From Candidatus Woesearchaeota archaeon (GTDB lineage: Archaea > Nanobdellota > Nanobdellia > Pacearchaeales > GW2011-AR1): 64,000 nucleotides of DNA. The position numbers were made by a program, and so were the translations under genes. The DNA lies in contig CAZRUG010000001.1 of the NCBI GenBank assembly GCA_964603295.1, forward strand, positions 53,210 through 117,209. Reading direction: 5' to 3'. Shown here piece by piece: positions 1-64,000 of the stretch; positions within the stretch are counted from its first letter, which is position 1; the number at the start of each line of letters is the position of its first letter. A model generated the notes under the pieces. It was not told where the DNA came from. It did not search any database and saw nothing but the letters and a program-made list of their open reading frames with translations.

Positions 1-754
1 AGTCAATAACATTATCCATTTCTTCAATAGTGAAACTTCCTTCATTACTCTTTTGCATTGAAGAGATTACTTCATTTAAACTTCCAATAACAACTCTTGC
101 CTCACTAACATCTTCTTCTTCCCGAGTAGGATCTAATACTAAAGTATCCCCAATTTTATGAACTGAAAGAGAAATTAATGGTTTATCTGAAATTGGCAAT
201 TTGTCTTCGGTAAATTCTCCATAAAGAACTTTTTCTTTTTCAGCGTCATATTTTGGAAATCGCGCACTTTTCAAAGCAGCAACAGCGCCAATTGCAGCAG
301 CATCAATTAAATTTCCATCATCATTTATTGCATAAATATCTACAAAAAGAGTCCAAACTTTTTCACCTTCAACAATACATAATTTTTGAAAATCAATTAA
401 TCCACTTTCTCTTAAACCTCTATCAATAACTCTTCCTAATTCAATTGCTTCAAAACTTGGAGGCCCTGATTCAAATCTTGGAGAACTTAAAGGTAATAGT
501 TCTGCAGTTGTCATTAAGTTTCCTTTATCTTGAGAATCTGGATAAGGAGTTCCAACGTCTAATTTAACTCCAACAAGAACTTCTGTTTTTCCAAGTCTAA
601 CTCTTACAGAACCTTCTGCTTTTTTTGAAATTCCAAATTCTAATTCAAGGTTTCTAAATTCTTCTGGTTTTCTGCCATCAAATCTTTTTCCTTCTTTAAG
701 ATATTGCCTAATTCTATCTGCAGTAATATTTGGTGTTTGAATCATTTCACTCAT
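1..754 (-). CDS. rrp42: Exosome complex component Rrp42 (RNase PH-like, non-catalytic); C-terminal end runs off window start
   Basis: Manual minus-strand translation from ATG at 754 gives MSEMIQTPNITADRIRQYLKEGKRFDGRKPEEFRNLELEFGISKKAEGSV..., RNase PH fold; sits directly downstream of rrp41 in conserved operon order. Confidence 0.75.
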   Translation of the reverse strand, partial: MSEMIQTPNITADRIRQYLKEGKRFDGRKPEEFRNLELEFGISKKAEGSVRVRLGKTEVLVGVKLDVGTPYPDSQDKGNLMTTAELLPLSSPRFESGPPSFEAIELGRVIDRGLRESGLIDFQKLCIVEGEKVWTLFVDIYAINDDGNLIDAAAIGAVAALKSARFPKYDAEKEKVLYGEFTEDKLPISDKPLISLSVHKIGDTLVLDPTREEEDVSEARVVIGSLNEVISSMQKSNEGSFTIEEMDNVID

Positions 755-1448
755 TTTGTCCAACCTCCTTAAGAGCTTTTTTCTGAATTTCATAAATTTC
801 CTTAAGAGCTTTTTGTCCCATTTTAATTGCTTCTTTTAATTGCTTGCTTGAAATTTTTCCATCCAATTGAATATGAGTAACTTCTTCTAAATTTAACATT
901 GAAATAGGAATATCTGTTGGACCTTCGCCTTCTTCAAAATCTTCCTCAGCCTTTGTTAAATCAACAACAATTGTCTTGTCTAATTTTCCAACTGAAATAC
1001 TTGAAACCATTCCCTTCATTGGAATTCCTGCATGAGCTAAAGCCATTGCAGCAGCATTAATTGCAGCACAACGAGTTCCAGCATCTGCCTGAATAATATT
1101 TATGTGAACATCAATCACCATATTTGGATATCTTTTTAACATTAGCGAAGGAGCTAAAGCCCATTCAATAATTTTATTAATTTCAGTACTTCTTCTACTT
1201 GGTCCGGGTCTAATTCTATCTGTAACTGAAAAACTATTCATATTATAAGTGCATCTTAAAATTCCTGTTTCAGGATCTCTCTTATTTCGAGGATGAAGTT
1301 CTTTTGGACCATAAACAGCAGCAATTGCAATTGTATCTCCTGTCTTAAACATTGCACTCCCATCTGCATTTGGAACAACACCAACCTTTGCAGCAGCAGG
1401 TCTAATTTCACCTACTTTTCTTCCATCTGGTCTTTTAAATTCTGCCAT
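747..1448 (-). CDS. rrp41: Exosome complex exonuclease Rrp41 (RNase PH family, catalytic subunit)
   Basis: 233 aa; RNase PH motifs (DGR...R, TGDTIAIAAVYGP, ADAGTRCAAINAA); synteny rrp4-rrp41-rrp42. Confidence 0.9.
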   Translation of the reverse strand: MAEFKRPDGRKVGEIRPAAAKVGVVPNADGSAMFKTGDTIAIAAVYGPKELHPRNKRDPETGILRCTYNMNSFSVTDRIRPGPSRRSTEINKIIEWALAPSLMLKRYPNMVIDVHINIIQADAGTRCAAINAAAMALAHAGIPMKGMVSSISVGKLDKTIVVDLTKAEEDFEEGEGPTDIPISMLNLEEVTHIQLDGKISSKQLKEAIKMGQKALKEIYEIQKKALKEVGQNE

Positions 1449-1449
1449 T

Positions 1450-2121
1450 TTATTTTTTATTCTCCTTAAACCATTTAGTTACTTCATCTGTTAAACCTGA
1501 AACAAATGATTTTTCTGAAACAAATTGAATTGCTTTTTTAGCTAAAAGTTCTTTGTCAATTGCATCTGCTTGAAGCCAAATCATTCCATTTTGCCCAACA
1601 GTAATATTACATCCAGTTTCATCTTTTATTAACTTAACCATACTTCCTTCTTTTCCAATAATTCTTGGAACCTTATTTGGATTAATTTTAGTAATAATTC
1701 CTTCCTCAATTTTTCCCAATCCTCTTCCTTTGATCGTCATATCAATTCCACGAGCATTAATTTCAGAAATCTTTGCAACAACCATATCCCCAATATCCAT
1801 TACTTCATCTAAAGCATTTTTGTTTACAAATTTTGGAACTTCTGTTAAAGGAATAAATCCATTATCTGCAGCACCAACATCAACAACCCATCCATTAAAA
1901 GTAAGCATCTCAACTTTTCCAATAATTACATTTCCTCTTCGAGGTTGATAAGTTCCAGAAAGTGGAATAACTTTTACAAGTTTGTTTGATTCTTCTGATA
2001 ATCCATATTTAATTGCAATAATATCTGAACCCTTTTTCTTAGTTCCTTCTCCAGGAAGATAATCATCGCCTGAAACAATAATCTCTCCAGGTATTACAAT
2101 TTGTCTTTTATTTTCTGTCAT
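1450..2121 (-). CDS. rrp4: Exosome complex RNA-binding subunit Rrp4 (S1 + KH domains)
   Basis: 223 aa; N-terminal VIPGE, S1-like and KH-like regions; position between sdo1 and rrp41. Confidence 0.85.
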   Translation of the reverse strand: MTENKRQIVIPGEIIVSGDDYLPGEGTKKKGSDIIAIKYGLSEESNKLVKVIPLSGTYQPRRGNVIIGKVEMLTFNGWVVDVGAADNGFIPLTEVPKFVNKNALDEVMDIGDMVVAKISEINARGIDMTIKGRGLGKIEEGIITKINPNKVPRIIGKEGSMVKLIKDETGCNITVGQNGMIWLQADAIDKELLAKKAIQFVSEKSFVSGLTDEVTKWFKENKK

Positions 2122-2164
2122 TTTCTATTAATTAATCAAAAACTTCCTTTAAAAAGTTATTGGG

Positions 2165-2839
2165 TTATTCCTCCCTAATTTCCTCTGTCACAGCACTCCC
2201 ATGTGTAACTGAATTTAATTCATCATAAAAGTCCATAATCAGACCAGCAGGCACACTAACAACTACTACCAAAGAACCATCATTTTGCCAATCTTCTTTT
2301 TCTTTATATTCATTAATAATTCCATAAACTCTTCCAGTATGTATTGCAGGAACAGTAATTTTAACTTTTTTAGTTTCTAATTTAATTGGAATCACTTTGG
2401 ACAATTGTTCTAAAATATTGCTAACTTGTTTTTCAATGGGAATATTTTTTAATTGAACATTTGCTTCATTTAAAGCATTTTTAATTCTCTCTGCAGAAAT
2501 AGGATTTTTTGTTTGAGGATCAATTGCATTTCTTGCTAAAAAATCAACAACTTGCTTAATCTTTTTCTCTTTCTCTTCATCTCTATAATCTTGGGTTGTT
2601 TGCACCTCACCATCTTTAACAATTTTTTCAACAACCTTTTGAACATCTGAAGTTCCAAATGAAGACTCTAATTCTCCTGAACCAGCAACATCTCCTTTTT
2701 TAATATCTGTAAAAATTTTATCTGTTTCAGCTTGAATAGATTCAGATTCTCCTTTTCTAAATTTCATAGCTTCTTCTAAATCAACCATAATCTCATAAAC
2801 TTTATTTCCTCTTCGTAATCTTGCTATTGTGTTTGTCAT
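2165..2839 (-). CDS. sdo1: Ribosome maturation protein Sdo1 (SBDS family)
   Basis: 224 aa with SBDS-like N-terminus (RLRRGNKVYEIMVD); 4-bp overlap with psmA stop; conserved superoperon position. Confidence 0.85.
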   Translation of the reverse strand: MTNTIARLRRGNKVYEIMVDLEEAMKFRKGESESIQAETDKIFTDIKKGDVAGSGELESSFGTSDVQKVVEKIVKDGEVQTTQDYRDEEKEKKIKQVVDFLARNAIDPQTKNPISAERIKNALNEANVQLKNIPIEKQVSNILEQLSKVIPIKLETKKVKITVPAIHTGRVYGIINEYKEKEDWQNDGSLVVVVSVPAGLIMDFYDELNSVTHGSAVTEEIREE

Positions 2840-3570
2840 TTCAATGCCTCAATTTCTTTTCCCTCAAGCCTTTTTAATCTTGGTTCTTTATTATCTTTTG
2901 GAACTTCAATATAAGCAAGTTCAAATTTATCAATATTAAAATTCTTTTCCTGAATTTCTTTAAAAATCTCTAAAGCAACTTTAACACCTTGTTTAATTGT
3001 TAAATCTTTTTTAAATTTCTCTCTTAACTTTTCTTTGATTTTATCATCGTTTTCTCCAATTGCATTTGCATAATATGAAAAATAATTTCCAGTAACATCA
3101 CTTACAAAAAGCATTGGTTTTTTACTATTTATTCCAGCAACCATCATTGCAACTCCAAAAGGTCGCGCACCACCATATTGTGTGAATTGCTGTTTCATAT
3201 TTGAAAGCTCTTTAATAATTGTCTCTGGTTCAATTGGAGAATCATAGGTAATTCTATGTTGTTGAGCAATAACTTGAGCTTTTTCAATTAAAACCCGTGT
3301 ATCTGCAGCAATTCCAGCTGAACTTGAAATAATATGATTATCAATTTCATGAACCTTTACAGAAGAAGCTGGAACAATAAGTTTATCTCTGATTCTTTTG
3401 TCAGCAATAATAAAAACACCATCTGAACAAACAATACCAATACTCGCGCTACCTAAACGCACTGTTTTTTCAGCATATTCTACCTGAAGCAAATGACCTT
3501 CTGGCGAAAACATTGTCGCAGTTCTGTCATAGCCCATTGCTTGATGTTGCATATCCATTGGCATATCCAT
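2836..3570 (-). CDS. psmA: Proteasome alpha subunit
   Basis: 244 aa; alpha-subunit N-terminal signature YDRTATMFSPEGHLLQVEYA. Confidence 0.9.
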   Translation of the reverse strand: MDMPMDMQHQAMGYDRTATMFSPEGHLLQVEYAEKTVRLGSASIGIVCSDGVFIIADKRIRDKLIVPASSVKVHEIDNHIISSSAGIAADTRVLIEKAQVIAQQHRITYDSPIEPETIIKELSNMKQQFTQYGGARPFGVAMMVAGINSKKPMLFVSDVTGNYFSYYANAIGENDDKIKEKLREKFKKDLTIKQGVKVALEIFKEIQEKNFNIDKFELAYIEVPKDNKEPRLKRLEGKEIEALK

Positions 3571-3662
3571 GTTATAATCCTGAGAAGTTAATAATATGTA
3601 AAGCTCTTCTCTATTTTCTTTCCAAAATTAAAGTATCAAGAAGTTTATAAATTTTTTGGGCT
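3466..3662. repeat. Copy 1 of ~190-bp direct repeat (psmA 5' coding end plus upstream promoter region)
   Basis: Near-identical to 4112-4297, apart from an 11-bp indel and a few mismatches. Confidence 0.9.
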
Positions 3663-4049
3663 ATCAGAACAAGCACCAGCTGTTTGATCAATTCTTAAAT
3701 CCAATAATCCTTGTCTTGCAGCATCATGTTCTACTAAAAATAAATCTCTTTCGGGAGCTTCTTTTTTGAAAATTCCATATCTTCCACAAACTGATTGAGC
3801 AAAAGAACCCGCACCAACAACTATTGCGGTCAATGTAACTGCTCCCTGAATAATATAAGGGCCCCAACCATTCATTTGATCAGCAGGAATCGAATAACCA
3901 ACTCCATGAGTAATTCCATCAAGACCAATTGCAAGACCTGCTCCTAAAAGCCCCCCAGCAATAATATAAAACTCATCACTTAATTTTCTTTCTTTAGAAT
4001 TAATCCTAGATAAAATATAAGGATTTCCATGAGGATTTTTTAAACTCAT
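3645..4049 (-). CDS. Hypothetical small Gly-rich membrane protein (inserted cargo between the psmA repeat copies)
   Basis: 134-aa ORF; hydrophobic, Gly-rich segments (IIAGGLLGAGLAIGLDGI, TLTAIVVGAGSFA); no recognisable family. Confidence 0.45.
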   Translation of the reverse strand: MSLKNPHGNPYILSRINSKERKLSDEFYIIAGGLLGAGLAIGLDGITHGVGYSIPADQMNGWGPYIIQGAVTLTAIVVGAGSFAQSVCGRYGIFKKEAPERDLFLVEHDAARQGLLDLRIDQTAGACSDSPKNL

Positions 4050-4111
4050 TAATATTTTAAGTGTTTTAAACTTTAAATATTTTTTTATTTTGAACTTTTT
4101 TGGTTTTTTAC

Positions 4112-4297
4112 TTTTTCAGCATATTCTACCTGAAGCAAATGACCTTCTGGCGAAAACATTGTCGCAGTTCTGTCATAGCCCATTGCTTGATGTTGCATAT
4201 CCATGTTATAATCCTGAGAAGTTAATAATATGTAAATCTCTTTTCTATTTTCTTTCCAAAATTAAAGTATCAAGAAGTTTATAAATTTTTTGGACTA
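4112..4297. repeat. Copy 2 of the psmA 5'-end/promoter direct repeat; holds a truncated psmA N-terminal remnant (MDMQHQAMGYDRTATMFSPEGHLLQVEYAEK) on the minus strand
   Basis: Direct sequence comparison with 3466-3662; the remnant ORF stops shortly after the repeat ends. Confidence 0.9.
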
Positions 4298-4726
4298 TTT
4301 TGTATCATAACCAGAAACATCACAACAGCAATCTTGTGCCCGAATATATGTTCCCAAGGCATTATTATAAGAATTAATTAATTCTGCTCTCTTTAGTTCC
4401 CTTTTCATAGAAGCTTCTGCCCTATCAACCTGCAGGTTTAATCTTTCTTCATTAGGGTGATCTATTTCAAATTTCCTCCCAACACTTCCCATATCAATGA
4501 CTTCTCGAATAAAAAGAGGCTCTTCTTTTATTTTTTCATTTAAATTATTTATTTTGGAAGTATAATCTTCTATTCTTTCTTCAGATTTACCTGCTTCTTC
4601 CCTCTGATTTTGATAATCCATTTCTAATTGAGCACAATCACAATCTCCTGCAACAGCATAATTTGGAAATAAACTTGCCACTGCAATTAATCCTGCACCA
4701 ATAAGACTTGTTAATTTTTTAGCCAT
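4295..4726 (-). CDS. Hypothetical secreted/membrane-anchored Cys-containing coiled-coil protein
   Basis: 143 aa; N-terminal hydrophobic signal-like segment (LTSLIGAGLIAVASLF), CDC and CCC motifs, charged coiled-coil middle. Confidence 0.5.
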   Translation of the reverse strand: MAKKLTSLIGAGLIAVASLFPNYAVAGDCDCAQLEMDYQNQREEAGKSEERIEDYTSKINNLNEKIKEEPLFIREVIDMGSVGRKFEIDHPNEERLNLQVDRAEASMKRELKRAELINSYNNALGTYIRAQDCCCDVSGYDTK

Positions 4727-4787
4727 AGTTTGTTCAAAAGAAATTGGTTTTATAAACCTTTCTATTTTGTAACCACTTTAAAGTTAC

Positions 4788-4829
4788 TTAATCCCAAGAC
4801 CCTTCAATGTTCCAGAAACTTTTTCAACA
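4788..4829. repeat. Diverged duplicate of the pop5 3' coding end (26-nt identical core 4804-4829)
   Basis: Matches 5578-5619. Minus-strand translation gives ...VEKVSGTLKGLGI*, versus VEKVSGTLRGLGMKNGN* in pop5. Confidence 0.8.
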
Positions 4830-4975
4830 ATTTACAATATTTTTTTGTTGTTCACTCCACTCAGAATTCTTTGTCTTTTTCACCCATTTAGCATATTTTT
4901 TTATAAATTCTAATCTATCCTTAAAATTTTCTTGTTTTTGTCTTTCAAGTTCTTCAAGATCTATGTTTGGCAATT

Positions 4976-5575
4976 TCATTTTATATATTTATTAAAACTC
5001 TCTTCTATATTAAGTTTGCTATTAAATTCATTAAGCACCCCTTTATCAAGATTTTCCTCAAATAATTCATATAAATATCTTGCATCTTCAATGTCCTTTT
5101 CACTCCCAAGAAATAGCTTAAATGAAATCTGTAATTCTATTTTAGAAATTGTTAGATCTTGATTATTAACTAATACTTTTTGATTATTCTCTAATGTCCA
5201 TTTGTCAAGGTCTGTCTTTGGAAATTTAAACTCCATGTTAGGAACAAATTTATTTTTTAAAGAAAATCTAATTGAATGATTTGTAAGTAAATAATCTTCA
5301 TAAGCATCTTTAATATTCTCTGTGTTAAGGCATTCAAATTTTTTATAAAGTTCCAGCCATAATTCATTGAACTTTTCAAAACTTATTTTCTCCACAATTA
5401 AATCAATATCCTCTGAGGACCTGTTTCTTCCAAACAAGATTGAAACATATCCCGAAACTACAACATATTTTATTTCCAATCTATTCATAACATCACAAAA
5501 TTCAAAAGTAAATTTATCTAATTCATTAAATTCTTTTTCAAATTCTATTCTTTCTTTAGAAAATTTAATTTCCAT
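4976..5575 (-). CDS. Nucleotidyltransferase-fold domain protein (minimal NTase family; function unknown)
   Basis: 199 aa; hG[GS]x9-13DhD NTase motif in SGYVSILFGRNRSSEDIDLIV; sits between the pop5-end repeats. Confidence 0.5.
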   Translation of the reverse strand: MEIKFSKERIEFEKEFNELDKFTFEFCDVMNRLEIKYVVVSGYVSILFGRNRSSEDIDLIVEKISFEKFNELWLELYKKFECLNTENIKDAYEDYLLTNHSIRFSLKNKFVPNMEFKFPKTDLDKWTLENNQKVLVNNQDLTISKIELQISFKLFLGSEKDIEDARYLYELFEENLDKGVLNEFNSKLNIEESFNKYIK

Positions 5576-5846
5576 TTTTCATTCCCAGCCCCCTCAATGT
5601 TCCAGAAACTTTTTCAACAGAAATTTTTTTATCCCAAACAGCAAATGAAGCCCGAACATGATTTAAGGATTCTCGATTAACTCCAATCACAGCAGAATCC
5701 TTGTTTTTCTTAACCCAAATCAAGCCAATCTTTGACATTCCAAGAACACCAATAAAATCTTGAATTGCTTTTTGAATTTCATTAATAGAACCTTTAACTA
5801 AAAGATATCTCTTGTGTTCTCTCATTGATGGTTTAAGTGGTTTCAT
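5565..5846 (-). CDS. rnp2: RNase P protein component 2 (Pop5/Rpp14 family)
   Basis: 93 aa; Pop5-like N-terminus MKPLKPSMREHKRYLLVK and ...TLRGLG C-terminus; expected gene upstream of psmA in the archaeal superoperon. Confidence 0.65.
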   Translation of the reverse strand: MKPLKPSMREHKRYLLVKGSINEIQKAIQDFIGVLGMSKIGLIWVKKNKDSAVIGVNRESLNHVRASFAVWDKKISVEKVSGTLRGLGMKNGN

Positions 5847-5853
5847 AAAATAA

Positions 5854-6231
5854 TTAATAAAATCCAGAATAAAAAGGTTTTGAATCTTCTTTATTTGGAA
5901 TCCAATCTTTATACTTATCTAAAACCCCCCCAATATCTGTTTTAATATAAGCATTCAAAAATTCTTCATTATAATATTTATTTATCTTCTTAATTAAATC
6001 AATTAATTCTAAATCACTTAGTTTTTCTAAAATACTTTTTATAATATCTTCATCAAAACCAGAAAAAACTCTCAAGGAGTCAATATCATTCAGACCCTCA
6101 TTTACAGCCCATAAAATATCAAATTCTTTTTTATTTAATTCCATATCTATATATGAAAACATTATTAAATAAGTTTTTCCAATTAAATTTATAAAAGAAG
6201 GTGAAAAATAGTTATATGGAAGTTTGCACAA
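5854..6231 (-). CDS. Hypothetical protein (true start may be the internal MELNKKEF at about 6144)
   Basis: 125-aa ORF; no recognisable motifs. Confidence 0.35.
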   Translation of the reverse strand: MCKLPYNYFSPSFINLIGKTYLIMFSYIDMELNKKEFDILWAVNEGLNDIDSLRVFSGFDEDIIKSILEKLSDLELIDLIKKINKYYNEEFLNAYIKTDIGGVLDKYKDWIPNKEDSKPFYSGFY

Positions 6232-7556
6232 TTGGTGGATATGAAGAAGTAGGAAAAAATATGACTGCTGTTAAGGTCGGAGAAGATGTTGTTATTTTTG
6301 ATGCAGGAGTTTTTTTACCTGGAGTAATAGAACTTCAAGAAGATGCAACATTAGATTATTCTGAAAAACATTTACGAGCAAAAAAAGCAATTCCCGACGA
6401 TTTAGTTTTAGATAAAATCAGTTGGTCAGACAAAGTCAGAGCAATTGTAATCTCCCACGCACATTTAGATCATGTTGGAGCAGTTCCATATATTGCAAAA
6501 AGATATCCTCGAGCAACAATCTATGGTTCACCATTTACAATTGCTGTTTTAGAAGCTTTAGTTAAAGATGGAAAAGTTTCTGTAAAAAACAAAATTCAAA
6601 AAATCAAACCAAATTCAACAATAACAATTCAAGGAAAATCAGATAAGATAAAAATAGAATTTGTTCACACAACACACTCAACTTTGCAATGCGTCTTTCC
6701 AGTATGGCACACTAAAGAAGGTTCTTTCTTTTATGCTTTAGATTTTAAATTTGACGACTATCCAACCTTGGGCAATCCACCAAATTATAAAAGAATGAGA
6801 GAAATTGGAAAAAAAGGAGTTCATGTTTTAGCAGTTGATGCACTTTATTCAGGAACAGAAAAAAGACCCGGAGGAGAGAAAATTGCTCAGCATCTTTTAG
6901 AAGAAGCATTTGCAACAACAAGAGGAAAAGACTCTGCATTATTTGTAACAACTTTTGCTTCACATATTGAAAGATTAAACAATATTGTAAAAATTGGAAA
7001 AAGAACTGGAAGAGAAATAGTTTTCCTCGGAAGAAGCATGGCAAAATATGTTAATGCAGCTAAAGAAGTTGGCAAATGTCCTTTTCATAGAGATGTAAAA
7101 ATACTTTCTTATAAAAAACAAGCAAATGCATTTTTAAGGAAAGTTGAAAAAAATCGTGGAAGATATTTAGTTGTTTGCACAGGTCATCAAGCAGAAGAAG
7201 GCTCGATTTTAGATAGGATTGCTCGAGGAGAAACTCCTTTTAGATTTAAGCAAGGTGATAACTTAATTTTTTCTTCAAGTGTAATTCCAGCACCAGTAAA
7301 TATTGTTGCTCGTGAAAAAATGGACAAGAAATTAAGAAACATGGGAGTTAGATTGCAAACAGATATTCATGTTCACGGACATGGAAGCAGAGAAGGTTTA
7401 AGACAATTAATTGAAATCACAAAACCCAAACACATAATTCCTGCACACGGTTCTTTAGAACAAGAAGCACCAATGATTGATTTAGCAAAAGAATTTGGTT
7501 ACAAATTTGGAGAAACTTCTCATTTAACAAATAATGGAAAGCTTTTGAAATTATAG
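6201..7556 (+). CDS. rnj: Archaeal RNase J-like metallo-beta-lactamase/beta-CASP ribonuclease
   Basis: 451 aa; MBL motif ISHAHLDHVGAVPY, beta-CASP region, C-terminal HGHGS; size typical of aRNase J. Confidence 0.8.
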   Translation: MKNSYMEVCTIGGYEEVGKNMTAVKVGEDVVIFDAGVFLPGVIELQEDATLDYSEKHLRAKKAIPDDLVLDKISWSDKVRAIVISHAHLDHVGAVPYIAKRYPRATIYGSPFTIAVLEALVKDGKVSVKNKIQKIKPNSTITIQGKSDKIKIEFVHTTHSTLQCVFPVWHTKEGSFFYALDFKFDDYPTLGNPPNYKRMREIGKKGVHVLAVDALYSGTEKRPGGEKIAQHLLEEAFATTRGKDSALFVTTFASHIERLNNIVKIGKRTGREIVFLGRSMAKYVNAAKEVGKCPFHRDVKILSYKKQANAFLRKVEKNRGRYLVVCTGHQAEEGSILDRIARGETPFRFKQGDNLIFSSSVIPAPVNIVAREKMDKKLRNMGVRLQTDIHVHGHGSREGLRQLIEITKPKHIIPAHGSLEQEAPMIDLAKEFGYKFGETSHLTNNGKLLKL

Positions 7557-7583
7557 TTACTCCAAAATAGCAACCTTTTTAAA

Positions 7584-8111
7584 TTGAATTTCTTCTACAA
7601 CCTAATGAAAAAATTAGATTATCAAGGTATTTTAGATTTATTGGAGAAAGAATATGGTTGCGAAGTAATTTCTCCCAAAAACAGACAGGTTCCTAAAATA
7701 GACCCAAAATATGTTTCAGGAGAATTAGAAACATTTGTATTAGAAGAATTAGTTAATAAAATTGAAAATGGAGTTATTATTAAAGATAAATTTAAAGAAC
7801 ATAGACAAAGACGTAATTTCCTTGAAACATTTGGAAGAGAGTATGATGGTTTAAAAAGAAATGTGAGGCAATTTTCAATCCTGGGCTTAACTTATCTTCT
7901 GTCCTGTCTTCAAGGAATTGAATTATTAGCTGATTCATTAACTGAAAAAGGTTATGAAACTAAAGCAGAACTTGTTCGAGAAATAAGAGGCCTTGTTGGA
8001 GGACCAATAGATAATCATAAATACGATGGTTTTTCACTGGAAGAAAAAATTAATTATGCAGAACTTGTTCGTGACGGAGTTCATGCAGTTTTTAGAGAAT
8101 TATCAAGATAA
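7584..8111 (+). CDS. Hypothetical protein
   Basis: 175-aa ORF; no recognised motifs. Confidence 0.4.
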   Translation: MNFFYNLMKKLDYQGILDLLEKEYGCEVISPKNRQVPKIDPKYVSGELETFVLEELVNKIENGVIIKDKFKEHRQRRNFLETFGREYDGLKRNVRQFSILGLTYLLSCLQGIELLADSLTEKGYETKAELVREIRGLVGGPIDNHKYDGFSLEEKINYAELVRDGVHAVFRELSR

Positions 8112-8152
8112 AAACTATTTTAAACTCCAATTTCTTAATAATTTAAATAAAG

Positions 8153-8665
8153 ATGGTGAGGCAAGATATTCTAGGTGGCTTAAGAGTTGCAATGCAATCA
8201 GGAGACTCTTTGCGAGATGCAATGATGAGTTTTTATTTAGCAGGTTATCAAAAACAAGATATTGAAGAAGCTGCGCGAGCATTACAACAACAAGGAGGGA
8301 TTCAAGCAATTCAAACTTCAAATAAAAAACAAGAAGAAAACAAACATGAACAAAAAAATCTAGTTCAAGAAATGAAGAAATTAGATAGTAAAACTTCTTT
8401 AAAAAAATTTACTCCATTAAAACAAAATAAAATTGAGATTAAAAATCTTCAAAATAAAAAACCTGAAATAAAACAAAAAGTTTCTTCTTATGGAGAAAAT
8501 AAAACAACTTCAAAAAATAAATTTTCTTATAAACCAAATTCAAAGAAAGATAAAGTTGTAATAGTTTTACTTATTGTTCTTGGGATTATTCTTCTTGGTT
8601 TAATTGGAATTTTCTTTTTATATAAACCTGCTATTATTGAGTTTTTCAATAAATTAATGCCATGA
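8153..8665 (+). CDS. Hypothetical protein with Lys-rich linker and C-terminal transmembrane anchor
   Basis: 170 aa; C-terminal VVIVLLIVLGIILLGLIGIFFLY hydrophobic helix. Confidence 0.45.
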   Translation: MVRQDILGGLRVAMQSGDSLRDAMMSFYLAGYQKQDIEEAARALQQQGGIQAIQTSNKKQEENKHEQKNLVQEMKKLDSKTSLKKFTPLKQNKIEIKNLQNKKPEIKQKVSSYGENKTTSKNKFSYKPNSKKDKVVIVLLIVLGIILLGLIGIFFLYKPAIIEFFNKLMP

Positions 8666-9210
8666 TTCCAAAGAGTGTTTATCCTCCTGCAGAAGATTCT
8701 TATTTAATGCAAGATATTTTGAAAAAAGAAGTCCCTAATTTATTGGAACAAAATCCTGAATTAAAATTTTTAGAAATTGGTCCTGGCTCAGGTATTCATT
8801 TAGAAACAGTTCGAAAGCTTGGAATAAAAAAAGAAAATATTTTCTCAGTAGATATAAATCCAGATGCAGTTGCACATTGCTCCTCACTTGGTTTTAATTG
8901 CAAACAATCAAACTTATTTGAAAATGTTGAAGACAAATTTGATATAATAATTTTTAATCCTCCTTATTTACCTGAAGATGAACGAGAAGATTGCGCATCT
9001 AAAACAGCCACAACAGGAGGCATAAAAGGTTGTGAAATTATTAATAGGTTTCTAAGAGAGTCTAAGAATTATCTAACAAAAGAAGGCAAAGCATATCTTA
9101 TTACAAGTTCTTTAAGTGGAAATGTTGAATGGGATAACTGGAACAAAAAAATTCTTGGTTCTGAAAAACTATTTTTCGAAGAATTATATGTTTGGGAATT
9201 GAGTAGATAG
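8662..9210 (+). CDS. Class I SAM-dependent methyltransferase, HemK/Mtq2-like (protein N5-glutamine methyltransferase family)
   Basis: 182 aa; SAM motif LEIGPGSGI and NPPY motif (IIIFNPPYLPEDE). Confidence 0.65.
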   Translation: MIPKSVYPPAEDSYLMQDILKKEVPNLLEQNPELKFLEIGPGSGIHLETVRKLGIKKENIFSVDINPDAVAHCSSLGFNCKQSNLFENVEDKFDIIIFNPPYLPEDEREDCASKTATTGGIKGCEIINRFLRESKNYLTKEGKAYLITSSLSGNVEWDNWNKKILGSEKLFFEELYVWELSR

Positions 9211-9244
9211 TAAAATTTATAATAATCTATTTTAAGAATTTTAA

Positions 9245-9679
9245 ATGACAAGAATTATTAATATTGTGGATTCAATTGATTACTTAAGTAAAATATTTTA
9301 TAAAGAAGTTTTTGAGATTAAAGAAAAGCCTTTTTTTGTGGGCTTTCATGGATTTGCAAGACAAGGAAAATCAACTCTTATAAGAGGAATTAGTGATAAT
9401 CTCAAAGGATGTAGAACTAAAATTTATGAAGTTCCTGTCTATAGACACTGTCTTGAATTACTTTCTAATCTAATCGATAGTTGCCAATGTCCTGATTTGA
9501 TTTTGTTTCACGAACTTTTTGGAATTCAATATTCTAATTTAGACAGAAAACTTAAAAGTTATCTTTATAGAAGAACTAATACAAATATCTTTGTTGCAAG
9601 AAAAATGCCTAATGTATTATCCTCTAGATATGATTATGCTGTTATAGGCGAGAATCCTATTTATTCAATTTCTTCTTAA
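9245..9679 (+). CDS. Hypothetical P-loop protein
   Basis: 144 aa; Walker-A-like GFARQGKST. Confidence 0.4.
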   Translation: MTRIINIVDSIDYLSKIFYKEVFEIKEKPFFVGFHGFARQGKSTLIRGISDNLKGCRTKIYEVPVYRHCLELLSNLIDSCQCPDLILFHELFGIQYSNLDRKLKSYLYRRTNTNIFVARKMPNVLSSRYDYAVIGENPIYSISS

Positions 9680-10475
9680 TCTGAGGCAATCTTTCTTCTA
9701 AAGGTGGTTTCTTAATTTGGTAAAAAATACCTAAAGGAATCTTTGTATTCTTGTCAATTGAATTATAATCAAATTCTTCTGCTCTTTTCATTGCTTTTTC
9801 AAAATTTGTTTTATCATGTTTTTTATCTTCTAAAAAATAAGTGTGTTTTTTGTAATCTTTATCTTGATGAAAAATAATGCAAGGCTGAATAACTTCAATA
9901 AATGCAAAACCTTTGTGTTTCATTGCTTTGTCTAAAATATCTTCAATTTGTTTAACATCTGCAAAAACCCGCGCAACAAAAGTTGCTCCTGCTGAAAGCA
10001 TTATTTTAATTGAATTAATCGGCTCTGTTTTAACACCCAAAGGCATTGTCTTATCTTTGAAACCTTGTTCTGTCGTTGGCGTAGGTTGCCCAACAGTTAA
10101 AGCAAAAACCTGATTATTATGAACCAAGTATTTCATATTTGCATTATAACGCGCAGCATGAATTGTGTGCGAAATACCTTCTGCATAAGCATCACCATCT
10201 CCAGAAAACCCAATAACATTTAAGTTAGGTTGAGCAAGTTTTATTCCCAACATTGTAGGAGGCACTCGTCCATGAAGAGTATTAATTCCTTTAAGATTTA
10301 CATAATCAAACATTTTTGCATGACAACCAATTCCAGTCACAAGCGCATAATTATCTCGAGGATCTTTCTGTTTTTCTAAATATTTTTTCAAACCAGCAAG
10401 TATCTGAAAGTTATAACATCCAGGACACCAAGTAGGTATTGTCCCAGTGTTTAGGTTTTGTTTTTTTGTTGTCAT
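9657..10475 (-). CDS. korB: 2-oxoacid:ferredoxin oxidoreductase beta subunit (TPP-binding)
   Basis: 272 aa; CPGCY motif, TPP-binding GDG...N region. Confidence 0.85.
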   Translation of the reverse strand: MTTKKQNLNTGTIPTWCPGCYNFQILAGLKKYLEKQKDPRDNYALVTGIGCHAKMFDYVNLKGINTLHGRVPPTMLGIKLAQPNLNVIGFSGDGDAYAEGISHTIHAARYNANMKYLVHNNQVFALTVGQPTPTTEQGFKDKTMPLGVKTEPINSIKIMLSAGATFVARVFADVKQIEDILDKAMKHKGFAFIEVIQPCIIFHQDKDYKKHTYFLEDKKHDKTNFEKAMKRAEEFDYNSIDKNTKIPLGIFYQIKKPPLEERLPQIKKKLNK

Positions 10476-10897
10476 TTTAATTCCTTATTCATGAATATAT
10501 CTTCATAATTTGGTTTGTATTTAAATTTTTGATAAAATTGAAATGCTTTTGCTTTTTGATTTGCCATAACAGTAATTTTTTTGATTTTCTTCTTAATACA
10601 TTCTTCTTCTGCAAAATTTAATAATTTGCTTCCAACGCCCTTTCCTTGAGATTTTGAATCAACATAAAACTCATCAATATAGGCCTCTTTTTTTCCCTCG
10701 CCCATAATTGAAATAAACCCCAAGATTTTTTTATCTGCAATATATAAATAAATACTTCCGAGTTCAAAAATTGTTCTTATTTTTTTCAAAGATTCTTTTT
10801 CAGACCATTTTTGATTATATGGTTTTTTCCCAGATTCAGCTCTAAATATTTTTGCAATTTCTTTCAAATCTTTTTCAGTTGCTTTTCTTATTTTCAT
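10472..10897 (-). CDS. GNAT family N-acetyltransferase (start placed at MKIRKATEKDL)
   Basis: GNAT motif A QGKGVGSKLL; the ORF-track start at 10975 would overlap the upstream toxin gene. Confidence 0.65.
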   Translation of the reverse strand: MKIRKATEKDLKEIAKIFRAESGKKPYNQKWSEKESLKKIRTIFELGSIYLYIADKKILGFISIMGEGKKEAYIDEFYVDSKSQGKGVGSKLLNFAEEECIKKKIKKITVMANQKAKAFQFYQKFKYKPNYEDIFMNKELK

Positions 10898-10898
10898 A

Positions 10899-11225
10899 TT
10901 AAAATTTAAATCTCCTTTCATATTTTTTATGATTAAACCATTCAAGCAAAACACAAACAATTGACACCTCATCATTTTGTATTGTATAAATTAATCTCCA
11001 TGCATTTGGAAGATTATATTTCCACAGGTTTTGAATTCCTTTGTTTTTATATTCTTTTGGAATTAGATTCTTTTTCACTTGCATACCAACAAAAGGATTT
11101 TGCTTTATGTCATTAATCGCTCTATCTAAAAATTTTGCCAAATCTTTCTCAGTTTTATTTTCTTTTAATTTACTAAATGTTTGTTGAAGAGTTTTATCAA
11201 TAAAGGCAACCTTTACATTTCTCAT
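10899..11225 (-). CDS. RelE/ParE-superfamily type II toxin-like protein
   Basis: 108 aa; toxin-like C-terminus NLWKYNLPNAWRLIYTIQNDEVSIVCVLLEWFNHKKY; overlaps the upstream small ORF by 4 bp. Confidence 0.5.
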   Translation of the reverse strand: MRNVKVAFIDKTLQQTFSKLKENKTEKDLAKFLDRAINDIKQNPFVGMQVKKNLIPKEYKNKGIQNLWKYNLPNAWRLIYTIQNDEVSIVCVLLEWFNHKKYERRFKF

Positions 11226-11482
11226 TTTATAATTAATCCCTGCTCTTTAATATTTTTAATTAATTCAGGATTATAAGCCCACATAATTTTATCTTTGTAA
11301 AAAATAATCTTTCCAGATTTTTCTAAATAATCAAGAATAACTTTAAATGTTTGATATTGAACTTTTTTAGGAAGAGCTTTCCAGAGTTGCATTTTTGTGG
11401 GATAATCTTCTAAATTTTGTATGGTTTCTTCTACCATAAGAACAGTATCTAATCTTGGGTAATGTAATATATTTTGTGCCAT
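11222..11482 (-). CDS. Putative cognate antitoxin (small protein upstream of the toxin)
   Basis: 86 aa; 4-bp overlap with toxin start, the usual TA arrangement; no family recognised. Confidence 0.35.
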   Translation of the reverse strand: MAQNILHYPRLDTVLMVEETIQNLEDYPTKMQLWKALPKKVQYQTFKVILDYLEKSGKIIFYKDKIMWAYNPELIKNIKEQGLIIK

Positions 11483-11618
11483 TTTTCTATTGTATATATT
11501 TATACAATTAAGTATTTAAGGTTTTTGGAAATTCATTTTCATTTTTTAAGCCATCCAACTGATTTAAATAAATTCGCAATATCTTTTCCAGATATCTCTT
11601 TTGTTTTTTTGTATTCTA

Positions 11619-13106
11619 TCATCCCAACATCCCCCCAATCTCTTTCTCCAACCCATCTCTTAAAAAAGGCCTGCCATCATATCTTAGGATTTTGTTTTTA
11701 TCCTCGATATTTATTCCAGTATTTTCTCTTATAACATCACCCAATAAACCAGTTGAATTATTTTCAATTAAAATTAAATTCTTATCTTTCAAAATTTTTT
11801 CAACTTCTTTTGGAAAAGGTTTCATATAAAGTATTTGCAAAAACCCAACCTCCAAGTTTTTTATTGAATCTAAAATAGCCCCTTTTGTAGAACCCCAAGA
11901 AACAATTAAGTTCTTTGAATTTTTCTTTCCATAAATTTTATACTGCTTAAATTTCTTAACAGCTTTTTCAATTTCTTTTCCAACTTTTTGCCTTTCTTCA
12001 ATATTTTTCTTAACTTGCAAAGCATCTTCTGTTGCAGAACCAACAGAATCTGTTTCATAAGAATTCCATCTCTTTAATTTAGTTTCATGCTTAACTTTTA
12101 CAAACTTTGCTTTTCCATCAATTGTATAAAATGATTCTCCCAAGTGTTTGTCTGAAACAATTATCGACGGAGTTTTAAATTTCTGGGACAAGTAAAAAGT
12201 TTGATTAGTTAATTCTTCTGATTCAATAACATCTCCTGGAGCAACAACTACTCTATTAAATTCTCCATGTCCAGCATTTAATGCAATTTTCAAATCACCT
12301 TGTGCAGTATAAGTTGCAACACCTGTTCCAGGCCCAGGCCTTTGTGATAAATAAAACACCAAAGGCACTTGCGCAATTCCACATAAACTCAAACCCTCTG
12401 ACATTAAATCAAAACCTCCTCCCGAAGTCCCAATCATTGTCTTTGCTCCAGCAATTGCAGAACCAACACCAGCATTAACAACAGCCAACTCATTCTCTAA
12501 TTCAAAAACCAAAACATTATTCTTAACCTGATCTTTAGCTAACTCAGATAAGATAGGTGTTGCAGGAGTCATTGGATAAGCATAATAAATATCAATTCCA
12601 GAGGCCAAAGCACCTTGAGCAATACCTTGATTTCCATTTTGAAAAACAAATTTTTTCTTTTTTATCTTCGGCAAATCAATTGATCTTCGGGCATCATTAA
12701 AACCTTTCTGACATTCTTGCAGATTTTTTTCATAATTAGATAATTTCTTAATCCGTTCACCTAACAAATTAAAATCCAATCCTAAAACACGAAACAACCT
12801 TCCAGCAAAATACATATTTGAATGTTTCCCTCCAATAATTATTCCATCTTTTTTTATATTTTTTTTATGAATTTTTTCTGTTGATTCATCAATTGAAACA
12901 ACCACATCAAATTTTGAATCATTGCTATTAACTTCTGAATTTGAAATAGTTAAAATATTAAAATTATGTCCTCCTCGAATTAAACTCTGATAATCTCTAG
13001 AATAAAAAACATAATAACCTTTTTCAACAAGTGCTTCTGCTAAAACATGAGTTAAAAGATTTGGTCCCTGCCCAGCTTTTCCTCCGATTAGAATGTTTGT
13101 TCTCAT
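11619..13106 (-). CDS. korA: 2-oxoacid:ferredoxin oxidoreductase alpha subunit with fused N-terminal gamma domain
   Basis: 495 aa; gamma-like N-terminus GGKAGQG, then alpha-subunit domains. Confidence 0.85.
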   Translation of the reverse strand: MRTNILIGGKAGQGPNLLTHVLAEALVEKGYYVFYSRDYQSLIRGGHNFNILTISNSEVNSNDSKFDVVVSIDESTEKIHKKNIKKDGIIIGGKHSNMYFAGRLFRVLGLDFNLLGERIKKLSNYEKNLQECQKGFNDARRSIDLPKIKKKKFVFQNGNQGIAQGALASGIDIYYAYPMTPATPILSELAKDQVKNNVLVFELENELAVVNAGVGSAIAGAKTMIGTSGGGFDLMSEGLSLCGIAQVPLVFYLSQRPGPGTGVATYTAQGDLKIALNAGHGEFNRVVVAPGDVIESEELTNQTFYLSQKFKTPSIIVSDKHLGESFYTIDGKAKFVKVKHETKLKRWNSYETDSVGSATEDALQVKKNIEERQKVGKEIEKAVKKFKQYKIYGKKNSKNLIVSWGSTKGAILDSIKNLEVGFLQILYMKPFPKEVEKILKDKNLILIENNSTGLLGDVIRENTGINIEDKNKILRYDGRPFLRDGLEKEIGGMLG

Positions 13107-13618
13107 AAAATCCTCCCTAGCATATATGTATCTGCATATTTTTTATTATCTAATAAAAGACCCTTCTTTTTTATTCCTTCTATCTTAAATCCTGCCTTTT
13201 TGGAAATTTTCCAAGAGGAAATATTTTTTACAGCAACTTCTGCTTCAAGTCTCTTAAAGCCTCTTTTCTTTGCTTCTTTAACAGCAGTTTTTAGTAAAAG
13301 AGTTCCAATTCCTCTTCTCTGATAATCTGGATGAACACTCCATCCCCCTGATAATCTGTGCCGAGTTCGTCCTTTTTCTTTTGCTAAGAAAAAAACAGAG
13401 CCAACTATTTTATTATTGATTTCTGCAACAAATATAATTGAGGTTTCTTTATTAAAAGAATCTTTCCATTTTTCTAAATCTTTTTTTGTTCTTTTTTTAT
13501 TGCTCCCAGTATAATTAAAAACCCCTTTTTTTAGTCCTTCATTAAAATTTTCTGCAATTCCAACTTCATCGCCCTTTTTCGCTTTTCTAATCACTACATC
13601 ACCACCCTTCATATTCAA
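13103..13618 (-). CDS. GNAT family N-acetyltransferase
   Basis: 171 aa; motif A YQRRGIGTLLL. Confidence 0.7.
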   Translation of the reverse strand: MNMKGGDVVIRKAKKGDEVGIAENFNEGLKKGVFNYTGSNKKRTKKDLEKWKDSFNKETSIIFVAEINNKIVGSVFFLAKEKGRTRHRLSGGWSVHPDYQRRGIGTLLLKTAVKEAKKRGFKRLEAEVAVKNISSWKISKKAGFKIEGIKKKGLLLDNKKYADTYMLGRIL

Positions 13619-13632
13619 TAAAACAAAATAAC

Positions 13633-14271
13633 TTATTTAAGTTTATCTAAAAATTCTTCAATTAATTGTTCTTTCTCTTTTTCACTAACTTTTATTGAAG
13701 AAGCTTCATAGATCTTCCCGAAATTATTAAGTTTATTTTTAGTCTTCCAAAAAGGTCCTTTTTTAATCAGCCAATCTGGAAAATTTTTTTTATTTTGAAT
13801 AAAATAATCTAAAAACAAATCAGGCTTTTGTATTTTCAAGGAATTCCTTAATCGTTTAGATACTAAAATCGGTGTATCTCCACTTGGAGAGTTATTCTCG
13901 ATAATTAAGATCTTTTTCCCTTTTATCTGTTTAAGAGTTCTATCAATGGATTGATTGTATCTTTTTTTCTTCAAAACATTTTCATTTTTTCTTCCACAAA
14001 TTAAATAATGGATTTTCCATCCTTGAGCTTCAAACAAAATTGCATAAGGCAAAGCACCTCTTAAAACACAAACAGCAGAATCATAATCCTCTTTTGGAAT
14101 ATTTTTAATTTGTTTTAGAATATGTGTTGGAAAATGACCTTTTTTCCCATAGTCTCTTTTAATTTTATTAATAAAAGACTTTGAATCATTAACATAATAT
14201 CTACTAAATTTTTCCCATTTTTCTCCTACCTTTTTATTCAAGAGTGAGAATAATTGCCCCTCTTTTTTCAT
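13633..14271 (-). CDS. Hypothetical protein, possible phosphoribosyltransferase-like fold
   Basis: 212 aa; KILIIENNSPSGDT resembles a PRTase PRPP-binding motif, weakly. Confidence 0.35.
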   Translation of the reverse strand: MKKEGQLFSLLNKKVGEKWEKFSRYYVNDSKSFINKIKRDYGKKGHFPTHILKQIKNIPKEDYDSAVCVLRGALPYAILFEAQGWKIHYLICGRKNENVLKKKRYNQSIDRTLKQIKGKKILIIENNSPSGDTPILVSKRLRNSLKIQKPDLFLDYFIQNKKNFPDWLIKKGPFWKTKNKLNNFGKIYEASSIKVSEKEKEQLIEEFLDKLK

Positions 14272-14309
14272 AAGTAATTTATGAGGAAATATTATTTAAA
14301 CTTTCTCAA

Positions 14310-15275
14310 TCACTTCACAAACTCAATTTTTTCCCAATCAAAAATAGGCATTGAATTAACTTCAATAATATTTTGCAAGAATTTATCTTTTATTTCTGAA
14401 ATAAGTTTATATAATTCAAAAATATTTTTTGTATAACATCTAAAATCAATGTCAGCATATCCAAGATATCTTGAAACACTTTCAACATTCCCTTGCTTTT
14501 TGAGGAATTGTTTAATTAATTTATAATTCTCAGAATCTAATTTCTTCAAATGTAAAAAAACTCTAAAATGTAAAAATCCTAATTTCTCATAATTTATTTT
14601 TGTTTTATATCCGATTATTATTTCCTTTTTTTGTAAAGAAAGAATTCTGTTTTTTACCCCATTTGCAGACATTTTCAATTTTCCAGCTAATTGCACAAGG
14701 GTTAATCTACAATTATTAGAAAGCAATTCTATAAGCTTTTTTTCTTTATCATCAATGGAAATGTTTTGTTTTTTTATTGATGTATTAAACTGCAAAGTTT
14801 TAGAATTTTCAATTATATCTATATTAAAATAACTACTTTCAATTTCACTGGTTATTAATTTTTCTTTGATTTTATCTGATTTATTAGATATAATTTTTTT
14901 AAGAATGTAATCGAGTTCTTGATTATTTCCTGCACTAATTGCAATTGTCATATCCCAATGACCTGCATTTTTTCCGACACCAATTACGTCTTTATTTTTT
15001 TGAATTTCCTGAAACCATTGCTTTTCAATTTGAGAAGAGATTCTAATTGTTTTAATATAAACTACATAAATAGTTTTTCCTAATTTATTTAAATCAATAA
15101 TTGCATTATATCCCTGAATAATTTTTTCTTTCTCTAATTTTTCAATTCTATATTTTATAGCTTGCTTTGATATTTTCAGTTTTTTAGCTAAGCTCGCATT
15201 GGTAACTCTTGCCTTCATTTCTAATTCAACGAGGAGCTTTTTGTCTTTTATATCTAACATATTAACTTTATGCAA
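14310..15275 (-). CDS. Tandem Lrp/AsnC-family transcriptional regulator (two wHTH modules)
   Basis: 321 aa; two HTH_AsnC-like segments (LAKKLKISKQAIKYRIEKLEKEKII and LVQLAGKLKMSANGVKNRILSLQKKEII). Confidence 0.6.
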   Translation of the reverse strand: MHKVNMLDIKDKKLLVELEMKARVTNASLAKKLKISKQAIKYRIEKLEKEKIIQGYNAIIDLNKLGKTIYVVYIKTIRISSQIEKQWFQEIQKNKDVIGVGKNAGHWDMTIAISAGNNQELDYILKKIISNKSDKIKEKLITSEIESSYFNIDIIENSKTLQFNTSIKKQNISIDDKEKKLIELLSNNCRLTLVQLAGKLKMSANGVKNRILSLQKKEIIIGYKTKINYEKLGFLHFRVFLHLKKLDSENYKLIKQFLKKQGNVESVSRYLGYADIDFRCYTKNIFELYKLISEIKDKFLQNIIEVNSMPIFDWEKIEFVK

Positions 15276-15301
15276 TTATATTATATAAATATTGCGTTTT
15301 G

Positions 15302-16291
15302 TTATAATTCTTTCTCTGGAAATTGTATATATTTATAGATGCTATCTAAAAATAAGAGGTCAATGTTTTCAACTGAATTATTTAGAATATCTGCTATCTC
15401 ATCGTAGGTTTTACCAAGTTCAGTTGGATTCTCGGATAAAACATAAATTATACAATCATAATCTCCCTCTAATTTGGCACAATAAAATATTCTTTGGTTT
15501 GTTGCTAAATACTCTTTAAATTTTTTCTCAAAACCCTTTCTTTTGAAATTAATCAAAAAATAATTTGTGTAAAGATTGTATTTTTTAAAATTATGAATTA
15601 AACCAAAATTATTAATAAATTTTTGATCAACAAATTTTTTCATTCTATAACGAATTGTTTCGTGATTTAATCTGGTTGCTTCTGCAAGTTCTTGATAATT
15701 TGTTCTTGGATTTTGAAGAATGGCTTTGATAATTTTTTTATCAATATAATCTAAATTAATTTTTTTATCCAAAGGGGTTTCTGCATATAGTTTCGTGTTT
15801 AGTTTGTATACAAAGTTTTTTTGGTTTGAGGGAATTTTAGATTTAACATTAATTGGAGGAATTATATTAGTAAACCTCTTATAAATACCTCTAAACTTGG
15901 CAATCTTTAGTTCTTTAATTGGGATAACAGACCTAATTTTTTTAAGTAATTCCTTGAGTTCTCTTTGGGATTTTGCGAGAACTAATAATTGAATATCAAA
16001 CTTACCATAACTAGAATTAATATGTATCAGATTCTGTATTTTTGATAGATTTGAGAAATTATCTATTTTACTTTTTAATTTAATCCAAATATGATAACTA
16101 TCATATCCGAGCATATGGTAATTAAATTGGACATTGAATTTTGCTAATTCTTGTTGATTTATAAGTTTGTCAATTTGATAAGCAACAGAATCTTCAGATA
16201 AACCAACAGATTTTCCAATATCTTTATTAGTAAATCTGCAATTAATTGATAACAATTCCAATATTTTCTTTTGTCTTAAATTTAGCTTCAT
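15302..16291 (-). CDS. Tandem Lrp/AsnC-family transcriptional regulator, paralog of 14310-15275
   Basis: 329 aa; same two-HTH architecture (KKILELLSINCRFTNKDIGKSVGLSEDSVAYQIDKL and KKIIKAILQNPRTNYQELAEATRLNHETIRYRMKKF). Confidence 0.6.
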   Translation of the reverse strand: MKLNLRQKKILELLSINCRFTNKDIGKSVGLSEDSVAYQIDKLINQQELAKFNVQFNYHMLGYDSYHIWIKLKSKIDNFSNLSKIQNLIHINSSYGKFDIQLLVLAKSQRELKELLKKIRSVIPIKELKIAKFRGIYKRFTNIIPPINVKSKIPSNQKNFVYKLNTKLYAETPLDKKINLDYIDKKIIKAILQNPRTNYQELAEATRLNHETIRYRMKKFVDQKFINNFGLIHNFKKYNLYTNYFLINFKRKGFEKKFKEYLATNQRIFYCAKLEGDYDCIIYVLSENPTELGKTYDEIADILNNSVENIDLLFLDSIYKYIQFPEKEL

Positions 16292-16367
16292 AGAGAAAAA
16301 AGGACAACATTACTTATAAAATTATGTATTTATCGCAAAATTAAATAGTTTATCTTATATAAACATA

Positions 16368-17081
16368 TTGTATTACTCTTCTATGGTAGTTAAAAGGAAA
16401 CAAAAAACAAGCAATCAATTTGAATATCAGAATATATTTGAAGGGGTTCAAGAAGGAAATTATCGAAGAGCAACTAGTTTAGCTAGAGATAATAACTCTC
16501 AGATTATTTCTTCAAGAGAATTAGCTGAAGCTATACCTCAAATTCATTCTGAAGGATTTGAGGGGAACATCTTAACTTCAACAGGATATTTATTTAACCG
16601 AGAGAAAGGATTGTATCTCCAAGAGAATACAGCGCCTATTCAAAATTATTCTTTTGAAAAATATGGGTCTAGAGAAATAGAAATCAAGGAGAGAGATTTA
16701 ATAAAGCGTCTAAAAGAGGGAGATTCTTCTGTAAGATTTATTCCCAATGAAGAAATATCCAGATTGCCTTATGATGGTGTAATTAAATTTTTAGATTTTA
16801 AAAATAATAAAGTAGCTCAAACTCTTTTAGGCGAAGAAGGAATCGAGAATTTAGTAAATATCGCAAAGAATCAACAAAACGATAGAGGTTCGCATGACAC
16901 AAGAATTAATTTTTGCGTTCCATATCAACATTCAAGGATTAATACAGGTTTAATTTATCTTAGATTGAGTAGGCCATTTAGCAATCCTATGTGCGACCAA
17001 TCGAGAAATCATTATTTAACTGTGGGGAGTAATTGTCACATTAATATTTTAAAAGGAATGGCCTTTTCAAAAGTTATTTAA
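16368..17081 (+). CDS. Hypothetical protein
   Basis: 237-aa ORF; no motifs recognised. Confidence 0.4.
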   Translation: MYYSSMVVKRKQKTSNQFEYQNIFEGVQEGNYRRATSLARDNNSQIISSRELAEAIPQIHSEGFEGNILTSTGYLFNREKGLYLQENTAPIQNYSFEKYGSREIEIKERDLIKRLKEGDSSVRFIPNEEISRLPYDGVIKFLDFKNNKVAQTLLGEEGIENLVNIAKNQQNDRGSHDTRINFCVPYQHSRINTGLIYLRLSRPFSNPMCDQSRNHYLTVGSNCHINILKGMAFSKVI

Positions 17082-17103
17082 ACCTAAATCAGAACATAAG
17101 AAA

Positions 17104-17577
17104 ATGAAAAAATCACCTAAAAACGAAATCGAAAATCTAAGAAACATTTGTGAAAGAAATGGTTTTGAATTAGTGGAAACTTCTGTTGGAGGAGAATCAT
17201 TTAGTTATTATGTGATTCCTCAATCAATGCAACCAAACTTCTCGGATTTTGTTATAAGGGCAACAGGAGAACCAGAACACGGATATGTTTTAGGTATTTC
17301 AGATTCAGTTCCAGAAGAACACAGAAAATACGCTGTTTTCCACGAATATACAGAGTTTATGAAAATTGGAATTGATACAAAAGATAGATGTGTTCAAGCT
17401 TTAGAAAAAGAATTAGAACAAGTTCCAGATTCAATTAAAAGCGAGTATATCGCAAGAAGACAGGATTTTTTCAAAAATGCAATTAGATTCTGCTATCAAG
17501 ATAAAGAACACTACACTCAACAAGACATAAAGGAATTTGGCAAGAGTTTAGCTCGTTTGTATAAAGAGAATAAATGA
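17104..17577 (+). CDS. Hypothetical protein
   Basis: 157-aa ORF; no motifs recognised. Confidence 0.4.
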   Translation: MKKSPKNEIENLRNICERNGFELVETSVGGESFSYYVIPQSMQPNFSDFVIRATGEPEHGYVLGISDSVPEEHRKYAVFHEYTEFMKIGIDTKDRCVQALEKELEQVPDSIKSEYIARRQDFFKNAIRFCYQDKEHYTQQDIKEFGKSLARLYKENK

Positions 17578-17627
17578 TAATCAAAAACCCCAACAATCTT
17601 TAAATACTTCTCAGGTTTTTCTCTCAT

Positions 17628-18812
17628 ATGCCAAGATTCGCACACTTATCAGATGTTCATTTAGGAGGTTGGAAGCAAAAGCCACTGCAAGATTTAAATT
17701 TTGAGTCCTTTAAATTAGCAATAGAAACATGCATAAAAAAGCGAGTTGATTTTGTATTGATTGCAGGAGACTTGTTTGACACAGCTTACCCTCCAATTGA
17801 AATCTTAAAAGAAACATTTGCACAATTTAGAAAACTCAAACAATCAAACATTCCTTGTTTCATTATAGCAGGCTCCCATGATTACTCTGTTTCAGGAAAA
17901 ACCTTTTTAGATGTTTTAGAAAAAGCAGGATTTTGTATAAATGTGACTTCATTTTATACAGAAGGAGAGACAGAAGAAAGAAATGAAAAAATATTTTTAA
18001 ATCCACACATTCACGGAAACATTGCAATTTATGGTTATCCTGGAAAAAAATCTGGTTTAGAAATTCCAGACTTGCGAAGAGTAAAACTAAACGATGCACC
18101 AGGAATGTTCAAAATTTTTATGCTCCATACAACAGTTGACAAAGCAAAAGGCACACTTCCAATTGATGCATTAGAATGTGATTGTGTTCCAAAAGCAGAT
18201 TACTATGCACTTGGACATTTACACATTGACTGGAAATACCAGAACTTTGTTTATCCAGGACCAATTTTTCCAAACAACTTTCAAGAACTAAAAGACTTAA
18301 AATACGGAAGTTTTTATATTGTAGACACAGATTCAACAACATGGTTAGAAAAAGTAGAACTTAAAATAAAATCTATTGAATTTTTAGAAATACAAATCAC
18401 AAACGCAACAACTGCAACAGAGAAAATAATATCTGAATTAGAAAAAAGAGACTTAGAAGATAAAATAGTTTTATTAAAAGTCAAAGGAGAATTAGGAATT
18501 GGAAAAAACTCTGACATAAAATTCAATCAAATCGAGGATTATTTAAATCAAAAAGGTGCATACTTTATGCTCAAAAATACACATGATTTAAAAACAAAAG
18601 ATGTTGAATTAGAAGTTGTATCTGAAGACATTTCTGAAGAAAACATTGAACAAGAAACAATCAAAGCATATTCTAAACAAAACCCTTCTGATTTTAATCA
18701 TTTAATTTCTGAATTAATGAACTCATTTGGAATTGAAAAACAAGAGGGTGAAACAACAGAAAGTTTTAACACAAGAATCTTAGATGAAGCCAGGAGGATT
18801 TTGAATTTTTAA
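17628..18812 (+). CDS. mre11: DNA double-strand break repair nuclease Mre11 (calcineurin-like phosphoesterase)
   Basis: 394 aa; phosphoesterase motifs HLSDVHLG, GDLFD, GSHD, GHLH. Confidence 0.8.
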   Translation: MPRFAHLSDVHLGGWKQKPLQDLNFESFKLAIETCIKKRVDFVLIAGDLFDTAYPPIEILKETFAQFRKLKQSNIPCFIIAGSHDYSVSGKTFLDVLEKAGFCINVTSFYTEGETEERNEKIFLNPHIHGNIAIYGYPGKKSGLEIPDLRRVKLNDAPGMFKIFMLHTTVDKAKGTLPIDALECDCVPKADYYALGHLHIDWKYQNFVYPGPIFPNNFQELKDLKYGSFYIVDTDSTTWLEKVELKIKSIEFLEIQITNATTATEKIISELEKRDLEDKIVLLKVKGELGIGKNSDIKFNQIEDYLNQKGAYFMLKNTHDLKTKDVELEVVSEDISEENIEQETIKAYSKQNPSDFNHLISELMNSFGIEKQEGETTESFNTRILDEARRILNF

Positions 18813-18918
18813 GAATCCCCTATTTTCTAATAATAAAAAACATTTAGAGTTTATAAACTTTGTCCCTTGTTACTAAAGAGTAGTTAAATTTATAAAGAAA
18901 AACCCATTAAAACTTTTA

Positions 18919-20673
18919 ATGCCTCAAAGAAAAAAAGAGAGCGAATACCCAAATTTGCAATTCATTAAAGACTTGTGGGGATTTTTTGCAAAAAATAAAG
19001 GAAAGTTCATATTTTTTACAATTCTATTGGGAATTGCAAGCACACAGGCATTAATTGTACCAATTATTATTGCAAAGATAGTAGATTTTTTTATCCAGGA
19101 GCAACAAAACTTATCAATTTTTTATATGTATTTGGGAGTTTTACTTGGGGTAAAAATTTTTACAAGTATATTAAGATTAAGGGCCAAATATAATTTAGGA
19201 GTTATTTCTGCAGAAGTTCAGAAAGAAACAAAAATTAAATCATTAAATAAATTAATGCAAGGGGATCTTGTTTGGCATGAAAAAGAATTAGTTGGAGGAA
19301 AGATTCAAAGAATTTCTGAGGGAGTAAATTCAATTAAAAATTTTGTAAAAAGATGGAATAACCAGGGAGTAAATTTGATTGTTAATTTAATTGGTATCCT
19401 TTCTGTTTTTGCATACTTTAATATCAAATATGCTTTATTAGCATTATTATTTATGGTTGTTTATTTATTTGCCGAATTTACATTTAATAAAAAAATATCT
19501 TCTAAGACATTGAAAGTCAATCTTGCTGGAGAAGTAGCTTCGGGCAAAGCATATGAAATCTCTTCAAATATTGTCACAGTAAAATCATTAGGGATTGAAG
19601 ATTCATCAAAGAGAGAAATTCTTCAAAATGAACAAGAGGTCTTTAATGCAAAAATATCTAAAAGTAGATTAAATAATCTAAAGTGGATAGTTCTCCACAC
19701 AATTGCAGCAACATTTTACGCACTTTTCATATTAACTGTTGGAAAAGATATTCTTGCAGGAGAATTAAGTGCAGGTGTTATTGTTATTTATATTAGTTAT
19801 CTTTCACAATTACAAGGAATGTTATTTATAATATCAAGTGAATCCGAAAACCTAATTGATATTAAATATGGAATTTATAGATTAATGGAAATTTATAATT
19901 TAATTCCAGATATTAAGGAAGATGGGGCAAAGGCCATCAGAAATTGGAATAAGATTTTTGTTAGAAATTTATCTTTTAAATACAAAGATGAAGAAGTTTT
20001 AGAAAATTTTAATCTAGAAATAAAAAAAGGAGATAAAATTGGAATTGTTGGAATTTCTGGAAGTGGAAAATCAACATTCTTTAAATTGCTATTAAAATTA
20101 TATCTGCCTGTCAAAGGAATGATTTATTTTGATAAAAGGCCTATTGATCAGATAAAAAAGAATTCTTTATTGAAGAAGATTTCAATTGTCCCCCAAGAAA
20201 CTGAATTATTTAATCTTTCTTTGAGAGAGAATATTTTGATTGCAAAAGGGGGAAAATTTGATAAAAAAGATTATCAAAAAGCAATTAAAATTAGTCAAGT
20301 AGATAAGATAATAAGAAAGCTTGAAAAAGGAGAAGATTCATTGCTTGGAGAAAAAGGTATAAAGTTATCTGGGGGAGAACGTCAAAGATTAGGTATTGCT
20401 AGAGCAATATATAAGAATTCAGATATTATTATTTTTGATGAAGCAACCTCTAATCTAGATTATGTTGTTGAGAGGAAGATACAAGAGTCTTTAGATAAAT
20501 TATCCAATAAAACAATTATTGTCGCAGCCCATCGTTTATCCACATTAAGAAATATGGACAAGATTTTGGTGATGAAAAAAGGAAAGATTATTGAAAATGG
20601 AACTTATGAAGATTTGATAAAAAAGAAAGGAGAATTCTATCATATTTGGAAAAAACAAGGTGGAAAAAGATAG
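18919..20673 (+). CDS. ABC transporter, fused permease/ATP-binding protein (MsbA-like exporter family)
   Basis: 584 aa; N-terminal TM domain; Walker A GISGSGKST, signature LSGGERQRLGIARA, Walker B IIIFDEATS. Confidence 0.85.
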   Translation: MPQRKKESEYPNLQFIKDLWGFFAKNKGKFIFFTILLGIASTQALIVPIIIAKIVDFFIQEQQNLSIFYMYLGVLLGVKIFTSILRLRAKYNLGVISAEVQKETKIKSLNKLMQGDLVWHEKELVGGKIQRISEGVNSIKNFVKRWNNQGVNLIVNLIGILSVFAYFNIKYALLALLFMVVYLFAEFTFNKKISSKTLKVNLAGEVASGKAYEISSNIVTVKSLGIEDSSKREILQNEQEVFNAKISKSRLNNLKWIVLHTIAATFYALFILTVGKDILAGELSAGVIVIYISYLSQLQGMLFIISSESENLIDIKYGIYRLMEIYNLIPDIKEDGAKAIRNWNKIFVRNLSFKYKDEEVLENFNLEIKKGDKIGIVGISGSGKSTFFKLLLKLYLPVKGMIYFDKRPIDQIKKNSLLKKISIVPQETELFNLSLRENILIAKGGKFDKKDYQKAIKISQVDKIIRKLEKGEDSLLGEKGIKLSGGERQRLGIARAIYKNSDIIIFDEATSNLDYVVERKIQESLDKLSNKTIIVAAHRLSTLRNMDKILVMKKGKIIENGTYEDLIKKKGEFYHIWKKQGGKR

Positions 20674-20726
20674 CCCATCACAATCATCTTTAAATACTTC
20701 TACTAAATTTTACTGGTATCAAATAG

Positions 20727-22796
20727 GTGCATGAAAAAATGAAACTAAAAAAAATATCAATTGAAAATATTAGAAGCTATAAGGCCCAAGAAATTGAATT
20801 CCCAGAAGGAGCAACTCTTTTATCAGGAGATATTGGGGCTGGAAAAACAACAATTCTTTTAGCAATTGAATTTGCATTATTTGGATTGCAACCTGGACAA
20901 AGAGGAACATCTTTATTAAAAAATGGAAAAGATAATGCAAAAGTTTTGCTTGAATTTGAAGTTGATGGAAATCAAATAATTATTGAAAGAAGTTTAAAAC
21001 GAGGAAAATCTATTTCACAAGATTCAGCAGCAATAACAATAAATGGAGAAAAACAAGAACTTGCTGTAACAGAATTAAAAAGCCGTGTTTTAGATTTACT
21101 TGATTATCCAAAAGAGTTTGCAAAAAAACAAAATCTTTTATATAAATTCACTGTTTATACTCCTCAAGAAGAAATGAAACAAATAATTTTGCAAGATTCT
21201 GAAACAAGAATAAATACTTTAAGACATGTTTTTGGGATTGATAAATATAAAAAAATATTAGAAAACATCTCAGTTGTAACTTCAAAAATCAGAGAAGAAA
21301 AAAGACTCAAAGAAGGGATTACATTAAACATTGAACAAGACAAACTTTTAGTTGTTTCTAAGGAAGAAGAACTTGAAGAAAAACAATACAATTTAAAATC
21401 AACAGAAAAAGAATTATTTGAATCAACAGAAAAAAGAAAAAAAATCCAAGAAGAAAAACAAGAGATTAATGAAAAGATTGAAGAGAAAAATAAACTTGAA
21501 AAAGAAATTGATAAAACAAAATTAATGATTTCAAATAAAAACGAATTACTTTTTGGAAATAAAAAGAAAATAGAACAAATAAATCTACAAATAAATGAAT
21601 TAAATGAAATAAAATTTGATGAAAAAGATATAGCTACAATCCAAGAATACATAAATGAATTAAAAAAAGAAAAAGAAAAACTTGATTCAGAAAATCTTAC
21701 AATTAGTTCTGAGATTACTTCTTTAAATTATAAAAATAAAGAAAATGATTCTATTAAAGAAAAATTAAAAGTTATTGAAGTTTGCCCAACTTGCCTGCAA
21801 GATGTTAATGAATCATATAAAAATAATGTAATAAATAAGATGGATTCAAATATTTCTACAAATACTTCAAAGATAAATAAACTTAATAAAAGAAAACAAG
21901 AAATCTTAGATAGAAATCAAGAAATTTCCCGAGAAATTTTAATGAAAGAAGAACAAGTCCAAGATTTAAATATTTTAAAGATAAAACTCCAAGGAATTAA
22001 AGAAAAACAAGAAAGCATTTTGGAAATTGAACAATCAAATAATCAACTTAATCAAGATATAGATTTTTTAAATTCTCATTTAAACACATTAAAAAATAAT
22101 GTTCTTGAATTAAATAAATATCAATCAATTTTTGAAGAAAAACAAATGCAATTAGAACAAGCATTGAATAATGAAAAACAAATTGAAATTAGGGTGGCTG
22201 AGTTAAGAAAAGAAATTTATATGATTGAAAAATCAATTCAAGAATTGCAAGAGAAAATTGCAAAAGCAGAAGAAGTAAGGCAACAAGCTGCTTATCTTTC
22301 TGAACTTGAAAATTGGTTAACAAAAAAGTTTATTCCATTAGTTTCGCATACTGAAAAAAATGTTATGATTAAATTAAAAGCAGAGTTTTCCAAATTATTC
22401 AAACAGTGGTTTAGTATGTTAGTATCAGATAATTTTGAAGTTAGGTTAGACGATGATTTTACTCCAATAATTGAACAACAAGATTATGAAATTGATTATG
22501 TTTATCTTTCAGGAGGAGAAAGAACTGCAATTGCTCTTGCATATAGGTTAGCATTAAATCAAGTAATCAACTCTTTATTAAGTAAAATTAAAACAAAAGA
22601 TTTAGTAATCCTCGACGAGCCAACAGATGGTTTTTCAGAAGCACAATTAGATAAAATGCGAGATGTTTTACAAGAACTAAATGTTTCTCAATTAATCATT
22701 GTTAGTCATGAAAGAAAAATAGAAGATTTTGTTGAAAATGTTATTAAATTAAAAAAAGACAAGGGAATTAGTAATGCTGAAATAATTAAGGATTAA
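20727..22796 (+). CDS. rad50: DNA repair ATPase Rad50 (compact, 689 aa)
   Basis: Walker A LSGDIGAGKTT; long coiled coil with CPTC zinc hook; signature/D-loop YLSGGERTAIALAY...LDEPTDGFS. Confidence 0.8.
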   Translation: MHEKMKLKKISIENIRSYKAQEIEFPEGATLLSGDIGAGKTTILLAIEFALFGLQPGQRGTSLLKNGKDNAKVLLEFEVDGNQIIIERSLKRGKSISQDSAAITINGEKQELAVTELKSRVLDLLDYPKEFAKKQNLLYKFTVYTPQEEMKQIILQDSETRINTLRHVFGIDKYKKILENISVVTSKIREEKRLKEGITLNIEQDKLLVVSKEEELEEKQYNLKSTEKELFESTEKRKKIQEEKQEINEKIEEKNKLEKEIDKTKLMISNKNELLFGNKKKIEQINLQINELNEIKFDEKDIATIQEYINELKKEKEKLDSENLTISSEITSLNYKNKENDSIKEKLKVIEVCPTCLQDVNESYKNNVINKMDSNISTNTSKINKLNKRKQEILDRNQEISREILMKEEQVQDLNILKIKLQGIKEKQESILEIEQSNNQLNQDIDFLNSHLNTLKNNVLELNKYQSIFEEKQMQLEQALNNEKQIEIRVAELRKEIYMIEKSIQELQEKIAKAEEVRQQAAYLSELENWLTKKFIPLVSHTEKNVMIKLKAEFSKLFKQWFSMLVSDNFEVRLDDDFTPIIEQQDYEIDYVYLSGGERTAIALAYRLALNQVINSLLSKIKTKDLVILDEPTDGFSEAQLDKMRDVLQELNVSQLIIVSHERKIEDFVENVIKLKKDKGISNAEIIKD

Positions 22797-23157
22797 ATTC
22801 TTCTCCTCTCGCTAGTGCTTTATGTTCATCTATTTTTTGATCACTCATTATAGTCGCGACATAAAGAAAAAGAAAACTTGTCACTCCCAAGGCTATCTGA
22901 TGGCCATGAAATTCATTTGTTGTTCCAGATAAATAATTCATTAATTTCTGATATACAATTGAAGAAGTTCCTGCAACTGCCAAAGTGTGTGTTCCAATAA
23001 GAAGTTTATCTCTTTTATTTCTATATTCTTCTGCAAGAGTATTATGAACAATTTCTCTATTTGTTGATCCCTCAATCAATCCTTTTTCTTCCAGGTTTCT
23101 AATATAATTATCTGTTGGTGTAATGACGTATTTTGTTGCTCCAACTAAATTTTTCAC
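22786..23157 (-). CDS. Hypothetical protein with C-terminal hydrophobic segment; paralog of 23282-23698
   Basis: 123 aa; shares ITPTDNYI...NTL...LIGTHTLA pattern with its neighbour. Confidence 0.4.
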   Translation of the reverse strand: MKNLVGATKYVITPTDNYIRNLEEKGLIEGSTNREIVHNTLAEEYRNKRDKLLIGTHTLAVAGTSSIVYQKLMNYLSGTTNEFHGHQIALGVTSFLFLYVATIMSDQKIDEHKALARGEEFNP

Positions 23158-23281
23158 TCTATTTGAACTTCAACTTGGAAAATTTTTAATACCTTTTTTT
23201 AATGTTGGAATATCTTTATCAAAACAATTTGTATTCTGTGCCTCCTCTTGGCGAGCAATATTTTCAAGAAGCATATTTTCT

Positions 23282-23698
23282 TTATTCTGCCTGAGCTCTG
23301 TGCTGCTCTGTTTTAATTGCATTTGAAAGTGTCAAAGCACCTGAAACTAATAATCCTGTCATAAAAGCACCAATTCCAAGACCACTAAAATTATCTCTTC
23401 CCAAAGAACTATTAATTAAATGCGCAGTAACACCTCCTGTAAAAAGAGTATAACCTGCAATAAAATAAGTGTCTCTTGCTTTTTCATAAGCATGAACTAA
23501 TGTGTTATTAGATACTTTTCTGGCTGAATATCCTAAATTACCTTCTTTTTCTTTTATATAGTCACTTGTAGGAATAGCTAAATAATGAACACTCTCCCCA
23601 AGATTTTTTGCTCTTTGTTTAAACCAATCTTTCAAACAATTTGCAATAGAAGTCTCTGAGTTATCCGATCTATCTTGAATTGTGTTTTCAAGAGGCAT
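23282..23698 (-). CDS. Hypothetical protein with C-terminal hydrophobic segment; paralog of 22786-23157
   Basis: 138 aa; AIPTSDYI...NTLVHAY...FIAGYTLF similar to neighbour. Confidence 0.4.
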   Translation of the reverse strand: MPLENTIQDRSDNSETSIANCLKDWFKQRAKNLGESVHYLAIPTSDYIKEKEGNLGYSARKVSNNTLVHAYEKARDTYFIAGYTLFTGGVTAHLINSSLGRDNFSGLGIGAFMTGLLVSGALTLSNAIKTEQHRAQAE

Positions 23699-23750
23699 AA
23701 AAAAATAAAGCCATTATTTTTTATAAACTTTTTGATGTTCCATAATATAT

Positions 23751-24986
23751 TTAATAAACACTCAAAACATCTGCAACTTCATTAATTCTATTAAAACAAA
23801 GAATATTATTATCTTTGAAAATATTTTTAGCAGATTTCATTGATTTTTCTCCTAGAAAACACGCAACAACAGTTTTGTTTTTCGCAAATTTAATAATCTC
23901 TTTAGCAGTTTGCTCTGGTTGAGACATTGCCTGCGGAGTTAAAATAACAATCAAAGAATCATAATTATTCTTTAAATTTTTTAGTGCTTTTTTGTAATCT
24001 CCTGCATTTGCATCTCCTAAAATATCAAGTGGTTTTCCAATAATCTCCAAACCTCTTTTTACACAAGCATCAGACATTAAAGCACCAGCTCCACCAGCAT
24101 TTGTAATAATTTTAATTTTTCTATCTTTAGGAATTTTATTTAACTTAATATAATTAAATGCACTAAAAATTGAAGAAGCAATTTTAACCTTGCACTGCCT
24201 AAACACACCTCTGTAAATATCATATTCAGTTGCTAAACTTCCAGTATGACTAAATGCAGCTTTAGAACCCTCCTCAGTTTTACCTGCCTTAATAACAATA
24301 ATTTCTTTTTTTGATTTTTTACAAACCTCAATAAACTTTTTACCTTGCTTAACTTTCTCAACATAAAGAACAATCTTTTTTGTGTTGCTATCTTTTTCAA
24401 AATATTCAAGCCATTCATTAAATTCTAAATCAGCCATATTTCCCAAACTAACAAAACCAGACAATTTTGAATCTTCTTTGTCAAAAACATAACTTGCTAA
24501 AGCACCACTTTGACTAATAAAAGCTGTGTCGCCTTTTTCAATAAAACAATTTGCAAAAGTTGTATCTAAATCTAAATAAGGATTTGCAATACCAAAACAG
24601 TTTGGACCTAATAAATTAATTTCATTTTTTCTTGCAATTTCAACTAATTCTTGTTCTTCTTTTTTATTGCCAGATTCAGAAAAACCAGCTGAAATCACAA
24701 TAACATTTTTAACTTTTTTTTCAACACATTCATTTAAAACTTCTTTAACAAACTTTGAAGGAATAGCAATAACAACCAAATCAATTTGATTTTCATAATC
24801 TAAAATACTTTTGTAAACTTTTTTATTAAAGATGGTTCCATCCTTGATATTAATTGGAATAATTTTCCCCCTGAACTTTTCTAATTTTTTCATTAAAATT
24901 CCTCCAACCTTGTTTTTATTTGAAGAAGCACCAACTACTGCAATTGATTTTGGATTAAAGAATTTTGATAAGTCACGACTTTTCAT
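23751..24986 (-). CDS. Acetate--CoA ligase (ADP-forming) alpha-type subunit (CoA-binding + succinyl-CoA synthetase-like domains)
   Basis: 411 aa; N-terminal CoA-binding IAVVGASSNKNKVGG; domain order typical of ACD alpha. Confidence 0.65.
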   Translation of the reverse strand: MKSRDLSKFFNPKSIAVVGASSNKNKVGGILMKKLEKFRGKIIPINIKDGTIFNKKVYKSILDYENQIDLVVIAIPSKFVKEVLNECVEKKVKNVIVISAGFSESGNKKEEQELVEIARKNEINLLGPNCFGIANPYLDLDTTFANCFIEKGDTAFISQSGALASYVFDKEDSKLSGFVSLGNMADLEFNEWLEYFEKDSNTKKIVLYVEKVKQGKKFIEVCKKSKKEIIVIKAGKTEEGSKAAFSHTGSLATEYDIYRGVFRQCKVKIASSIFSAFNYIKLNKIPKDRKIKIITNAGGAGALMSDACVKRGLEIIGKPLDILGDANAGDYKKALKNLKNNYDSLIVILTPQAMSQPEQTAKEIIKFAKNKTVVACFLGEKSMKSAKNIFKDNNILCFNRINEVADVLSVY

Positions 24987-25014
24987 AATATATAAAGAAA
25001 AGAATTAAATATAA

Positions 25015-25641
25015 ATGTTTCTTGTTTTTTACATGAAGTCATTAACAGAAAAAAGTGCATCAAGTTTTCTTAAAGAGCAAGGTTTTGATATAAATGAATT
25101 TATATTTGTTAATAATAAAAAAGATTTAGAATCTGCATTAGAGAAAGTTGGTTATCCTTGTGTAATGAAAGTTTCAAGTTCAAAAATTGTGCACAAGAAT
25201 AAAGTTGGTGGTGTGAAGTTAGATATTGGAAATTTCAAAGAAGCATTGCAGACATTTAATAAATTAATGAACATTAAAAATGCAGAGGGTGTTTTAATTC
25301 AAAAGCAAATTCCTGGAAAATGGTATCTACTTGGTATTAAGAAAACTCCTGAATTTGGGCATGCAATTGTTTTTGGAGCAGGAGGTATTTACACTGAACA
25401 AATCAAAGACACTTCATTTAGAATTACTCCTTTAACTAAGAAAGATTGCATTTCAATGATTAATGAAACAAATATTGGAAATAAATTAAATAAAAAAGAA
25501 AAAAAGATAGTTATTGATAACTTATTAAAACTCTCAAAGTTAACAAAAGATTTTCCAGATATTCAAGAACTTGATATAAATCCATTAATGATTTACAAGA
25601 ACAAAGGTTTGATAATTGATTCTAGGATTGTTTTTACCTAG
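25015..25641 (+). CDS. Acetate--CoA ligase (ADP-forming) beta-type subunit (ATP-grasp)
   Basis: 208 aa; ATP-grasp features (GYPCVMKVSS...HKNKVGGVKL); divergent partner of 23751-24986. Confidence 0.55.
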   Translation: MFLVFYMKSLTEKSASSFLKEQGFDINEFIFVNNKKDLESALEKVGYPCVMKVSSSKIVHKNKVGGVKLDIGNFKEALQTFNKLMNIKNAEGVLIQKQIPGKWYLLGIKKTPEFGHAIVFGAGGIYTEQIKDTSFRITPLTKKDCISMINETNIGNKLNKKEKKIVIDNLLKLSKLTKDFPDIQELDINPLMIYKNKGLIIDSRIVFT

Positions 25642-25711
25642 GTGTTATAACAATCTTTAAAAACCCACATTTCGATTTCATCTTGTTTTAAATTAATCTA
25701 AAGGAGGATAA

Positions 25712-26320
25712 ATGAAAAAAACAAATTTTTTGCTAATGGCAATTATTTTATTAAGCATAGCTTCGCTTTTAGGAAGTTTTGTAGTAGCATTTAAAGACAA
25801 TTCTATTACTGGAAATGTTATTGAAGATCCCTTAAATAATTTAACAAAAGAAATAAATAATTCTCTTATTGATTTTTCTCAATTACAAAAAACAGAATCT
25901 CAGATCAAAGAACTTTTAAGAAATAAACAAGACTCTTATCAAGAATTATCTAATTTAATGTATGGGCTTGGAGATGTTTTTGGAACAGCATATCCCGAAT
26001 CAGAATTTAAACCCTATTTTTATAATGAAGCACAAAAACTTTCAATTAGATCACAACAAACTCAATATACTCAAGAAGATCTTGAAAATAGTTTAGCTGA
26101 ATTAAAAAAAATGCAAAAACAATTAGAAGAAGTTAATAATGAATTAAATAAAATACATTTTGAAATAAAAGAAAACAAAAAACAAGAATCTGCTATTTCT
26201 CCAATAACTTATTTTCTTATTGCAATTAATTTTCTTGTTTTAATAATCTCAATTGTTTTAGCAAAAGACCAGATTGTTAATGTAAATATTTTTCATACAT
26301 TAGACAAAAATAAAAGTTAA
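25712..26320 (+). CDS. Hypothetical membrane-anchored coiled-coil protein
   Basis: 202 aa; N-terminal signal/TM, central coiled coil, C-terminal TM; RBS-like AGGAGG upstream. Confidence 0.5.
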   Translation: MKKTNFLLMAIILLSIASLLGSFVVAFKDNSITGNVIEDPLNNLTKEINNSLIDFSQLQKTESQIKELLRNKQDSYQELSNLMYGLGDVFGTAYPESEFKPYFYNEAQKLSIRSQQTQYTQEDLENSLAELKKMQKQLEEVNNELNKIHFEIKENKKQESAISPITYFLIAINFLVLIISIVLAKDQIVNVNIFHTLDKNKS

Positions 26321-26338
26321 AAAAATAAAAAAGTTTAA

Positions 26339-26560
26339 TTAGTTGCTGGTTGCTTCACCAACATCATTAAGGAATTCTTGTGCTTGGCCAACTAAGTTCT
26401 TGCTCCATTTCCAACATAATCCATCTCCAATTCCCACATCACAATTAATACCTGGATCATCAGAAACAATTCCTCCAACAATTCCCCAGGTTCCAAGAAT
26501 TGCAATTAAAATAACTGCAATAATTAACATTGTTTTAATTTTCATAAAATAATTACTCAA
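26339..26560 (-). CDS. Small hypothetical secreted/membrane peptide
   Basis: 73 aa; strongly hydrophobic N-terminus MKIKTMLIIAVILIAILG, two Cys. Confidence 0.35.
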   Translation of the reverse strand: MSNYFMKIKTMLIIAVILIAILGTWGIVGGIVSDDPGINCDVGIGDGLCWKWSKNLVGQAQEFLNDVGEATSN

Positions 26561-26737
26561 TAGATGTTTTTAATTGTTTTGGGCTTTTTAGAAATATGGA
26601 AATTTATTCAACACCCTATGCAAAGCAACTGTGTTGGCGAGCATAGTGATAGAGCATTGAAAATTTTCACGCACTTTGCAAAGTTTAATTTGCAACCGCA
26701 ACAAAGTGAGGACTATGGGGTTAAAATCTTTGATTTT

Positions 26738-26760
26738 GACGCCCCGACCGAGATTCGAAC
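26738..26760 (-). repeat. 23-nt perfect direct repeat of the tRNA 3' end (T-loop to discriminator plus 2 nt). att-like boundary; the surrounding sequence does not fold as a complete tRNA
   Basis: gacgccccgaccgagattcgaac is identical to 37609-37631. The upstream would-be T-stem 5' strand (GAGGG) does not pair, so this is a fragment, not a gene. Confidence 0.8.
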
Positions 26761-27093
26761 CCTCGTCTTGCGAGCCACAGTCACACGTTCTACAATTAAA
26801 TTACCATCGCCATTATGAGATTTATATTAAGTCTAAAGTTTAAAAGTTTTCTTTAATTTACAGAGATACCCCACAACATTTAAATACTCTTTTGACTTTT
26901 TTAAAAAATGATAGTTAAAACAGATAAAGCTTCCAACTGCATTGATTTCAGTTGCACGAGAATAAATCGTGAAGCTTCTTGTCGGCATAATTCGAAATAA
27001 TAGTATATTCAATTCGAAGAAATATCTTGGTATCTTTAATCAGATAAATTTAAAAAACAATTTAATCTGGCTTAAACGTTTTTGGAGGTTTAA

Positions 27094-27486
27094 ATGAAAT
27101 TAGCATTTGATAAACTAGGGGGCTTAATTCCTGTTGTAACCCAAGATTTCCGGACAAACGAAGTTTTAATGGTCGGTTTTATGAACCAAAATGCGTTTGA
27201 AGAAACTTTAAAAACATTACAAGCAACATATTGGAGTAGAAGTAAAAATCGCCTTTGGAAAAAAGGAGAAACTTCAGGTAATGTCCAGGAAGTAAAACAA
27301 ATATTAATTGATTGCGATAACGACACACTTTTGTTAAAGGTGCACCAAATAGGTGGTGCGGCGTGTCATACTGGTTATAGGTCATGTTTTTATCGAGAAA
27401 TGGATTCAAAACAAAATACAAATATAATCGGTAAAAAACTATTTATGGAGGGTGAACTTTATGGAGAAAAAAATAAGCAACACTAA
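27094..27486 (+). CDS. hisI: Phosphoribosyl-AMP cyclohydrolase
   Basis: 130 aa; HisI motifs (GLIPVVTQD, WSRSKNRLWKKGETSGN, DCDNDTLLLKV, CHTG). Confidence 0.8.
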   Translation: MKLAFDKLGGLIPVVTQDFRTNEVLMVGFMNQNAFEETLKTLQATYWSRSKNRLWKKGETSGNVQEVKQILIDCDNDTLLLKVHQIGGAACHTGYRSCFYREMDSKQNTNIIGKKLFMEGELYGEKNKQH

Positions 27487-28366
27487 GGAAAATAAAAATA
27501 AAATTGTACTTGGCCTACCAAAAGGGAGCTTGCAAGAAGCAACAGCCAAATTGTTTGAAAAAGCTGGATTTGAGATTTCCATTCCTGAAAGGTCATATTT
27601 TCCTAGCATAAATGATCCAGAAATAGAGTGTATTTTATTAAGAGCGCAAGAGATAGCCGGATATGTAGAGGCTGGTATCCTTGATGCAGGTATAACTGGT
27701 TATGATTGGATTCAGGAAACTAGGGCAGATGTCCATGAAGTTGAAGAATTTATTTATGGTAAAAAAGGCTTTAGTGCAGTAAAGTGGATTTTAGCTGTTG
27801 CAAATGAATCTCCAATAAAATCTGTTCAGGATTTGGAAGGGAAAAGAATAGCTACAGAAACAATGAATCTTACTAAAAATTTCTTAAAAGAAAAAGGAGT
27901 AAACGCTAAGGTAGAATTCTCTTGGGGGGCAACAGAAATAAAAGCTCGTGGACTTGTTGATGCGATCGTTGATGTTACTGAAACAGGATCTTCCTTAAAA
28001 GCAAATAATTTAAGGGTAATTGATACAATCTTAGAGTCAACAACTAGATTAATTGCAAATAATGATTCTATTAAAAACGAGTGGAAAAAAAATAAAATTT
28101 ATGGTCTAGCATTGCTTCTAAAAGGGGTAATGTTAGCAGAGAAGAAGGTCTTAATGATGATGAATGTAAAAAAAGAAGATGTAGAAAATGTGACAAAAGC
28201 TCTTCCAGCACTAAACACGCCAACAATAACACAACTGACTAATCCAGATTGGTTTGATGTTATCACAGTTGTAGATAAATTAACTGCAAGAGACATAACC
28301 CCTAAACTTAAAATGCTTGGTGCAAGGGATATTTTAGAAATTCCTATTAATCGTATTATAATCTAA
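27452..28366 (+). CDS. hisG: ATP phosphoribosyltransferase, long form with C-terminal regulatory domain
   Basis: 304 aa; LGLPKGSL, DAGITGYDW, TGSSLKAN and a HisG_C-like C-terminus. Confidence 0.85.
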   Translation: MNFMEKKISNTKENKNKIVLGLPKGSLQEATAKLFEKAGFEISIPERSYFPSINDPEIECILLRAQEIAGYVEAGILDAGITGYDWIQETRADVHEVEEFIYGKKGFSAVKWILAVANESPIKSVQDLEGKRIATETMNLTKNFLKEKGVNAKVEFSWGATEIKARGLVDAIVDVTETGSSLKANNLRVIDTILESTTRLIANNDSIKNEWKKNKIYGLALLLKGVMLAEKKVLMMMNVKKEDVENVTKALPALNTPTITQLTNPDWFDVITVVDKLTARDITPKLKMLGARDILEIPINRIII

Positions 28367-28979
28367 GCTGACTATACCAATTTTCAATTCTATCTTGATT
28401 AACACAATTATTATAGATTCCAAATTGTGGTTCTTTCTCGGCTAATATAGCGACCCCTGTAGATAATCCAAATAAAATCTCTTCGCCTATAACGTTGTTA
28501 GGAAGATATTGTGCGAATCCATCGGGGGTTAGAGATAAATCTGGAGCTATCTGATGAATCTTTTGGAAGGATGTATCTTTATCATAAATAAATAGAATTT
28601 TATTCTCCAGGTTAGAAACATCTTGGTTTGGATATCTTGAAACTCTTTTTTCTCCCCTTTCAATATCATTTACTCCCAGATATAAATGGGAAATCCCATT
28701 TGGTTTTAAATGATTAACACAGCCAATTCTTGCATCTCCAATTGCCCCCCTAAAAGTTAATAAAGTTAAATCAAGGGCCATTAGAGGATTCATTCCATCT
28801 TGTAGATTCTCTTGAGTTCTTTTACACATATGACCATTAAAACTAATTAAATAATCTCCACATTGTTTGTTCAAGAATCTAATACAAGAATAATTATCTA
28901 CCTCAGGGTCTTGATTTGTGGAATGATCTTCATATCCTTTTTTTGGGAAGACATTTATCTTTTTCTTCCCTGCATTCAC
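28356..28979 (-). CDS. Hypothetical protein
   Basis: 207-aa ORF; no family recognised. Confidence 0.4.
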   Translation of the reverse strand: MNAGKKKINVFPKKGYEDHSTNQDPEVDNYSCIRFLNKQCGDYLISFNGHMCKRTQENLQDGMNPLMALDLTLLTFRGAIGDARIGCVNHLKPNGISHLYLGVNDIERGEKRVSRYPNQDVSNLENKILFIYDKDTSFQKIHQIAPDLSLTPDGFAQYLPNNVIGEEILFGLSTGVAILAEKEPQFGIYNNCVNQDRIENWYSQLRL

Positions 28980-29141
28980 TCTTAGTTCTCGATAGGGGAT
29001 ACTTTTGCTTGCTAAAGTAAAAAATACAAAAGGCTTACCAAGATATTGCCCACCTCCAACAATCCTTGAAGTATATATATCTTATTATCATTATTTTAAG
29101 TCATATATTCTTGGTTTAAATTTAATAAACTTAAAAGTAGA

Positions 29142-30269
29142 TTAATTTAAGTTCATTAAATCAATATACAGCTGGGAGAATTTTTGTAGATTTTCTTTCT
29201 CGACATACTCATCCACTCTATGGCACATGTTCGCGTGTCCAGGACCAAATATAAAAACATCTCCATAATCAGAAAATAGTGCTGCCTCTGTCCACGGGAA
29301 ATGGACATTAAATTTGTCCTTAGAAAAATACTTTTTAGATAGTTCCTGAAGTTCTTTTGCAAATTTAGATTTTATATCTGACATAAAAGTTTTTCCATAG
29401 AAAGTTGCCTGAACTTTAACATTATTGTCAACTTTAGATGCCATTTCCTTAAGCTTTAGAAATTCACTATTAATATCTTCTGAAGGAATTAATCTTCTAG
29501 AGACATGAACTTTACAAAAATCTGGAACTGCGTTTGGGGCCGTTCCTCCAGACATGAAACCTATATTAAAAGAGGGTTTTCCAAATAAATCATCTGCCCC
29601 CACAGATTCTATCTCTCTTTCATATTCAATAAGTTTATTGCAAAAAAGGATTGCTTTATAGATTGCATTGTTTTCAAGATTATTTTTTAAATTAGTTTTC
29701 GAAGAATGCAAGGAGATACCTTCAAATTCAAAGAGTACATCAAGACACCCTTTTTGAGCATAAATAATCTCTTCATCAGTAGGTTCTGCCACAATAACAT
29801 TGGCACCTTTTAACTTGAACTGTTTTACTAATTCCAAACCCCCTGTTAAAGAGCCTTCTTCGTCTGCATCAAATAAAAGATAAATATCATTCTCTGGAAT
29901 GTCTTTAATGTTTAAAGCACCATTGATCATGCACGCTAATCCTGCTTTCATATCACTTGCCCCAAGACCATAAATACAAGAATTATCTTCAGATACTTTA
30001 AGTGGATTTTTAGACCAACCCTTAGCAATTGGAACTGTATCTGTATGGCCAACAAATACCAATGGTTTATTAGAACCTTTTCCTGGAATTTTTACAACAA
30101 GATTGTAAAGAGGTATATTCTCTCCACTTATTGGGTCCACTTTTTCTAAAGGAAATATAGTTGTTTCAAACCGACCAAGACGTAATTTTATATAATCAAT
30201 TATCTCTTTATTTGACTTAGTACACTGCGAGTCAATTTGAATTAAATCTTTTAAAATTTCATTTACCAT
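29142..30269 (-). CDS. M20 family metallopeptidase/deacylase (ArgE/DapE-like)
   Basis: 375 aa; metal-binding motifs GHTDTV, GASDMKAG, DADEEG. Confidence 0.7.
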   Translation of the reverse strand: MVNEILKDLIQIDSQCTKSNKEIIDYIKLRLGRFETTIFPLEKVDPISGENIPLYNLVVKIPGKGSNKPLVFVGHTDTVPIAKGWSKNPLKVSEDNSCIYGLGASDMKAGLACMINGALNIKDIPENDIYLLFDADEEGSLTGGLELVKQFKLKGANVIVAEPTDEEIIYAQKGCLDVLFEFEGISLHSSKTNLKNNLENNAIYKAILFCNKLIEYEREIESVGADDLFGKPSFNIGFMSGGTAPNAVPDFCKVHVSRRLIPSEDINSEFLKLKEMASKVDNNVKVQATFYGKTFMSDIKSKFAKELQELSKKYFSKDKFNVHFPWTEAALFSDYGDVFIFGPGHANMCHRVDEYVEKENLQKFSQLYIDLMNLN

Positions 30270-31066
30270 TTAGAAAGACCATTGTTTAAGACTTTAAAAA
30301 CATAATCCCCATCAAAATCTTTTAGATTCCACATAAACCAATTATTTCCTCTCTCAGGATCAGTAAATAATACTTCTCCATCTTTACCCTTAAAGGTTCT
30401 TCCAAATATTTTATGAACTGCTGGATTAATAGTTCGTAATATAAAATGTTTATAATTATCCCTTGCAGCATCTCTTAATTTTATTGTGGAGAGTATAGAG
30501 CCATTTCCGCCTCTTTGATAATCTTCTACCACTCCAATTTCTGCCGTATAAAAACATTTTTTATGGTTTATCCCTCTTTCTCTTAAGACTTTGTTTGCAA
30601 CAGGAAAATTCACACTCTTTGTTGGTTCACTTGGAAATGGATAGCCCCAGCTAAAGCCAACTGGAAAATCGTTCTCCGTTAAGATATAACCTTTAAAGCC
30701 AGGTAAAGAGACAGCTTCATCCATTAAAGCTACGTGATCCACATAATCTGGGTAAAATGGAATCGGATTTAATTGCTCGCCACATCCAGGACAAGTATCT
30801 AGATTATTCTCTTTACATAAAAATACTAAGCCTCTCGGAACACCTTGTTGATCTCGAGAAACACTTAAATCCGAACACGAATCTTCACAACAAGACCTTT
30901 CGGTATATTGCACCATGCAAAAAGAAGGATTCTCTCTTGAAAGTAATGCTCCAGAACAAATCATATCTTCATGCCAGGGGTGCCCTGAAAAAACCTCTTT
31001 ATATAAATCTTTTAACAAACCAACATTATAAGGTGATATTTTTTCTACAACCTTCTTTTGATTCAT
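30263..31066 (-). CDS. GNAT-like acyltransferase with Cys-rich insert
   Basis: 267 aa; motif-A-like YQRGGNGS; Cys cluster CCEDSCSD...CPGCGEQ. Confidence 0.45.
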   Translation of the reverse strand: MNQKKVVEKISPYNVGLLKDLYKEVFSGHPWHEDMICSGALLSRENPSFCMVQYTERSCCEDSCSDLSVSRDQQGVPRGLVFLCKENNLDTCPGCGEQLNPIPFYPDYVDHVALMDEAVSLPGFKGYILTENDFPVGFSWGYPFPSEPTKSVNFPVANKVLRERGINHKKCFYTAEIGVVEDYQRGGNGSILSTIKLRDAARDNYKHFILRTINPAVHKIFGRTFKGKDGEVLFTDPERGNNWFMWNLKDFDGDYVFKVLNNGLSKW

Positions 31067-31122
31067 ATAAATCTTTAGAAAAATATCATTTATAATTATT
31101 TGGTTTATATAAAATATACTTT

Positions 31123-31998
31123 CTAGTTTATATTTTTAACACCCTCAAATTCACTTAATACTTTTCTTTTTAATTGATCTGCAATTTCTTTGTTTTTAAT
31201 TAAGACCAATTCAATCTCAGTATCTTTCTTTAAGACATTCTTTATAAATGAAGGTATGTCTACTTCTGCTGGAAATGAATGATTTGAATAAAGCTTCTTT
31301 ATATCATCTGCTAATTTCTTTGGGAGTTTAACTTGCATAATTGTATCTCCAAATACACCTATGTCTGTTTCAGATTTCTCGTCTGACAACATAAAGTTCA
31401 CGCCTATTTGTTTATAAAATTTTTCAGACCATTTGTCTAAGGAAAAAGAATTTCTTACAATCATATAATGGTTTACGTTCTTTTCTCTTGCTCTGTCTAA
31501 TTCTGAATATTCTAATTCAGGATAAACTAAAAGCCACCAACAATGTGCTCCATCCCAAATAGTTATGTCTCCTTTCTTCTCAAGGTTTTTATAATAATTA
31601 TCTTTAATTTTTATCCACATCTTATCTAAGTCAAGTAAGTTCTTGAATTTCAGCGTCGTTGAATTACTTTCGATTTTTGTTTCAATAACTCCTTCGTGAA
31701 AGGGTATCAGGCTTTTCCCATTGTAATTTGTTAAAATATATTCAGAAAAATTTTTAATCCTTTCAGCCCATTCAATATTTAGAAGATATTTATTTCCTGT
31801 CTTGGATATAACCCCCTCATCAAAAAGTTCATTTAATGATTTATAAACAGATTGATAAGTGCAATTACAGGAGTATTTATTAATGCATCGGGTATAGGTC
31901 TCTTTAATTGACAAAGGCCATTCAGCAAGGAGAATTTGCACGATTATATCTTTCACTCTCTTTGTTTTGTTTGCCTCTGGAAGACTTATGATAAACAC
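31123..31998 (-). CDS. Hypothetical protein with N-terminal winged-helix-like region
   Basis: 291-aa ORF; no catalytic motifs recognised. Confidence 0.4.
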   Translation of the reverse strand: MFIISLPEANKTKRVKDIIVQILLAEWPLSIKETYTRCINKYSCNCTYQSVYKSLNELFDEGVISKTGNKYLLNIEWAERIKNFSEYILTNYNGKSLIPFHEGVIETKIESNSTTLKFKNLLDLDKMWIKIKDNYYKNLEKKGDITIWDGAHCWWLLVYPELEYSELDRAREKNVNHYMIVRNSFSLDKWSEKFYKQIGVNFMLSDEKSETDIGVFGDTIMQVKLPKKLADDIKKLYSNHSFPAEVDIPSFIKNVLKKDTEIELVLIKNKEIADQLKRKVLSEFEGVKNIN

Positions 31999-32099
31999 AA
32001 AAATATATAATTAAACCAATATATAAACTTTTTGTTAAACTATTTGGTTTACAAACAATCAACCGATATTATATAAGACATATTAAACATTGTTTATGT

Positions 32100-33206
32100 A
32101 TGCAGGAATACAAAGAGGCTATAAAACAATTCTATGATTACTGTAAAAAAGAAAAATATCATAACATTGGCTATCCAGAGAATGCAGATTTTGATTATTC
32201 TGAATTAAAAGATTTTTTAGATTTCTCTTTGAATAATGTTGGAGATCCATTTAAGGATTCTACTTATAAATTAAACTCTCTAAAATTTGAAAAAGAAGTT
32301 CTTGAATTTTTTATGGATTTATTCAAAATAAGTCGCGAAGACGGATGGGGCTATGTCACCACGGGCGGAACTGAGGGTAATCTTTATGGGGTTTATGTTG
32401 CAAGAGAACTCTATCCAGATTCAATACTCTATTATTCTGAGGATGCACATTATAGTGTTGACAAAATAGCGAGAATACTTCGTATGGATAAGATAAAAAT
32501 TAATTCTTTATCTAATGGAGAGATTGATTATAATGATCTAAAAATAAATCTTGAGGAAAACAAAGAGAAGGTACCGATTATATTTGCTAATATTGGTACA
32601 ACAATGAAAGGGGCTATTGATAATCTCGATAAAATAAATCAAGTTCTTGATGAGCTTTCAATAACTAAAAAGTATATTCATTGTGATGCAGCATTAAGTG
32701 GAATGATTCTTCCATTCTTCCCTGAGGAGAATCTTAATTTTGCAAAAGGTTTAGATAGTGTGGCTATAAGTGGCCATAAATTTATTGGCTCTCCAATCCC
32801 ATGCGGAATAGTGATAACAAAGAAAGATTATGTTAATAGGATATCAAAGGAAATTGATTACATAAAAACAATTGATAATACCATAACGGGATCAAGAAAT
32901 GGTTTGACTCCATTAATACTTTGGTCTGCGATAAACAAATTAAAAGAAGATGGATTTTATGAGTTATCTTTTAATTGCATTCAAAAAGCAGATTATTTTT
33001 ATAAAAAATTAAATGACGCGGGAATAAATGCATGGAGAAATAAAAACTCTATAACAATATTCTTTGAGAATCCAAGTCAAGAGCTATGTAAAAAATGGTG
33101 TCTCGCATCAAATGATAAAATCGCACATGTCATTACAACGCCCCATGTATCCTACAAAAGATTAAATACATTAATTGAAGAAATTTGCAATGGAGTGGAA
33201 AAATAA
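32100..33206 (+). CDS. hdc: PLP-dependent histidine decarboxylase (group II decarboxylase, bacterial Hdc type)
   Basis: 368 aa. Long stretches match enterobacterial HDC from memory: NIGYPENADFDYSEL, GWGYVTTGGTEGN, YYSEDAHYSVDKIARIL, NGEIDY, PIIFANIGTT, DAALSGMILPF, GHKFIGSPIPCGIV (PLP-Lys), AWRNKNSIT, AHVITTPH. Confidence 0.85.
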   Translation: MQEYKEAIKQFYDYCKKEKYHNIGYPENADFDYSELKDFLDFSLNNVGDPFKDSTYKLNSLKFEKEVLEFFMDLFKISREDGWGYVTTGGTEGNLYGVYVARELYPDSILYYSEDAHYSVDKIARILRMDKIKINSLSNGEIDYNDLKINLEENKEKVPIIFANIGTTMKGAIDNLDKINQVLDELSITKKYIHCDAALSGMILPFFPEENLNFAKGLDSVAISGHKFIGSPIPCGIVITKKDYVNRISKEIDYIKTIDNTITGSRNGLTPLILWSAINKLKEDGFYELSFNCIQKADYFYKKLNDAGINAWRNKNSITIFFENPSQELCKKWCLASNDKIAHVITTPHVSYKRLNTLIEEICNGVEK

Positions 33207-33207
33207 A

Positions 33208-33759
33208 ATGGATAATCTTCCTCCCTTGAGAGAAGTTTTAAAATCTTTACCTAGAACCCTCAGTGAACTAACTGAATTAGAATCTATTTTAAGACCGCGT
33301 GGATGTTCCACAGAAGGTTTTATGGGGAAAGATGAAAGACTTGTTGAGATTATTGTAAAAGATTATTTTACTCTAAAGAGATTAGGTTTAACCTATAATT
33401 ATATTGCTAACCGACTTGATGAATTGTTTGATATTAATGGGGGCGAGATCGGTGATTTTAAATTTTGTTTTGATATGACTTGTGGAGTTCAATATTGCCC
33501 TTGGCCAGATACAGAAACATGTAAGGAAAGTATTCTCTATGTTATGCCAAGAAATGGAAAACCTCATTTTAAACGCGAAGAATTTTTGAAAAACAAAAGA
33601 GATGGAAAATTAAAAATAATCTCGGGGCTATTGCCCCACCTAATTAGAGATCATTATTTCTTTGAAGGTTTAAAGACAAACTATCGGGTTGATCCAGAAG
33701 AGATGTATTCTCTTTTTAATCCCACAAATGAATTAATTATTTGGCCTAAACGCAATTAA
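33208..33759 (+). CDS. Hypothetical Cys-containing protein (start placed at MDNLPPL just after the hdc stop)
   Basis: ORF 33175-33759 overlaps the hdc end; internal start with upstream A-rich region; motif CGVQYCPWPD. Confidence 0.4.
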   Translation: MDNLPPLREVLKSLPRTLSELTELESILRPRGCSTEGFMGKDERLVEIIVKDYFTLKRLGLTYNYIANRLDELFDINGGEIGDFKFCFDMTCGVQYCPWPDTETCKESILYVMPRNGKPHFKREEFLKNKRDGKLKIISGLLPHLIRDHYFFEGLKTNYRVDPEEMYSLFNPTNELIIWPKRN

Positions 33760-34563
33760 TGCTGAGTTGAAAATCCCAAAAGAATGATCTCCTGCAAAAC
33801 CAATTTTTTCTAAAGAAACATCAAAGCCATTCTCTCTTAGAAAGGCTACGCGATCAATATCAATTAGCCTACAATAAAGATTATGTAGCGTATAATAAAG
33901 TGTTTTAGGTTTATTTGCAGACCCAGATAAATACTTAATTTTATCGGAGATTGACAAAAGTTCTCTAGAACGATTCCCTAATTCATTACTCTGAGGATAT
34001 TTTATAAACTCTGGGTTAATTTTTGCATAACAACAAGGAATTAAGAAAAGGCCATTACTTTTTTGCTTAGCTGTTTGAACTATCTTATCCGCTATGCTTC
34101 CACATGTATGCAAACCAATGATAAGATCATAATCATATTCAGTAGATGAATTGAATACATCATCACAAATGAAGGTAAGATTAGGCAATAGATTTTGTTC
34201 TTTACATTTTTTTATCAATGACTTGTTATAATCAACACCAGTTACAATAATTTCTGGATTCTTAGAGGCAATTAATCTTGAAAGAGTTCCATTACCACAA
34301 CCAAATTCTAAGATAGTTTGAGCCTCATTAAATTTACTACTTATCATACAAGCCATGCTTGAATATTGTCTTTCCTTCCTGATTCTTTTAGGAGAATTAA
34401 AGGTTAATGAAGAATCTTGCACCCCCCCTCCGAGATAGAAACTCTCTTCAAGCTCACTTAAAGTTTTCTTAGAATTGGACAGATTTAATAATTCATTATA
34501 CACAAAATCAAAATATTCTAGAGAATAATTAATCATCTCTAAAAAGTGTATTATAAACTGCAC
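33733..34563 (-). CDS. Class I SAM-dependent methyltransferase
   Basis: 276 aa; motif I ILEFGCGNG, motif II/III GVDYN...DLIIGLH. Confidence 0.65.
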   Translation of the reverse strand: MQFIIHFLEMINYSLEYFDFVYNELLNLSNSKKTLSELEESFYLGGGVQDSSLTFNSPKRIRKERQYSSMACMISSKFNEAQTILEFGCGNGTLSRLIASKNPEIIVTGVDYNKSLIKKCKEQNLLPNLTFICDDVFNSSTEYDYDLIIGLHTCGSIADKIVQTAKQKSNGLFLIPCCYAKINPEFIKYPQSNELGNRSRELLSISDKIKYLSGSANKPKTLYYTLHNLYCRLIDIDRVAFLRENGFDVSLEKIGFAGDHSFGIFNSALIAFRPNN

Positions 34564-36073
34564 TAACTGGGACAGACGTTTGAGTTCCTGTAGCTAAATC
34601 CTTAACCATTACAGCTCCTTGAGCAAGTTCATTTTCACCAATAAAACCAACATAAGGAATTCCAGATTTATTTGCGTAGTCTACTGCTTTTTTCGCTGAT
34701 ACCCCCTGAAGATTGATATCTGTTCTAATTCCCTGATCCCTCATATCTTCAGCAATCTTTAGTGTAGAGAGGATGTTTTCCTGACCAATAGGAATAAGGT
34801 ATAATTGTCTTCTAGTGGAAGGTATTTCAGAATTACGTTTAATCAATGAAGCTAATCTCTCCAAACCAAATGAGAATCCAACAGCAGGAATTTTTTCTCC
34901 TTGTCCTCTGTAATCCCCAATCATATCATCAAAACGTCCACCTGCAAGTATAGCCGAAGATAAAATATCTTTATTCTTAAGAAAGACTTCTATTGTTGTC
35001 CCAGTATAATAATCTAACCCTCTCGCTAAGGATGGATTAAAAACAACTGAAGAAAAACCCATTGAGTTGGCATAATCAAATATCTGACTAACCTCCCTGA
35101 GACCTTCAGCACTTATCGGACTTTTAAGAGCTTTTTCAAGAAGAGATACTTTCTGTTGGTTTGAACCTTCTACAGAAACTAAATCTAGTATTTTACTTAC
35201 AGAAGAGTCAGTTAGTAACCTTTCTCCTGAATACCTAAATGTATCTAAGAAAGAAAACACTTCATCCGAGCCAGGCAAGGAATGTAAAGACCTTTTCAAA
35301 TATTCATAACCACTTGATCCAATCTCAGAGACTAATCTCGTTTTCATATCTTCATCCCCAAGGGAAGGAAGACCTTCTTCTTTGATTCCGCCATATAAAT
35401 CAGTTAAAATATTATTTGACAACACTTTTGGTTCGTCGAAGAAAGATAATTCATATAATTGATTCTTAACACCATTAAGACCAATTTTATCCATTTTATC
35501 AAGAGTGGATATTGTCCTTAAGCGAGCATTTAATGGAACCTCTGCAATATCCATAATTCCTTCAAGGACTTTTCTATTATTTATATTAACCTCGATATCT
35601 CCAAGACCTAGTTCACCAAATGCTCTTTGGGCAAGAGCCAATAATTCGGCTTCTGCAGTCATATCAGGTACTCCAACAATATCTGCATCACATTGAGTAA
35701 AAATTCTATATCTTCCCTGACCTGGATTTACTGGACCATCTCTAAAAACCTCTCCAATTGCATATCTCTTAAATGGGATTCTTACTGTATTCTGGAATGT
35801 TGATAAAAATCTAGCTAGGGGAACTGTTTGATCAAATCTCAAAGCGAGCCCGTTATTTCCCCGATCTTGAACTTGATAAACTTCTTTTTGAATCTCTCCC
35901 CCCCCCTTAAATTGAACCGTATTTAACCTCTCAAATAAAGGAGTTTCTAGTCTGTCATAACCATATAATTCAAAAATCTTTGTTAATGTATCACGTACTT
36001 TAGCTCTTGCAATAGCATTCTTACCATGCCAATCACGAACCCCTTTTGCAGGAAAAAACTTTGGTTTAGCCAT
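34529..36073 (-). CDS. hisS: Histidyl-tRNA synthetase (class II aaRS, catalytic)
   Basis: 514 aa; motif 2 RYAIGEVFRDG...GRYRIFTQCDADIVG; HisRS motif AGGRFDDM with the Arg; C-terminal anticodon-binding-like domain. Confidence 0.8.
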   Translation of the reverse strand: MAKPKFFPAKGVRDWHGKNAIARAKVRDTLTKIFELYGYDRLETPLFERLNTVQFKGGGEIQKEVYQVQDRGNNGLALRFDQTVPLARFLSTFQNTVRIPFKRYAIGEVFRDGPVNPGQGRYRIFTQCDADIVGVPDMTAEAELLALAQRAFGELGLGDIEVNINNRKVLEGIMDIAEVPLNARLRTISTLDKMDKIGLNGVKNQLYELSFFDEPKVLSNNILTDLYGGIKEEGLPSLGDEDMKTRLVSEIGSSGYEYLKRSLHSLPGSDEVFSFLDTFRYSGERLLTDSSVSKILDLVSVEGSNQQKVSLLEKALKSPISAEGLREVSQIFDYANSMGFSSVVFNPSLARGLDYYTGTTIEVFLKNKDILSSAILAGGRFDDMIGDYRGQGEKIPAVGFSFGLERLASLIKRNSEIPSTRRQLYLIPIGQENILSTLKIAEDMRDQGIRTDINLQGVSAKKAVDYANKSGIPYVGFIGENELAQGAVMVKDLATGTQTSVPVSAVYNTLFRDD

Positions 36074-36180
36074 ATTTAAAATATGGGCTTTATCTTTAAA
36101 AAGATATGTATAATTGACTAGATAAACGAATTAGTTTAGAAGATAAAAATATTTAAACTAGTATTTATTCTACAATTAAA

Positions 36181-37314
36181 ATGAAAACAGACTTACCAAA
36201 AGGATTCAAAGATTATACTGGAGAACAAGCTGAAAAACGAGAGTTTATTAAAGAGGTTTTAAAGCAGACTTTTGAAAGATACGGATTCCAACCAGCGGAA
36301 ACACCAGTTGTAGAATACGAAGAATTTGTTAGAGGGGAAAACCCAAATGACGAAGCTGTTTCAGACATTTTTAAACTAGAAGACAGAGGAAAAAGAAAAC
36401 TTGCACTTCGTTATGAGCATACATTTTCTTTAAAACGAGTAATGCAAAATAAAAAAATTCCTTACAAAAGATATGCAATAGGTCCTGTTTTTAGAGACGA
36501 ACCTGTAACAGGAAATAGAACACGCCAGTTCACACAATGCGACATTGACATTCTCGGCTCAACACTAAAAGACGACGCTGAAATACTCGCTGTAATAAAC
36601 TCTGTATTAAAAGCACTTCAAATAGAAGCAACAATATTTGTAAATAACAGAAGAATAATGAATGAAATATTTGAGACCCAAGGAATTGTGACTAACAAGG
36701 ATCAGATAATCCGAGAGATTGACAAGCTTGATAAGTTAAGTGAAAAAGAAGTAAAAGAAAATCTAAAGAAGTTTAAAGCAGAGAACATATTAGATATTTT
36801 CAAAAAACCAATCAAGGAATTTGAACAATACGAATCTTTCAAGGAAGTAAAAGAACTCTTAGATTATTGCAAAGCTTATGGAGTTAAAATAGAATTCCAG
36901 CCAACACTTGCAAGAGGTTTATCTTATTACACTGGGACAGTCTTTGAAATCAAAACAAAGCAAATCAGAGAAACAATATTCGGTGGAGGAAGCTACACAT
37001 TTAATGGAGTTCAGGGAGTTGGTTTTGGAGTAAGCTTAGAAAGATTAGGAATTGTAACTAACATCAGGATTGATTTAGAAAAATACTTAATTGTTTCATT
37101 AAATCAAGATAAACAAGCAATAAAAATCGCAAATCAGTTTAGGGAAGCAGGTAAAAATGTATCAATGTATTATGGAAAGCCAAGCAAAGCACTTGAATAT
37201 GCAAATTCATATGGGATCAATAAAGTAATATTTATCGGAGAAGAGGAAGTCAAACTTAAACAATTTAAAGTTAGAATTATGTCCTCTGGAAAAGAAAGCG
37301 TTCTAAGATTTTAA
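36181..37314 (+). CDS. HisRS paralog lacking the catalytic Arg (HisZ-like or other non-canonical HisRS-like protein)
   Basis: 377 aa; motif 2 RYAIGPVFRDE...RTRQFTQCDIDILG conserved, but GGGSYT replaces GGGRYD; C-terminal VIFIGEEE anticodon-binding-like segment. Confidence 0.6.
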   Translation: MKTDLPKGFKDYTGEQAEKREFIKEVLKQTFERYGFQPAETPVVEYEEFVRGENPNDEAVSDIFKLEDRGKRKLALRYEHTFSLKRVMQNKKIPYKRYAIGPVFRDEPVTGNRTRQFTQCDIDILGSTLKDDAEILAVINSVLKALQIEATIFVNNRRIMNEIFETQGIVTNKDQIIREIDKLDKLSEKEVKENLKKFKAENILDIFKKPIKEFEQYESFKEVKELLDYCKAYGVKIEFQPTLARGLSYYTGTVFEIKTKQIRETIFGGGSYTFNGVQGVGFGVSLERLGIVTNIRIDLEKYLIVSLNQDKQAIKIANQFREAGKNVSMYYGKPSKALEYANSYGINKVIFIGEEEVKLKQFKVRIMSSGKESVLRF

Positions 37315-37610
37315 CCGAATCCCTTGAAAAGGAACAATTTCTATCAAGCCCAAATCCCTAAATATTAAAAGAATCTCCCAACATTCTCTTTTCTAAACTC
37401 AGCATTTTCTCTTAAAGTTTCCAAAACATTTTCAAAATCCTTTCTTTCAATCTTTCCTCGAACTTCTACTTCTATTTGTTTTGTCATAAAAAATAAAAGA
37501 AATTTAATGTTAAAAAGTTATCTAAGTCTTGTCGACCACCATTGCGTGAAGTCACAAGTTAATTATTAAGAAATCTTATGAACGCCCTCGAATCCGACAA
37601 AATGTACAGA

Positions 37611-37792
37611 CGCCCCGACCGAGATTCGAACTCGGGTCACCGCCTAACTCCAAAGTGGGTTGCATTGAGATGCATAGACTTTCCCTCTCACCGAGGTTCC
37701 ATCACCCCTCTTTTCCTCCTTCAGGCATAAGAATATGATATTCCCTTAGGATTTTGAGAGGGCGGCATTCTTGGCCTCTGAACTATCGGGGC
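37611..37792 (-). tRNA. Intron-containing tRNA. Tentatively tRNA-Glu(CUC) with a ~109-nt intron at the canonical 37/38 position; no CCA encoded
   Basis: Manual fold: acceptor GCCCCGA/TCGGGGC, D-arm GTTC-AGAGGCCAA-GAAT, anticodon stem CCGCC/GGCGG, loop CTCTCA|A, T-arm CCGAG-TTCGAAT-CTCGG, discriminator G. 73 nt of exon plus 109 nt of intron equals the 182-nt span exactly. Confidence 0.5.
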
Positions 37793-38110
37793 TGTTTGTT
37801 GTGTGAAGAGGTATTGACCTCTCGTCTGTATTCCTCGAAGACAGGCGAGGTAGAACTTTTAGTTCTGCCTGAACTATCGGGGCTGTTTGTTGTGTGAAGA
37901 GGTATTGACCTCTCGTCTGTATTCCTCGAAGACAGGCGAGGTAGAACTTTTAGTTCTGCCTGAACTATCGGGGCTGTTTGTTGTGTGAAGAGGTATTGAC
38001 CTCTTGCACTTAATTTTGAGTGCAAGGTAAATGTTTACTTTTGCCTTGTTTGGATTCCCTGAAGACGAACAAGCTAAAATCTTTTGATTTTTGCTGAACT
38101 ATCGGGCTCA
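37779..38110. repeat. Tandem 91-bp repeat: 2 perfect units (37779-37869, 37870-37960), a 44-bp partial (37961-38004), and a degenerate fourth copy near 38055-38110. Each carries the tRNA 5' 15 nt plus upstream leader with three hairpins
   Basis: Direct reading of the repeat units; each contains tgaactatcggggc, which is the reverse complement of the tRNA 5' end GCCCCGATAGTTCA. Confidence 0.85.
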
Positions 38111-38191
38111 CTCGTTTCAATAAGGATTCTTTCTTTATTTTTAAATTTATAGATTCAAAAGACTTAAAAGGCAATATAAGGATTTGTTTAT

Positions 38192-38575
38192 ATGATAGAT
38201 AATTATGTTTTAGGAAAAACAATTGTAAGAACAGATGAGCAGACCAGATTTCCTCTTCCAGCAGAAGCAAGAAACAAATTAGAAATCTCTGAAAAAGTAG
38301 GGGTTTTTTATATAGAACAAGGATTGGGTTTTGCACACATTCTACCCTATGAGAATTTTAAAAAAGAAATTCAAAAAGCTTCTACACTTCCAAGAGAAGA
38401 TCCAACAAGATTGGCTATTGCAGGCAACTCTTATGAATTTGAATTAGATAAACAAAGCAGATTATTCTTACCAACTTATTTAAGAAATAAATTAAATATT
38501 GAACCAAAGTCAGATTTATTATTAATTTCTAATCTAGATTGCATTACAATTCCAAATCAGTTAAAATTTAAATAG
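38192..38575 (+). CDS. MraZ-like tandem AbrB/SpoVT-fold DNA-binding protein
   Basis: 127 aa with two DxxxR-type repeats (TDEQTRFPLPAEARNKL and LDKQSRLFLPTYLRNKL). Confidence 0.5.
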   Translation: MIDNYVLGKTIVRTDEQTRFPLPAEARNKLEISEKVGVFYIEQGLGFAHILPYENFKKEIQKASTLPREDPTRLAIAGNSYEFELDKQSRLFLPTYLRNKLNIEPKSDLLLISNLDCITIPNQLKFK

Positions 38576-38678
38576 CCCCCCAGTGCTCGCAAGCCCACTC
38601 AGATTTTTTAAAATTACTTTAAGAATAAAATTTCGTGAACTTACTCATCGAACCTTTAGGTTCTCATCCAGAACTCAA

Positions 38679-38751
38679 TAGCTCCACCAGGATTCGAACC
38701 TGGGTCACTTGGCCCAGAACCAAGCATACTTGACCACTGTACTATGGAGCT
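38679..38751 (-). tRNA. tRNA-Gln (anticodon CUG), no encoded CCA
   Basis: Manual fold: acceptor AGCTCCA/TGGAGCT (A1-U72 as in archaeal tRNA-Gln), D-arm GTAC-AGTGGTCAA-GTAT, anticodon arm CTTGG-TTCTGGG-CCAAG, T-arm CCAGG-TTCGAAT-CCTGG. Confidence 0.85.
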
Positions 38752-38802
38752 TTATTTTAGTTATTAAGAAACATTTTTATACTTTTCTTCTTTTATTAAA
38801 TC

Positions 38803-39123
38803 ATGGAAATCGGAGTGACACTCTTTATTGTTGGAATCCTTGTAGCAGCAATTTGGCTTATTATTGAATTAAAAAGATTAAAGCACAAGGTCTTTGCATT
38901 ATTATTAATAGGATTAATTTTATTCTCTTATATAAGTGCTTCAGTTGTTTTTGCAGAAAAAAACATTGATTACACAAGTATAGGAGGATTATCAAAAGCA
39001 GCAGGTATTTATTTCAATTGGCTTGGTTCTGTTTTTTTGAATATAAAAACAATAACTGCAAATGCTATAAAAATGGATTGGACTGGAGATGAAGAAAATT
39101 TTCCTCAAGAACAAGAAGAGTAA
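38803..39123 (+). CDS. Hypothetical membrane protein
   Basis: 106 aa with two or three hydrophobic helices. Confidence 0.45.
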   Translation: MEIGVTLFIVGILVAAIWLIIELKRLKHKVFALLLIGLILFSYISASVVFAEKNIDYTSIGGLSKAAGIYFNWLGSVFLNIKTITANAIKMDWTGDEENFPQEQEE

Positions 39124-39154
39124 TATTTAAAAACTAAAATAACTTTAATATAAC

Positions 39155-39541
39155 ATGGCTACAAAAAAGAAGGTGGGTAAAAAAACTACAAAAAAGACTT
39201 CTAAAAAAACTACAAAGAAAACAATAAAAAAGAAACCAGTTAAGAAAAAAGTTTCTAAAAAAACAACAAAAAAATCACCTGTAAAATCTTCTAAAAAAAA
39301 TTCTCAGAGATTAGTTCAAACGAGAAGAATTAGGGCGACAAAAAGAAAAATTCATGTAACCTCTGGAAACCTTATTTTCTTTTTTATGCTTTTTATTGCA
39401 TCATTCTTATTATATACAGTTTCAACAAAAGAAATTTATGTGAATCTTTTTCAAGTTCTTTCAATGATTCTTGGAGCTATTTCATTAGCTTTATTAATTG
39501 TTTTAGTAACCTTAATGTTTATGCGATATTTTAGAAAATAA
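39155..39541 (+). CDS. Hypothetical membrane protein with N-terminal Lys-rich KKT(T/S)KK repeat region
   Basis: 128 aa; basic low-complexity N-terminus, then two TM helices. Confidence 0.45.
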   Translation: MATKKKVGKKTTKKTSKKTTKKTIKKKPVKKKVSKKTTKKSPVKSSKKNSQRLVQTRRIRATKRKIHVTSGNLIFFFMLFIASFLLYTVSTKEIYVNLFQVLSMILGAISLALLIVLVTLMFMRYFRK

Positions 39542-39546
39542 TTCTA

Positions 39547-39620
39547 AGCCTGTTCTGAGATTTGAACTCAGGACCTCCACATTACCAATGTGACGCTCTA
39601 ACCAACTGAGCTAAACAGGC
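39547..39620 (-). tRNA. tRNA-Thr (anticodon GGU), no encoded CCA
   Basis: Manual fold: acceptor GCCTGTT/AACAGGC, D-arm GCTC-AGTTGGTTA-GAGC, anticodon arm TCACA-TTGGTAA-TGTGG, variable AGGTC, T-arm CTGAG-TTCAAAT-CTCAG. Confidence 0.9.
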
Positions 39621-39672
39621 TTATTTATTCTTAATTAAAAATGTTTATAAAATCTATGTTACAACAATTCTT

Positions 39673-40158
39673 ATGGAAAAAACAAAATTAGAATTAACAA
39701 AAGAGAATTACAAGAAAATTCAAAAAGAATTTAATCTTCCAGATTTCAAAGAACTTAATGAAGATTTTCAAATTGAAAAAATAAAATTCCATAAAACAGA
39801 AAATCCTGTTAGAGAAATAAGAAAATTTTTAACTGAAAAAATGGGTAATTATATGAGATTAATTGAAGCACTAATAAATCCTTCGAGTTCTCCAATGTTC
39901 GTGTTTGCAATGACAAAAACTCTTAAACAAAAAGACAAACAAAAACTTGTAGAAATCTATAAAGAATTCTCAAAATTCCAATTAGACTTAATAAAAATTG
40001 ATTTAGATTTTAGTGAAAAAAACGAAGCAGAATTTGTAAATAAATATTTCAAAAAGTGGAAAGAAATCAAAAAAGACTTTATGTCTATTTTAGAAGTCAT
40101 TGAATCAAATTGGGATAATAAAGTTCCTGTAGATAATGGCAAAGATTATTTTGGATAA
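39673..40158 (+). CDS. Hypothetical protein
   Basis: 161-aa ORF. Confidence 0.4.
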   Translation: MEKTKLELTKENYKKIQKEFNLPDFKELNEDFQIEKIKFHKTENPVREIRKFLTEKMGNYMRLIEALINPSSSPMFVFAMTKTLKQKDKQKLVEIYKEFSKFQLDLIKIDLDFSEKNEAEFVNKYFKKWKEIKKDFMSILEVIESNWDNKVPVDNGKDYFG

Positions 40159-40588
40159 AATGAAAAAATATAAATTAACAAAAGAGGATAAAGAACTTAT
40201 AGAGAAAGCAAAAGAAATAATTGTTAAATCTCGCCCAGTAAACCTAATTGATACCGGTGAGGTTGGTTGTGCACTAATTACTTCTAAAGGAAATCTTTTC
40301 AGAGGCGTTAGTATGGGTTTTTATTGTGGAATTGGTTCTTGTGGAGAATATCAAGCAATTGGAAATATGGTTTCAAATGGAGAAAAAGAAATCAAAACAA
40401 TAGTTGCTGTTTGGTATGATGAAAAAAATAAAAGATATTTTATAATTCCTCCTTGCGGCAAATGTAGAGAAATGATGAATCAAATTGGGAAAAAGAGTAA
40501 AGAGATTTTTGTAATTATTTCAAGAAAAGAAAAAGTTAAATTAAAAGATTTACTCCCCTTAGCATGGGAAGGAAGCATTGAAAAATGA
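40136..40588 (+). CDS. Cytidine/deoxycytidylate deaminase-family zinc-binding protein
   Basis: 150 aa; CGE...PCGKCRE deaminase-like zinc motifs. Confidence 0.5.
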   Translation: MAKIILDKMKKYKLTKEDKELIEKAKEIIVKSRPVNLIDTGEVGCALITSKGNLFRGVSMGFYCGIGSCGEYQAIGNMVSNGEKEIKTIVAVWYDEKNKRYFIIPPCGKCREMMNQIGKKSKEIFVIISRKEKVKLKDLLPLAWEGSIEK

Positions 40589-41115
40589 CTTTAAAAATTC
40601 GCCCAATTCAAGAAAAAGATTATGAAAAAGTTCATGTTTTTCAAAGGACTTTTTTAGATGAAGATTCTTATGAAGATTTTGTCCAAAGAGTTGAATCAAA
40701 TCCAGATTTATACTTAGTTGCTTATCTACAAGAAGATTTGGCGGGAGTTGTTTATGGAAATCCTTCAAAGAATAAGCAAACTGTAATAAACCTTCAAGGA
40801 ATTGCAGTTGATTTAGATAAAAAGTTTGCAAGAAAAGGCATTGGAAGCAAATTAATGGAAGCTTTTGAAAAAGTTGTTAAAGAAAAAGGTTATCAGGTGA
40901 TTGGTGTTGGTTCTGCTGATGATTCAAAAATAGAATCATTTTATTTAAAAAATGGATTTAAACCAATTGAATTAGTTGCAAAAGATGAAGAATATAATGA
41001 GTTGGAAAGAATGGCTATGAATGATTACGAAGAAGGATTAAGTAAAAAAGAAGAATTAAGAGAAAAACATAATCCTCGAGAGGTAATATTTATTTTTGAA
41101 AAAGAGTTGAAATGA
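40585..41115 (+). CDS. GNAT family N-acetyltransferase
   Basis: 176 aa; motif A ARKGIGSKLM. Confidence 0.65.
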   Translation: MTLKIRPIQEKDYEKVHVFQRTFLDEDSYEDFVQRVESNPDLYLVAYLQEDLAGVVYGNPSKNKQTVINLQGIAVDLDKKFARKGIGSKLMEAFEKVVKEKGYQVIGVGSADDSKIESFYLKNGFKPIELVAKDEEYNELERMAMNDYEEGLSKKEELREKHNPREVIFIFEKELK

Positions 41116-41391
41116 AAACTTTTTTATACTCTTATTCTTTTATAAAATTATGAAAACAACTAATGAAATGCAACTTAAAAAGAATGCAATTATTAGTTTA
41201 AACTCTATTCTTAATTTATTAAACTTAGCATAGATTCTCTTCTTTTGAAGGGACAACTATGTCATTTTTCTCACATCAATAAATATGGGGTAATTACATG
41301 ACTATCAAATACTTAATTAAATTAAATAATGCGCAGGAAACAGATATCAACTCGTAGAGTTGTAAATCGTCGAGGCGTATGACTAATCGCA

Positions 41392-42315
41392 ATGGCTATA
41401 CCACATCAAGTACAAAAACAACTTATTAAAAAAAGATTACAAGGCAAAGAAGGCAAAGCAAGAATCGAAGAGATAAAACAAATTGAAAGTGAACTTCCAG
41501 GTTACAACACAGGACCATACGGAGAATTAAAAAAATGGCTAAAGCAAGAATCAGCAAAAGTGGTTACAAAAACAGAGTCAAAACACAAAGAGTTTGTTGA
41601 CATTAAAAAACAAGGAGCAAGACAATTTGTTTTAGTTGGACTTCCAAGTGTAGGAAAAAGTTCTTTAATTAATGCACTTTCAGGATTACAAACAAAAATA
41701 GCTGCTTATGAATTTACAACCCTAAAAGCAATTCCAGCTACAATAAACATTAATGGTGCATACTTTCAAATAATTGATTTACCTGGTTTAATTGAGGGTG
41801 CTTCAGAGGATATTGGAGGAGGAAAAAGATTTATTGGAATGGCAAAAAATTCTGATGGAATATTATTAGTCCATGATTTATCAAAACCAGTAAAAGAAAT
41901 TGATAAGATAAATAATGAATTAAAAAAATCAAAGATAGAGAAACCAATAATTGTAATTGGAAATAAAATTGATCTTCCTCATGGAGAAAGAAGATTGAAA
42001 GAATTAGAAAAGAAATTTCCTAACAATAAAGTCATAGGAATCTCAACAACAAATAAAACTGGTTTGGAGGAATTAACTAAAGAAATGTGGAAAAATTCTG
42101 GTTTAATTAGGGTTTACCCCGAAGATAAATCTGAACCAATTATTTTAGATAAAGATAAGTCTGTAAAAAATCTTGTTCAAAAAATTCATAAGAATTTGTT
42201 AAAAGAATTTAAGTTTGCTTTAGTTACTGGAAAAAGTGCGAAATTTCCTAATCAAAGAGTTGGGTTAAAACATGAATTAGAAGATGAAGACAAAATAACA
42301 ATCAAAACTAACTAA
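41392..42315 (+). CDS. Obg/DRG-family GTPase
   Basis: 307 aa; G1 GLPSVGKSS, G3 DLPG, G4 NKID; DRG-like N-terminal helix. Confidence 0.65.
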   Translation: MAIPHQVQKQLIKKRLQGKEGKARIEEIKQIESELPGYNTGPYGELKKWLKQESAKVVTKTESKHKEFVDIKKQGARQFVLVGLPSVGKSSLINALSGLQTKIAAYEFTTLKAIPATININGAYFQIIDLPGLIEGASEDIGGGKRFIGMAKNSDGILLVHDLSKPVKEIDKINNELKKSKIEKPIIVIGNKIDLPHGERRLKELEKKFPNNKVIGISTTNKTGLEELTKEMWKNSGLIRVYPEDKSEPIILDKDKSVKNLVQKIHKNLLKEFKFALVTGKSAKFPNQRVGLKHELEDEDKITIKTN

Positions 42316-43957
42316 TCTTTTCAAAAATTCCTTCTAAATTAATTTCTAAAAGTGCAACAGGCATTCTTGTTTTCCAATTCCGTAAAATCTTTGGATGAAT
42401 TTCTCCAAGATAACCAGCATCTTTGTCATTTACTTGAATTTTTGCAATCCTTCCATCAATAAAATAATCTGGACAATCATCTGTTTCAATAAACTTGATT
42501 TTAACATCAAGCATTCTTCCCAAATATTCAAGAATTTGTTTTAATTCAGTAAAATAACCTGGTGTCAATGCAATTGAAAGTCTTTCCTCTTCAATAATAT
42601 TTTCCATTGCATCTAAATTAAAAACTCTGCCTAACTCAAAAATCCTTTGAGGATATTCTGAATCAACATTTTCAGCAAAATTCTTTAACATATAATGAGC
42701 CAAATCCTTTCTCAAAATATTATATTCTGTTTTTGATTCTTCTAATTCAATACACTTTTCTTTTTTTGCCTCAAGCCCCATTTTTTCAAATTGATATTTT
42801 TTTGTAGTCAAATGATAATTGGAAACTTCTAACATATTAAGACCAATTAAAATCTCTGCAATCTTTCTTTTTATAATTTCTCGAGGGTTTTCTTGAGCAA
42901 TTGTTGCAATCTCAGGTAATTCAGGAACAAAATTATCATAACCATATGCAATTGCAATATCTTCAATTAAATCAACTTCATGCAAGAAATCTATTCTCCA
43001 CGAAGCAACTTCAACCTCGCCCTTTGAATAATTATGCCCCATTCTTTCTAAAAATTCTTTAATTTGCTTTTCATTTAAATCCAAACCAAGCAACTTATTT
43101 ATATTCTCTATAGAAATTTTTGTTTTTTCTGGAGTAAAATCAGGAGTAATTTCTTTTTTCTTTTTAAACACAAGCTTCATTTGATAAGCCTTTGCTCCCA
43201 TTTCAACTAAACTACTAACTAAAATATTCAGGCTCTTTTTCAATAAACCAAAATCTGAACCAGAACATTCAATAAAAACTTCTTTTGTTTTTTCATTAAT
43301 CTTTCCTGTTTCATGAGAATTAATAATTGGAGGCATACTTAAAACCTTTTCATCAGCGTCGACAAAGACAGGAAACTTTGATTTTCCTTCTAATAAATGG
43401 GCATAATCTCTTCCAGTAGGATGTCTTTGCAAAATATCAAAACCATTCATTTCTCTTTCAGATTCAAGGGGAATAAACTTAATTTTTTCTGGCTCCAAGG
43501 CCTTAAATGTAATTGGTAATTTAATCTTTTCAAGAGGATAAATTCCTATTGCAACTTTTTTTCTTTTTCTTCCCAATGTAAAATGCAATTTCTCTTGAAT
43601 ATCAATTAACTCTTTAATCTTATCTCCATCTAATTTTAATCCTTTAACAATTGCACAAGCAGTATAAGGCCTAACACCCTCGACAGAAGAATCAATTTTA
43701 ACTTCATAATTTTTCTCTGGCTTATTTATCTTATAATCTTTCAAACCTTTTTTCTTTCCTAAAAACGCAAGAAAACCTCTCTTAAATCCATGATAAGACA
43801 ACAAGTCAGGACGATTTGGAAAAACCTCAATCTCAACTTCTGCATCAGTAACTTCTTCAACTGGCGTCCCAAACATTGCAATCTTATGCTGCATTTCATC
43901 TGTAAGTTTTCCAATTTCTTTTTCAAAAAGTTTTTTATTAAATTTTATATTCGCCAT
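42308..43957 (-). CDS. pheT: Phenylalanine--tRNA ligase beta subunit (archaeal type); start placed at MANIKFNK
   Basis: Archaeal PheT N-terminus (FPNRPDLLSYHG); ~550-aa size; adjacent to pheS. Confidence 0.85.
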   Translation of the reverse strand: MANIKFNKKLFEKEIGKLTDEMQHKIAMFGTPVEEVTDAEVEIEVFPNRPDLLSYHGFKRGFLAFLGKKKGLKDYKINKPEKNYEVKIDSSVEGVRPYTACAIVKGLKLDGDKIKELIDIQEKLHFTLGRKRKKVAIGIYPLEKIKLPITFKALEPEKIKFIPLESEREMNGFDILQRHPTGRDYAHLLEGKSKFPVFVDADEKVLSMPPIINSHETGKINEKTKEVFIECSGSDFGLLKKSLNILVSSLVEMGAKAYQMKLVFKKKKEITPDFTPEKTKISIENINKLLGLDLNEKQIKEFLERMGHNYSKGEVEVASWRIDFLHEVDLIEDIAIAYGYDNFVPELPEIATIAQENPREIIKRKIAEILIGLNMLEVSNYHLTTKKYQFEKMGLEAKKEKCIELEESKTEYNILRKDLAHYMLKNFAENVDSEYPQRIFELGRVFNLDAMENIIEEERLSIALTPGYFTELKQILEYLGRMLDVKIKFIETDDCPDYFIDGRIAKIQVNDKDAGYLGEIHPKILRNWKTRMPVALLEINLEGIFEKIS

Positions 43958-44261
43958 TTTTGTGTCGCTCTTCAATAATTTTAATTTTCTTTTCAATTGC
44001 TTCGTTTAAATCCAAACTCATAGATCCTGCAAGTACAGCACAGACAACCATAACATCAGCAATTTCATTTGATAATTCATTCTTTTCTTCTAGTTTGTTA
44101 TTTCTTCCACATTTAAAGTATTTCAAAACTTCATTATTAACCTCACCAACTTCCTCTCCAAGTTTAATTGTGTTTAACAAAGCAAATTCTTTATCACTCC
44201 AATCAAATCTACTCCTTAATCTTTCTGATTCCAATTTAGCAAATTCTATCAACTTTTCCAT
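43938..44261 (-). CDS. MazG-like nucleotide pyrophosphohydrolase-fold protein
   Basis: 107 aa; EEVGEV...EIADVMVV MazG-type motif. Confidence 0.5.
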   Translation of the reverse strand: MEKLIEFAKLESERLRSRFDWSDKEFALLNTIKLGEEVGEVNNEVLKYFKCGRNNKLEEKNELSNEIADVMVVCAVLAGSMSLDLNEAIEKKIKIIEERHKNGEYKI

Positions 44262-44434
44262 TTTATTTTATTGAGATTGTAAGTCCAAGGTCTTCTTCTA
44301 AACGCATATGAAAATGATCATCTATTTGTTCATCCGAATCACCATATTTAATTCCTTCCAAATTTTTTATTAATTCTTCTATCTGTTTTTTTGTTAATTC
44401 CAAACATACTTCTTGATAATTTTCTCCTTCCATC

Positions 44435-45949
44435 TTACTCCTTCACCCAAAATTTCATTTTTCTTAATTTAGTTATGTCGTTTTTATACAACTCTCGAAG
44501 ATCTTTAATTTCATAGTAATCCATTAACAACCTATCAAAACCAGGCCCCCAAGCCATCACAGGAATATGTTTTCCTAAAAGAGGAATTGTCATTTCTGGC
44601 CTAAACATTCCAGCACCACCAATTTCTAACCAAACTTTTCTTTCAGGATGCCAAACATGAATTTCAACTGACGGCTCTGTATAAGGAAAATAAGCAGGAT
44701 TAAATCTAACTTTTGGAAAACCCATTTTATTAAAGAACTGTTGCAAATAACCTAACAAACTTCTAAAGTTTCCTTTTGGATCAATTACAATTCCATCTGT
44801 TTGATTAAACTCAAAACCATGACTCCAGTCAATTGTTTCATTTCTAAAATTCTTTCCAATAATAAAAAACTTTGCAGGCAAATCTTTTTCATCAAGTTCA
44901 GCCATTGTTTTTGCAGAAACACCTGTTGTATGTGTTCTAAGCACAAGTCTCTTTGCTTCAGCCTCACTCCATTTATACTCCCAACCTTTGCTACCATCAA
45001 CACCTTTTTCATGTGATTGTTTCACAGCTTCGACAATTTTTGCATCTGGCAAATCTCCAATTTTATTTATAAAAAATGTATCTTGCATTTCCCGAGCAGG
45101 ATGATCTTGTGGCTGGAACAATGCATCAAAATTCCAAAAACTTTTTTGAACAAAATCTCCAGTCATTTCTTTAAAACCCATATCAGTCCAAACTTTTCGA
45201 GCATAATCAATTGCCTGATTTACAAAATGCCTCTTACCACCATAAATCTGTGGAACAGGCGAAGTCACATCATATCTTCTAAATCTCTTGCCTTTCCAAT
45301 TTTTTTCAGACTTTAATAAATCAGGTGTAACTTGTTCAATCAAGTCTTTAGTTCTAAGTTTTTTTGAAGCCAACTTTTTCCCCAATGCAGTTGGTTTAAC
45401 CTTAACATTAGTTTTATCTTCAATTTCAATAATTTTCTTTCTACTTTGCAAACTCTTTAATGCAAACTCTTGCTCAGGCAACAAAGCCTCGTACTCAATT
45501 GGCAATGAATCAATAAAAATTTCCTCAATTGTCTTTTTTGAAATCTCTTCTTTTGAATTAAGAAAAATCTTTCCAGACTTAATTTCAATAATTGCTTTCT
45601 TTTTCAAAGCTCCAAGAGAAATTTTAAATTCCTCATCTGAAAGTTTACTCTCTTTTTGCGCATCTTTTAAAGAAATAATATGATTTTGAGAAAGCAAATT
45701 CAACAAACGTCTTTCAGGTAAACCTTTTTTCTTATATAAAATTCCATTAACTCCTAAATCAATAGTCTTCTTTTTTTCAGATTCAATTTTAACAATATCT
45801 TTATTCTGCAAATATTCCAGAGAACGCATTACAGCAGCCTTATCAAGATTTGACTTTTTACAAATTTCAATTAAATTCCTTTCTTCTATAAATGGCAAAA
45901 CCTTTCTTTCATTTGGACTCAAAGACTCAAGAATTTTATTTTCATCCAT
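44435..45949 (-). CDS. pheS: Phenylalanine--tRNA ligase alpha subunit
   Basis: 504 aa; class II motifs (FQPQDHPAREMQDTFF, FRNE, GAGMFRPE). Confidence 0.9.
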   Translation of the reverse strand: MDENKILESLSPNERKVLPFIEERNLIEICKKSNLDKAAVMRSLEYLQNKDIVKIESEKKKTIDLGVNGILYKKKGLPERRLLNLLSQNHIISLKDAQKESKLSDEEFKISLGALKKKAIIEIKSGKIFLNSKEEISKKTIEEIFIDSLPIEYEALLPEQEFALKSLQSRKKIIEIEDKTNVKVKPTALGKKLASKKLRTKDLIEQVTPDLLKSEKNWKGKRFRRYDVTSPVPQIYGGKRHFVNQAIDYARKVWTDMGFKEMTGDFVQKSFWNFDALFQPQDHPAREMQDTFFINKIGDLPDAKIVEAVKQSHEKGVDGSKGWEYKWSEAEAKRLVLRTHTTGVSAKTMAELDEKDLPAKFFIIGKNFRNETIDWSHGFEFNQTDGIVIDPKGNFRSLLGYLQQFFNKMGFPKVRFNPAYFPYTEPSVEIHVWHPERKVWLEIGGAGMFRPEMTIPLLGKHIPVMAWGPGFDRLLMDYYEIKDLRELYKNDITKLRKMKFWVKE

Positions 45950-45971
45950 TTTAAACTAAGATATATGAGAT

Positions 45972-46406
45972 TTATAAGAGTTTTGTCATCCAAGTTGGCA
46001 TTCCTAAAACCAATCCAAGTGACTTTAAATCATAAACATCTCTTTTGTATTTTTCTGAAAAAAACTTCATTTTAATTTTATACTTATTACACAAATCAAT
46101 ATTCTGAATAATCCTTGCTAAAACTTCTGCCTTTTCCTTGCCTTTAGAATCAATAATCTCATCAAGATAAATTCCAATCACAACATTATTTTTCTTAGCA
46201 ATCTTTGCCATGACTTGGTTAAACCCAGAATTTCTCTGTTTCATAAAATCTTTTCTATTTTTCAAAGGAATAATTAACATATCAATTTTTAATTTTTCCA
46301 AAACTTTTCTATTTAAATCATCATTTTCACTAAATAAAATATCCTTCTCATTACTGCCTTTAATCTGATTTCTTATTTTTTCAAATGAATTTTCCTTAAT
46401 TATCAT
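45972..46406 (-). CDS. Probable RNase P protein component 3 (Rpp30-like TIM-barrel); start uncertain, ORF extends to 46511
   Basis: Weak similarity to Rpp30 pattern (GFNQVMAKIAKKNNVVIGIYLDEI); small size. Confidence 0.4.
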   Translation of the reverse strand: MIIKENSFEKIRNQIKGSNEKDILFSENDDLNRKVLEKLKIDMLIIPLKNRKDFMKQRNSGFNQVMAKIAKKNNVVIGIYLDEIIDSKGKEKAEVLARIIQNIDLCNKYKIKMKFFSEKYKRDVYDLKSLGLVLGMPTWMTKLL

Positions 46407-46456
46407 TAAAATATTAAGATAATAATATTTATAAATGTTCAAGCTTTCCAAAATAC

Positions 46457-46909
46457 ATGAAAGAGAAAAAAGGGATTTCACCTGTAATTGCAACTGTTCT
46501 TTTAATTTCAATGGTTGTTGTAATTGGGTTAATAATTTTCTTATGGTTTAGTACAATGGTTGAAGAAACTGTTTTAAAATTTGATCAAAATATTAAATTA
46601 TCTTGCCAAGATGTTGACATTGGTGTTGAAAAAGCTGGAAACCAAATTTCAATTTTAAATGAAGGAGATATCCCAATTTACAGATTTGAAGTAGAAATAA
46701 TCGGAGATGGATATTCTGAAACAAAAAATATAAATGATGCTGTTGAAGGAAATAAAATGCAAGGTGGTTTAAATCCTGGTGAAACATATTCTGCAAATAT
46801 TGAGGGAAATCCAAGTGAAATAAATCTTTATCCTGTGTTAATTGGAGAAGCAGATTCAGGAAAAAAAGCTTATGTTTGTGAGGATCAAAAATTCAATGTT
46901 CTACTCTAA
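46457..46909 (+). CDS. Archaeal type IV pilin-like protein (class III signal peptide)
   Basis: 150 aa; N-terminal KKGISPVIATVLLISMVVVIGL, an archaeal prepilin signal with a QXSXEXXXL-like domain. Confidence 0.6.
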   Translation: MKEKKGISPVIATVLLISMVVVIGLIIFLWFSTMVEETVLKFDQNIKLSCQDVDIGVEKAGNQISILNEGDIPIYRFEVEIIGDGYSETKNINDAVEGNKMQGGLNPGETYSANIEGNPSEINLYPVLIGEADSGKKAYVCEDQKFNVLL

Positions 46910-47393
46910 AAAGGCTTTATCAAGTATTGTTGTAACAATCTTTCTTGTTTTACTTGTAATTGTTTTAATTGGAGTAATTTGGTCTTTTGTGGATTCCTTT
47001 GTTCAAGAAGGAATTGATTCTGGAGAAGCTTGCTTTAATGTTTTAGATAAGGTTTTAATTGATAATGAAAACACGTGCTATAATCTTTCTTCAAGTCAAT
47101 TAAAGTTTGCAATCAAGAGAAAAGATATTGAATTAGATAAAATAATTGTTTCAATTGAAAATCAACAATCTGCAGAAGTTCTTTCACTTCAAGAAACTTC
47201 AAAAACAGAAGATTATTTTACAAATTATTCTAAAGGAGAGATATTAGTAATGCCTCCAAAAAAAGCATCTTATTCTTATTATTTTGATACAACTGAATTT
47301 GGTCAACCTTCAAGAATCTCAATTGCACCTGTTGTAAATGGAGTAAACTGCGAAGCAACAGATATTTCTTCTATTGGAAATTGTTTAAGTTAG
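46896..47393 (+). CDS. Archaeal type IV pilin-like protein (start placed at MFYSKKALSSIVV)
   Basis: Class III signal-like KKALSSIVVTIFLVLLVIVLIG. Confidence 0.5.
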   Translation: MFYSKKALSSIVVTIFLVLLVIVLIGVIWSFVDSFVQEGIDSGEACFNVLDKVLIDNENTCYNLSSSQLKFAIKRKDIELDKIIVSIENQQSAEVLSLQETSKTEDYFTNYSKGEILVMPPKKASYSYYFDTTEFGQPSRISIAPVVNGVNCEATDISSIGNCLS

Positions 47394-47436
47394 AAAGAAT
47401 TATAAATAACTTTCAATTTATATCTAAAAGAGTAAA

Positions 47437-47955
47437 ATGAATAAAAGAGGTCAAGTCTGGGTGGAAACTGTTTTGTATACCTTAATAGCATTTGCTTTAA
47501 TAGGAGCAGCACTTTCTTTTGTCAAACCCAAAATTGAAGAAATGCAAGACAAAGCAATAATTGACCAATCTGTTTCTTTGCTTCAAGGAATTGACACAAC
47601 AATGAAAGATATTGAAAGAAAAGGCCATGGCAACAAAAGAAAACTTGAAATTAAAATGGGCAAAGGTTCTTTAACAATAGATAGTCAAGAAGACACATTA
47701 ATATTTCAAACAGAAAGCAAAGCAGTTTACAGTGAACCTGGCGTAAACGTCTATGAAGGAAATATTTTAATTAATACCTTGGAACAAGGAGAATATAATA
47801 AAGTAATACTTTCAATAGATTATAAAGATGATTACAATATCACATTTAATAATCAAGAAGATAAAAAAATAATAAGTTCTTCAACAGGAGCAAAAATTTT
47901 ATTTATTGAAAATAAAGGAGGCGACCCAACTCAAATAAATTTTGAAACAAATTAA
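47437..47955 (+). CDS. Archaeal type IV pilin-like protein
   Basis: 172 aa; N-terminal KRGQVWVETVLYTLIAFALIGAAL class III signal. Confidence 0.55.
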   Translation: MNKRGQVWVETVLYTLIAFALIGAALSFVKPKIEEMQDKAIIDQSVSLLQGIDTTMKDIERKGHGNKRKLEIKMGKGSLTIDSQEDTLIFQTESKAVYSEPGVNVYEGNILINTLEQGEYNKVILSIDYKDDYNITFNNQEDKKIISSSTGAKILFIENKGGDPTQINFETN

Positions 47956-49510
47956 AATGTCTGAAAAAAATTCAATCAAAGATTATGTAAGACCACAAAT
48001 AAATTTTAGCCCAAAAATTCCCCCATTAAAAGGATTTAAAGATAAAACAAAAGTAAATGTTCGTTATTGCTTAATTGAACCTTTTGCATATGCACATATT
48101 TATTGGGATTCAAAAATTTATGAAGTGCGTTATGATATTGAGGAACCTAAATTAGATGAAAAAGAAGAAAAACTTAAACAAAAATTAACTTATGCAATGC
48201 GTAACTTAATTAACTTTGATGTAATTGTTAAACAAGATGAACAATCTCTTTTAGAATACATTGATAAAAAACTAAAAATTCTTGCAATTGAATTTGGTTT
48301 AGATTTATCTTATGAAAGTTATATGAAAGTTTATTATTATTTATGCAGAGATTTTATTGGATTTAATGAAGTAGACCCAATATTAAAAGACTATTTTGTA
48401 GAGGATATAGAATGTAATGGAGTTGATACACCAGTTTATTTAGTTCACAGAATTTATAGAAATATGAGGACAAATTTAGTATTCAATGATATTGAAAATC
48501 TAACTGGTTTTGTTGAAAAACTTGCACAAAGAGCAGGCAAATATGTTTCTTATGCTAATCCTGTTTTAGATGCAAGTTTGCCAGATGGCTCAAGAGTCAA
48601 TGCAACTTATACGAAAGACATTTCAAATAAAGGACCAACTTTTACAATTCGTAAATTTACTAAAACACCTTGGACACCAACACAATTAATTGCTTTTAAT
48701 ACTTTAAGTCCAGAAATGATTGCATATTTTTGGTTAATGGTTCAATATAAAAGAAGTTTACTTTTAACAGGTGGAACAGCTTCAGGTAAAACAACTTTGT
48801 TAAATGCAATTGCTTTTTTTATTCCTCCAGAAGCAAGAGTTGTTTCAATTGAAGATACATTAGAATTAAATCTTCCAAGAGATAACTGGTTACCAAGTGT
48901 TGTAAGAAGTGCAACAGGTGTTGGAAAACTTGGAGAAATTGATTTATTTACTTTGCTAAGAGCTTCATTTAGACAAAACCCTGATTATGTTATTGTTGGT
49001 GAAGTTAGGGGTAAAGAAGCTTATGTTTTATTTCAAGGAATGGCTTCTGGTCATGCTTCAATTAGTACAATGCATGCAGATTCAGTTGACACAGTAATCA
49101 AAAGATTAGAAACACCCCCAATAGAATTATCTCCAACATTACTAAATACTCTCGACGCTGTGTGTATTATGACCCATGCAATTGTAAACAAAAGAGAAAC
49201 AAGAAGATTAAAAAAAGTTGTTGAAATTGTAAATGTTGATGAAGAAGGAGTTGCACAAACTAACACTCCTTTTATTTGGAATGCTTCTGAAGATGATTTT
49301 TATTTTAAAAGTCAAAGCAGAATCTTTGAAAAAATTGCTCAAGATTATGGAATGTCAATGCAAGAACTTGAAACAGAATTTAAAAGAAGAACACTTTTGA
49401 TTTATAGAATGTATGAACAAAAAATCTTTGGATTTAAACAAGTTCAAGAATTAATTAATGAATATTATAAAAAACCAGAAATAGTTTTACAAAAGTTTGG
49501 AATTAGATAA
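47942..49510 (+). CDS. Type IV pilus/archaellum-type assembly ATPase (FlaI/PilB/TadA superfamily)
   Basis: 522 aa; Walker A GGTASGKTT, Walker B/Asp box VIVGEVRG, His box. Confidence 0.8.
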   Translation: MKQIKMSEKNSIKDYVRPQINFSPKIPPLKGFKDKTKVNVRYCLIEPFAYAHIYWDSKIYEVRYDIEEPKLDEKEEKLKQKLTYAMRNLINFDVIVKQDEQSLLEYIDKKLKILAIEFGLDLSYESYMKVYYYLCRDFIGFNEVDPILKDYFVEDIECNGVDTPVYLVHRIYRNMRTNLVFNDIENLTGFVEKLAQRAGKYVSYANPVLDASLPDGSRVNATYTKDISNKGPTFTIRKFTKTPWTPTQLIAFNTLSPEMIAYFWLMVQYKRSLLLTGGTASGKTTLLNAIAFFIPPEARVVSIEDTLELNLPRDNWLPSVVRSATGVGKLGEIDLFTLLRASFRQNPDYVIVGEVRGKEAYVLFQGMASGHASISTMHADSVDTVIKRLETPPIELSPTLLNTLDAVCIMTHAIVNKRETRRLKKVVEIVNVDEEGVAQTNTPFIWNASEDDFYFKSQSRIFEKIAQDYGMSMQELETEFKRRTLLIYRMYEQKIFGFKQVQELINEYYKKPEIVLQKFGIR

Positions 49511-49578
49511 CGAAACATTTATAAAATCCAGGCCTTTAACCTATTTTAAGAGTTCTCAAAATTTAGGCTCTTTTTTCT

Positions 49579-50268
49579 ATGGAAAATCAGGAAAATAAAA
49601 TGGATGAAGAAATCAAAAAGAATATTTTAAAGACAGGAACTACTATCTTAGGAATTGTTTGCAAAGACGGAGTTGTAACAGCTTCAGATAGGCAAGTTAC
49701 TGGCGGAAGTTCTATTGTAATGCACAAAGATTTCCCAAAAACAATTCAAATAAATGATTATTTAACAATTTCAATTTGTGGGGGAGTTTCAGCTGCACAA
49801 AGATTACTAAAAATTATTCCTGCTGAATTAAGATTAAAAGAATTAAGAAGTAAATCAAGACCAACTGTTAGACAAGCAGCAAGTTTACTTGCATCATTTT
49901 CATATTCTTCAATAAGACAACCTTCAATGATTCCAGACATTGTTGGTTCTTTGATTGCTGGCTTTAATGAAGATGGAACAACAGAATTATATTCAATTGG
50001 TGCAGATGGAACAATCTATCAAGTAACAGAATATGATGCAAATATGGGTTCAGGAATGCCTTATGTTTTAGGTTTATTAGAAAGACAATATAAAAAAGGA
50101 TTATCAGTAAAAGAAGGAATTGAATTAGCAAAAGAAGCACTTAAATCTTCAACACAAAGAGATACTGCATCAGGATATGGAATGGATATTTTTACAATAA
50201 CTAAAGACAGAATAAATAAAGTTGTTTCTCAGGAGATTCTTCCAGATTATAAAGACGACAAAGAATAA
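49579..50268 (+). CDS. psmB: Proteasome beta subunit
   Basis: 229 aa; propeptide then TGTTILGIVCKDGVVTASDRQVTGG and GSGMPY. Confidence 0.85.
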   Translation: MENQENKMDEEIKKNILKTGTTILGIVCKDGVVTASDRQVTGGSSIVMHKDFPKTIQINDYLTISICGGVSAAQRLLKIIPAELRLKELRSKSRPTVRQAASLLASFSYSSIRQPSMIPDIVGSLIAGFNEDGTTELYSIGADGTIYQVTEYDANMGSGMPYVLGLLERQYKKGLSVKEGIELAKEALKSSTQRDTASGYGMDIFTITKDRINKVVSQEILPDYKDDKE

Positions 50269-50276
50269 TTTCTAAC

Positions 50277-52160
50277 ATGGATATTTTAAAACAAATTAAA
50301 AGCAGGGTTGAGAGTAAGATTACTGAAGCAGTTTTTGAAGGTGCAAACATAGTTCTATATACAGATAATGAAAAATTCTTCAAAGAAGGTGAATCACAGA
50401 TTAAAGAAATTGTAAATGAATTTAAAAAAAGAATTGAACTTCGTGCAGACCCAAAAATATTAATGGAACAAGAAAAAGTCAAAGAAGAAGTTATGAAAAT
50501 TGTTCCAGAAGATACAGAAGTAACAAACATTTTATTTGAACCTCATAGAAGTGTTGTAATTGTTGAAGCTAAAAAACCCGGATTAGTTATTGGAAAACAA
50601 GGTTCTATTTTAGAAGAAATTAGAACAACAACTTTATGGACACCAAAAGTTCAAAGGTCACCTGCAATCAAAAGCCAAATAACTGAAAATATTCGAGAAG
50701 TTCTTTATGCAAATAATAGTTATAGAAGAAAATTCTTAAATCAAATTGGTGAAAAAATATACAGAGAATGGTCTCCAGATAAAATGAAAGGTTGGGTTAG
50801 AGTTTCAACTCTTGGTGCAGGAAGACAAGTTGGAAGAAGTTGTTTATTATTACAAACAGCTCAGTCAAATATTTTATTAGATTGTGGAATTGATGTTGCA
50901 GGTTCTGGTTCAGATAAATTTCCTTATCTTGAAGCACCAGAATTCGATATCTCAAAACTCGACGCTGTTATAATCTCACACGCACATTTAGATCATACTG
51001 GTTTATTACCCTATCTGTATAAAATGGGTTATAAAGGTCCAGTTTATATGACCCAACCAACACGAGACATCTCAGCACTTTTAGCATTAGATTTTATTGG
51101 AGTTGCATACAAACAAGCAACAAAACCATTATTCAGTACAGCAGATATTAAAGAAATGGTAAAACATTCAATTTGCTTAAGCTTCAATGAAGTTACAGAT
51201 GTAACTCCAGATGTTAGATTAACATTCTATAATTCAGGCCATTGTTTAGGAAGTGCTTTGGTTCATTTGAATATTGGAAATGGATTACACAATTTATTAT
51301 ACACTGGAGATTACAAATACGGAAAATCAAGATTACTTGACCCTGCAATTGCTGTTTTTCCAAGAGTTGAGACAGTTATTACTGAAGCTACTTATGGTGG
51401 AAAAGAAAACATATTACCTCCAAGACAAAAATCAGAAGAAAGTTTATTAGAAGTTGTAAATAGAGCAATTAAACAAGGAGGAAAAGTTTTAATTCCAGAA
51501 TTAGGTTTAGGGCGTGCTCAAGAAACAATGTTAATTCTTGAAGAAGCAATGAAAACAGGAAAAATGGAAAAAGTTCCAATTTACATCGACGGTATGATTT
51601 GGGATATTAATGCAATTCACACAGCTTATCCAGACTTTTTAGCAGGAAGAGTAAGAAATCAAATTTTCCAAGACAACAATCCATTCACATCAGAGATTTT
51701 CTCAAGAGTTGGTTCAGGTCATGAAAGAAAACAAGTTGTTGAAGGCGGACCTTGCGTTGTTTTAGCAACATCAGGTATGCTTACAGGAGGAGCATCAGTA
51801 GAATATTTTAGAGAATTTGCAGGCTCAGAAAAAAACGCAATAGTTTTTGTTTGTTATCAAGGTGCAGGCTCATTAGGAAGACAAGTTCAAGAAGGAGTAA
51901 AAGAAGTAAAAATGAATGTTGATGGCCATGATGAAATAATTGCAGTTAAATTAGAAGTAAAAACAATTGAAGGATTAACAGCTCATGCAGGAAGAAATGA
52001 AATCGTTGCTTTTTTTAATAACATGAGGCCAAAACCAAAAAGAATCTTAATTAATCACGGAGAAGTTTCTCGTTGTTTGGATTTAGCATCTTCTTTATAC
52101 AAGCTTAACAGAACTGAAACAAATGTTCTGCGAAATCTTGAAAGCATGAGATTGAAATAA
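50277..52160 (+). CDS. Archaeal CPSF1-type beta-CASP ribonuclease (FttA/aCPSF1; KH + MBL + beta-CASP)
   Basis: 627 aa; N-terminal KH-like region, ISHAHLDHTG, beta-CASP motifs; typical aCPSF1 length. Confidence 0.85.
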   Translation: MDILKQIKSRVESKITEAVFEGANIVLYTDNEKFFKEGESQIKEIVNEFKKRIELRADPKILMEQEKVKEEVMKIVPEDTEVTNILFEPHRSVVIVEAKKPGLVIGKQGSILEEIRTTTLWTPKVQRSPAIKSQITENIREVLYANNSYRRKFLNQIGEKIYREWSPDKMKGWVRVSTLGAGRQVGRSCLLLQTAQSNILLDCGIDVAGSGSDKFPYLEAPEFDISKLDAVIISHAHLDHTGLLPYLYKMGYKGPVYMTQPTRDISALLALDFIGVAYKQATKPLFSTADIKEMVKHSICLSFNEVTDVTPDVRLTFYNSGHCLGSALVHLNIGNGLHNLLYTGDYKYGKSRLLDPAIAVFPRVETVITEATYGGKENILPPRQKSEESLLEVVNRAIKQGGKVLIPELGLGRAQETMLILEEAMKTGKMEKVPIYIDGMIWDINAIHTAYPDFLAGRVRNQIFQDNNPFTSEIFSRVGSGHERKQVVEGGPCVVLATSGMLTGGASVEYFREFAGSEKNAIVFVCYQGAGSLGRQVQEGVKEVKMNVDGHDEIIAVKLEVKTIEGLTAHAGRNEIVAFFNNMRPKPKRILINHGEVSRCLDLASSLYKLNRTETNVLRNLESMRLK

Positions 52161-52201
52161 TTTAAAAAGTCTTTTTGCTTATTTAATTAAGAGAGGTTAC
52201 A

Positions 52202-53155
52202 ATGAAACACAGATTAAAAATAACAATTATTCTTTTAGCAATGTTTGTTCTAACTCAGTTTATTGGACTTTATATTGTAGATCATTATTCAACAACCAAA
52301 GTTATCGAAGGTGTTGTTGTAAAAAATGTAACAGCTCCTTCATTGCCTTATGGTTTAGAAACTCCAGAACCAGTTGAACAAACAGATTTTGCAAGTTTCT
52401 TAATATCAATGATTATTGCATTTATTTTTGCAATTTCTTTAATGTTAATTTTAACTAAAATCAAGGCAGAGTTCATACTCAAATTATGGTTTTATTTTGT
52501 TGTTGTAATTGCACTTGGAATTTCACTCAATGCTTTTTTCTCTCCATTACAATATGCTGGAATAATGGCATTTATTTTTGCACTTGTTTTAGCTTTTTTC
52601 AAAATTTATAAAAGAAATATCTTAGTTCATAATTCAACTGAATTAATTATTTACCCTGGAATTGCAGCAGTTTTTGTTCCAATCTTAAACTTTTATACAA
52701 TTATTATCTTGTTAATTATAATTTCTATCTATGATATGTGGGCTGTTTGGAAATCTGGAATAATGCAAAAAATGGCAAAATATCAAATGGATACTTTGAA
52801 AATATTTTCTGGATTTTTTATTCCATATGTTGATGCAAAAACCAAAGCAAAAATTAAAGCTTGGAAAACTAAAGCCAAAAAAGACAAAAAGTTTAAAGAA
52901 AAAATAAAAGACAAAAAAATTGAAATGAATGTAGCAATCCTTGGGGGAGGAGATGTAATCTTTCCTATTATTACTGCTGGAGTTATGCTTAAAACACCTG
53001 GATTTGGCTTATTTGGGGCAATTTCAGTAATTATTGGAGCAACATTAGGTTTATCTTATTTATTTTTCATAGGAAGCAAGAAAAAATTCTATCCAGCAAT
53101 GCCTTATATCACAGCAGGAATTTTCTTAGGAATTTTGTTGAGTTGGATATTTTGA
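52202..53155 (+). CDS. Presenilin/signal-peptide-peptidase-like intramembrane aspartyl protease
   Basis: 317 aa, polytopic; YD motif (SIYDMW), GxGD (LGGGDVIF), PAL-like PAMPY. Confidence 0.55.
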   Translation: MKHRLKITIILLAMFVLTQFIGLYIVDHYSTTKVIEGVVVKNVTAPSLPYGLETPEPVEQTDFASFLISMIIAFIFAISLMLILTKIKAEFILKLWFYFVVVIALGISLNAFFSPLQYAGIMAFIFALVLAFFKIYKRNILVHNSTELIIYPGIAAVFVPILNFYTIIILLIIISIYDMWAVWKSGIMQKMAKYQMDTLKIFSGFFIPYVDAKTKAKIKAWKTKAKKDKKFKEKIKDKKIEMNVAILGGGDVIFPIITAGVMLKTPGFGLFGAISVIIGATLGLSYLFFIGSKKKFYPAMPYITAGIFLGILLSWIF

Positions 53156-53215
53156 AGTTATTGGAAAGTGATTACAAATAGAAAAACTTAAAAACACTTT
53201 TTTTATTAGCTTTAT

Positions 53216-54112
53216 ATGACAGTAATAAATGCAATGTCTTTTGGAGAAAGTGGAGCTGCAATTGCAGATGAACAATCATCTACTCCAAAAAGAAAATATA
53301 ATGTTTCTCAAAAAATACAGCCACTCGGAGATAAAGCCTTTTTTGGTGGAAGTGGTCCTGCTGATTTTATTCGAGAGATTTACGATGAATCTAATTCACA
53401 AATTAAAGGGAGTTTGCCAATCAAAGAGATGGCAAGAATTGTAAAGGATACTCTTTTTGAAGCTAAAAACCAAAGAAAAGATGACGCTCTTAGAGCAATG
53501 TATGATTTATCATTAGAAGAGATTAAAACAGGTGTTTCTAGAAAAAGTGGAATGCAACTTGCAGATTTAACAAATCCCGTAAATATGTTGCAACAATTGG
53601 AGGAGCAACTATCTCTTGGAATTCTTATTGGGGGTTTATCTGGAAATGGTTTTGAAGTTTATCTCCTAAGTCCTCAAACAGGAACAACTAAAATTTCAAG
53701 ACCATATGCTTCAATTGGGTCTGGATCAGATGAATCTGATAAAGTTTTATCTAGTTATGCTGCAAGTCTTACAAGAGATAATAGGCTTTGTATTGGCTCT
53801 GAAGAAGGTTTAGTAAAGTTAATTGAGGCAACAAATGCTGCTTCAGACATAAATGTTGGTGTTGGAGGAATACCTTCTATAAGGTATATTTCTCAGAAAA
53901 AGGTTTATGCTCCAAATGAAGAAAATTGCATTCTCTCTGGAGAGTTAGTAAAGGGTTACATTAGGGACCTATTACCAAGAGATTTTGTTTATTCTTCAGT
54001 TATGAATTTGGTTAAGGGTGAAGCTGAGTTTGAAAAAGTAGAAGAGGATATGAAAACAAAATCAAAAGATTGGAAAAAATTAGACAGAATTCTTAGGGGA
54101 TATAAAGAATAA
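53216..54112 (+). CDS. HslV/proteasome-beta-like Ntn-hydrolase with ~100-aa C-terminal extension
   Basis: 298 aa; MTVINAM... aligns to HslV MTTIVSV..., with Thr2, Asp at +17 and Lys ~+32; FGGSGPADF matches AGGTADAF; SIGSGSDES GSGS motif. Confidence 0.55.
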   Translation: MTVINAMSFGESGAAIADEQSSTPKRKYNVSQKIQPLGDKAFFGGSGPADFIREIYDESNSQIKGSLPIKEMARIVKDTLFEAKNQRKDDALRAMYDLSLEEIKTGVSRKSGMQLADLTNPVNMLQQLEEQLSLGILIGGLSGNGFEVYLLSPQTGTTKISRPYASIGSGSDESDKVLSSYAASLTRDNRLCIGSEEGLVKLIEATNAASDINVGVGGIPSIRYISQKKVYAPNEENCILSGELVKGYIRDLLPRDFVYSSVMNLVKGEAEFEKVEEDMKTKSKDWKKLDRILRGYKE

Positions 54113-54171
54113 TATTATTGTTACCTTTATCAAGTCGCAACATTATAGAAACATTTATAAACCCCTTTTGA

Positions 54172-54960
54172 GTGATTACAAACATGTTAGTTAAACAAGA
54201 ATTAATAAGCAGAATCAAAGACTACTTTGACTTGAATATTTATGAAACAAAAGTTTGGTTAGCCTTGCTTGGAAAAGGAATTGCCTCTGCCGGGCAAATT
54301 GCAGAAATCTCAAAAGTTCCTCGTTCAAGAACTTACGATGTTTTAGAATCTTTAGAAAAAAAAGGATTCGCAATTGTTAAATTAGGTAAACCAGTAAAAT
54401 ACATTGGAGTAAAACCACATATTGTTTTAGAAAAATTAAAGAGAAATATTCATGAAGAAGCACAAGACAGAATCAAAAGTTTAGGCAAAATTAAAGAAAC
54501 AGAAGAATTCACTAAATTAGAAGCATTATATAATGAAGGAACAGATCCAGTAAAAAGAGAAGATATCTCAGCCGCTTTATCTGGGAAATCAAATATTACA
54601 AACTACTTAAAAGAAATATTAAGAGAAGCAAAAAAAGAAGTAATTGTTTGCTTAAGTGCAGAAGAACTTGCTAAAAAAGAAAAATTATTCAAAGCCACTT
54701 TTGATTTACTTTTGAAAAACAATGTAAAAGTCAAACTCGCTCTTTCAGGAGATGAAAAAGAAATTAAATTTGTTTCAGAAAAGTTTGGAATCAAAGCAAA
54801 GAAGATTGACATTAATGCAAAGTTCTTTATTATTGATAAAACTGAAATTCTTTTCTATGTTTCAAACAACCAAAATGGTGAAGAAAATGCAGTTTGGTTA
54901 AATTCTGAATTCTTTTCTCAAGCATTTGCAGGTTTATTTGAAACTGCAATGAAAGCTTAG
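54172..54960 (+). CDS. TrmB-family transcriptional regulator
   Basis: 262 aa; N-terminal TrmB wHTH (YETKVWLALLGKGIASAGQIAEISKVPRSRTYDVLESLEKKGF). Confidence 0.7.
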   Translation: MITNMLVKQELISRIKDYFDLNIYETKVWLALLGKGIASAGQIAEISKVPRSRTYDVLESLEKKGFAIVKLGKPVKYIGVKPHIVLEKLKRNIHEEAQDRIKSLGKIKETEEFTKLEALYNEGTDPVKREDISAALSGKSNITNYLKEILREAKKEVIVCLSAEELAKKEKLFKATFDLLLKNNVKVKLALSGDEKEIKFVSEKFGIKAKKIDINAKFFIIDKTEILFYVSNNQNGEENAVWLNSEFFSQAFAGLFETAMKA

Positions 54961-54973
54961 GAGGTTTTTTAAA

Positions 54974-55480
54974 ATGATGATGCATAATAATAGTGTGAAA
55001 GGAATTTATGGAAGTTTTTCTTTAGCAAGAACAAGAAGTGATAATTCTGTTGTTAGAAATATTGTTCCTGTTTATGACGCAGTTGCAAACCTTGATTCAG
55101 AATATCTTGTTGGATTAAGCAGAGATGGATTTCATGTTGGGCAATTACTTTTTAATGGTTCATTAAATGTAGAACAATTAAATCCAAGAGACATGCCCTC
55201 TGAATTAAACAATCTTTTTTTTAAATTCAAGATTGAAAGAGGGAAATTTATAGCAATCCCTGTGGATCACGAAGGAATCTCATTAGAAACAAATAATAGG
55301 CTATATCGTTTTCAAGATAATAGAAAATTAATGGATGGGGATGCAAGTAGCTATATGGGTGCAAGAATGATAAATAAAAGAAGACCAATGCCTCTTGAAG
55401 AAGCAACATTTCATTTACCTGTTAGAGGAAAACTTAAATTAGGATATTCTACAAGACCTCCAATAATGACAAGATTCTAA
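54974..55480 (+). CDS. Hypothetical protein
   Basis: 168-aa ORF with RBS-like AGGAGG upstream. Confidence 0.45.
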   Translation: MMMHNNSVKGIYGSFSLARTRSDNSVVRNIVPVYDAVANLDSEYLVGLSRDGFHVGQLLFNGSLNVEQLNPRDMPSELNNLFFKFKIERGKFIAIPVDHEGISLETNNRLYRFQDNRKLMDGDASSYMGARMINKRRPMPLEEATFHLPVRGKLKLGYSTRPPIMTRF

Positions 55481-56739
55481 TCAATCTTCAACTCAATAAT
55501 ACTCATCTCACTAATTTTGTCCTTATTTTTCTTTTTCCAATCTTTAATAAAATCCTTTAAATCAAAATTAACTTTTTCATTAGCATAAATTCGAGAATCC
55601 TCTTCATAAATATTTTTGTGCTTTTTCTTAAATTCTTTTAAATTATTTTTATCATTTAAATAAGGTCCTGTATAAATCACTTTAGATTTTTTATTCCCAG
55701 TAATAAATGCCTTTGCTTTTTGCTCTTTATTATACTCAAAACCTTGCTTTTCAATATCAAAGTAAAAACTTGTCTCAGACAATAAATGCTTGTAAAATTT
55801 CAATAACTTACTCCCTGCAATATCTCCTTCTTGCCTATCTGTTTCAATTTCTAATTCAATAAAATCAAAATTATTTTTCTCAGCTTTTTGCTTTTCTAAA
55901 TCAAAATCAATTTTCTTTTTCCTAAAAAAGTCTTTAGAAGGATTATTCAAAAATTCTTTAGCAACTTTTTTAAAATCTTCAAAAACTTCCTCACGCAAAG
56001 CAGCTGCAACATTTCTTTCTTTAAAAGTTGGATCAACCAAGACAATTGGTGATTGCAATTTAGAACTATTAATTTCCATTAAGATTTCTTGTTTATTTTT
56101 ATATTTCTTTTCAATATCAATAATTATTTTCTCTTCTGATTTAACAACTGATTTCAAAAATTTGTTAAAACCCTTGTAATAATAAATCAAAAGCTCAAGA
56201 GCATAACCAGAAAAACCACCTACATAAGACTCTGCACCATAGCAATTATTTGCAGCACAAAACACCTTTGCAATTTTAATATCTCTTAAAATCTTTACAT
56301 CTTTAATTTTTGATTTAACATACTTAACATGGCTATATGAAAGGTCTGTAACATTAACAGCTTCCTCAGGCTTTTTTATTTCTCTAACTGGAACAATTTC
56401 AAAATACAAGTCTTCTCCTTTATTAATTTGAAAATAATCTCGAGAACCATGAACAACTTTTAATCCATCAACTCCTTTTAACAATTCCTCTGTTAGCTCA
56501 GATAACTCATTGTCATCATACTTTTTATCAAATCTAAGGAAAACATCAACATCATAAACTTCTTTTCTCACAAGAGTTCCTTTAGCATAACTACCTCCAA
56601 CAAAAACACTTACCTTAACATTTTGTTCTTTAATTCTTTCATTTAAATCATTAAGAAAATCCTTTAACTTAGAATCAATTTCTTTAAGCTTTTCTTTAGA
56701 AGGCTCTACATTCATTTCCTTAAATATTTTCTCAGACAT
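55477..56739 (-). CDS. cca: CCA-adding tRNA nucleotidyltransferase (archaeal class I)
   Basis: 420 aa; class I NTase motif GGSYAKGT...DVDVFL; archaeal CCA size. Confidence 0.8.
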   Translation of the reverse strand: MSEKIFKEMNVEPSKEKLKEIDSKLKDFLNDLNERIKEQNVKVSVFVGGSYAKGTLVRKEVYDVDVFLRFDKKYDDNELSELTEELLKGVDGLKVVHGSRDYFQINKGEDLYFEIVPVREIKKPEEAVNVTDLSYSHVKYVKSKIKDVKILRDIKIAKVFCAANNCYGAESYVGGFSGYALELLIYYYKGFNKFLKSVVKSEEKIIIDIEKKYKNKQEILMEINSSKLQSPIVLVDPTFKERNVAAALREEVFEDFKKVAKEFLNNPSKDFFRKKKIDFDLEKQKAEKNNFDFIELEIETDRQEGDIAGSKLLKFYKHLLSETSFYFDIEKQGFEYNKEQKAKAFITGNKKSKVIYTGPYLNDKNNLKEFKKKHKNIYEEDSRIYANEKVNFDLKDFIKDWKKKNKDKISEMSIIELKID

Positions 56740-56769
56740 ATATATTAAATGATAATAATCCTTATAAAA

Positions 56770-57150
56770 TTATTCTTCATCCTTTTTTCCAAAAGTCATA
56801 GATAAATCAATTATATATTTGCCGTCTTCTAATTTGTAAACTAAAGGTCTGTCTTTTCTAAATAAATTAACAACATCGATTTCATATTTTCCAGGTCCAA
56901 CTGCCCTAACTGATTCAAAATCTAAAATCACAGGAGCTTCATCATCTGTAATTCCAGCCATATCCCTGACATCTTTTTCAATTTTATCTCTTTCTTTTTC
57001 AGGAATTTCAATTGGCTCTTCCCTAACTTTTTCCAAGTATTCATCTCTAATATAAAAGAAAAACCTTCCTCCACACTCTGCACAGCCTTCTAGTAATTCT
57101 TTATTGGCCTGGGGCAGAATACGTTTACATCGAACACATTGATGAGCCAT
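56770..57150 (-). CDS. Zn-ribbon protein (CxxC...CxxC), conserved archaeal hypothetical
   Basis: 126 aa; CVRC...CAEC N-terminal ribbon. Confidence 0.5.
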   Translation of the reverse strand: MAHQCVRCKRILPQANKELLEGCAECGGRFFFYIRDEYLEKVREEPIEIPEKERDKIEKDVRDMAGITDDEAPVILDFESVRAVGPGKYEIDVVNLFRKDRPLVYKLEDGKYIIDLSMTFGKKDEE

Positions 57151-57180
57151 AATAAAATTTAGAAAACAAACTTAATAAAT

Positions 57181-57384
57181 TTATCTATCGTATTCTTCTG
57201 GATAAACCCAACCTCTTCCAACAAAATAAACTTTTTTTCTTTTTGTTCTATTAATTAAAAAAACCAAGAACATTAATAATGCAATAAACAAACTTAACAA
57301 AGCCAAAAAATATTCTTCTTGAAATAGATTAAAAACAGAAATAAATACAAATAAAATAATTACTACTAAAGAAAATCTCCTCAT
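57181..57384 (-). CDS. Small hypothetical membrane protein
   Basis: 67 aa with two hydrophobic helices. Confidence 0.35.
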   Translation of the reverse strand: MRRFSLVVIILFVFISVFNLFQEEYFLALLSLFIALLMFLVFLINRTKRKKVYFVGRGWVYPEEYDR

Positions 57385-57410
57385 AGATTTTTTTAATTGA
57401 GCAGACCTGA

Positions 57411-57824
57411 TTATTTGTTTAATAATAATTCTATTTTTTTAGGATTCTTTTTAATCTCTTTAACAACTGTTGCAGGCCCAATAATAGTTACTGCACCAAA
57501 ATCTCCTCCAGATAATATATTTAACAAACCTTTTCTAAATTTATTAAAAAATCCCTCATTTCCATTTTCTGAAATAACTGCAAGTTCAATTCCTTTAAAA
57601 TGTTTAATATGTCCAATCATTGCCATTGTATCTCCAATTAATCGAGTTTCCTCTTCCGGTCTTAATCTTCCTTGTAAAATAATTATTTGATTTCCCAATA
57701 CAATATCAAGGATTTTTTTAATTCTTTCATTACTATCTAAATCTCTTATCTCTGAATAAGGTAAAAACTGAATTGAAAATCCTTTTATCTTTCCCAAACT
57801 TTTTCCTCTTTTTTTTACTGGCAT
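57411..57824 (-). CDS. Conserved archaeal hypothetical protein (DUF-type, co-occurs with the neighbouring GTPase and Zn-ribbon)
   Basis: 137-aa ORF; gene neighbourhood only. Confidence 0.4.
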   Translation of the reverse strand: MPVKKRGKSLGKIKGFSIQFLPYSEIRDLDSNERIKKILDIVLGNQIIILQGRLRPEEETRLIGDTMAMIGHIKHFKGIELAVISENGNEGFFNKFRKGLLNILSGGDFGAVTIIGPATVVKEIKKNPKKIELLLNK

Positions 57825-57854
57825 TTTTTTATTAATATTTTGTCTTTTAAAAAC

Positions 57855-58499
57855 TTATTTTGCTTTTTTAGTTAAATTAAATAATGATTCATATAGTTCT
57901 TCAATATTTTTTCCAAATTTTGCACTGATTCCAACAACTTCATATTCGGGAAATGCAGCCTCTATTTTTTTAATATCTGCTTTCTTTTTATCAATTTTAT
58001 TCGCAACAATTAAAACAGGAATTTTTCTTGCTACTAAGTTTCCAATAATTGTAATATTAACTTGGTTATAAGGATTTTCAGTTGAATCTAAAACAACAAC
58101 AACAAGATCCATATCATCTAACCATTTAATACTTTCAATAACTCCTTGTGTTGCTTCTTTTGCTCTTTCTTTAGCATCTTTTTTCTTTACTTTATATTTT
58201 AAGAATTCTTCATAATCAATTTTTGTAGAAATACCTGGAGTATCAACCATTTTAAACATCATCTTCTTGCCTTTGTATTCAATTTCAACTTTTTCTTTAA
58301 ACTGAACATGTCTTGTCTCATGAGGAACCTTACTTACAGAACCCATTTCCTCCCCAGTAAAATCCTTACAAATTCTATTAGCTAAACTAGTTTTACCTGC
58401 ATTAGGTGGACCGTAAAAACCAAGTTTTACTTCCTTATTATTCTTAAACATTCCCGAGAAGATTCTTGCAAAAAAACCTTTCATTATTTTTATCACCAT
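57855..58499 (-). CDS. Small GTP-binding protein (Era/EngB-like P-loop GTPase)
   Basis: 214 aa; G1 GPPNAGKTS, G3 DTPG, G4 NKID. Confidence 0.6.
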   Translation of the reverse strand: MVIKIMKGFFARIFSGMFKNNKEVKLGFYGPPNAGKTSLANRICKDFTGEEMGSVSKVPHETRHVQFKEKVEIEYKGKKMMFKMVDTPGISTKIDYEEFLKYKVKKKDAKERAKEATQGVIESIKWLDDMDLVVVVLDSTENPYNQVNITIIGNLVARKIPVLIVANKIDKKKADIKKIEAAFPEYEVVGISAKFGKNIEELYESLFNLTKKAK

Positions 58500-58544
58500 A
58501 TTATTCTTTGGGGTTTAGGGTTTATTAAAGTTTTGTGTTTTTAA

Positions 58545-61268
58545 CTATATATTTCCTGCAAATTTTTTGAACTGTGCAGTCCTTGGATTTGGTTGATTTG
58601 GAATTTGGCCTTGTGTGGGTTTTGGTTTAAATTGATTATCTTTTGTTTTTTTAATTAACTTAAATAAATTATCAACTGGAATTAATTCAAACATACCGGT
58701 TCTTTTACCAGCATACTTTCTCATAACATATTGAATTTGTTCTGGATTCCAGCCAGATTTTTTTAATTCAGATTCAATTTTTGAATTTGTCTTCTCTTGT
58801 TTTTTAGCATTTTGAATATAGTGAACTAAATTAAATAAATTATTTTTATTCTTAAATAAATAATCTTCATATTTATGTTTATACCATTGTTGTAAAACAA
58901 CATAACCAACAACACCTGCAATTAATAAAAGAATAATTAATAACCAAAAAACTGCTCCAAGAGAATCATCTTCTTCTGAAACAGAAATATCTTCTGATTG
59001 AGCATTTAAATTATTTAATAAAGGAGAAACAAAGAAATCTAAATCTGCAAAAGAAATATCCTCCTTTACTCCAAGATTTATTTTATTATTTCCTTCGCTT
59101 ATCTCTTTATATTTATAACCAGATTCTTCTTCAAAACTATTTTCTGGATCTAAATAAAGATCTTCATAATTTTGAACAAAAAAATGTGTTTTAGAATTTG
59201 CATTATTTTTTAAATTAATTTCAAATAAACTTATTTTTTGATTTTCTTTTGAATCATATTTTAATATAATTTTTTTATAATTAGAAGAAATATCTGTGTT
59301 TTCAACATTCCAAGCTACAATTGCATTTTTATAACCTTGTAAATTTGAATTAGCAGAATCTCCAGTAACTTCTTCTAAGATTGTAACATGAACATGGTCT
59401 TCTGTAACAGGCAATTCAAGTGATTGTGCTTGTGTTTCAATCTCTAAATTAACTGGAATATCTAATTCAAGAAGTTCTTTCAATAATTCTTTATATTTTT
59501 CATCACTTGAAGCCTGAACAAATTGTCTTTTAATTTCAACAAGTTTATCTGCACTTTCACTTAATTTAATCAATTCCATAATTGCTTTTTTTTCAAAAGA
59601 AGAATAAGATTCTAAATCTTTTTCTAAGCTGTCAATTCTTTTTTCATAATTTAAAAGAGTTTGATTAACTGCATTTTTTGCTGAATCAACAAATACTTCA
59701 AATGTTTCACTTATTTCTTTTCCATCAATAATTGCACTAATTTGAACATCATAATATCCAACATAATCATAAGTATAAAGTATTTCATTAGTATAGGTTT
59801 GTTTTGTAACATTATCCTCTAATTGCCAAGTATATTTTGTAATATTTGAATTATCACTTAGTCCAACTTTAAAATTCGTAGGATATCCTACAAATGTTTT
59901 CAATGGAGTTAAAGATTCAATAACCGGAACTTCACTAATTGTAATGTTTTCTTCAAAGATTTTATTTCCTTTAATATATAATTTATAATCATAATCATCA
60001 TATTTCTTAGGTAAAGTAAAGTTTGCATTATCTAATGAAATTCTTTTAAAATCAAAATCTACTTTTGGTGCTGTTTTTTCTAAGTCATAAAAACTATCTG
60101 TGCTTGAAGGTGCAACTCCAGAAAAAGCATATTCTAGATCTAAATTTTCTAGAGTAATTGTCTGGTCTGCATTTGAAATAAACTTAATTGGTATTGTACA
60201 ACCCTTTGAGCAATCTAATTGATATTGTGAATCAAGATAGATTCTAATCATTTCTTCAAAGTCATTTCCATTTGGAAGTGTGTCAGTAACATATAATGAA
60301 TCCATTGAACCAAACTTTCTTGGCTGTGCAAAAATATAATAAGAACTTATTTCCTCCTGAGAACTACTTGGGTTTCCATAAAAACTACAATCTTCTCCTA
60401 AATCATATCTTGGAATTGAATAAACACCACTTCCAACCTTAGATAAACATAGATAATATTCTTGTTTTTCTACAATAGAATAATCTAAATTACAAGTATG
60501 CTCTCCACCTGATTCCTGAATTTCTGAAACATTTAAATCACAAAATGCTCCTGGAATATTTTCTCCATTTAATTTAACTAATTCAAAAGTAATTTTATCT
60601 CCAACCTCAGAAGATTCTTTTTCAATATATGCACCTGCTTTTATCCCAGGAGATTTTATTAACTCAATTCTTTGGCAAATTGGTGTTTCTCCTAATCTTG
60701 AATTTGGTAATGAAGAACTAAATTCATCTATATCAAAACAACCATAGTTTTTATTAAAACAAGTTGAATCAAGAGCATTATCATTTACAAAGTCAACAAC
60801 ACCATCATCAAAAAAGTCAATTTCTAATTGATTAAAGCAATTTGGAGTTACATCACTTGAGATATTCATGCTATTAAATACAACACTATCTAAATTTCCT
60901 CCACTAATTGAAAAACCTATAACCTTTTCTTCTCCATCATTTAAATTAAATATTTTTTCTGTTTCTCCATTTCCAATTACTGAATAAACATCTTTGCAAT
61001 CTGCAGTAGAACAAATTGGATTTACATCTGAATTAGAATCTGTATCTAATAAATCAATTAAAGTAATTGAGTTACCTAAACTATCATTTAATAAAATATC
61101 TGCAAATTCATTTTCAATACTAATATTAATCCAACCTTTTAGGTTTGCTTCAGGACCATAAGCATTTGTTATGCTATGAGAAGAATTTCCAATAGTTACA
61201 CTTGCACTTAACAAACTTGTTAAGATTATCGCACTTGCTATAAACAATACACTCTTTTTCATTTTCAC
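58545..61268 (-). CDS. Large secreted cell-surface protein with C-terminal membrane anchor
   Basis: 907 aa; N-terminal signal peptide, long Ser/Asn/Asp-rich extracellular region, C-terminal TM (VFWLLIILLLIAGVVGYVVL), then basic tail. Confidence 0.6.
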   Translation of the reverse strand: MKMKKSVLFIASAIILTSLLSASVTIGNSSHSITNAYGPEANLKGWINISIENEFADILLNDSLGNSITLIDLLDTDSNSDVNPICSTADCKDVYSVIGNGETEKIFNLNDGEEKVIGFSISGGNLDSVVFNSMNISSDVTPNCFNQLEIDFFDDGVVDFVNDNALDSTCFNKNYGCFDIDEFSSSLPNSRLGETPICQRIELIKSPGIKAGAYIEKESSEVGDKITFELVKLNGENIPGAFCDLNVSEIQESGGEHTCNLDYSIVEKQEYYLCLSKVGSGVYSIPRYDLGEDCSFYGNPSSSQEEISSYYIFAQPRKFGSMDSLYVTDTLPNGNDFEEMIRIYLDSQYQLDCSKGCTIPIKFISNADQTITLENLDLEYAFSGVAPSSTDSFYDLEKTAPKVDFDFKRISLDNANFTLPKKYDDYDYKLYIKGNKIFEENITISEVPVIESLTPLKTFVGYPTNFKVGLSDNSNITKYTWQLEDNVTKQTYTNEILYTYDYVGYYDVQISAIIDGKEISETFEVFVDSAKNAVNQTLLNYEKRIDSLEKDLESYSSFEKKAIMELIKLSESADKLVEIKRQFVQASSDEKYKELLKELLELDIPVNLEIETQAQSLELPVTEDHVHVTILEEVTGDSANSNLQGYKNAIVAWNVENTDISSNYKKIILKYDSKENQKISLFEINLKNNANSKTHFFVQNYEDLYLDPENSFEEESGYKYKEISEGNNKINLGVKEDISFADLDFFVSPLLNNLNAQSEDISVSEEDDSLGAVFWLLIILLLIAGVVGYVVLQQWYKHKYEDYLFKNKNNLFNLVHYIQNAKKQEKTNSKIESELKKSGWNPEQIQYVMRKYAGKRTGMFELIPVDNLFKLIKKTKDNQFKPKPTQGQIPNQPNPRTAQFKKFAGNI

Positions 61269-62833
61269 CTTTTCTTAAAAATTAAAAATAAATAAATAAA
61301 AGTAATTAAAGAAAGTGTAACTATAATATTCATACTTGTGAAAAAAGGAAGTCTAACATGATTTGAACATGCTCTTGTAATTTCTCCACTATCAGCAACA
61401 CATTCTTCATAAGCATTATTTGGATCATATCTATAAATTCCATCTGAAGTTTCTTTATAATCCTCCTCATTTAAGGAATCACCTGTAAATTCATTTTCAC
61501 CATCCCATTCAAAATTACCTTCCCAAGTAAAAGTTAAAAATCCATCATCACAACTATCATCTGTTTTTTGATCAATTAAACAAGTCCCAATCTTAGAAGG
61601 TATCTTGGTTCCAGAATTAATTGTATTCTCTTCTGTTGCACCATAACACTTTTCAGAAGTTTCATTCCATTTACATAAACAACTTGTTTCTACATTTCCA
61701 TCTATTTTTCCACAAACAGAATCATCCTCAACACTTAGAGTAGATTTATCACATTCATCTTTGATACATGAATCTTCATCAACATAGTCTTTACAAAAAC
61801 TTATTGATTCTAATACACAATAATCTTCATTAACCTCTAAGATGATGTTCTGACTTTTTTCACCATCATATTCAAAATAAATCTCATAAGGACTTTCATA
61901 ATCTTCAAAATCCTCTTGAGCAACTTCCCAGATTACTTCTGCATTTCCTTCTGCATCAACTTCTGTGCTAATGGTCTTTATTAAATCATCTCCACTAACA
62001 ATGCTATCATCATAAATCATAATCTCTAAATTAATTGTATCTCCTTCTGAAACTCCTGCTGTATTTTGAACTTCTAAACTCAAATTAAAATTATCAAAAT
62101 CTAAAATTGTTATTTTTTTATCTACTTCATAAGGAATTCCTTTAGAATTTGCCCAAAATAAATTTAATGTATCTGCAGAAGCACAAGTTCCATCTTGGCA
62201 TAATCCTGAAACACAGTCATTATTTGAATCACAATCATCATCTTCTTGCCCGTCTGTCCTAACACAAGTATTATCATCTACATTACAAACTAATCCTTCG
62301 CCACAAGTTCCATCATCATTACAAGCAATTGCTTCTGCCCCAGTTATACAACAAATTTTATTTGTATAAAAATCAGAAGAACAATTTGCTAAATGAGCAT
62401 TTGTTTCTCCAGATAAAGTCACAACACATTGTTCTCCATCAGCACAATTTCCTTCTGAAACATAACGACAGCTTAAATCCCCATAACAAACATCTGTTGT
62501 GTAAGTAGAACCTGTTGGAGACTCTGCATGGGCATTTGTATCAGAACTTAGCTTTAAAACAATGTTATCTCCTGTGCACTCATGTGGGTTTGTTCCAGAA
62601 TAAGTTGTTCCAAAAATATCTGAATAAAGAATATCTGTTGTATAGCCAGAAGCACCATTATAAACTTCTCCATGAGCATTTATATCAGAACTTAATCTTA
62701 AAATTATATCGTCTTCTGAACCAGCTTCAATTACATTTCCAGTAATCTTTCCAACAAAATCACTCCACAACCCAGCAGAAAGAACACTTAATAATAAAAT
62801 CCCTACAAACAATGAAACACCTATTTTTTTCAT
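61265..62833 (-). CDS. Cys-rich secreted surface protein with LSSDxNAH repeats and C-terminal membrane anchor
   Basis: 522 aa; signal peptide; three repeats of (L)SSD(I/T)NAH...Y(T/S)TD; ~40 Cys; C-terminal TM; 4-bp overlap with the upstream gene. Confidence 0.6.
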   Translation of the reverse strand: MKKIGVSLFVGILLLSVLSAGLWSDFVGKITGNVIEAGSEDDIILRLSSDINAHGEVYNGASGYTTDILYSDIFGTTYSGTNPHECTGDNIVLKLSSDTNAHAESPTGSTYTTDVCYGDLSCRYVSEGNCADGEQCVVTLSGETNAHLANCSSDFYTNKICCITGAEAIACNDDGTCGEGLVCNVDDNTCVRTDGQEDDDCDSNNDCVSGLCQDGTCASADTLNLFWANSKGIPYEVDKKITILDFDNFNLSLEVQNTAGVSEGDTINLEIMIYDDSIVSGDDLIKTISTEVDAEGNAEVIWEVAQEDFEDYESPYEIYFEYDGEKSQNIILEVNEDYCVLESISFCKDYVDEDSCIKDECDKSTLSVEDDSVCGKIDGNVETSCLCKWNETSEKCYGATEENTINSGTKIPSKIGTCLIDQKTDDSCDDGFLTFTWEGNFEWDGENEFTGDSLNEEDYKETSDGIYRYDPNNAYEECVADSGEITRACSNHVRLPFFTSMNIIVTLSLITFIYLFLIFKKR

Positions 62834-62932
62834 AATCTATTTAGAAAATTATCTTTTATAAACATTTTTATACACTTCAAAAACTTTCGAAGTCTTAGTT
62901 TTATTTATAAATACCAATTTCTTAATTAAATT

Positions 62933-63505
62933 ATGGATGAAAAATATTTAATAATTGATTTAGAAAATGAAAAAGCAAAGCATTTAGCTGGAATTCTTGG
63001 AAGCAAGACTTGCAAAAAAATAATTAATATTTTAGCAGAAGAAGAAGCATCTGAAAATGACTTAGCTGAAAAATTAAACATACCAATCAATACTATTGAA
63101 TATAACTTAAAAAAATTAGTTTCTGCAGGAGTTGTTGAAAAATCTTTAAATTGGTTTTGGAGTAAAAAAGGTAAAAAAATTCCAATGTATAAATTATCTA
63201 ATAAATCAATTGTAATTCAACCTGGAAAAAGTGCAAAAGAAAAATTAAAGAAAATTCTTCCAGCCTTTCTTTTATCTGGAGTTGCAACTATCCTTGTAGG
63301 AATTTTAACAAAACCAAAAGAAATTTTGCAAATAGATTATTCTTCTGAACCAATGCTAATGGAGTCCACAAACAAAGCAATGGACTTTGCAGCAGAATCT
63401 TCAACAATTATTTCACCTTCAGAATTTCCAATTTGGGGTTGGTTTTTGGCAGGCTCACTTTTAGCAATTGCAATTTATGCAATCTTAAACTGGAGGAAAT
63501 TATAA
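62933..63505 (+). CDS. ArsR-family HTH regulator with C-terminal transmembrane helices (membrane-tethered)
   Basis: 190 aa; wHTH (ENDLAEKLNIPINTIEYNLKKLVSAGVV), then two hydrophobic helices. Confidence 0.55.
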   Translation: MDEKYLIIDLENEKAKHLAGILGSKTCKKIINILAEEEASENDLAEKLNIPINTIEYNLKKLVSAGVVEKSLNWFWSKKGKKIPMYKLSNKSIVIQPGKSAKEKLKKILPAFLLSGVATILVGILTKPKEILQIDYSSEPMLMESTNKAMDFAAESSTIISPSEFPIWGWFLAGSLLAIAIYAILNWRKL

Positions 63506-63783
63506 TGAAAAAACTAAACAAAATATTTATTGGAATTTTAGTAATTGAATTTCTTTTAGTATTAATCTCAGGAATAATTAGTTATGATTCTTGTGGAAAT
63601 GCTTGTGACAATAAATCTCTATTAAACCCATTTGCAAATCCAAGCGGAGAAATTTGTGCACAAGTTTGTAAAACAACTTTTTCATCAATTACTTATTTAT
63701 CTATTGATTTATTTATTTTAACAATTATTGTTTTCATAGGAATAAATTTCTTGAAAGGAGGTAATAAAAATGAAACAAATTGA
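63505..63783 (+). CDS. Small hypothetical membrane protein (start MKKLNKIF; TAATG overlap with upstream gene)
   Basis: Internal start in ORF 63433-63783; two TM helices; CxxxC pairs. Confidence 0.4.
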   Translation: MKKLNKIFIGILVIEFLLVLISGIISYDSCGNACDNKSLLNPFANPSGEICAQVCKTTFSSITYLSIDLFILTIIVFIGINFLKGGNKNETN

Positions 63784-64000
63784 TAACTCAGTAAAAATAA
63801 CTTTGATAATTGCAAGTGTTGTTTTAATTTTAGGTTTAATGGTTTATTCTTTGTTTGATGCAACAAATACTTCAGATACTTTGAGGTCAAATGGTCAAGT
63901 AACAATTGATGTTTCTCCTGATTTAGTTGTTGTAAACTTCAATATTGAAACAACTGGAGATACAACTCAAGAAGCCAAAGACTCAAACTCAGTAATTGTA
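63770..64000 (+). CDS. Hypothetical membrane/secreted protein, 5' partial (continues beyond window)
   Basis: ATG at 63770 preceded by AGGAGGT RBS; N-terminal hydrophobic ITLIIASVVLILGLMVY. Confidence 0.45.
   Translation, partial: MKQIDNSVKITLIIASVVLILGLMVYSLFDATNTSDTLRSNGQVTIDVSPDLVVVNFNIETTGDTTQEAKDSNSVIV

Follow-up and report, generated by a model that had tools for sequence, protein, structure and literature searches.

CIMEs, integrase-less satellites of ICEs such as those of the Streptococcus thermophilus ICESt1/3 family, carry attL and attR without recombination genes. These bacterial elements are experimentally defined; they arise by deletion or by accretion at a shared att site and are presumed to be mobilised by the integrase of a related element. 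For archaea, the general rules of integration at tRNA 3' ends have been reviewed (PMC8371274). PYG1 of Pyrococcus yayanosii, an island of ~21.4 kb, extends from a partial to a complete tRNA-Gln with 44-bp direct repeats (PMC9897764). Different tRNA genes can also recombine with each other: the pTN3 integrase causes inversions in Thermococcus in this way (PMC5495485), and integration of SSVK1 into tRNA-Glu occasionally yields a tRNA-Asp gene, according to the passage on this element in PMC8371274. In the searched text of a 2021 review of archaeal tyrosine recombinases the term DPANN does not occur.

Here we describe an island of ~10.9 kb (26761-37608) with 11 genes between two direct repeats in a small, AT-rich DPANN archaeon. 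All positions refer to the window, that is, the whole 64-kb stretch of DNA that was analysed. Like PYG1-type archaeal islands, it has an intact tRNA at one end, a partial 3' copy at the other and apparently foreign cargo in between, and it shares with archaeal islands the tRNA 3' end as preferred target; the target tRNA here reads a rare codon. It departs from PYG1-type islands in the lack of a detectable integrase, in its DPANN host, in the fusion of the partial copy to another tRNA (tRNA-His) and in its cargo, which consists of a housekeeping and metabolic module instead of plasmid or virus genes. Intact att-like repeats at both ends combined with no detectable recombination genes are CIME-like traits, whereas the sole hint of trans-mobilisation here is that the same cassette families turn up at two different tRNA-Glu genes and in different genomes. 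pTN3 and SSVK1 show that non-identical tRNA genes can recombine and that hybrid tRNA genes may arise at element borders. However, they involve known integrases and inversions or altered functional tRNAs, whereas a defective tRNA-His/Glu chimera bounds what would be a captured module in this case. We regard it as probable that the segment is a horizontally acquired, integrase-less island that entered the chromosome by recombination at the tRNA-Glu(CTC) 3' end, acting as att site. As a genomic island it would be of an ordinary kind, but its scar is unusually informative.

The repeat, GACGCCCCGACCGAGATTCGAAC, occurs exactly twice in the window, at 26738-26760 and 37609-37631 (+ strand). None of 100 dinucleotide shuffles contained a match, even with up to three mismatches, and a direct repeat of these 23 nt is not expected by chance, as the initial annotation had held. 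Both copies derive from a tRNA encoded on the minus strand. The right, proximal copy (37609-37631) belongs to an intact tRNA-Glu(CTC) at 37611-37792 (exon 1 37755-37792, intron 37646-37754, exon 2 37611-37645). ARAGORN, with introns allowed, called this gene at c[37611,37792] with a 109-nt intron, and Infernal scored it at 44.6 bits, over the gathering score of 29. Both programs bear out the earlier description of this copy as the stretch from T loop to discriminator plus 2 nt: it spans tRNA-Glu positions 53-73 and two trailer bases. The left, distal copy (26738-26760, minus strand) corresponds to the same positions and trailer bases and includes a 15-nt core, TCTCGGTCGGGGCGT, which is clade-wide and was defined from relatives. 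Because the copies share only two bases (TC) past the tRNA, and about three quarters of the clade's listed tRNA-Glu loci have a T behind the discriminator, the left copy could alternatively derive from the other tRNA-Glu (TTC) gene.

With a metagenomic source and a composition that shifts exactly at the repeats, one might suspect that two genomes were joined via shared tRNA-Glu sequence during assembly of the contig. We find this scarcely credible. Final assembly k-mers usually exceed the length of the repeat, and two coincident chimeric joins would be required. Moreover, a contig from the independent Logan assembly (L081) is 100% identical to window positions 26715-37639 and crosses both repeats, reaching 23 nt into the left flank and 8 nt into tRNA-Glu-specific sequence. 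Thus, both junctions were assembled independently.

The cargo starts, after a non-coding spacer with short ORFs only (26812-27093), with HisI (phosphoribosyl-AMP cyclohydrolase, 27094-27486, plus strand; PF01502, E 1.3e-35) and long-form HisG (ATP phosphoribosyltransferase, 27452-28366, plus strand; PF01634 and PF08029), whose homologues with 60-72% identity are widespread in DPANN MAGs. Four minus-strand genes follow: a 207-aa module component of unknown function (28356-28979; 49% identical in L084), an M20 family deacylase (ArgE/DapE-like by profile match, 29142-30269), a 267-aa protein of unknown function without family match (30263-31066) and a 291-aa conserved module component (31123-31998) with a weak N-terminal winged-helix match and 47-49% identity in L083-L085. 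The plus strand then encodes a PLP-dependent histidine decarboxylase (32100-33206; NF002748, 531 bits versus a cut-off of 305) and a 194-aa protein (33175-33759), one of the cargo's four proteins of unknown function. A SAM-dependent methyltransferase (Methyltransf_32, 33733-34563, minus strand) adjoins HisRS-long (514 aa, with an insertion in the catalytic domain; 34529-36073, minus strand; hisS, 344 bits), as it does in L083 and L084. HisRS-short (377 aa, 36181-37314, plus strand), whose orthologue lies 3' of a genuine tRNA-His in relatives, is followed by a 40-aa ORF (37365-37487, minus strand) with weak similarities only and, by inspection, a CYTH-like N-terminus; it is probably a truncated gene remnant.

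In line with the earlier statement that no integrase is encoded, profile and homology searches detected none, either in the island or in the rest of the window. No island ORF had a recombinase match in Pfam, NCBIfam or PHROGs, and homologues of the four tRNA-Glu-linked integrases of the clade were absent from the whole 64-kb window. Neither repeat is traversed by an ORF (those overlapping the repeats are short and unrelated), and fragments of the int(N) or int(C) type are absent. SSV-type elements, in which integration splits the integrase gene, also target tRNA genes in archaea; the island does not match this type, as no integrase ORF is split across attL and attR here. Profile searches of the island revealed no Cas1, PolB or transposase domains, and its ends share no inverted or direct repeats of at least 9 nt, that is, no terminal inverted repeat; the island therefore does not match a casposon or transposon, which would have terminal inverted repeats, a Cas1 or transposase gene and a short target-site duplication.

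The suggested check of GC and codon usage against the flanks set the island apart, with a sharp break located at both repeats. GC content is 32.3% in the island versus 28.9% elsewhere, no non-overlapping segment of equal length reaches the island's value, and the tetranucleotide distance is greatest at the island. GC3 of all 11 genes is 0.21-0.25, versus a mean of 0.164 (sd 0.032) for the 58 other ORFs (Mann-Whitney, P=5.5e-7), and the genes flanking the island on either side have values of 0.099 and 0.156. The segment is thus compositionally foreign as far as such statistics can tell, and looks imported from a related archaeon. At 0.065, the GC3 shift is not large and may stem from a local or functional bias.

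The initial annotation had treated the cargo as a histidine gene set. It is one, though not an arbitrary one: the same module (tRNA-His, HisRS-short, HisI, HisG, methyltransferase, HisRS-long and others) exists in L083, L084 and L085, in three unrelated chromosomal contexts, with GC3 equal to that of its flanks and an overall GC of 32-36%. In these GC-richer relatives it is, by all sequence indications, an ordinary and compositionally native chromosomal cluster. The module might therefore be native and immobile in our archaeon as well; this would fit its conserved chromosomal nature elsewhere in DPANN, with apparent housekeeping HisRS and tRNA-His, and the finding that L082 and L063 hold tRNA-Glu(TTC), tRNA-Ile, tRNA-His, HisRS or ACS genes within a few kb. 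The chimera would then stem from local illegitimate recombination or gene conversion between resident tRNA-His and tRNA-Glu, the repeat would be a by-product, and gene function or local bias would account for the raised GC3. We judge this explanation decidedly improbable. The GC3 step is sharp and uniform over all 11 genes, HisRS-short is not intrinsically GC3-rich (0.144, host-like, in the similarly AT-rich relative L082), and the identical core is duplicated around unrelated cargo at 17 other loci.

Synteny also weighs against a native module. To the right of the island, tRNA-Glu(CTC), tRNA-Gln, a gene for a 106-aa protein, tRNA-Thr and so on up to the genes at 42-46 kb keep their order in more than ten relatives, none of which carries the histidine module on the 3' side of tRNA-Glu(CTC). 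Conserved synteny of the whole segment had been named as evidence against an insertion; it applies by half, in that the module is conserved, but at other loci. The proposed search for an empty site yielded relatives lacking the module at the right-flank-syntenic position, but in no related genome or contig does the left flank abut tRNA-Glu. Protein identity to the nearest genomes is just ~60-70%, and each of them has a different sequence 3' of tRNA-Glu.

A second, tRNA-like sequence is hidden at the left junction. The 23-nt copy there had been described as an orphan fragment. While it does not belong to a functional tRNA, it is not bare but forms the tail of a chimeric pseudo-tRNA (26740-26811, minus strand), in which a tRNA-His(GUG) remnant comprising G-1 and positions 1-52 (26761-26811) is fused at the T loop to positions 53-73 of tRNA-Glu. 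Positions -1 to 52 show ~85% identity to the tRNA-His consensus of relatives (L044, L082, L084 and L085). The sequence GTTCGAATC is common to the T arms/T loops of tRNA-Glu and tRNA-His.

Could the chimera be a functional, if unconventional, tRNA-His, perhaps the partner of one of the two HisRS paralogues, with the 23 nt reflecting a common T arm and acceptor design? Its full length, the encoded G-1, a sound anticodon arm with GUG (His) anticodon and the adjoining histidine genes agree with this idea. However, the end-to-end Infernal alignment of 26740-26810 (minus strand) to the tRNA model reached only 19.7 bits (E 0.27; gathering score 29), and ARAGORN called no tRNA. Two of five T-stem pairs and two of seven acceptor-stem pairs are mismatched, because the 3' end is tRNA-Glu sequence; the four broken pairs are G3-G70, A4-G69, G49-G65 and A50-G64, and G-1 stands opposite G73. 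G18G19 are missing from the D loop. Folded to minimum energy, the sequence does not adopt a cloverleaf and does not surpass shuffled sequences (z-score +0.5 to +0.9). Furthermore, where relatives possess both of these HisRS paralogues, their tRNA-His is normal. We thus consider a functional tRNA very unlikely. A complete tRNA at 26.7 kb would have spoken for a second tRNA gene; what is found is predicted to be a full-length but defective tRNA-like sequence.

We then scanned 78 tRNA-Glu loci of relatives for exact direct repeats of at least 12 nt. Twenty such repeats were found downstream, and 17 of them (at 17 loci) were copies of the tRNA 3'-terminal core, which end at the discriminator or 1-4 bases past it and lie 72-3996 nt downstream. 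The upstream side gave only three unrelated matches and the reverse complement one. Tyrosine integrases (PF00589) start 22-87 nt past tRNA-Glu in L023, L045, L076 and L032, and Fic cassettes without integrase are flanked by 10-15-nt repeats in L010, L029 and L035. CTC and TTC tRNA-Glu genes alike harbour the Fic and 129-nt cassette families, and one genome (L009/L042) has an identical cassette 3' of both. On this comparative evidence, mobile DNA in the Pace-/Woese-/Nanoarchaeota clade has repeatedly used the 3' end of tRNA-Glu for attachment. This holds for integrase-bearing elements as well as for integrase-less cassettes. Unlike the Fic and 129-nt cassettes, the histidine island is known from one location only. 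Given the foreign composition, the recurrent attachment site and the lack of a detectable integrase in the window, it was reasonable of the initial annotation to propose a decayed island or mobilisation in trans.

Under the preferred reading, insertion of the island would have restored a complete tRNA-Glu and placed another copy of its final 21 bases, with two trailer bases, at the far end. Since no integrase is detectable in the island, it would either have used one supplied in trans, like the Fic and mini-cassettes of relatives, or have lost its own. The far junction (tRNA-His 1-52/tRNA-Glu 53-73) may record how the island was captured or decayed. In one route, a tRNA-Glu att site in the donor would have recombined aberrantly with the similar T arm of the module's own tRNA-His, through GTTCGAATC; the resulting circle would then have integrated at tRNA-Glu. 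In the other, a larger island would have lost its distal part, including the integrase, by a microhomology deletion from the tRNA-His T loop to the distal att copy. Integration as such, its donor and either of the two routes, circle capture or deletion, are inferences. A genuine tRNA-His heads the module in relatives, where tRNA-His, HisRS-short, HisI and HisG are co-directional. The island differs from this order, with tRNA-His inverted and HisRS-short at the opposite end, and additional rearrangements are therefore needed. We found no circular junction, donor or cognate integrase, and the 20-mer was absent from IMG/VR.

The same joints might have formed without any integrase, if a related archaeon supplied a linear piece of DNA with tRNA-Glu and its trailer, the histidine module and tRNA-His, and this piece was incorporated after uptake by homology-facilitated illegitimate recombination. 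One end would have joined by homology within the highly conserved tRNA-Glu, the other by microhomology (GTTCGAATC) of the T loops of incoming tRNA-His and resident tRNA-Glu; the two 23-mers would be the tails of donor and recipient tRNA-Glu instead of att sites. Such uptake accounts for the missing integrase, the foreign composition, a clade-like trailer beside the intact tRNA and a chimera exactly at the shared T-loop sequence, and the 3' half of tRNA-Glu, identical in dozens of genomes, offers a homology anchor. Yet it needs a donor with tRNA-Glu directly beside the module, an arrangement found in none of L083-L085, ignores the site-specific behaviour of the same core in relatives and leaves the identity of the two trailer bases to coincidence. 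We therefore think it unlikely.

Returning to insertion at an att site, a bolder and tentative version, which we hold possible but doubtful, takes the chimera as a fossil attP: a tRNA-Glu-specific recombination system, widespread in Pace-/Woese-/Nanoarchaeota, would have misused the similar T arm of a chromosomal tRNA-His and excised the whole module as a circle, which then entered the tRNA-Glu of another archaeon. If so, integrase-less, trans-mobilised tRNA-Glu cassettes would be a general exchange route in DPANN, by which these genome-reduced archaea trade metabolic modules and aminoacyl-tRNA synthetases.

The ~45 nt adjoining the proximal repeat (37565-37608, minus strand) also occur in similar form elsewhere. 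They could represent a native conserved trailer 3' of tRNA-Glu, which would move the right boundary away from the repeat; they are also a candidate for a conserved element end. The stretch resembles the sequence past tRNA-Glu in L054 and L073, with a likeness in the 97th-99th percentile among 2775 trailer pairs. In L054 the match follows the CTC gene, and in L073 it follows the TTC gene and forms the start of a repeat-bounded 4-kb insert.

The window contains exactly two copies of the 23-nt sequence GACGCCCCGACCGAGATTCGAAC, at 26738-26760 and 37609-37631. No third copy was found in the window even at three mismatches, and 100 shuffles gave no match, so the direct repeat reported in the initial annotation is real. 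With introns allowed, ARAGORN placed a tRNA-Glu(CTC) gene at c[37611,37792], interrupted by a 109-nt intron after position 38. This gene, which scored 44.6 bits in a local Infernal scan, was missed by standard ARAGORN and by Rfam gathering-threshold scans. The right repeat copy corresponds to its positions 53-73 plus two trailer bases and is thus the tRNA 3' end it had been taken for. Among relatives the position of the intron (here 37646-37754) is conserved and its sequence partly so, and the whole gene is ~78-79% identical in three related loci (L023, L005 and L064). The tRNA-Glu genes of Nanoarchaeum equitans are reportedly split at the same position.

The left copy had been described as an orphan fragment unable to form a T-stem. 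It is not a bare fragment, but the end of a full-length, tRNA-His-like chimera: sensitive Infernal searches aligned 26740-26810 (-) to the tRNA model from end to end, at 19.7 bits versus a gathering score of 29. Its first 52 positions and an encoded G-1 include a well-paired anticodon arm with the anticodon GUG, and by a visual count in the alignment 44 of 52 positions from -1 to 52 agree with the tRNA-His consensus of four related genomes. From G53 on it is a tRNA-Glu tail, the tRNA-His anticodon arm being followed by GGTTCGAATCTCGGTCGGGGCG. Since this tail is unable to pair with His-type 5' strands, two pairs are lost in the T stem and two in the acceptor stem, as the original description of the T-stem implied, and G-1 stands opposite G73. 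The D loop lacks G18G19. In contrast to the genuine tRNA-His of a relative (L044), no cloverleaf fold was obtained, and stability did not exceed that of shuffled controls. Judged from its sequence, the left element is a truncated tRNA-His gene to which, in the T loop, the final 21 bases of a tRNA-Glu are fused. A complete functional tRNA at 26.7 kb, which would have turned the repeat into a mere second tRNA gene, is contradicted by the low score, the broken stems and the missing cloverleaf, although the element is full-length; on the same structural grounds, a chimeric tRNA that still functions is very improbable. The full-length tRNA-His-like body and the broken stems also led us to reject a Nanoarchaeum-style 3' half of a split tRNA, and no complementary 5' half was seen for the element. 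Between the two HisRS genes (36074-36180), no tRNA-His remnant was found.

A scan with the shared 21-mer, restricted to one genome per species, yielded 78 loci, almost all from MAGs of Pacearchaeota, Woesearchaeota and Nanoarchaeota. The same 3' half occurs in two kinds of gene: tRNA-Glu(CTC), which usually has an intron (45-185 nt) and adjoins tRNA-Gln and tRNA-Thr, and tRNA-Glu(TTC), which adjoins tRNA-Ile(TAT). Odd ARAGORN calls in these loci, considered as possible further chimeras, all turned out to be ordinary tRNA-Glu or tRNA-Asp genes or genes cut short by locus ends. In more than 10 relatives, at 60-70% protein identity, the right flank of the window keeps its gene order: tRNA-Glu(CTC), tRNA-Gln, a 106-aa gene and tRNA-Thr, then the genes at 42-46 kb. 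None of these relatives has histidine genes 3' of tRNA-Glu(CTC), and the 3' side is different in each.

Composition likewise sets the block apart. All 11 island genes have a GC3 of 0.21-0.25, versus a mean of 0.164 (sd 0.032) for the 58 other ORFs (Mann-Whitney, p=5.5e-7) and 0.099 and 0.156 for the genes directly outside the repeats. The GC content of the island (32.3% versus 28.9% elsewhere; ~29% for the whole window) exceeds that of all non-overlapping segments of equal size, and the tetranucleotide distance peaks there. The composition is foreign, and a purely native origin of the block, disfavoured by both composition and synteny, is quite improbable.

In this clade, the tRNA-Glu 3' end acts as an attachment site. 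Downstream of the tRNA, the 78 loci contained 20 exact direct repeats of at least 12 nt, and 17 of them (in 17 loci) were copies of the 3'-terminal segment, with the core TCTCGGTCGGGGCGT, 72-3996 nt downstream. These copies end at the discriminator or 1-4 bases past it. Upstream regions of similar total length gave three unrelated matches and the reverse complement one. L023, L045, L076 and L032 have a tyrosine integrase gene (PF00589, above gathering score) that begins 22-87 nt past tRNA-Glu, and in L010, L029 and L035 a lone Fic gene, with no integrase, lies between the tRNA and a 10-15-nt repeat. Sequences after the tRNA form families common to several genomes and to CTC and TTC genes; in one genome (L009 and L042), the 45 nt after the two tRNA-Glu genes are identical, and each gene has a repeat at +129. 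From these comparisons, such DNA looks as would be expected of site-specifically inserted, element-borne DNA, including non-autonomous cassettes. Archaeal tyrosine recombinases prefer tRNA 3' ends, with variable 5' limits, and tRNAs reading rare codons (PMC8371274); a term search of the text of that review gave no mention of DPANN lineages.

In the window, the trailer beside tRNA-Glu reads TCTGTACATTTTGTC...GGGCGTT. The 45 nt after the tRNA belong to a family with L054 and with the start of the repeat-bounded 4-kb insert of L073 (97th-99th percentile), but the stretch could also be a native trailer and not an element end. As only the final C of the trailer tells CTC and TTC apart, the source of the left 23-mer could be the TTC isoacceptor gene.

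Several further observations concern this site. Six genomes (L010, L041, L029, L022, L035, L059) have a single Fic-domain gene ~60-200 nt downstream of a CTC or TTC gene, and three of them have the terminal 10-15-nt repeat. Small integrase-less cassettes recur at tRNA-Glu (L009, L042, L019, L055), the identical stretch of L009 and L042 spanning ~129 nt. A Pacearchaeota tRNA-Asp(GTC) (L066:3316-3387) has exactly the T arm and acceptor 3' strand of tRNA-Glu, and the att core is therefore not unique to tRNA-Glu genes in every genome. Inside the integrase-bearing element of L045, a match to the Rfam RT-16 RNA (3217-3396, minus strand; 70.8 bits, gathering 50) lies beside a 373-aa ORF and may mark a reverse-transcriptase-associated system carried by the element. 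A 12/15 match to the core within the methyltransferase gene of the window (34421-34435) was judged to be chance.

The island encodes HisI, a long-form HisG, an M20 deacylase, a PLP-dependent histidine decarboxylase (NF002748, 531 bits), a methyltransferase and two histidyl-tRNA synthetases, HisRS-long (514 aa) and HisRS-short (377 aa). A 291-aa protein has a weak winged-helix match, and proteins of 207, 267 and 194 aa have no assigned function. No recombinase-family match was found among the island proteins without assigned function, and a six-frame search of the window with a profile built from the clade's own tRNA-Glu-linked integrases was empty, in agreement with the claim that no integrase is encoded. 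No ORF reads through either repeat, and a partitioned SSV-type integrase was rejected for this reason; a casposon or transposon was rejected because terminal inverted repeats, Cas1 and a transposase are lacking, the island ends having no inverted repeats in common. A 40-aa ORF (MTKQIEVEVRGKIERKDF..., 37365-37487, minus strand), whose sequence we read as similar to the N-terminus of a CYTH domain (ExExK-like), has its end ~50 nt away from the HisRS-short stop codon and is probably a truncated gene left by rearrangement at the right end of the island. As a native-gene marker, this ORF next to tRNA-Glu was discarded, its similarities being insignificant.

HisG homologues of 60-72% identity are common in DPANN MAGs, and we examined three module contexts (L083, L084, L085). 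There the order is HisRS-short, HisI, HisG, then methyltransferase, HisRS-long, the 291-aa protein and M20, with additional histidine and transport genes; L083 has no called hisI and L085 lacks the methyltransferase/HisRS-long pair. A genuine tRNA-His lies directly upstream of HisRS-short in L084 (8395-10900) and L085 (8408-10900), where tRNA-His, HisRS-short, HisI and HisG overlap on one strand in an operon-like arrangement. The neighbours of the three modules are mutually unrelated, overall GC is 32-36%, and module GC3 equals that of the flanks. A metagenome scan with HisRS-short returned a single relative, L082, which is as AT-rich as the window and has tRNA-His and HisRS-short, with a host-like GC3 of 0.144, without HisI, HisG or the module. 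Because the module is ordinary chromosome in L083-L085 and HisRS-short is host-like in L082, the copy in the window, its tRNA-His remnant included, looks imported from a GC-richer relative. Unlike in these relatives, tRNA-His is inverted in the window and HisRS-short stands at the far end, so extra rearrangements must be assumed. L084, in a neighbourhood that includes 17745-20900, also encodes a CntK_N (histidine racemase-like) domain protein and, as its third HisRS-like product, a 463-aa protein.

The simplest account would be insertion at a tRNA-Glu att site with duplication of the core. The repeat measures 23 nt and not ~15 nt because the tRNA-His of the module has the T-loop bases GTTCGAAT(C) in common with tRNA-Glu. 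Aberrant excision in a donor, between a tRNA-Glu att site and the tRNA-His T arm, could have produced a circle with the junction His(1-52)::Glu(53-75), and its integration into the tRNA-Glu of the recipient would give exactly the observed layout. Alternatively, a larger island may have been cut back, losing its integrase, through a deletion at microhomology shared by the tRNA-His T loop and the distal att copy. Recombination between different tRNA genes has a precedent (PMC5495485), as has a hybrid tRNA in SSVK1, at least as cited in PMC8371274. It is moderately probable, in our view, that the histidine module was acquired horizontally as an integrase-less island at a clade-wide tRNA-Glu att site, and that the chimera is the distal scar of the island. 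The tRNA-att island of the initial annotation thus stands as regards foreign composition, recurrent site and undetected integrase, but its left copy is chimeric and the module is ordinary chromosome elsewhere. Integrase-free entry, by homology-facilitated illegitimate recombination anchored in the conserved tRNA-Glu, is unlikely in our estimation.

Exact-protein look-ups for an empty site or strain variants returned only SRR11308339 contigs, all identical to the window; they extend it by ~4 kb on the left side and 1.7 kb on the right, with no integrase in the extensions. A 20-mer gave no matches in IMG/VR, and neither these look-ups, nor the HisRS-short metagenome scan, nor IMG/VR yielded an empty site, circular junction, donor genome or cognate integrase. 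An assembly artefact is hardly credible, as an independent Logan contig spans 26715-37639. Independent SRR11308339 Logan contigs end at 26643, 26715, 37639 and 37975, leaving gaps at 26644-26714 and 37640-37974. The break at 37639 fits a second tRNA-Glu gene with a common 3' half, and the gap directly left of the chimera may reflect strain variation.

With their tiny genomes, DPANN archaea are believed to rely on hosts for most metabolites; to our knowledge, little has been established about how they gain genes. Here, a complete conserved histidine module that contains two HisRS genes and the gene for a histidine decarboxylase seems to have passed from one DPANN lineage to another in one piece. 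The tRNA-Glu 3' end is a clade-wide insertion hot spot, for integrase-bearing elements as well as for small integrase-less cassettes. The chimera would be a rare molecular record of a chromosomal cluster becoming, or ceasing to be, a mobile island. As elements of this kind are well known in bacteria and other archaea, the case extends known biology to a poorly studied group and does not overturn it; it is of value mainly for what it shows of gene flow in DPANN archaea and for its informative chimera.

The 5' side of tRNA-Glu is repetitive as well. Directly upstream of tRNA-Glu(CTC), the window has a perfect 91-bp tandem repeat (2.5 copies, 37778-38004), inside which a Logan contig break falls. 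Each unit combines 30 nt of the upstream sequence with the initial 15 nt of the tRNA (GCCCCGATAGTTCAG) and 46 nt more. A degenerate fourth copy of the tRNA 5' end lies at 38094-38108, with a TTTAAAA box ~30 nt upstream. The first 13-15 nt of tRNA-Glu are duplicated upstream in at least 12 of the 78 loci, CTC and TTC genes alike (L012, L013, L017, L019, L027, L033, L041, L042, L062, L064, L075, L077), at a distance of 45-161 nt in 11 loci and 990 nt in L012. It is the distal copy, and not tRNA-Glu itself, that has the promoter-like TTTAAAA box ahead of it, and (A)ACTATCGG, complementary to that copy, is present in many inserts. Those of the window, L077:134-244(-) and L042:7052-7166(-) can be aligned and have two helices in common, with six compensatory pairs; such an insert could be a structured 5' leader or a mini-element with a 5'-end att site. 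Elsewhere in the window, a direct duplication of ~190 nt (3466-3664 and 4112-4298; repeat families D2 and D4) has copies of 97-100% identity, 646 nt apart.

Follow-up and report, generated by a model that had tools for sequence, protein, structure and literature searches.

Results

Genes and features of the locus

The window, our term for the whole 64,000-nucleotide stretch of archaeal DNA analysed here, carries the genes and sites collected in Table 1. All open reading frames of note are present at these coordinates, and an independent assembly of the contig (L001) gives the same calls. The original prediction, made from the letters of the sequence, had placed an M20 amidohydrolase, a GNAT-like protein with a cysteine-rich insert, a winged-helix protein, a histidine decarboxylase (Hdc), a Cys-motif protein and a methyltransferase between hisG and hisS. 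Annotation by HMM and structure recovers this gene content, with two of the proteins, D and F, lacking a family match. No antiporter is found among the annotated ORFs from 16.4 to 39.5 kb, as had been stated. The flank called hisS does encode histidyl-tRNA synthetase (HisRS), but as two paralogues rather than a single gene.

Table 1. Coordinates of genes and candidate regulatory sites in the window
Feature	Position	Strand	Evidence or context
hisI (PRA-CH)	27094..27486	+	overlaps hisG; PF01502 on the identical gene in L001
hisG, long form (HisG + HisG_C)	27452..28366	+	PF01634 152 bits; PF08029 80.8 bits
A, PurO-like (IMP-cyclohydrolase-like)	28356..29078	-	previously unnamed ORF 28356-28979
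B, M20 N-acyl-amino-acid deacylase, ArgE/DapE type	29142..30269	-	Peptidase_M20 + M20_dimer
C, single-domain GNAT acyltransferase	30263..31066	-	Cys-rich insert of ~70-80 residues
Palindrome copy, one mismatch, TATACTTTCTAGTTTA	31115..31130		in front of C
D, candidate regulator, 291 aa	31123..31998	-	first gene of D-C-B-A array
Half-site TTGGTTTA	32012-32019	opposite strand	second site near D/Hdc palindrome
Exact palindrome TAAACTATTTGGTTTA	32036..32051		between D and Hdc
E, PLP-dependent (group II) histidine decarboxylase	32100..33206	+	NF002748 531.2 bits, cut-off 305
F, 189-194 aa	33175/33190-33759	+	overlaps end of Hdc
G, Methyltransf_32 class I SAM methyltransferase	33733..34563	-	PF13679 62.9 bits; overlaps end of HisRS-H
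H, HisRS paralogue, 514 aa	34529..36073	-	TIGR00442 344 bits, cut-off 286.75
Exact palindrome TAAACGAATTAGTTTA	36123..36138		between the two HisRS genes
I, short HisRS paralogue, 377 aa	36181..37314	+	TIGR00442 273.6 bits, below the 286.75 cut-off

At the upstream end, hisG scores 189 bits against TIGR00070 (cut-off 75.75), and orthologues of hisI lie within the islands of L002, L004, L014, L023, L029, L030 and L031. The conserved N-terminus of A runs in frame past the listed GTG start to 29078, a stretch with no canonical start codon in which ATA is the first codon after the upstream stop codons. A is 47-51% identical to proteins of L002 and L023 that adjoin hisG, hisA and the HisRS-G pair; the L002 orthologue matches PF07826 with 31.5 bits, above the cut-off of 28.1, and the extended window protein reaches 27.3 bits.

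The GNAT-deacylase pair

The GNAT-like assignment of C is borne out by its AF2 model (pLDDT 82.5), for which the top Foldseek matches in the PDB are all GNAT acetyltransferases, and both predicted cysteine motifs, CCEDSC and CPGC, are present, though the protein has no Pfam match of its own. Conserved residues include C37, C50, C59, C92 and C95 together with a GHPWHE motif, and the cysteine-rich insert probably binds Zn. The close family has just 26 members, and the wider superfamily comprises 507 representatives, with a PF00583 match in 26 of the 35 sampled. Within this wider superfamily, P0270 carries a fused class I methyltransferase and some members are fused to membrane proteins. B, whose gene shares 7 nt with the end of C, is an M20 amidohydrolase as predicted, with both characteristic domains and, for metal binding and catalysis, the motifs GHTDTV, GASDMK, DEEG and CHRVDE. 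In NCBIfam it scores highest against the ArgE/DapE subfamily (197.8 bits versus a cut-off of 217.6). ArgE or DapE proper was rejected as an identity, each equivalog model scoring far under its cut-off; the conserved partner of B is the GNAT, and none of the neighbours annotates confidently to an unrelated housekeeping role.

C followed by a deacylase is found in 14 distinct loci. An M20 orthologue of B comes directly after C in nine, a non-homologous deacylase of the AstE/AspA type takes its place in two (L002, L026), and MR_MLE and M15 enzymes adjoin C in two (L006, L025). That unrelated hydrolases swap in implies that what is conserved is the function, to acylate and deacylate. A HisRS, of one of three different types, lies within 10 kb of C in 12 of 13 informative loci. 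With ~1000 genes per genome, we estimate that any one named gene would lie this close by chance in a few per cent of cases; the compared loci come from related genomes, and such counts are partly non-independent. The histidine-ammonia-lyase gene HutH accompanies C in six of the 14 loci, that of L004 passing the hutH equivalog (636 bits versus 539), and urocanase is also present in L020; HutI and HutG were not seen beside the pair. hisG and/or hisI occur in six C loci, Hdc in this window alone, and the C-B pair of L024 lacks any histidine gene closer than 10 kb. In L014 and L031 an SSF transporter lies inside D-SSF-(X275)-C-B operons.

Hdc and protein F

E, the predicted Hdc, passes the NCBI equivalog cut-off and carries the PLP-lysine motif SGHK. 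Its identity is 51-54% with named bacterial HDCs and 56-63% with homologues in like archaeal islands; its similarity to plant serine-decarboxylase-like proteins is about that to enterobacterial HDC, which counts against the explanation that we favour below. F bears the motifs Q-x-CPW and HLIRDH(H/Y)FFEG...YRVDPE and has seven homologues in all; a family search gave no match, and its model (pLDDT 66.5) gave no fold match. It directly follows Hdc in L029, with the same overlap as in the window, and follows C-B in L004. The closest Hdc homologues with usable context, in L029 and L030, belong to a like island in which Hdc adjoins hisG, hisI, HisRS, G, D and F, with C and B absent within 10 kb. L029 and L031 have a common frame (hisG, rSAM ... 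hisE-hisI, HisRS-EF1A) whose variable slot holds D-FAM43-SLOG-Hdc-F in the former and D-SSF-X275-C-B in the latter.

HisRS paralogues and methyltransferase G

The catalytic domain of H contains an insertion of ~100 residues, the Pfam match of H falls into two stretches, and its best PDB relatives are true HisRS. The best PDB matches of I are HisRS rather than HisZ; orthologues of I share operons with hisI-hisG or C-deacylase in L004, L023, L026 and L030. In most islands HisRS is duplicated. The class I SAM methyltransferase that had been predicted is G, which lies directly downstream of a 512-516-aa HisRS paralogue in all five loci where it was found (the window, L002, L014, L023, L030), three of them lacking Hdc. 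The original prediction had offered a tRNA methylase with conserved partners as one finding that would speak against it: HisRS-H is indeed such a partner, but G has no annotation as a known tRNA methylase.

Protein D and a shared palindrome

The winged-helix prediction for D is weakly supported, by a family alignment and a sub-threshold HTH_45 signal (E=0.028); a PDB search gave no match. D also heads the arrays of L014, L029, L030 and L031. The palindrome TAAAC-N6-GTTTA has two matches in 64 kb against 0.20 expected, a count reached by 0 of 100 shuffles, and both exact copies sit between divergently transcribed genes of the cluster, in their promoter regions. Relatives carry copies, exact or with one mismatch, upstream of D (L029, L030, L031), Hdc (L029), C (L014, L023) and HisRS (L012, L004). 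A palindrome common to D, Hdc, GNAT and HisRS genes across genomes suggests a single regulon under D.

Discussion

Our findings identify these genes as a real histidine-linked system and not a chance neighbourhood. The pairings recur in shuffled order at many loci, at 27-50% protein identity, and these sequence identities rule out that the relatives are near-identical strains; because they recur with shuffled gene order in so many divergent genomes, the linkage is far beyond chance. The island unites a bacterial-type Hdc, two HisRS and a number of uncharacterised enzyme pairs, apparently under one regulator, and the histidine-linked genes are probably co-regulated. We tentatively favour the view, which we hold with somewhat less than even confidence, that this segment of the window exemplifies a modular island, centred on histidine, of DPANN-type, small-genome archaea, in which units are reshuffled and do not make up a linear pathway. 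Such units would be hisI-hisG with the PurO-like protein A; the long HisRS paralogue H followed by the Methyltransf_32 enzyme G, with which it would be translationally coupled; the short paralogue I; the winged-helix-like D at operon heads; the acyl-CoA-dependent GNAT C, with its Zn-ribbon-like insert, followed by the N-acyl-amino-acid deacylase B; and a histidine-consuming unit, which would be Hdc then F here and, in relatives, HutH either alone or together with HutU.

The best reading of their joint role is that they manage the histidine pool by decarboxylating histidine, by cycling it through an N-acyl-histidine loop and by dedicated charging of tRNA, with substrates that we infer. Hdc would convert histidine to histamine and CO2 with consumption of one proton, and C and B would run the N-acyl-histidine loop as a buffer or salvage route, like the vertebrate pair of HisAT and acetylhistidine deacetylase. 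A synthase and a hydrolase with no intervening step form a futile cycle unless they are regulated or compartmentalised, which counts against this explanation. So do the absence of histidine genes around C-B in L024, the epimerase-like and dipeptidase-like neighbours of C in L006 and L025, the single-GNAT build of C beside the double GNAT of HisAT, the sub-threshold DNA-binding signal of D and the relatedness of the genomes compared. As in bacterial hdc-hisRS clusters, the extra HisRS would sustain tRNA-His charging as the pool is emptied, and G would act on a substrate handled by HisRS-H, either tRNA-His or histidine, rather than on histamine. D would bind TAAAC-N6-GTTTA before the D/Hdc, C and HisRS genes and so co-regulate the units by histidine status.

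The original prediction had combined decarboxylase, acyltransferase, methyltransferase and deacylase into a toolkit in which histamine from Hdc would be N-acylated by C and N-methylated by G, with B recycling the acyl-amine, yielding N-acyl or N-methyl histamine-type compounds. Its histidine-linked and probably co-regulated character stands, but the direction towards histamine is not supported: we consider this toolkit, as a dedicated modified-histamine pathway, quite unlikely, and conservation lends the proposed products no support. Hdc-F and D-C-B-A are divergently adjacent here across a common palindrome-bearing promoter region, the same D-led operon slot holds either Hdc-F or C-B in sister islands, the P0270 fusion joins a relative of C to a class I methyltransferase, and GNATs that acetylate arylalkylamines exist. 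Against this, Hdc stands beside C-B in just one of the 14 C loci; HutH, present instead in six, yields urocanate, which has no amine to acylate; L029 and L030 have Hdc without the pair; G is tied to HisRS-H even where Hdc is missing; and B belongs to the ArgE/DapE group, whose substrates are N-acyl amino acids with a free carboxylate. It is also unlikely, though a shade less so, that C-B is a general salvage module for N-acyl amino acids, D-amino acids or dipeptides, working like the Geobacillus pathway described below, fed by the SSF transporter of the L014 and L031 operons and merely located in a histidine island. A design of GNAT, racemase and M20 is a known pathway (bioRxiv 10.1101/2022.03.03.481873), and the neighbours of C in L006 and L025, a dipeptide-epimerase-like MR_MLE and a dipeptidase-like M15 enzyme, joined in L025 by an Asp/Glu racemase, point to D-amino-acid or dipeptide chemistry; the L006 MR_MLE is closer to dipeptide epimerases than to NSAR and scores below all cut-offs. 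The desuccinylase-like AstE/AspA-type enzyme that replaces M20 and the membrane-protein fusions of the wider superfamily agree with such salvage. However, the window and 11 other C loci have no racemase or epimerase, HisRS lies near C almost throughout, and an operator common to C, Hdc and HisRS speaks for a role specific to histidine.

We regard as highly improbable an immunity set against a HisRS inhibitor that mimics histidyl-adenylate, in which the inhibitor would be acetylated at its alpha-amine by the GNAT and cleaved by the hydrolase, with the second HisRS as a resistant copy. The minimal unit of L026, C-AstE-HisRS with overlapping genes, and the duplication of HisRS in most islands are in keeping with this. 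MccE, which acetylates the alpha-amine of processed microcin C, and resistant aminoacyl-tRNA synthetase copies provide precedents. Yet we saw no genes for making or exporting a toxin, the strong link to HutH, HutU, Hdc, hisG and hisI is a metabolic one, and the operon transporter is of the solute-uptake type. That there is no functional unit at all, only unrelated housekeeping genes between hisG and hisS, is barely credible: these genomes are compact, EF1A, IleRS and AlaRS are also nearby, and several members have no assignable function, but the present data argue strongly against it through the recurrent pairings, the interchange of non-homologous deacylases at the same position and the rare palindrome common to the promoters.

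Comparison with known systems

Several known systems share parts of this arrangement. The Hut pathway (HutH, HutU) is represented where the C-B pair of six relatives adjoins a bona fide HutH, together with HutU in L020, but the window has no Hut genes and no part in that pathway has been described for C or B. With the ArgE/DapE deacylases of arginine and lysine biosynthesis B shares fold, metal ligands and subfamily, though it falls under all equivalog cut-offs and its conserved neighbour is a GNAT rather than arg or dap genes. The D- to L-amino-acid pathway of Geobacillus kaustophilus (GNAT succinyltransferase, NSAR/OSBS and M20 L-desuccinylase) resembles our loci in that M20 immediately follows GNAT and, in two relatives, in the MR_MLE enzyme beside C; it differs in that the racemase is absent from the window and most loci, and our genes are histidine-linked. 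Acetylhistidine deacetylase (anserinase) is an M20 enzyme. The vertebrate acetylhistidine cycle (HisAT/NAT16 and deacetylase) likewise joins an acyl-CoA-dependent GNAT to a metallo-deacylase around histidine (PMC12219266; PMC4496688), and histidine alpha-N-acetylation is performed there by a GNAT (PMC12219266). HisAT, however, is a double GNAT, whereas C, a putative histidine acyltransferase, is a single GNAT with a cysteine-rich insert, with no sequence match to NAT16 and NAT16 absent among its top 50 fold matches; and B is of the ArgE/DapE rather than the carnosinase/PepV type. A further system is that of the bacterial hdc clusters (hdcA-hdcP-hisRS; PLP type in Klebsiella aerogenes and Shewanella, pyruvoyl type in lactobacilli), in which hisRS is found within the cluster in Firmicutes and Proteobacteria (PMC8465708). 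The window resembles these in its group II PLP-dependent Hdc, which passes the HDC equivalog, and in the additional HisRS at the locus. It differs in its archaeal host and the lack of a histidine/histamine antiporter, in having two HisRS paralogues, one of them coupled to a methyltransferase, and in an Hdc that is preceded by D and followed by the uncharacterised F, the whole sitting among hisG/hisI and the GNAT-deacylase pair.

Results

The evidence favours an island in the window that is centred on histidine and co-regulated, and whose genes recur together across related archaea. This comparison draws on contigs from related, uncultured organisms and covers 14 loci that encode C, a GNAT protein with a Cys-rich insert (the window, L002, L004, L006, L012, L014, L015, L020, L021, L023, L024, L025, L026 and L031). 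A HisRS gene of one of three types lies within 10 kb of C in 12 of the 13 informative loci, hisG and/or hisI are found in six C loci, and a bona fide HutH is likewise present in six (the L004 copy scores 636 versus 539 on TIGR01225), with urocanase besides HutH in L020. An orthologue of the M20 deacylase B directly follows C in 9/14 loci, and in L002 and L026 a non-homologous AstE/AspA-type deacylase occupies its place; in L006, C adjoins genes for a dipeptide-epimerase-like MR_MLE enzyme and an M15 dipeptidase-like enzyme, both of which are also found a short distance from C in L025. The histidine decarboxylase E (Hdc) accompanies C in the window only. Because proteins share just 27-50% identity between loci and gene order varies, the linkage is kept by selection rather than by recent common descent.

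The two closest Hdc homologues with usable contigs, L029 and L030, lie in islands of the same type, with hisG, hisI (and hisE), a 512-aa HisRS with the Methyltransf_32 protein G, a short HisRS and the candidate regulator D, along with a SLOG protein, HAD phosphatases and ~300-aa proteins without assigned function; C and B are absent from both islands. L029 and L031 have a common frame (hisG, a MoaA-like rSAM ... hisE-(SLOG)-hisI, HisRS-EF1A) with a variable slot, filled by D-FAM43-SLOG-Hdc-F in L029 and by D-SSF-X275-C-B-FAM41 in L031. This shared frame with a differing slot indicates that C-B and Hdc-F, the latter comprising Hdc and the protein that overlaps its end, behave as alternative cargo of D-led operons, and the window happens to carry both. 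The MoaA-like radical SAM protein, which scores below MoaA cut-offs, is followed by the ~290-aa FAM15 in several histidine islands of relatives (L012 8028-9873; L020 13083-14861; L029 5578-7428; L031 4441-6751; L006 8137-9270), and the pair is absent from the window. In L030 a long co-directional array (4199-11131) runs D-X275-FAM43-HAD-unknown (299 aa)-HAD(IIB)-SLOG-Hdc. It resembles a pathway of several steps whose intermediates are phosphorylated or nucleotides and whose last enzyme would be Hdc; no family could be assigned to X275, FAM43 or the 299-aa protein.

Within the window (G+C ~30%), ORFs on alternating strands are densely packed between 27.0 and 37.4 kb, and a Logan assembly of this contig, made independently, gives the same gene calls. 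No transporter is encoded in the 27-37.4 kb interval, the sole annotated one nearby being an ABC exporter-type gene. Histidine biosynthesis is represented in the 64 kb by hisI and long-form hisG only, with tblastn negative for HisA and HisC-like proteins, and the two genes may form a truncated pathway, or else a pathway that serves something other than histidine synthesis. Histidine islands of relatives additionally hold hisA, hisE, a PurO-like protein and a SLOG (LOG-like nucleotide-processing) protein; hisB, hisD and hisH are never near the island in these relatives. Two kb upstream of hisI lie divergent genes for an ADP-forming acyl-CoA synthetase, one for its alpha-like subunit (CoA_binding_2 + Succ_CoA_lig) and one for its beta-like subunit (ATP-grasp_5); this enzyme might supply or consume the acyl-CoA used by C. 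Two tRNA genes sit just downstream of the island, and a MraZ-like protein is encoded nearby.

Features of the histidine island and its surroundings (window coordinates)
Feature	Position	Strand	Remarks
ABC exporter-type gene	18919-20673		
Acyl-CoA synthetase, alpha-like subunit	23751-24986	minus	
Acyl-CoA synthetase, beta-like subunit	25015-25641	plus	
hisI (PRA-CH) and long-form hisG	27094-28366	plus	one transcription unit, by spacing/overlap
A, PurO-like	28356-28979	minus	as listed; conserved N-terminus up to 29078
D-C-B-(A)		minus	transcription unit by spacing/overlap; C/B overlap 7 nt
E-F		plus	overlapping genes, one transcription unit
H-G		minus	overlapping genes, one transcription unit
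H, long HisRS	34529-36073	minus	514 aa
I, short HisRS	36181-37314	plus	377 aa; own transcription unit
Palindrome, one mismatch	31115		in front of C
Palindrome, exact	32036-32051		between D and Hdc
Palindrome, exact	36123-36138		between the two HisRS genes
TTGGTTTA within C	30334-30341		3' part of the coding sequence
MraZ-like protein	38192-38575		
tRNA-Gln(CTG)	38679-38751	minus	
tRNA-Thr(GGT)	39546-39621	minus	

Common to the cluster's intergenic regions is the 8-mer TTGGTTTA, which extends to the palindrome TAAAC-N6-GTTTA. This palindrome has exactly 2 matches in 64 kb versus 0.20 expected, and 0/100 shuffles reach 2. Among relatives, exact or one-mismatch copies stand upstream of D (L029, L030, L031), Hdc (L029), C (L014, L023) and HisRS (L012, L004), a distribution characteristic of one regulon. 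The obvious candidate regulator is D, which would act by binding the palindrome. Further copies of the 8-mer lie within the coding sequence of C, towards its 3' end, in the window, in L002 (10759) and in L012 (10729), where it probably represents coding conservation and not a regulatory site.

D itself is a 291-aa protein with five clear homologues and a sixth in L031. Its match to HTH_45 is sub-threshold (E=0.028; 14.9 bits vs 25.5), and a profile search of the PDB with D found nothing. Arrays in the window and in L014, L029, L030 and L031 begin with D, and this operon-head position, together with the conserved palindrome upstream, lends indirect support to D as a candidate winged-helix regulator.

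C is a 267-aa protein without a Pfam match. It has 26 detectable close homologues in all, the named ones all from DPANN-type archaea (Nanoarchaeota, Marsarchaeota, 'archaeon'), and a profile search of 1.84 billion representatives yielded 507 relatives. In the family alignment an N-terminal F-x-GHPW-x-E motif precedes an insert of ~70-80 residues with five nearly invariant cysteines (C37, C50, C59, C92 and C95), probably a Zn-ribbon, and the GNAT core is C-terminal. C contains QRGGNGS, which fits the Q/R-x-x-G-x-G/A pyrophosphate-binding motif and is moderately conserved in the family. The AF2 model has a pLDDT of 82.5, with low confidence in the insert, and recovered 432 PDB matches at E<=0.001 in Foldseek, the best 50 of which are essentially all GNAT-fold acyltransferases. 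These fold matches, and the PF00583 matches of 26/35 sampled profile-detected relatives, identify C as a real acyl-CoA-type GNAT. The original prediction of a GNAT-like protein with a Cys-rich insert is thus borne out by the modelled fold and the conserved cysteines. Fusions in the wider superfamily (P0270, P0167, P0170, P0173) join the GNAT to a class I methyltransferase (one member, P0270), to an 8xMP membrane domain or, with a weak score, to an EamA-like transporter, and hint at small-molecule, perhaps exported, products.

B carries the Peptidase_M20 catalytic and dimerisation domains (PF01546, 90 bits; PF07687, 50.3 bits) with intact metal-ligand motifs (GHTDTV, GASDMK, DEEG and CHRVDE). 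Among proteins of solved structure it is closest to ArgE, acetylcitrulline deacetylase and DapE, and it remains below the cut-offs of the ArgE/DapE subfamily model (197.8 vs 217.6), of TIGR01892 ArgE (182.4 vs 297.7) and of the DapE models (<=163.5 vs >=284). The identification as DapE that would have spoken against the original prediction is therefore not supported, since B fails every ArgE and DapE equivalog cut-off.

E matches the HDC equivalog NF002748 over its full length (531.2 bits, cut-off 305), with MfnA the second-best model (137.9, cut-off 299.4), and its translation contains the PLP-lysine motif S-x-H-K as AISGHKFIG. This motif defines the group II PLP-dependent histidine decarboxylase family. 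E is 51-54% identical to named Vibrio/Plesiomonas HDCs and, by local alignment, 52% to a soybean SDC-like protein, with 56-63% identity to a handful of metagenomic proteins; gene context favours histidine rather than serine as its predicted substrate. F (~190 aa, no family match) follows Hdc with a codon overlap in the window and L029, and in L004 it follows C-B within the array HutH-C-B-F-HisRS-hisI, while its remoter relatives occur in unrelated genomic contexts.

The divergently transcribed paralogues H and I are ~35% identical. H exceeds the TIGR00442 cut-off (344.2 vs 286.75; HGTP_anticodon E=8.5e-15), has its Pfam match split by a ~100-residue insertion and shows FRDG in place of FRxE in motif 2; I falls just below the same cut-off (273.6; HGTP_anticodon E=1.9e-6), and GGGSY replaces its GGRYD histidine-binding motif. 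We considered and rejected HisZ as an assignment, given that HisZ models score far below their cut-offs, the best PDB matches are HisRS and hisG is of the long form. On sequence, both resemble HisRS. As many as three HisRS types occur in related islands. EF-1alpha invariably follows a 494-516-aa HisRS in one sub-lineage (L012 13491-16341; L029 12350-15113; L031 13823-16612), and this coupling suggests that this HisRS is the housekeeping copy there, with the island anchored next to core genes of translation.

G scores 62.9 bits on PF13679 (cut-off 27). Its match to TRM13 (PF05206) stays below the gathering score (25.7 bits vs 26) and is confined to the SAM-binding motif at residues 76-101, and an assignment as a TRM13 tRNA 2'-O-methyltransferase was accordingly rejected. 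Five loci have orthologues of G, in each case immediately downstream of a 512-516-aa HisRS, and three of the five are without Hdc. The PurO-like protein A shares 47-51% identity with L002 and L023 proteins whose genes adjoin hisG and hisA downstream of H-G. Its conserved N-terminus (IYTSRIVGGGQYLGKPFVFFTLASKSIPYRELRVN; YTSRIVG...) lies in frame upstream of the listed GTG start (28980-29078), and the extended protein scores 27.3 on PF07826 IMP_cyclohyd (gathering score 28.1), against 31.5 and 20.8 for the L002 and L023 orthologues. ATA is the first codon after a run of stops in this extension, which offers no ATG, GTG or TTG; either the start is non-canonical, or the start codon has been lost, or the sequence contains an error.

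Discussion

Our findings point to free L-histidine as the compound at which Hdc, HutH, HisRS and hisG/hisI all meet, and the most parsimonious candidate substrate for C-B is therefore histidine or a very close derivative. Here, as for every enzyme of the island, the substrate is one that we infer. The original prediction was of a toolkit for N-acyl or N-methyl histamine; a histidine-linked, co-regulated island stands, whereas conservation lends no support to a pathway specific for histamine modification. N-acyl-histamine is nevertheless a possible product in this particular genome because Hdc and C share a promoter region, although it is not what conservation predicts. A serious rival is that C-B is akin to the D- to L-amino-acid conversion route built from GNAT, NSAR and M20 enzymes. 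In its favour, two relatives (L006, L025) have MR_MLE, M15 and racemase genes adjoining C, and an SSF transporter lies inside the operon in two others. However, the Geobacillus pathway of this kind has an NSAR/OSBS racemase alongside its GNAT and M20 enzymes, whereas tblastn with MR_MLE found nothing in the window, and a racemase-type gene occurs only in L006 and L025.

Beyond a histidine-based substrate for C-B, we consider it rather unlikely that D, C-B, X275, FAM43, SLOG, the HADs, Hdc-F and HisRS-H/Methyltransf_32 all belong to the same, so far undescribed pathway of archaea, controlled through one operator and making or salvaging a histidine- or histamine-derived molecule. The product of such a pathway could be an N-acylated, methylated or ribosylated imidazole compound, and a HisRS paralogue might activate an amino acid outside translation. 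Were this so, the Zn-ribbon GNAT family would represent a new class of histidine- or imidazole-amine acyltransferases.

DPANN archaea are thought to be host-dependent for most amino acids, and a conserved, apparently co-regulated island for a single amino acid is thus unexpected. It brings together the first steps towards histidine, two paralogues of HisRS, either a bacterial-type Hdc or HutH, and pairs of uncharacterised enzymes, and provides a concrete handle on histidine use by these archaea. The Zn-ribbon GNAT, F, D with its palindrome and the HisRS-coupled Methyltransf_32 make up a small, testable set of families with strong functional context. The searchable literature yielded no paper on DPANN and histidine decarboxylase together, and only 12% of Micrarchaeota are reported to have HutH (PMC8407392).

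A known analogue exists for each component of the island, but their combination, which includes these four families and an archaeal PLP-dependent Hdc, is not described in the literature searched. Part of the island resembles the HisAT/acetylhistidine-deacetylase cycle (PMC12219266), although HisAT/NAT16 is a double-GNAT that binds histidine between its domains (PMC12219266) and C has one GNAT core plus the insert. Another part resembles bacterial hdc clusters with an extra hisRS (PMC8465708). The bacterial cluster (hdcA, antiporter and hisRS) carries an antiporter, whereas no histidine/histamine antiporter adjoins hdc in the window, in agreement with the original prediction. HisRS is common to both, here as two paralogues 1.3 and 3 kb downstream of Hdc, and the island extends the bacterial design of a decarboxylase with an extra aminoacyl-tRNA synthetase to archaea.

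Follow-up and report, generated by a model that had tools for sequence, protein, structure and literature searches.

A bacterial-type histidine decarboxylase gene in a histidine island of a DPANN archaeon, probably an old acquisition

The window, by which we mean the whole 64-kb stretch of DNA that was analysed, contains on the forward strand at 32100..33206 an intact open reading frame of 368 amino acids with an ATG start, hdc, which is predicted to encode a group II PLP-dependent L-histidine decarboxylase. A first-pass annotation, made from the letters alone, had placed a bacterial-type histidine decarboxylase here, and both the reading frame and the motifs that it quoted were found exactly in the translation, which includes AISGHKFIGSPIPCGIVITKK, NAWRNKNSITIFFENPSQELCKKWCLASNDKIAHVITTPH and AISGHKFIGSPIPCGIV and has the C-terminal signature AWRNKNSIT...AHVITT. 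The NCBIfam equivalog model for histidine decarboxylase, NF002748, matches the hdc product with 531.2 bits (E=1.1e-159, cutoff 305), and the match is full-length (residues 3-364 on positions 6-370 of the 382 in the profile). The Pfam match is Pyridoxal_deC. The best solved structures are those of the Photobacterium histidine decarboxylase, 7ERV and 7ERU; 7ERV (E=4.6e-126) is collinear with residues 6-363 and is 54.5% identical to the hdc product in the trimmed alignment. Together, the NF002748, Pfam and 7ERV matches exclude a chance resemblance.

MfnA is the usual archaeal representative of the group II decarboxylase superfamily. Its model, TIGR03812, gives the hdc product 137.9 bits, below the cutoff of 299.4. 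In the PDB ranking, 7ERV and 7ERU are followed by plant serine and alanine decarboxylases (E~1e-99 to 1e-102) and methionine decarboxylase, and MfnA comes only after these (E~5e-20). These scores rule out MfnA as the origin of hdc and agree with the first-pass annotation, which had called the protein Hdc-like rather than MfnA-like. By its sequence, the hdc product belongs to the bacterial (gammaproteobacterial, 'YPE') type of group II PLP histidine decarboxylase, which is another subfamily than MfnA. As an enzyme its identity is ordinary, and annotation pipelines would already name the gene correctly.

The roles of the catalytic residues were mapped from AtSerDC and CsAlaDC (PMC11407765), and their conservation was scored over a family alignment of 133 sequences. 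The Schiff-base lysine is K227, in the SGHK (S-x-H-K) motif. H117, which stacks on PLP, D196, which pairs with N1, A198 and T168 are all present, as are the phosphate binders G90, T91, H226 and S265. Apart from T91, which is kept in 128 of the 133 homologues, every one of these residues is invariant (133/133). The catalytic tyrosine of the mobile loop is Y254 in 'EIDYIKT' (kept in 131/133), which aligns with the tyrosine of 7ERV and with Y341 of AtSerDC. Judged by these residues, the enzyme is catalytically intact.

Downstream of hdc lies unk194 (33190..33759, forward strand), an uncharacterised gene for a protein of 189 aa, or of 194 aa if it is read from the TTG at 33175. The two reading frames share 17 nt at the hdc stop codon, and from this arrangement the genes are probably co-transcribed. 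An orthologue with 49% identity stands directly after hdc in another DPANN locus (L028), and unk194 follows hdc in two of the seven DPANN loci in all. No match to unk194 was found in the three islands without hdc that we examined (L041-L043, described below). The unk194 family is large and unnamed and has conserved Cys, His and Glu residues. Its fold is confidently predicted, and comparison of this fold with solved structures gave no match.

On the other side, and divergent from hdc, lies unk291 (31123..31998, reverse strand), a conserved island protein and putative regulator with orthologues in four other loci (L027, L028, L037 and L043). The winged-helix signal at its N-terminus is weak (HTH_45, E=0.028). 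In a single-sequence structural model that is otherwise poor (pLDDT 40.6), residues 15-73 adopt an H-H-H-beta-beta arrangement with pLDDT of 59-81. From the profile signal and this model, an N-terminal winged helix-turn-helix is probable. The divergent intergenic region (31999..32099) is 101 bp long, and each of the two start codons is preceded, at a distance of about 25-30 nt, by an AT-rich TATA-like box, that of hdc being ATTATATAAG at about 32068-32077. It also holds a perfect 8-nt inverted repeat, TAAACCAA/TTGGTTTA, at 32012-32019 and 32044-32051. We suggest that this repeat is a candidate operator between two archaeal, nearly leaderless promoters.

Two HisRS genes lie 1.3-3 kb downstream of hdc. 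The nearer one (34529..36073, reverse strand) encodes a second, island-specific HisRS of 514 aa with canonical motifs (RFDQT, ARGLDYY, GGRFD and GFSFGLERL) and an insertion of ~85 aa at about residues 207-289. A class I SAM methyltransferase gene (Methyltransf_32; 33733..34563, reverse strand) overlaps its start, and the two genes are kept together in L027 and in L041-L043. The other gene (36181..37314, forward strand) encodes a reduced HisRS of 377 aa with a degenerate HisB motif (GGGSYT). In Pacearchaeota, HisRS genes of this type are found on their own amid housekeeping genes. Over 120 homologues share at least 59% identity with the 377-aa protein. A relative with 62% identity, on a 464-kb Pacearchaeota contig (L044), is found alone among genes for ribosomal proteins, Spt4, Rpb7 and diphthamide synthesis; thus, the 377-aa HisRS is probably the housekeeping enzyme. 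The best PDB match for each HisRS is human cytoplasmic HisRS, which marks both as archaeal/eukaryotic-type. The tRNA beside these genes was considered as a possible tRNA-His and was rejected: it is intron-bearing, lies at 37611-37792 and reads anticodon CUC (Glu).

Before unk291, profile matches identify hisI (PRA-CH, 27094-27486) and a long-form hisG (ATP phosphoribosyltransferase, 27452-28366), both on the forward strand. They are followed by three genes on the reverse strand. The product of unk207 (28356..28979) is IMP-cyclohydrolase (PurO)-like, as a 53%-identical orthologue (L041:12377-13120) matches PF07826 with 30.2 bits (cutoff 28.1). The next gene (29142..30269) encodes an M20 ArgE/DapE-family deacylase/peptidase with orthologues in L037, L029, L042 and L043. 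The product of unk267 (30263..31066) is GNAT-like, as a 40%-identical orthologue (L043:5695-6600) of this putative acyltransferase matches Acetyltransf_1 (E=1.4e-6). Within the window, which covers 64 kb of a contig of 122.7 kb, we found no HisE, which was sought by tblastn, and no HisA, F, H, B, C or D. Across the DPANN loci, hdc recurs beside genes for HisI, HisG and HisE, HisRS, unk291, M20 and SLOG proteins, and these recurrent his-gene neighbours link hdc to histidine metabolism.

The island is also found without hdc. Three contigs, L041-L043, were retrieved through the 514-aa HisRS alone; all three carry the same island, and hdc is absent from each of them. The order of genes in these islands is a housekeeping-type HisRS, HisI, long HisG, and then the methyltransferase with the insertion-bearing HisRS. 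They also carry orthologues of the M20, GNAT-like and PurO-like proteins and of unk291, plus SLOG genes, and some add a HisA/F-like barrel, HisD, a HAD phosphatase or an SSF transporter. Because the island exists without hdc, we believe that the island was there first and that hdc was inserted into it later. This island, in which two HisRS paralogues and part of the his pathway are joined by several uncharacterised proteins, is more unusual than hdc itself, and so is the unk194 family. It may tell us more about how DPANN archaea handle histidine, an amino acid that they are thought to scavenge.

The first-pass annotation had taken the host to be an archaeon, and the content of the window upholds this. 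It encodes aCPSF1 (832 bits, equivalog), archaeal PheRS alpha and beta, Rad50, a FlaI-like ATPase, the exosome subunits Rrp41 and Rrp4, SBDS, proteasome alpha and beta, RNase P p30, an archaeal CCA-adding enzyme and TrmB. The named homologues of both HisRS proteins come from Candidatus Woesearchaeota, Pacearchaeota or Nanoarchaeota. From these markers and names we place the host among the DPANN archaea, in the Pacearchaeota/Woesearchaeota group. The GC content of the window is ~30% throughout, and that of hdc is 0.304 compared with 0.29-0.36 in the neighbouring genes.

The named members among ~6000 hdc homologues are bacterial or plant. When one genome for each GTDB species was scanned with patterns for close relatives, the 25 relatives returned were all bacterial, with 45-53% identity. 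A scan of metagenome contigs with the clade alignment returned eight loci, mostly high in GC and probably bacterial. The closest proteins, P0003-P0008, are metagenome sequences with 54-63% identity to the hdc product. The orthologues on six contigs (L027, L028, L029, L037, L038 and L039) lie in DNA of 29-36% GC, with archaeal EF1A and the same neighbours as in the window. In a distance-based (NJ) phylogeny, the hdc product, these six DPANN orthologues and P0009 (L040) form a clade that is sister to the gammaproteobacterial YPE histidine decarboxylases, with 179 of 200 bootstraps (90%) when the plant protein P0010 is left out. P0009, on a contig of 59% GC and unassigned origin, is a caveat to this clade. 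P0010 is a plant SDC-like protein that is unusually close to the hdc product (48.7% identity). With P0010 included and the NJ tree rooted on it, the hdc product leaves the clade and groups beside the plant sequence. We read this grouping as long-branch or compositional attraction, as the clade returns at 179/200 without P0010. Another protein, P0002 from Picochlorum, was set aside as a close relative because its very high bit score comes from a duplicated-domain gene model; its identity is 42%.

Phylogeny had been proposed with the first-pass annotation as a check on its idea of horizontal transfer, and, with the caveat of the omitted plant sequence, the NJ tree gives the predicted placement beside bacterial enzymes. 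As the family is otherwise bacterial or plant and the host is archaeal, lateral acquisition from bacteria is a reasonable reading, as is a capacity to make histamine, and this part of the idea stands. A recent event confined to this genome does not fit: with a GC of 30.4%, hdc resembles its neighbours, and its orthologues on six other DPANN contigs fall in one clade, so that the transfer was neither recent nor restricted to this genome. A single old transfer from bacteria to DPANN archaea, after which the lineage retained the gene and it spread there, is the most economical reading, although the direction and age of this event are what the sequences suggest rather than something seen directly. 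Acquisition of bacterial genes by DPANN archaea in general is well documented (PMC8204110). Full-text literature searches found no paper on histidine decarboxylase in DPANN or other archaea.

Two explanations would make hdc something other than an archaeal histidine decarboxylase gene, and both can be weighed on the evidence at hand. The hdc family is overwhelmingly bacterial, and a bacterial gene could in principle have been joined to archaeal DNA during assembly or binning. However, archaeal genes flank hdc on both sides on one contig, an independent assembly (Logan SRR11308339, L001) has the identical arrangement, the GC of hdc is that of the host, and the orthologues on six other low-GC contigs have archaeal EF1A and the genes of this island as neighbours. 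On these grounds a chimera is very unlikely, and we give artefact almost no weight. The other explanation is that the enzyme belongs to the same family but acts on serine, alanine or another small amino acid and is mislabelled as a histidine decarboxylase. In its favour, decarboxylases of plants that act on serine or alanine belong to the family (E~1e-102), and a plant SDC-like protein is as close as P0010. The third residue of a Y-P-X motif decides the substrate in these plant enzymes, with tyrosine leading to serine and phenylalanine to alanine (PMC11407765). HMMER alignments show this motif as GYPYN in AtSerDC, GYPFN in CsAlaDC, GYPES in 7ERV and GYPEN in the hdc product. The specificity position of the hdc product is thus E27, in a YPE motif and not in the YPY of plant serine decarboxylases. 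Glutamate is found at this position in 22 of the 133 homologues, and these are exactly the DPANN clade and the Photobacterium/Vibrio/Plesiomonas/Pseudomonas group. The remaining 111, which include database-named histidine decarboxylases, carry C, S, V, T or A; this variety among proteins that share the name could be taken in favour of another substrate. Against it, the hdc product has YPE, LNS and DAALSG as in the crystallised histidine decarboxylase, whereas the plant enzymes have HSR and DGALFG; it also clusters with the YPE group, and hdc is embedded among histidine genes in seven loci. A different substrate therefore seems improbable to us. Because the YPE motif is that of Photobacterium histidine decarboxylase and glutamate is confined to 22/133 homologues, histidine is the best-supported substrate, and we take L-histidine to be the likely substrate from the sequence. 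By analogy with the plant enzymes, Glu27 may contact the imidazole. Most database 'HDCs' are without the glutamate of proven histidine decarboxylases. According to the YPX survey, many bacterial proteins with the name 'histidine decarboxylase' may have a substrate other than histidine.

If the product does decarboxylate histidine, its context can still be read in several ways. Clusters of hdc, an antiporter and hisRS have been reported in Proteobacteria and Firmicutes (PMC8465708), and the two hisRS homologues within 3 kb of hdc had led the first-pass annotation to see the same linkage here. One could propose that the classical cassette for acid resistance or proton-motive force, with hdcA, the histidine/histamine antiporter and hisRS, as known in Proteobacteria, was transferred en bloc. 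The proximity of two hisRS genes is real, but the rest of the claim finds little support. Both HisRS proteins are archaeal/eukaryotic-type and the pair is present in the same island without hdc, so the hisRS pair was probably not co-transferred with hdc. In addition, none of the 25 bacterial hdc loci examined had a hisRS within 10 kb of hdc. In the 64-kb window there is no antiporter candidate, of APC type or other, and an ABC exporter and a presenilin-type peptidase are the only polytopic proteins. In about 58 kb of DPANN hdc loci, no ORF is predicted to have four or more TM segments. Transfer of a whole cassette is accordingly highly improbable. For the exchange-driven model of acid resistance or proton-motive force in general, the transporter is missing nearby.

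The absence of an export system nearby is in keeping with the idea that histamine feeds an undescribed pathway involving unk194, the island methyltransferase, the GNAT-like protein or the second HisRS, singly or together. This would parallel Pseudomonas, which uses histamine from its histidine decarboxylase as a siderophore building block and in which a YPE-type hdc (L002) stands among genes for an NRPS, an aryl-AMP ligase and isochorismate synthase. The overlap of unk194 with hdc, its recurrence in L028, the lack of a match in L041-L043 and the conserved Cys, His and Glu of its large family all speak for such a pathway. Conversely, unk194 follows hdc in just two of the seven DPANN loci, and hdc-free islands likewise carry GNAT, M20 and methyltransferase genes. 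The archaeal loci showed neither an NRPS nor a ligase that would serve histamine, and no enzyme that would use histamine was identified. We consider this pathway unlikely. We hold a related idea to be about equally doubtful, namely that hdc and unk194 are an add-on module of a DPANN-specific island that performs undescribed chemistry or regulation derived from histidine or histamine, rather than plain biosynthesis with a stray decarboxylase beside it. The core of such an island would be the insertion-bearing HisRS, translationally coupled to the methyltransferase, with HisG, HisI and the SLOG, PurO-like, M20 and GNAT proteins.

Based on these results, we propose a model in which the hdc product is a genuine dimeric L-histidine decarboxylase that forms histamine and CO2, and in which hdc was acquired long ago and domesticated in a pre-existing DPANN his island. 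We have considerable, if not complete, confidence in this model, which is built from sequence comparisons. K227 would hold PLP as an internal aldimine, with H117 stacked on the pyridine ring and D196 paired with N1. E27 of the YPE motif would sit where the choice of substrate is made in this family, and the quinonoid would receive its proton from Y254 of the mobile loop. Decarboxylation of L-histidine to histamine and CO2 would take up one proton. We propose that hdc was gained from bacteria by an ancestor within the Pacearchaeota/Woesearchaeota group, that hdc and unk194 may have been inserted together into the lineage-specific histidine island, and that hdc would by now be fully domesticated, with the GC of its host and an archaeal TATA-like promoter. 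The enzyme would act on the cytoplasmic histidine pool, outside any secretion cassette of hdc, antiporter and hisRS. Its possible roles are disposal of histidine with consumption of a proton, or supply of histamine to a downstream step. The least demanding reading is that it serves cytoplasmic histidine disposal or proton consumption under an island-wide control of histidine.

Our results extend PLP-dependent histidine decarboxylation, and potentially histamine production, to DPANN archaea. They also provide a clear case of a metabolic gene that ultra-small archaea took up from bacteria in the distant past and have retained since. In addition, they suggest that proximity of hdc and hisRS can arise independently of the bacterial cassette.

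Comparison with known systems places the locus more exactly. Like the bacterial cassettes of Klebsiella aerogenes, Shewanella and lactobacilli (PMC8465708), it has an extra hisRS near hdc. Unlike them, it is without an antiporter, and its hisRS genes are archaeal-type and probably older in the island than hdc. The pairing of hdc and hisRS is at most convergent with that of the bacterial cassette. MfnA (TIGR03812; PDB 3F9T) shares the group II PLP decarboxylase fold with the hdc product. The plant enzymes AtSerDC (8JG7) and CsAlaDC (8JIJ) share its family, fold and PLP-binding set. They differ by a tyrosine or phenylalanine at the specificity residue and by HSR and DGALFG in place of the LNS and DAALSG of histidine decarboxylases, and they add N-terminal extensions and a C-terminal zinc finger. 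The histidine decarboxylase of the Pseudomonas pseudomonine-type siderophore locus is YPE-type, falls in the sister clade with ~51% identity and is used without an antiporter, but its gene lies among NRPS, isochorismate synthase and aryl-AMP ligase genes that the archaeal loci do not have. The enzyme of Photobacterium phosphoreum (7ERU/7ERV) has another setting, as the archaeal gene has a DPANN host, a TATA-like promoter, an archaeal his island and no adjoining antiporter, and its product falls in a separate clade. The two proteins themselves are much alike: they have 368 and 374 aa, respectively, and share SGHK, the loop tyrosine, YPE and the C-terminal AWxNKNSIT...AHxITT.

The 'his island' of DPANN archaea was conserved in the window (27094-37314), in L027, another DPANN contig that carries hdc, and in the hdc-free contigs L041, L042 and L043. 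Its core runs in the order housekeeping-type HisRS, HisI, long HisG, and then a class I methyltransferase overlapping a second HisRS that bears an insertion; M20, GNAT-like, PurO-like, wHTH-like and SLOG genes accompany this core. Copies of the island exist both with and without hdc. A HisA/F-like barrel was restricted to some copies (L041 and L042), as was HisD (L042), and neither HisE, HisB, HisC nor HisH was seen in these copies. In the roughly 530 bp upstream of hisI (window 26560-27090), we found no convincing ORF and no Rfam match at the gathering threshold.

The second HisRS of the window is a protein of 514 aa (34529-36073, minus strand), with canonical catalytic motifs and an insertion of about 85 aa at residues ~207-289. 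Its gene shares a 35-nt overlap with that of the Methyltransf_32 methyltransferase (33733-34563, minus strand), and this pair was kept in four further loci. PGAP labels proteins of this kind as either HisRS or HisZ. The window also encodes a reduced HisRS (36181-37314, plus strand) of the Pacearchaeota type, which is 375-377 aa long and has a counterpart in L044, a 464-kb Pacearchaeota contig. Its histidine motifs read ARGLSYY and GGGSYT, compared with the canonical ARGLDYY and GGRYD, and its score of 273.6 bits is slightly under the hisS equivalog cutoff of 286.75 bits. Despite the altered motifs and the low score, this type appears to be the stand-alone HisRS of the 464-kb contig. Nearby lies a 182-nt tRNA gene (37611-37792, minus strand) with a CUC (Glu) anticodon, whose anticodon loop is interrupted by a long intron. 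It was detected by Rfam (44.6 bits) only under permissive filters; neither ARAGORN nor an Rfam gathering-threshold pass over the whole window detected it.

We surveyed the YPX specificity position in 133 family members (among them P0011-P0120 and the proteins of loci L004-L026), most of them labelled, or inferable as, 'histidine decarboxylase'. Glutamate occupied it in only 22 of the 133. Cys, Ser, Val, Thr or Ala stood there in Dehalococcoidia, Bacteroidota, Planctomycetota and other groups, whose enzymes may act on a substrate other than histidine.

Among the eukaryotic relatives, the serine decarboxylase-like protein of Glycine max (P0010) matched the window HDC at 48.7%, whereas its similarity to the remaining prokaryotic homologues sampled was at most 44.6%, and in neighbour-joining trees that included it the window HDC was drawn out of its own clade. 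This pattern may reflect a compositional artefact, or it may offer a clue to which prokaryotic proteins the plant family is related to. The bit score of the Picochlorum protein (P0002) is inflated because the domain is duplicated in its 615-aa gene model, which holds one and a half tandem HDC/SDC-like copies with a YPG motif.

In Pseudomonas fildesensis, genes for isochorismate synthase and for aryl-AMP ligase/PCP immediately precede hdc, and an NRPS gene adjoins it; this locus (L002, 2441-11149) looks like a pseudomonine-type siderophore cluster.
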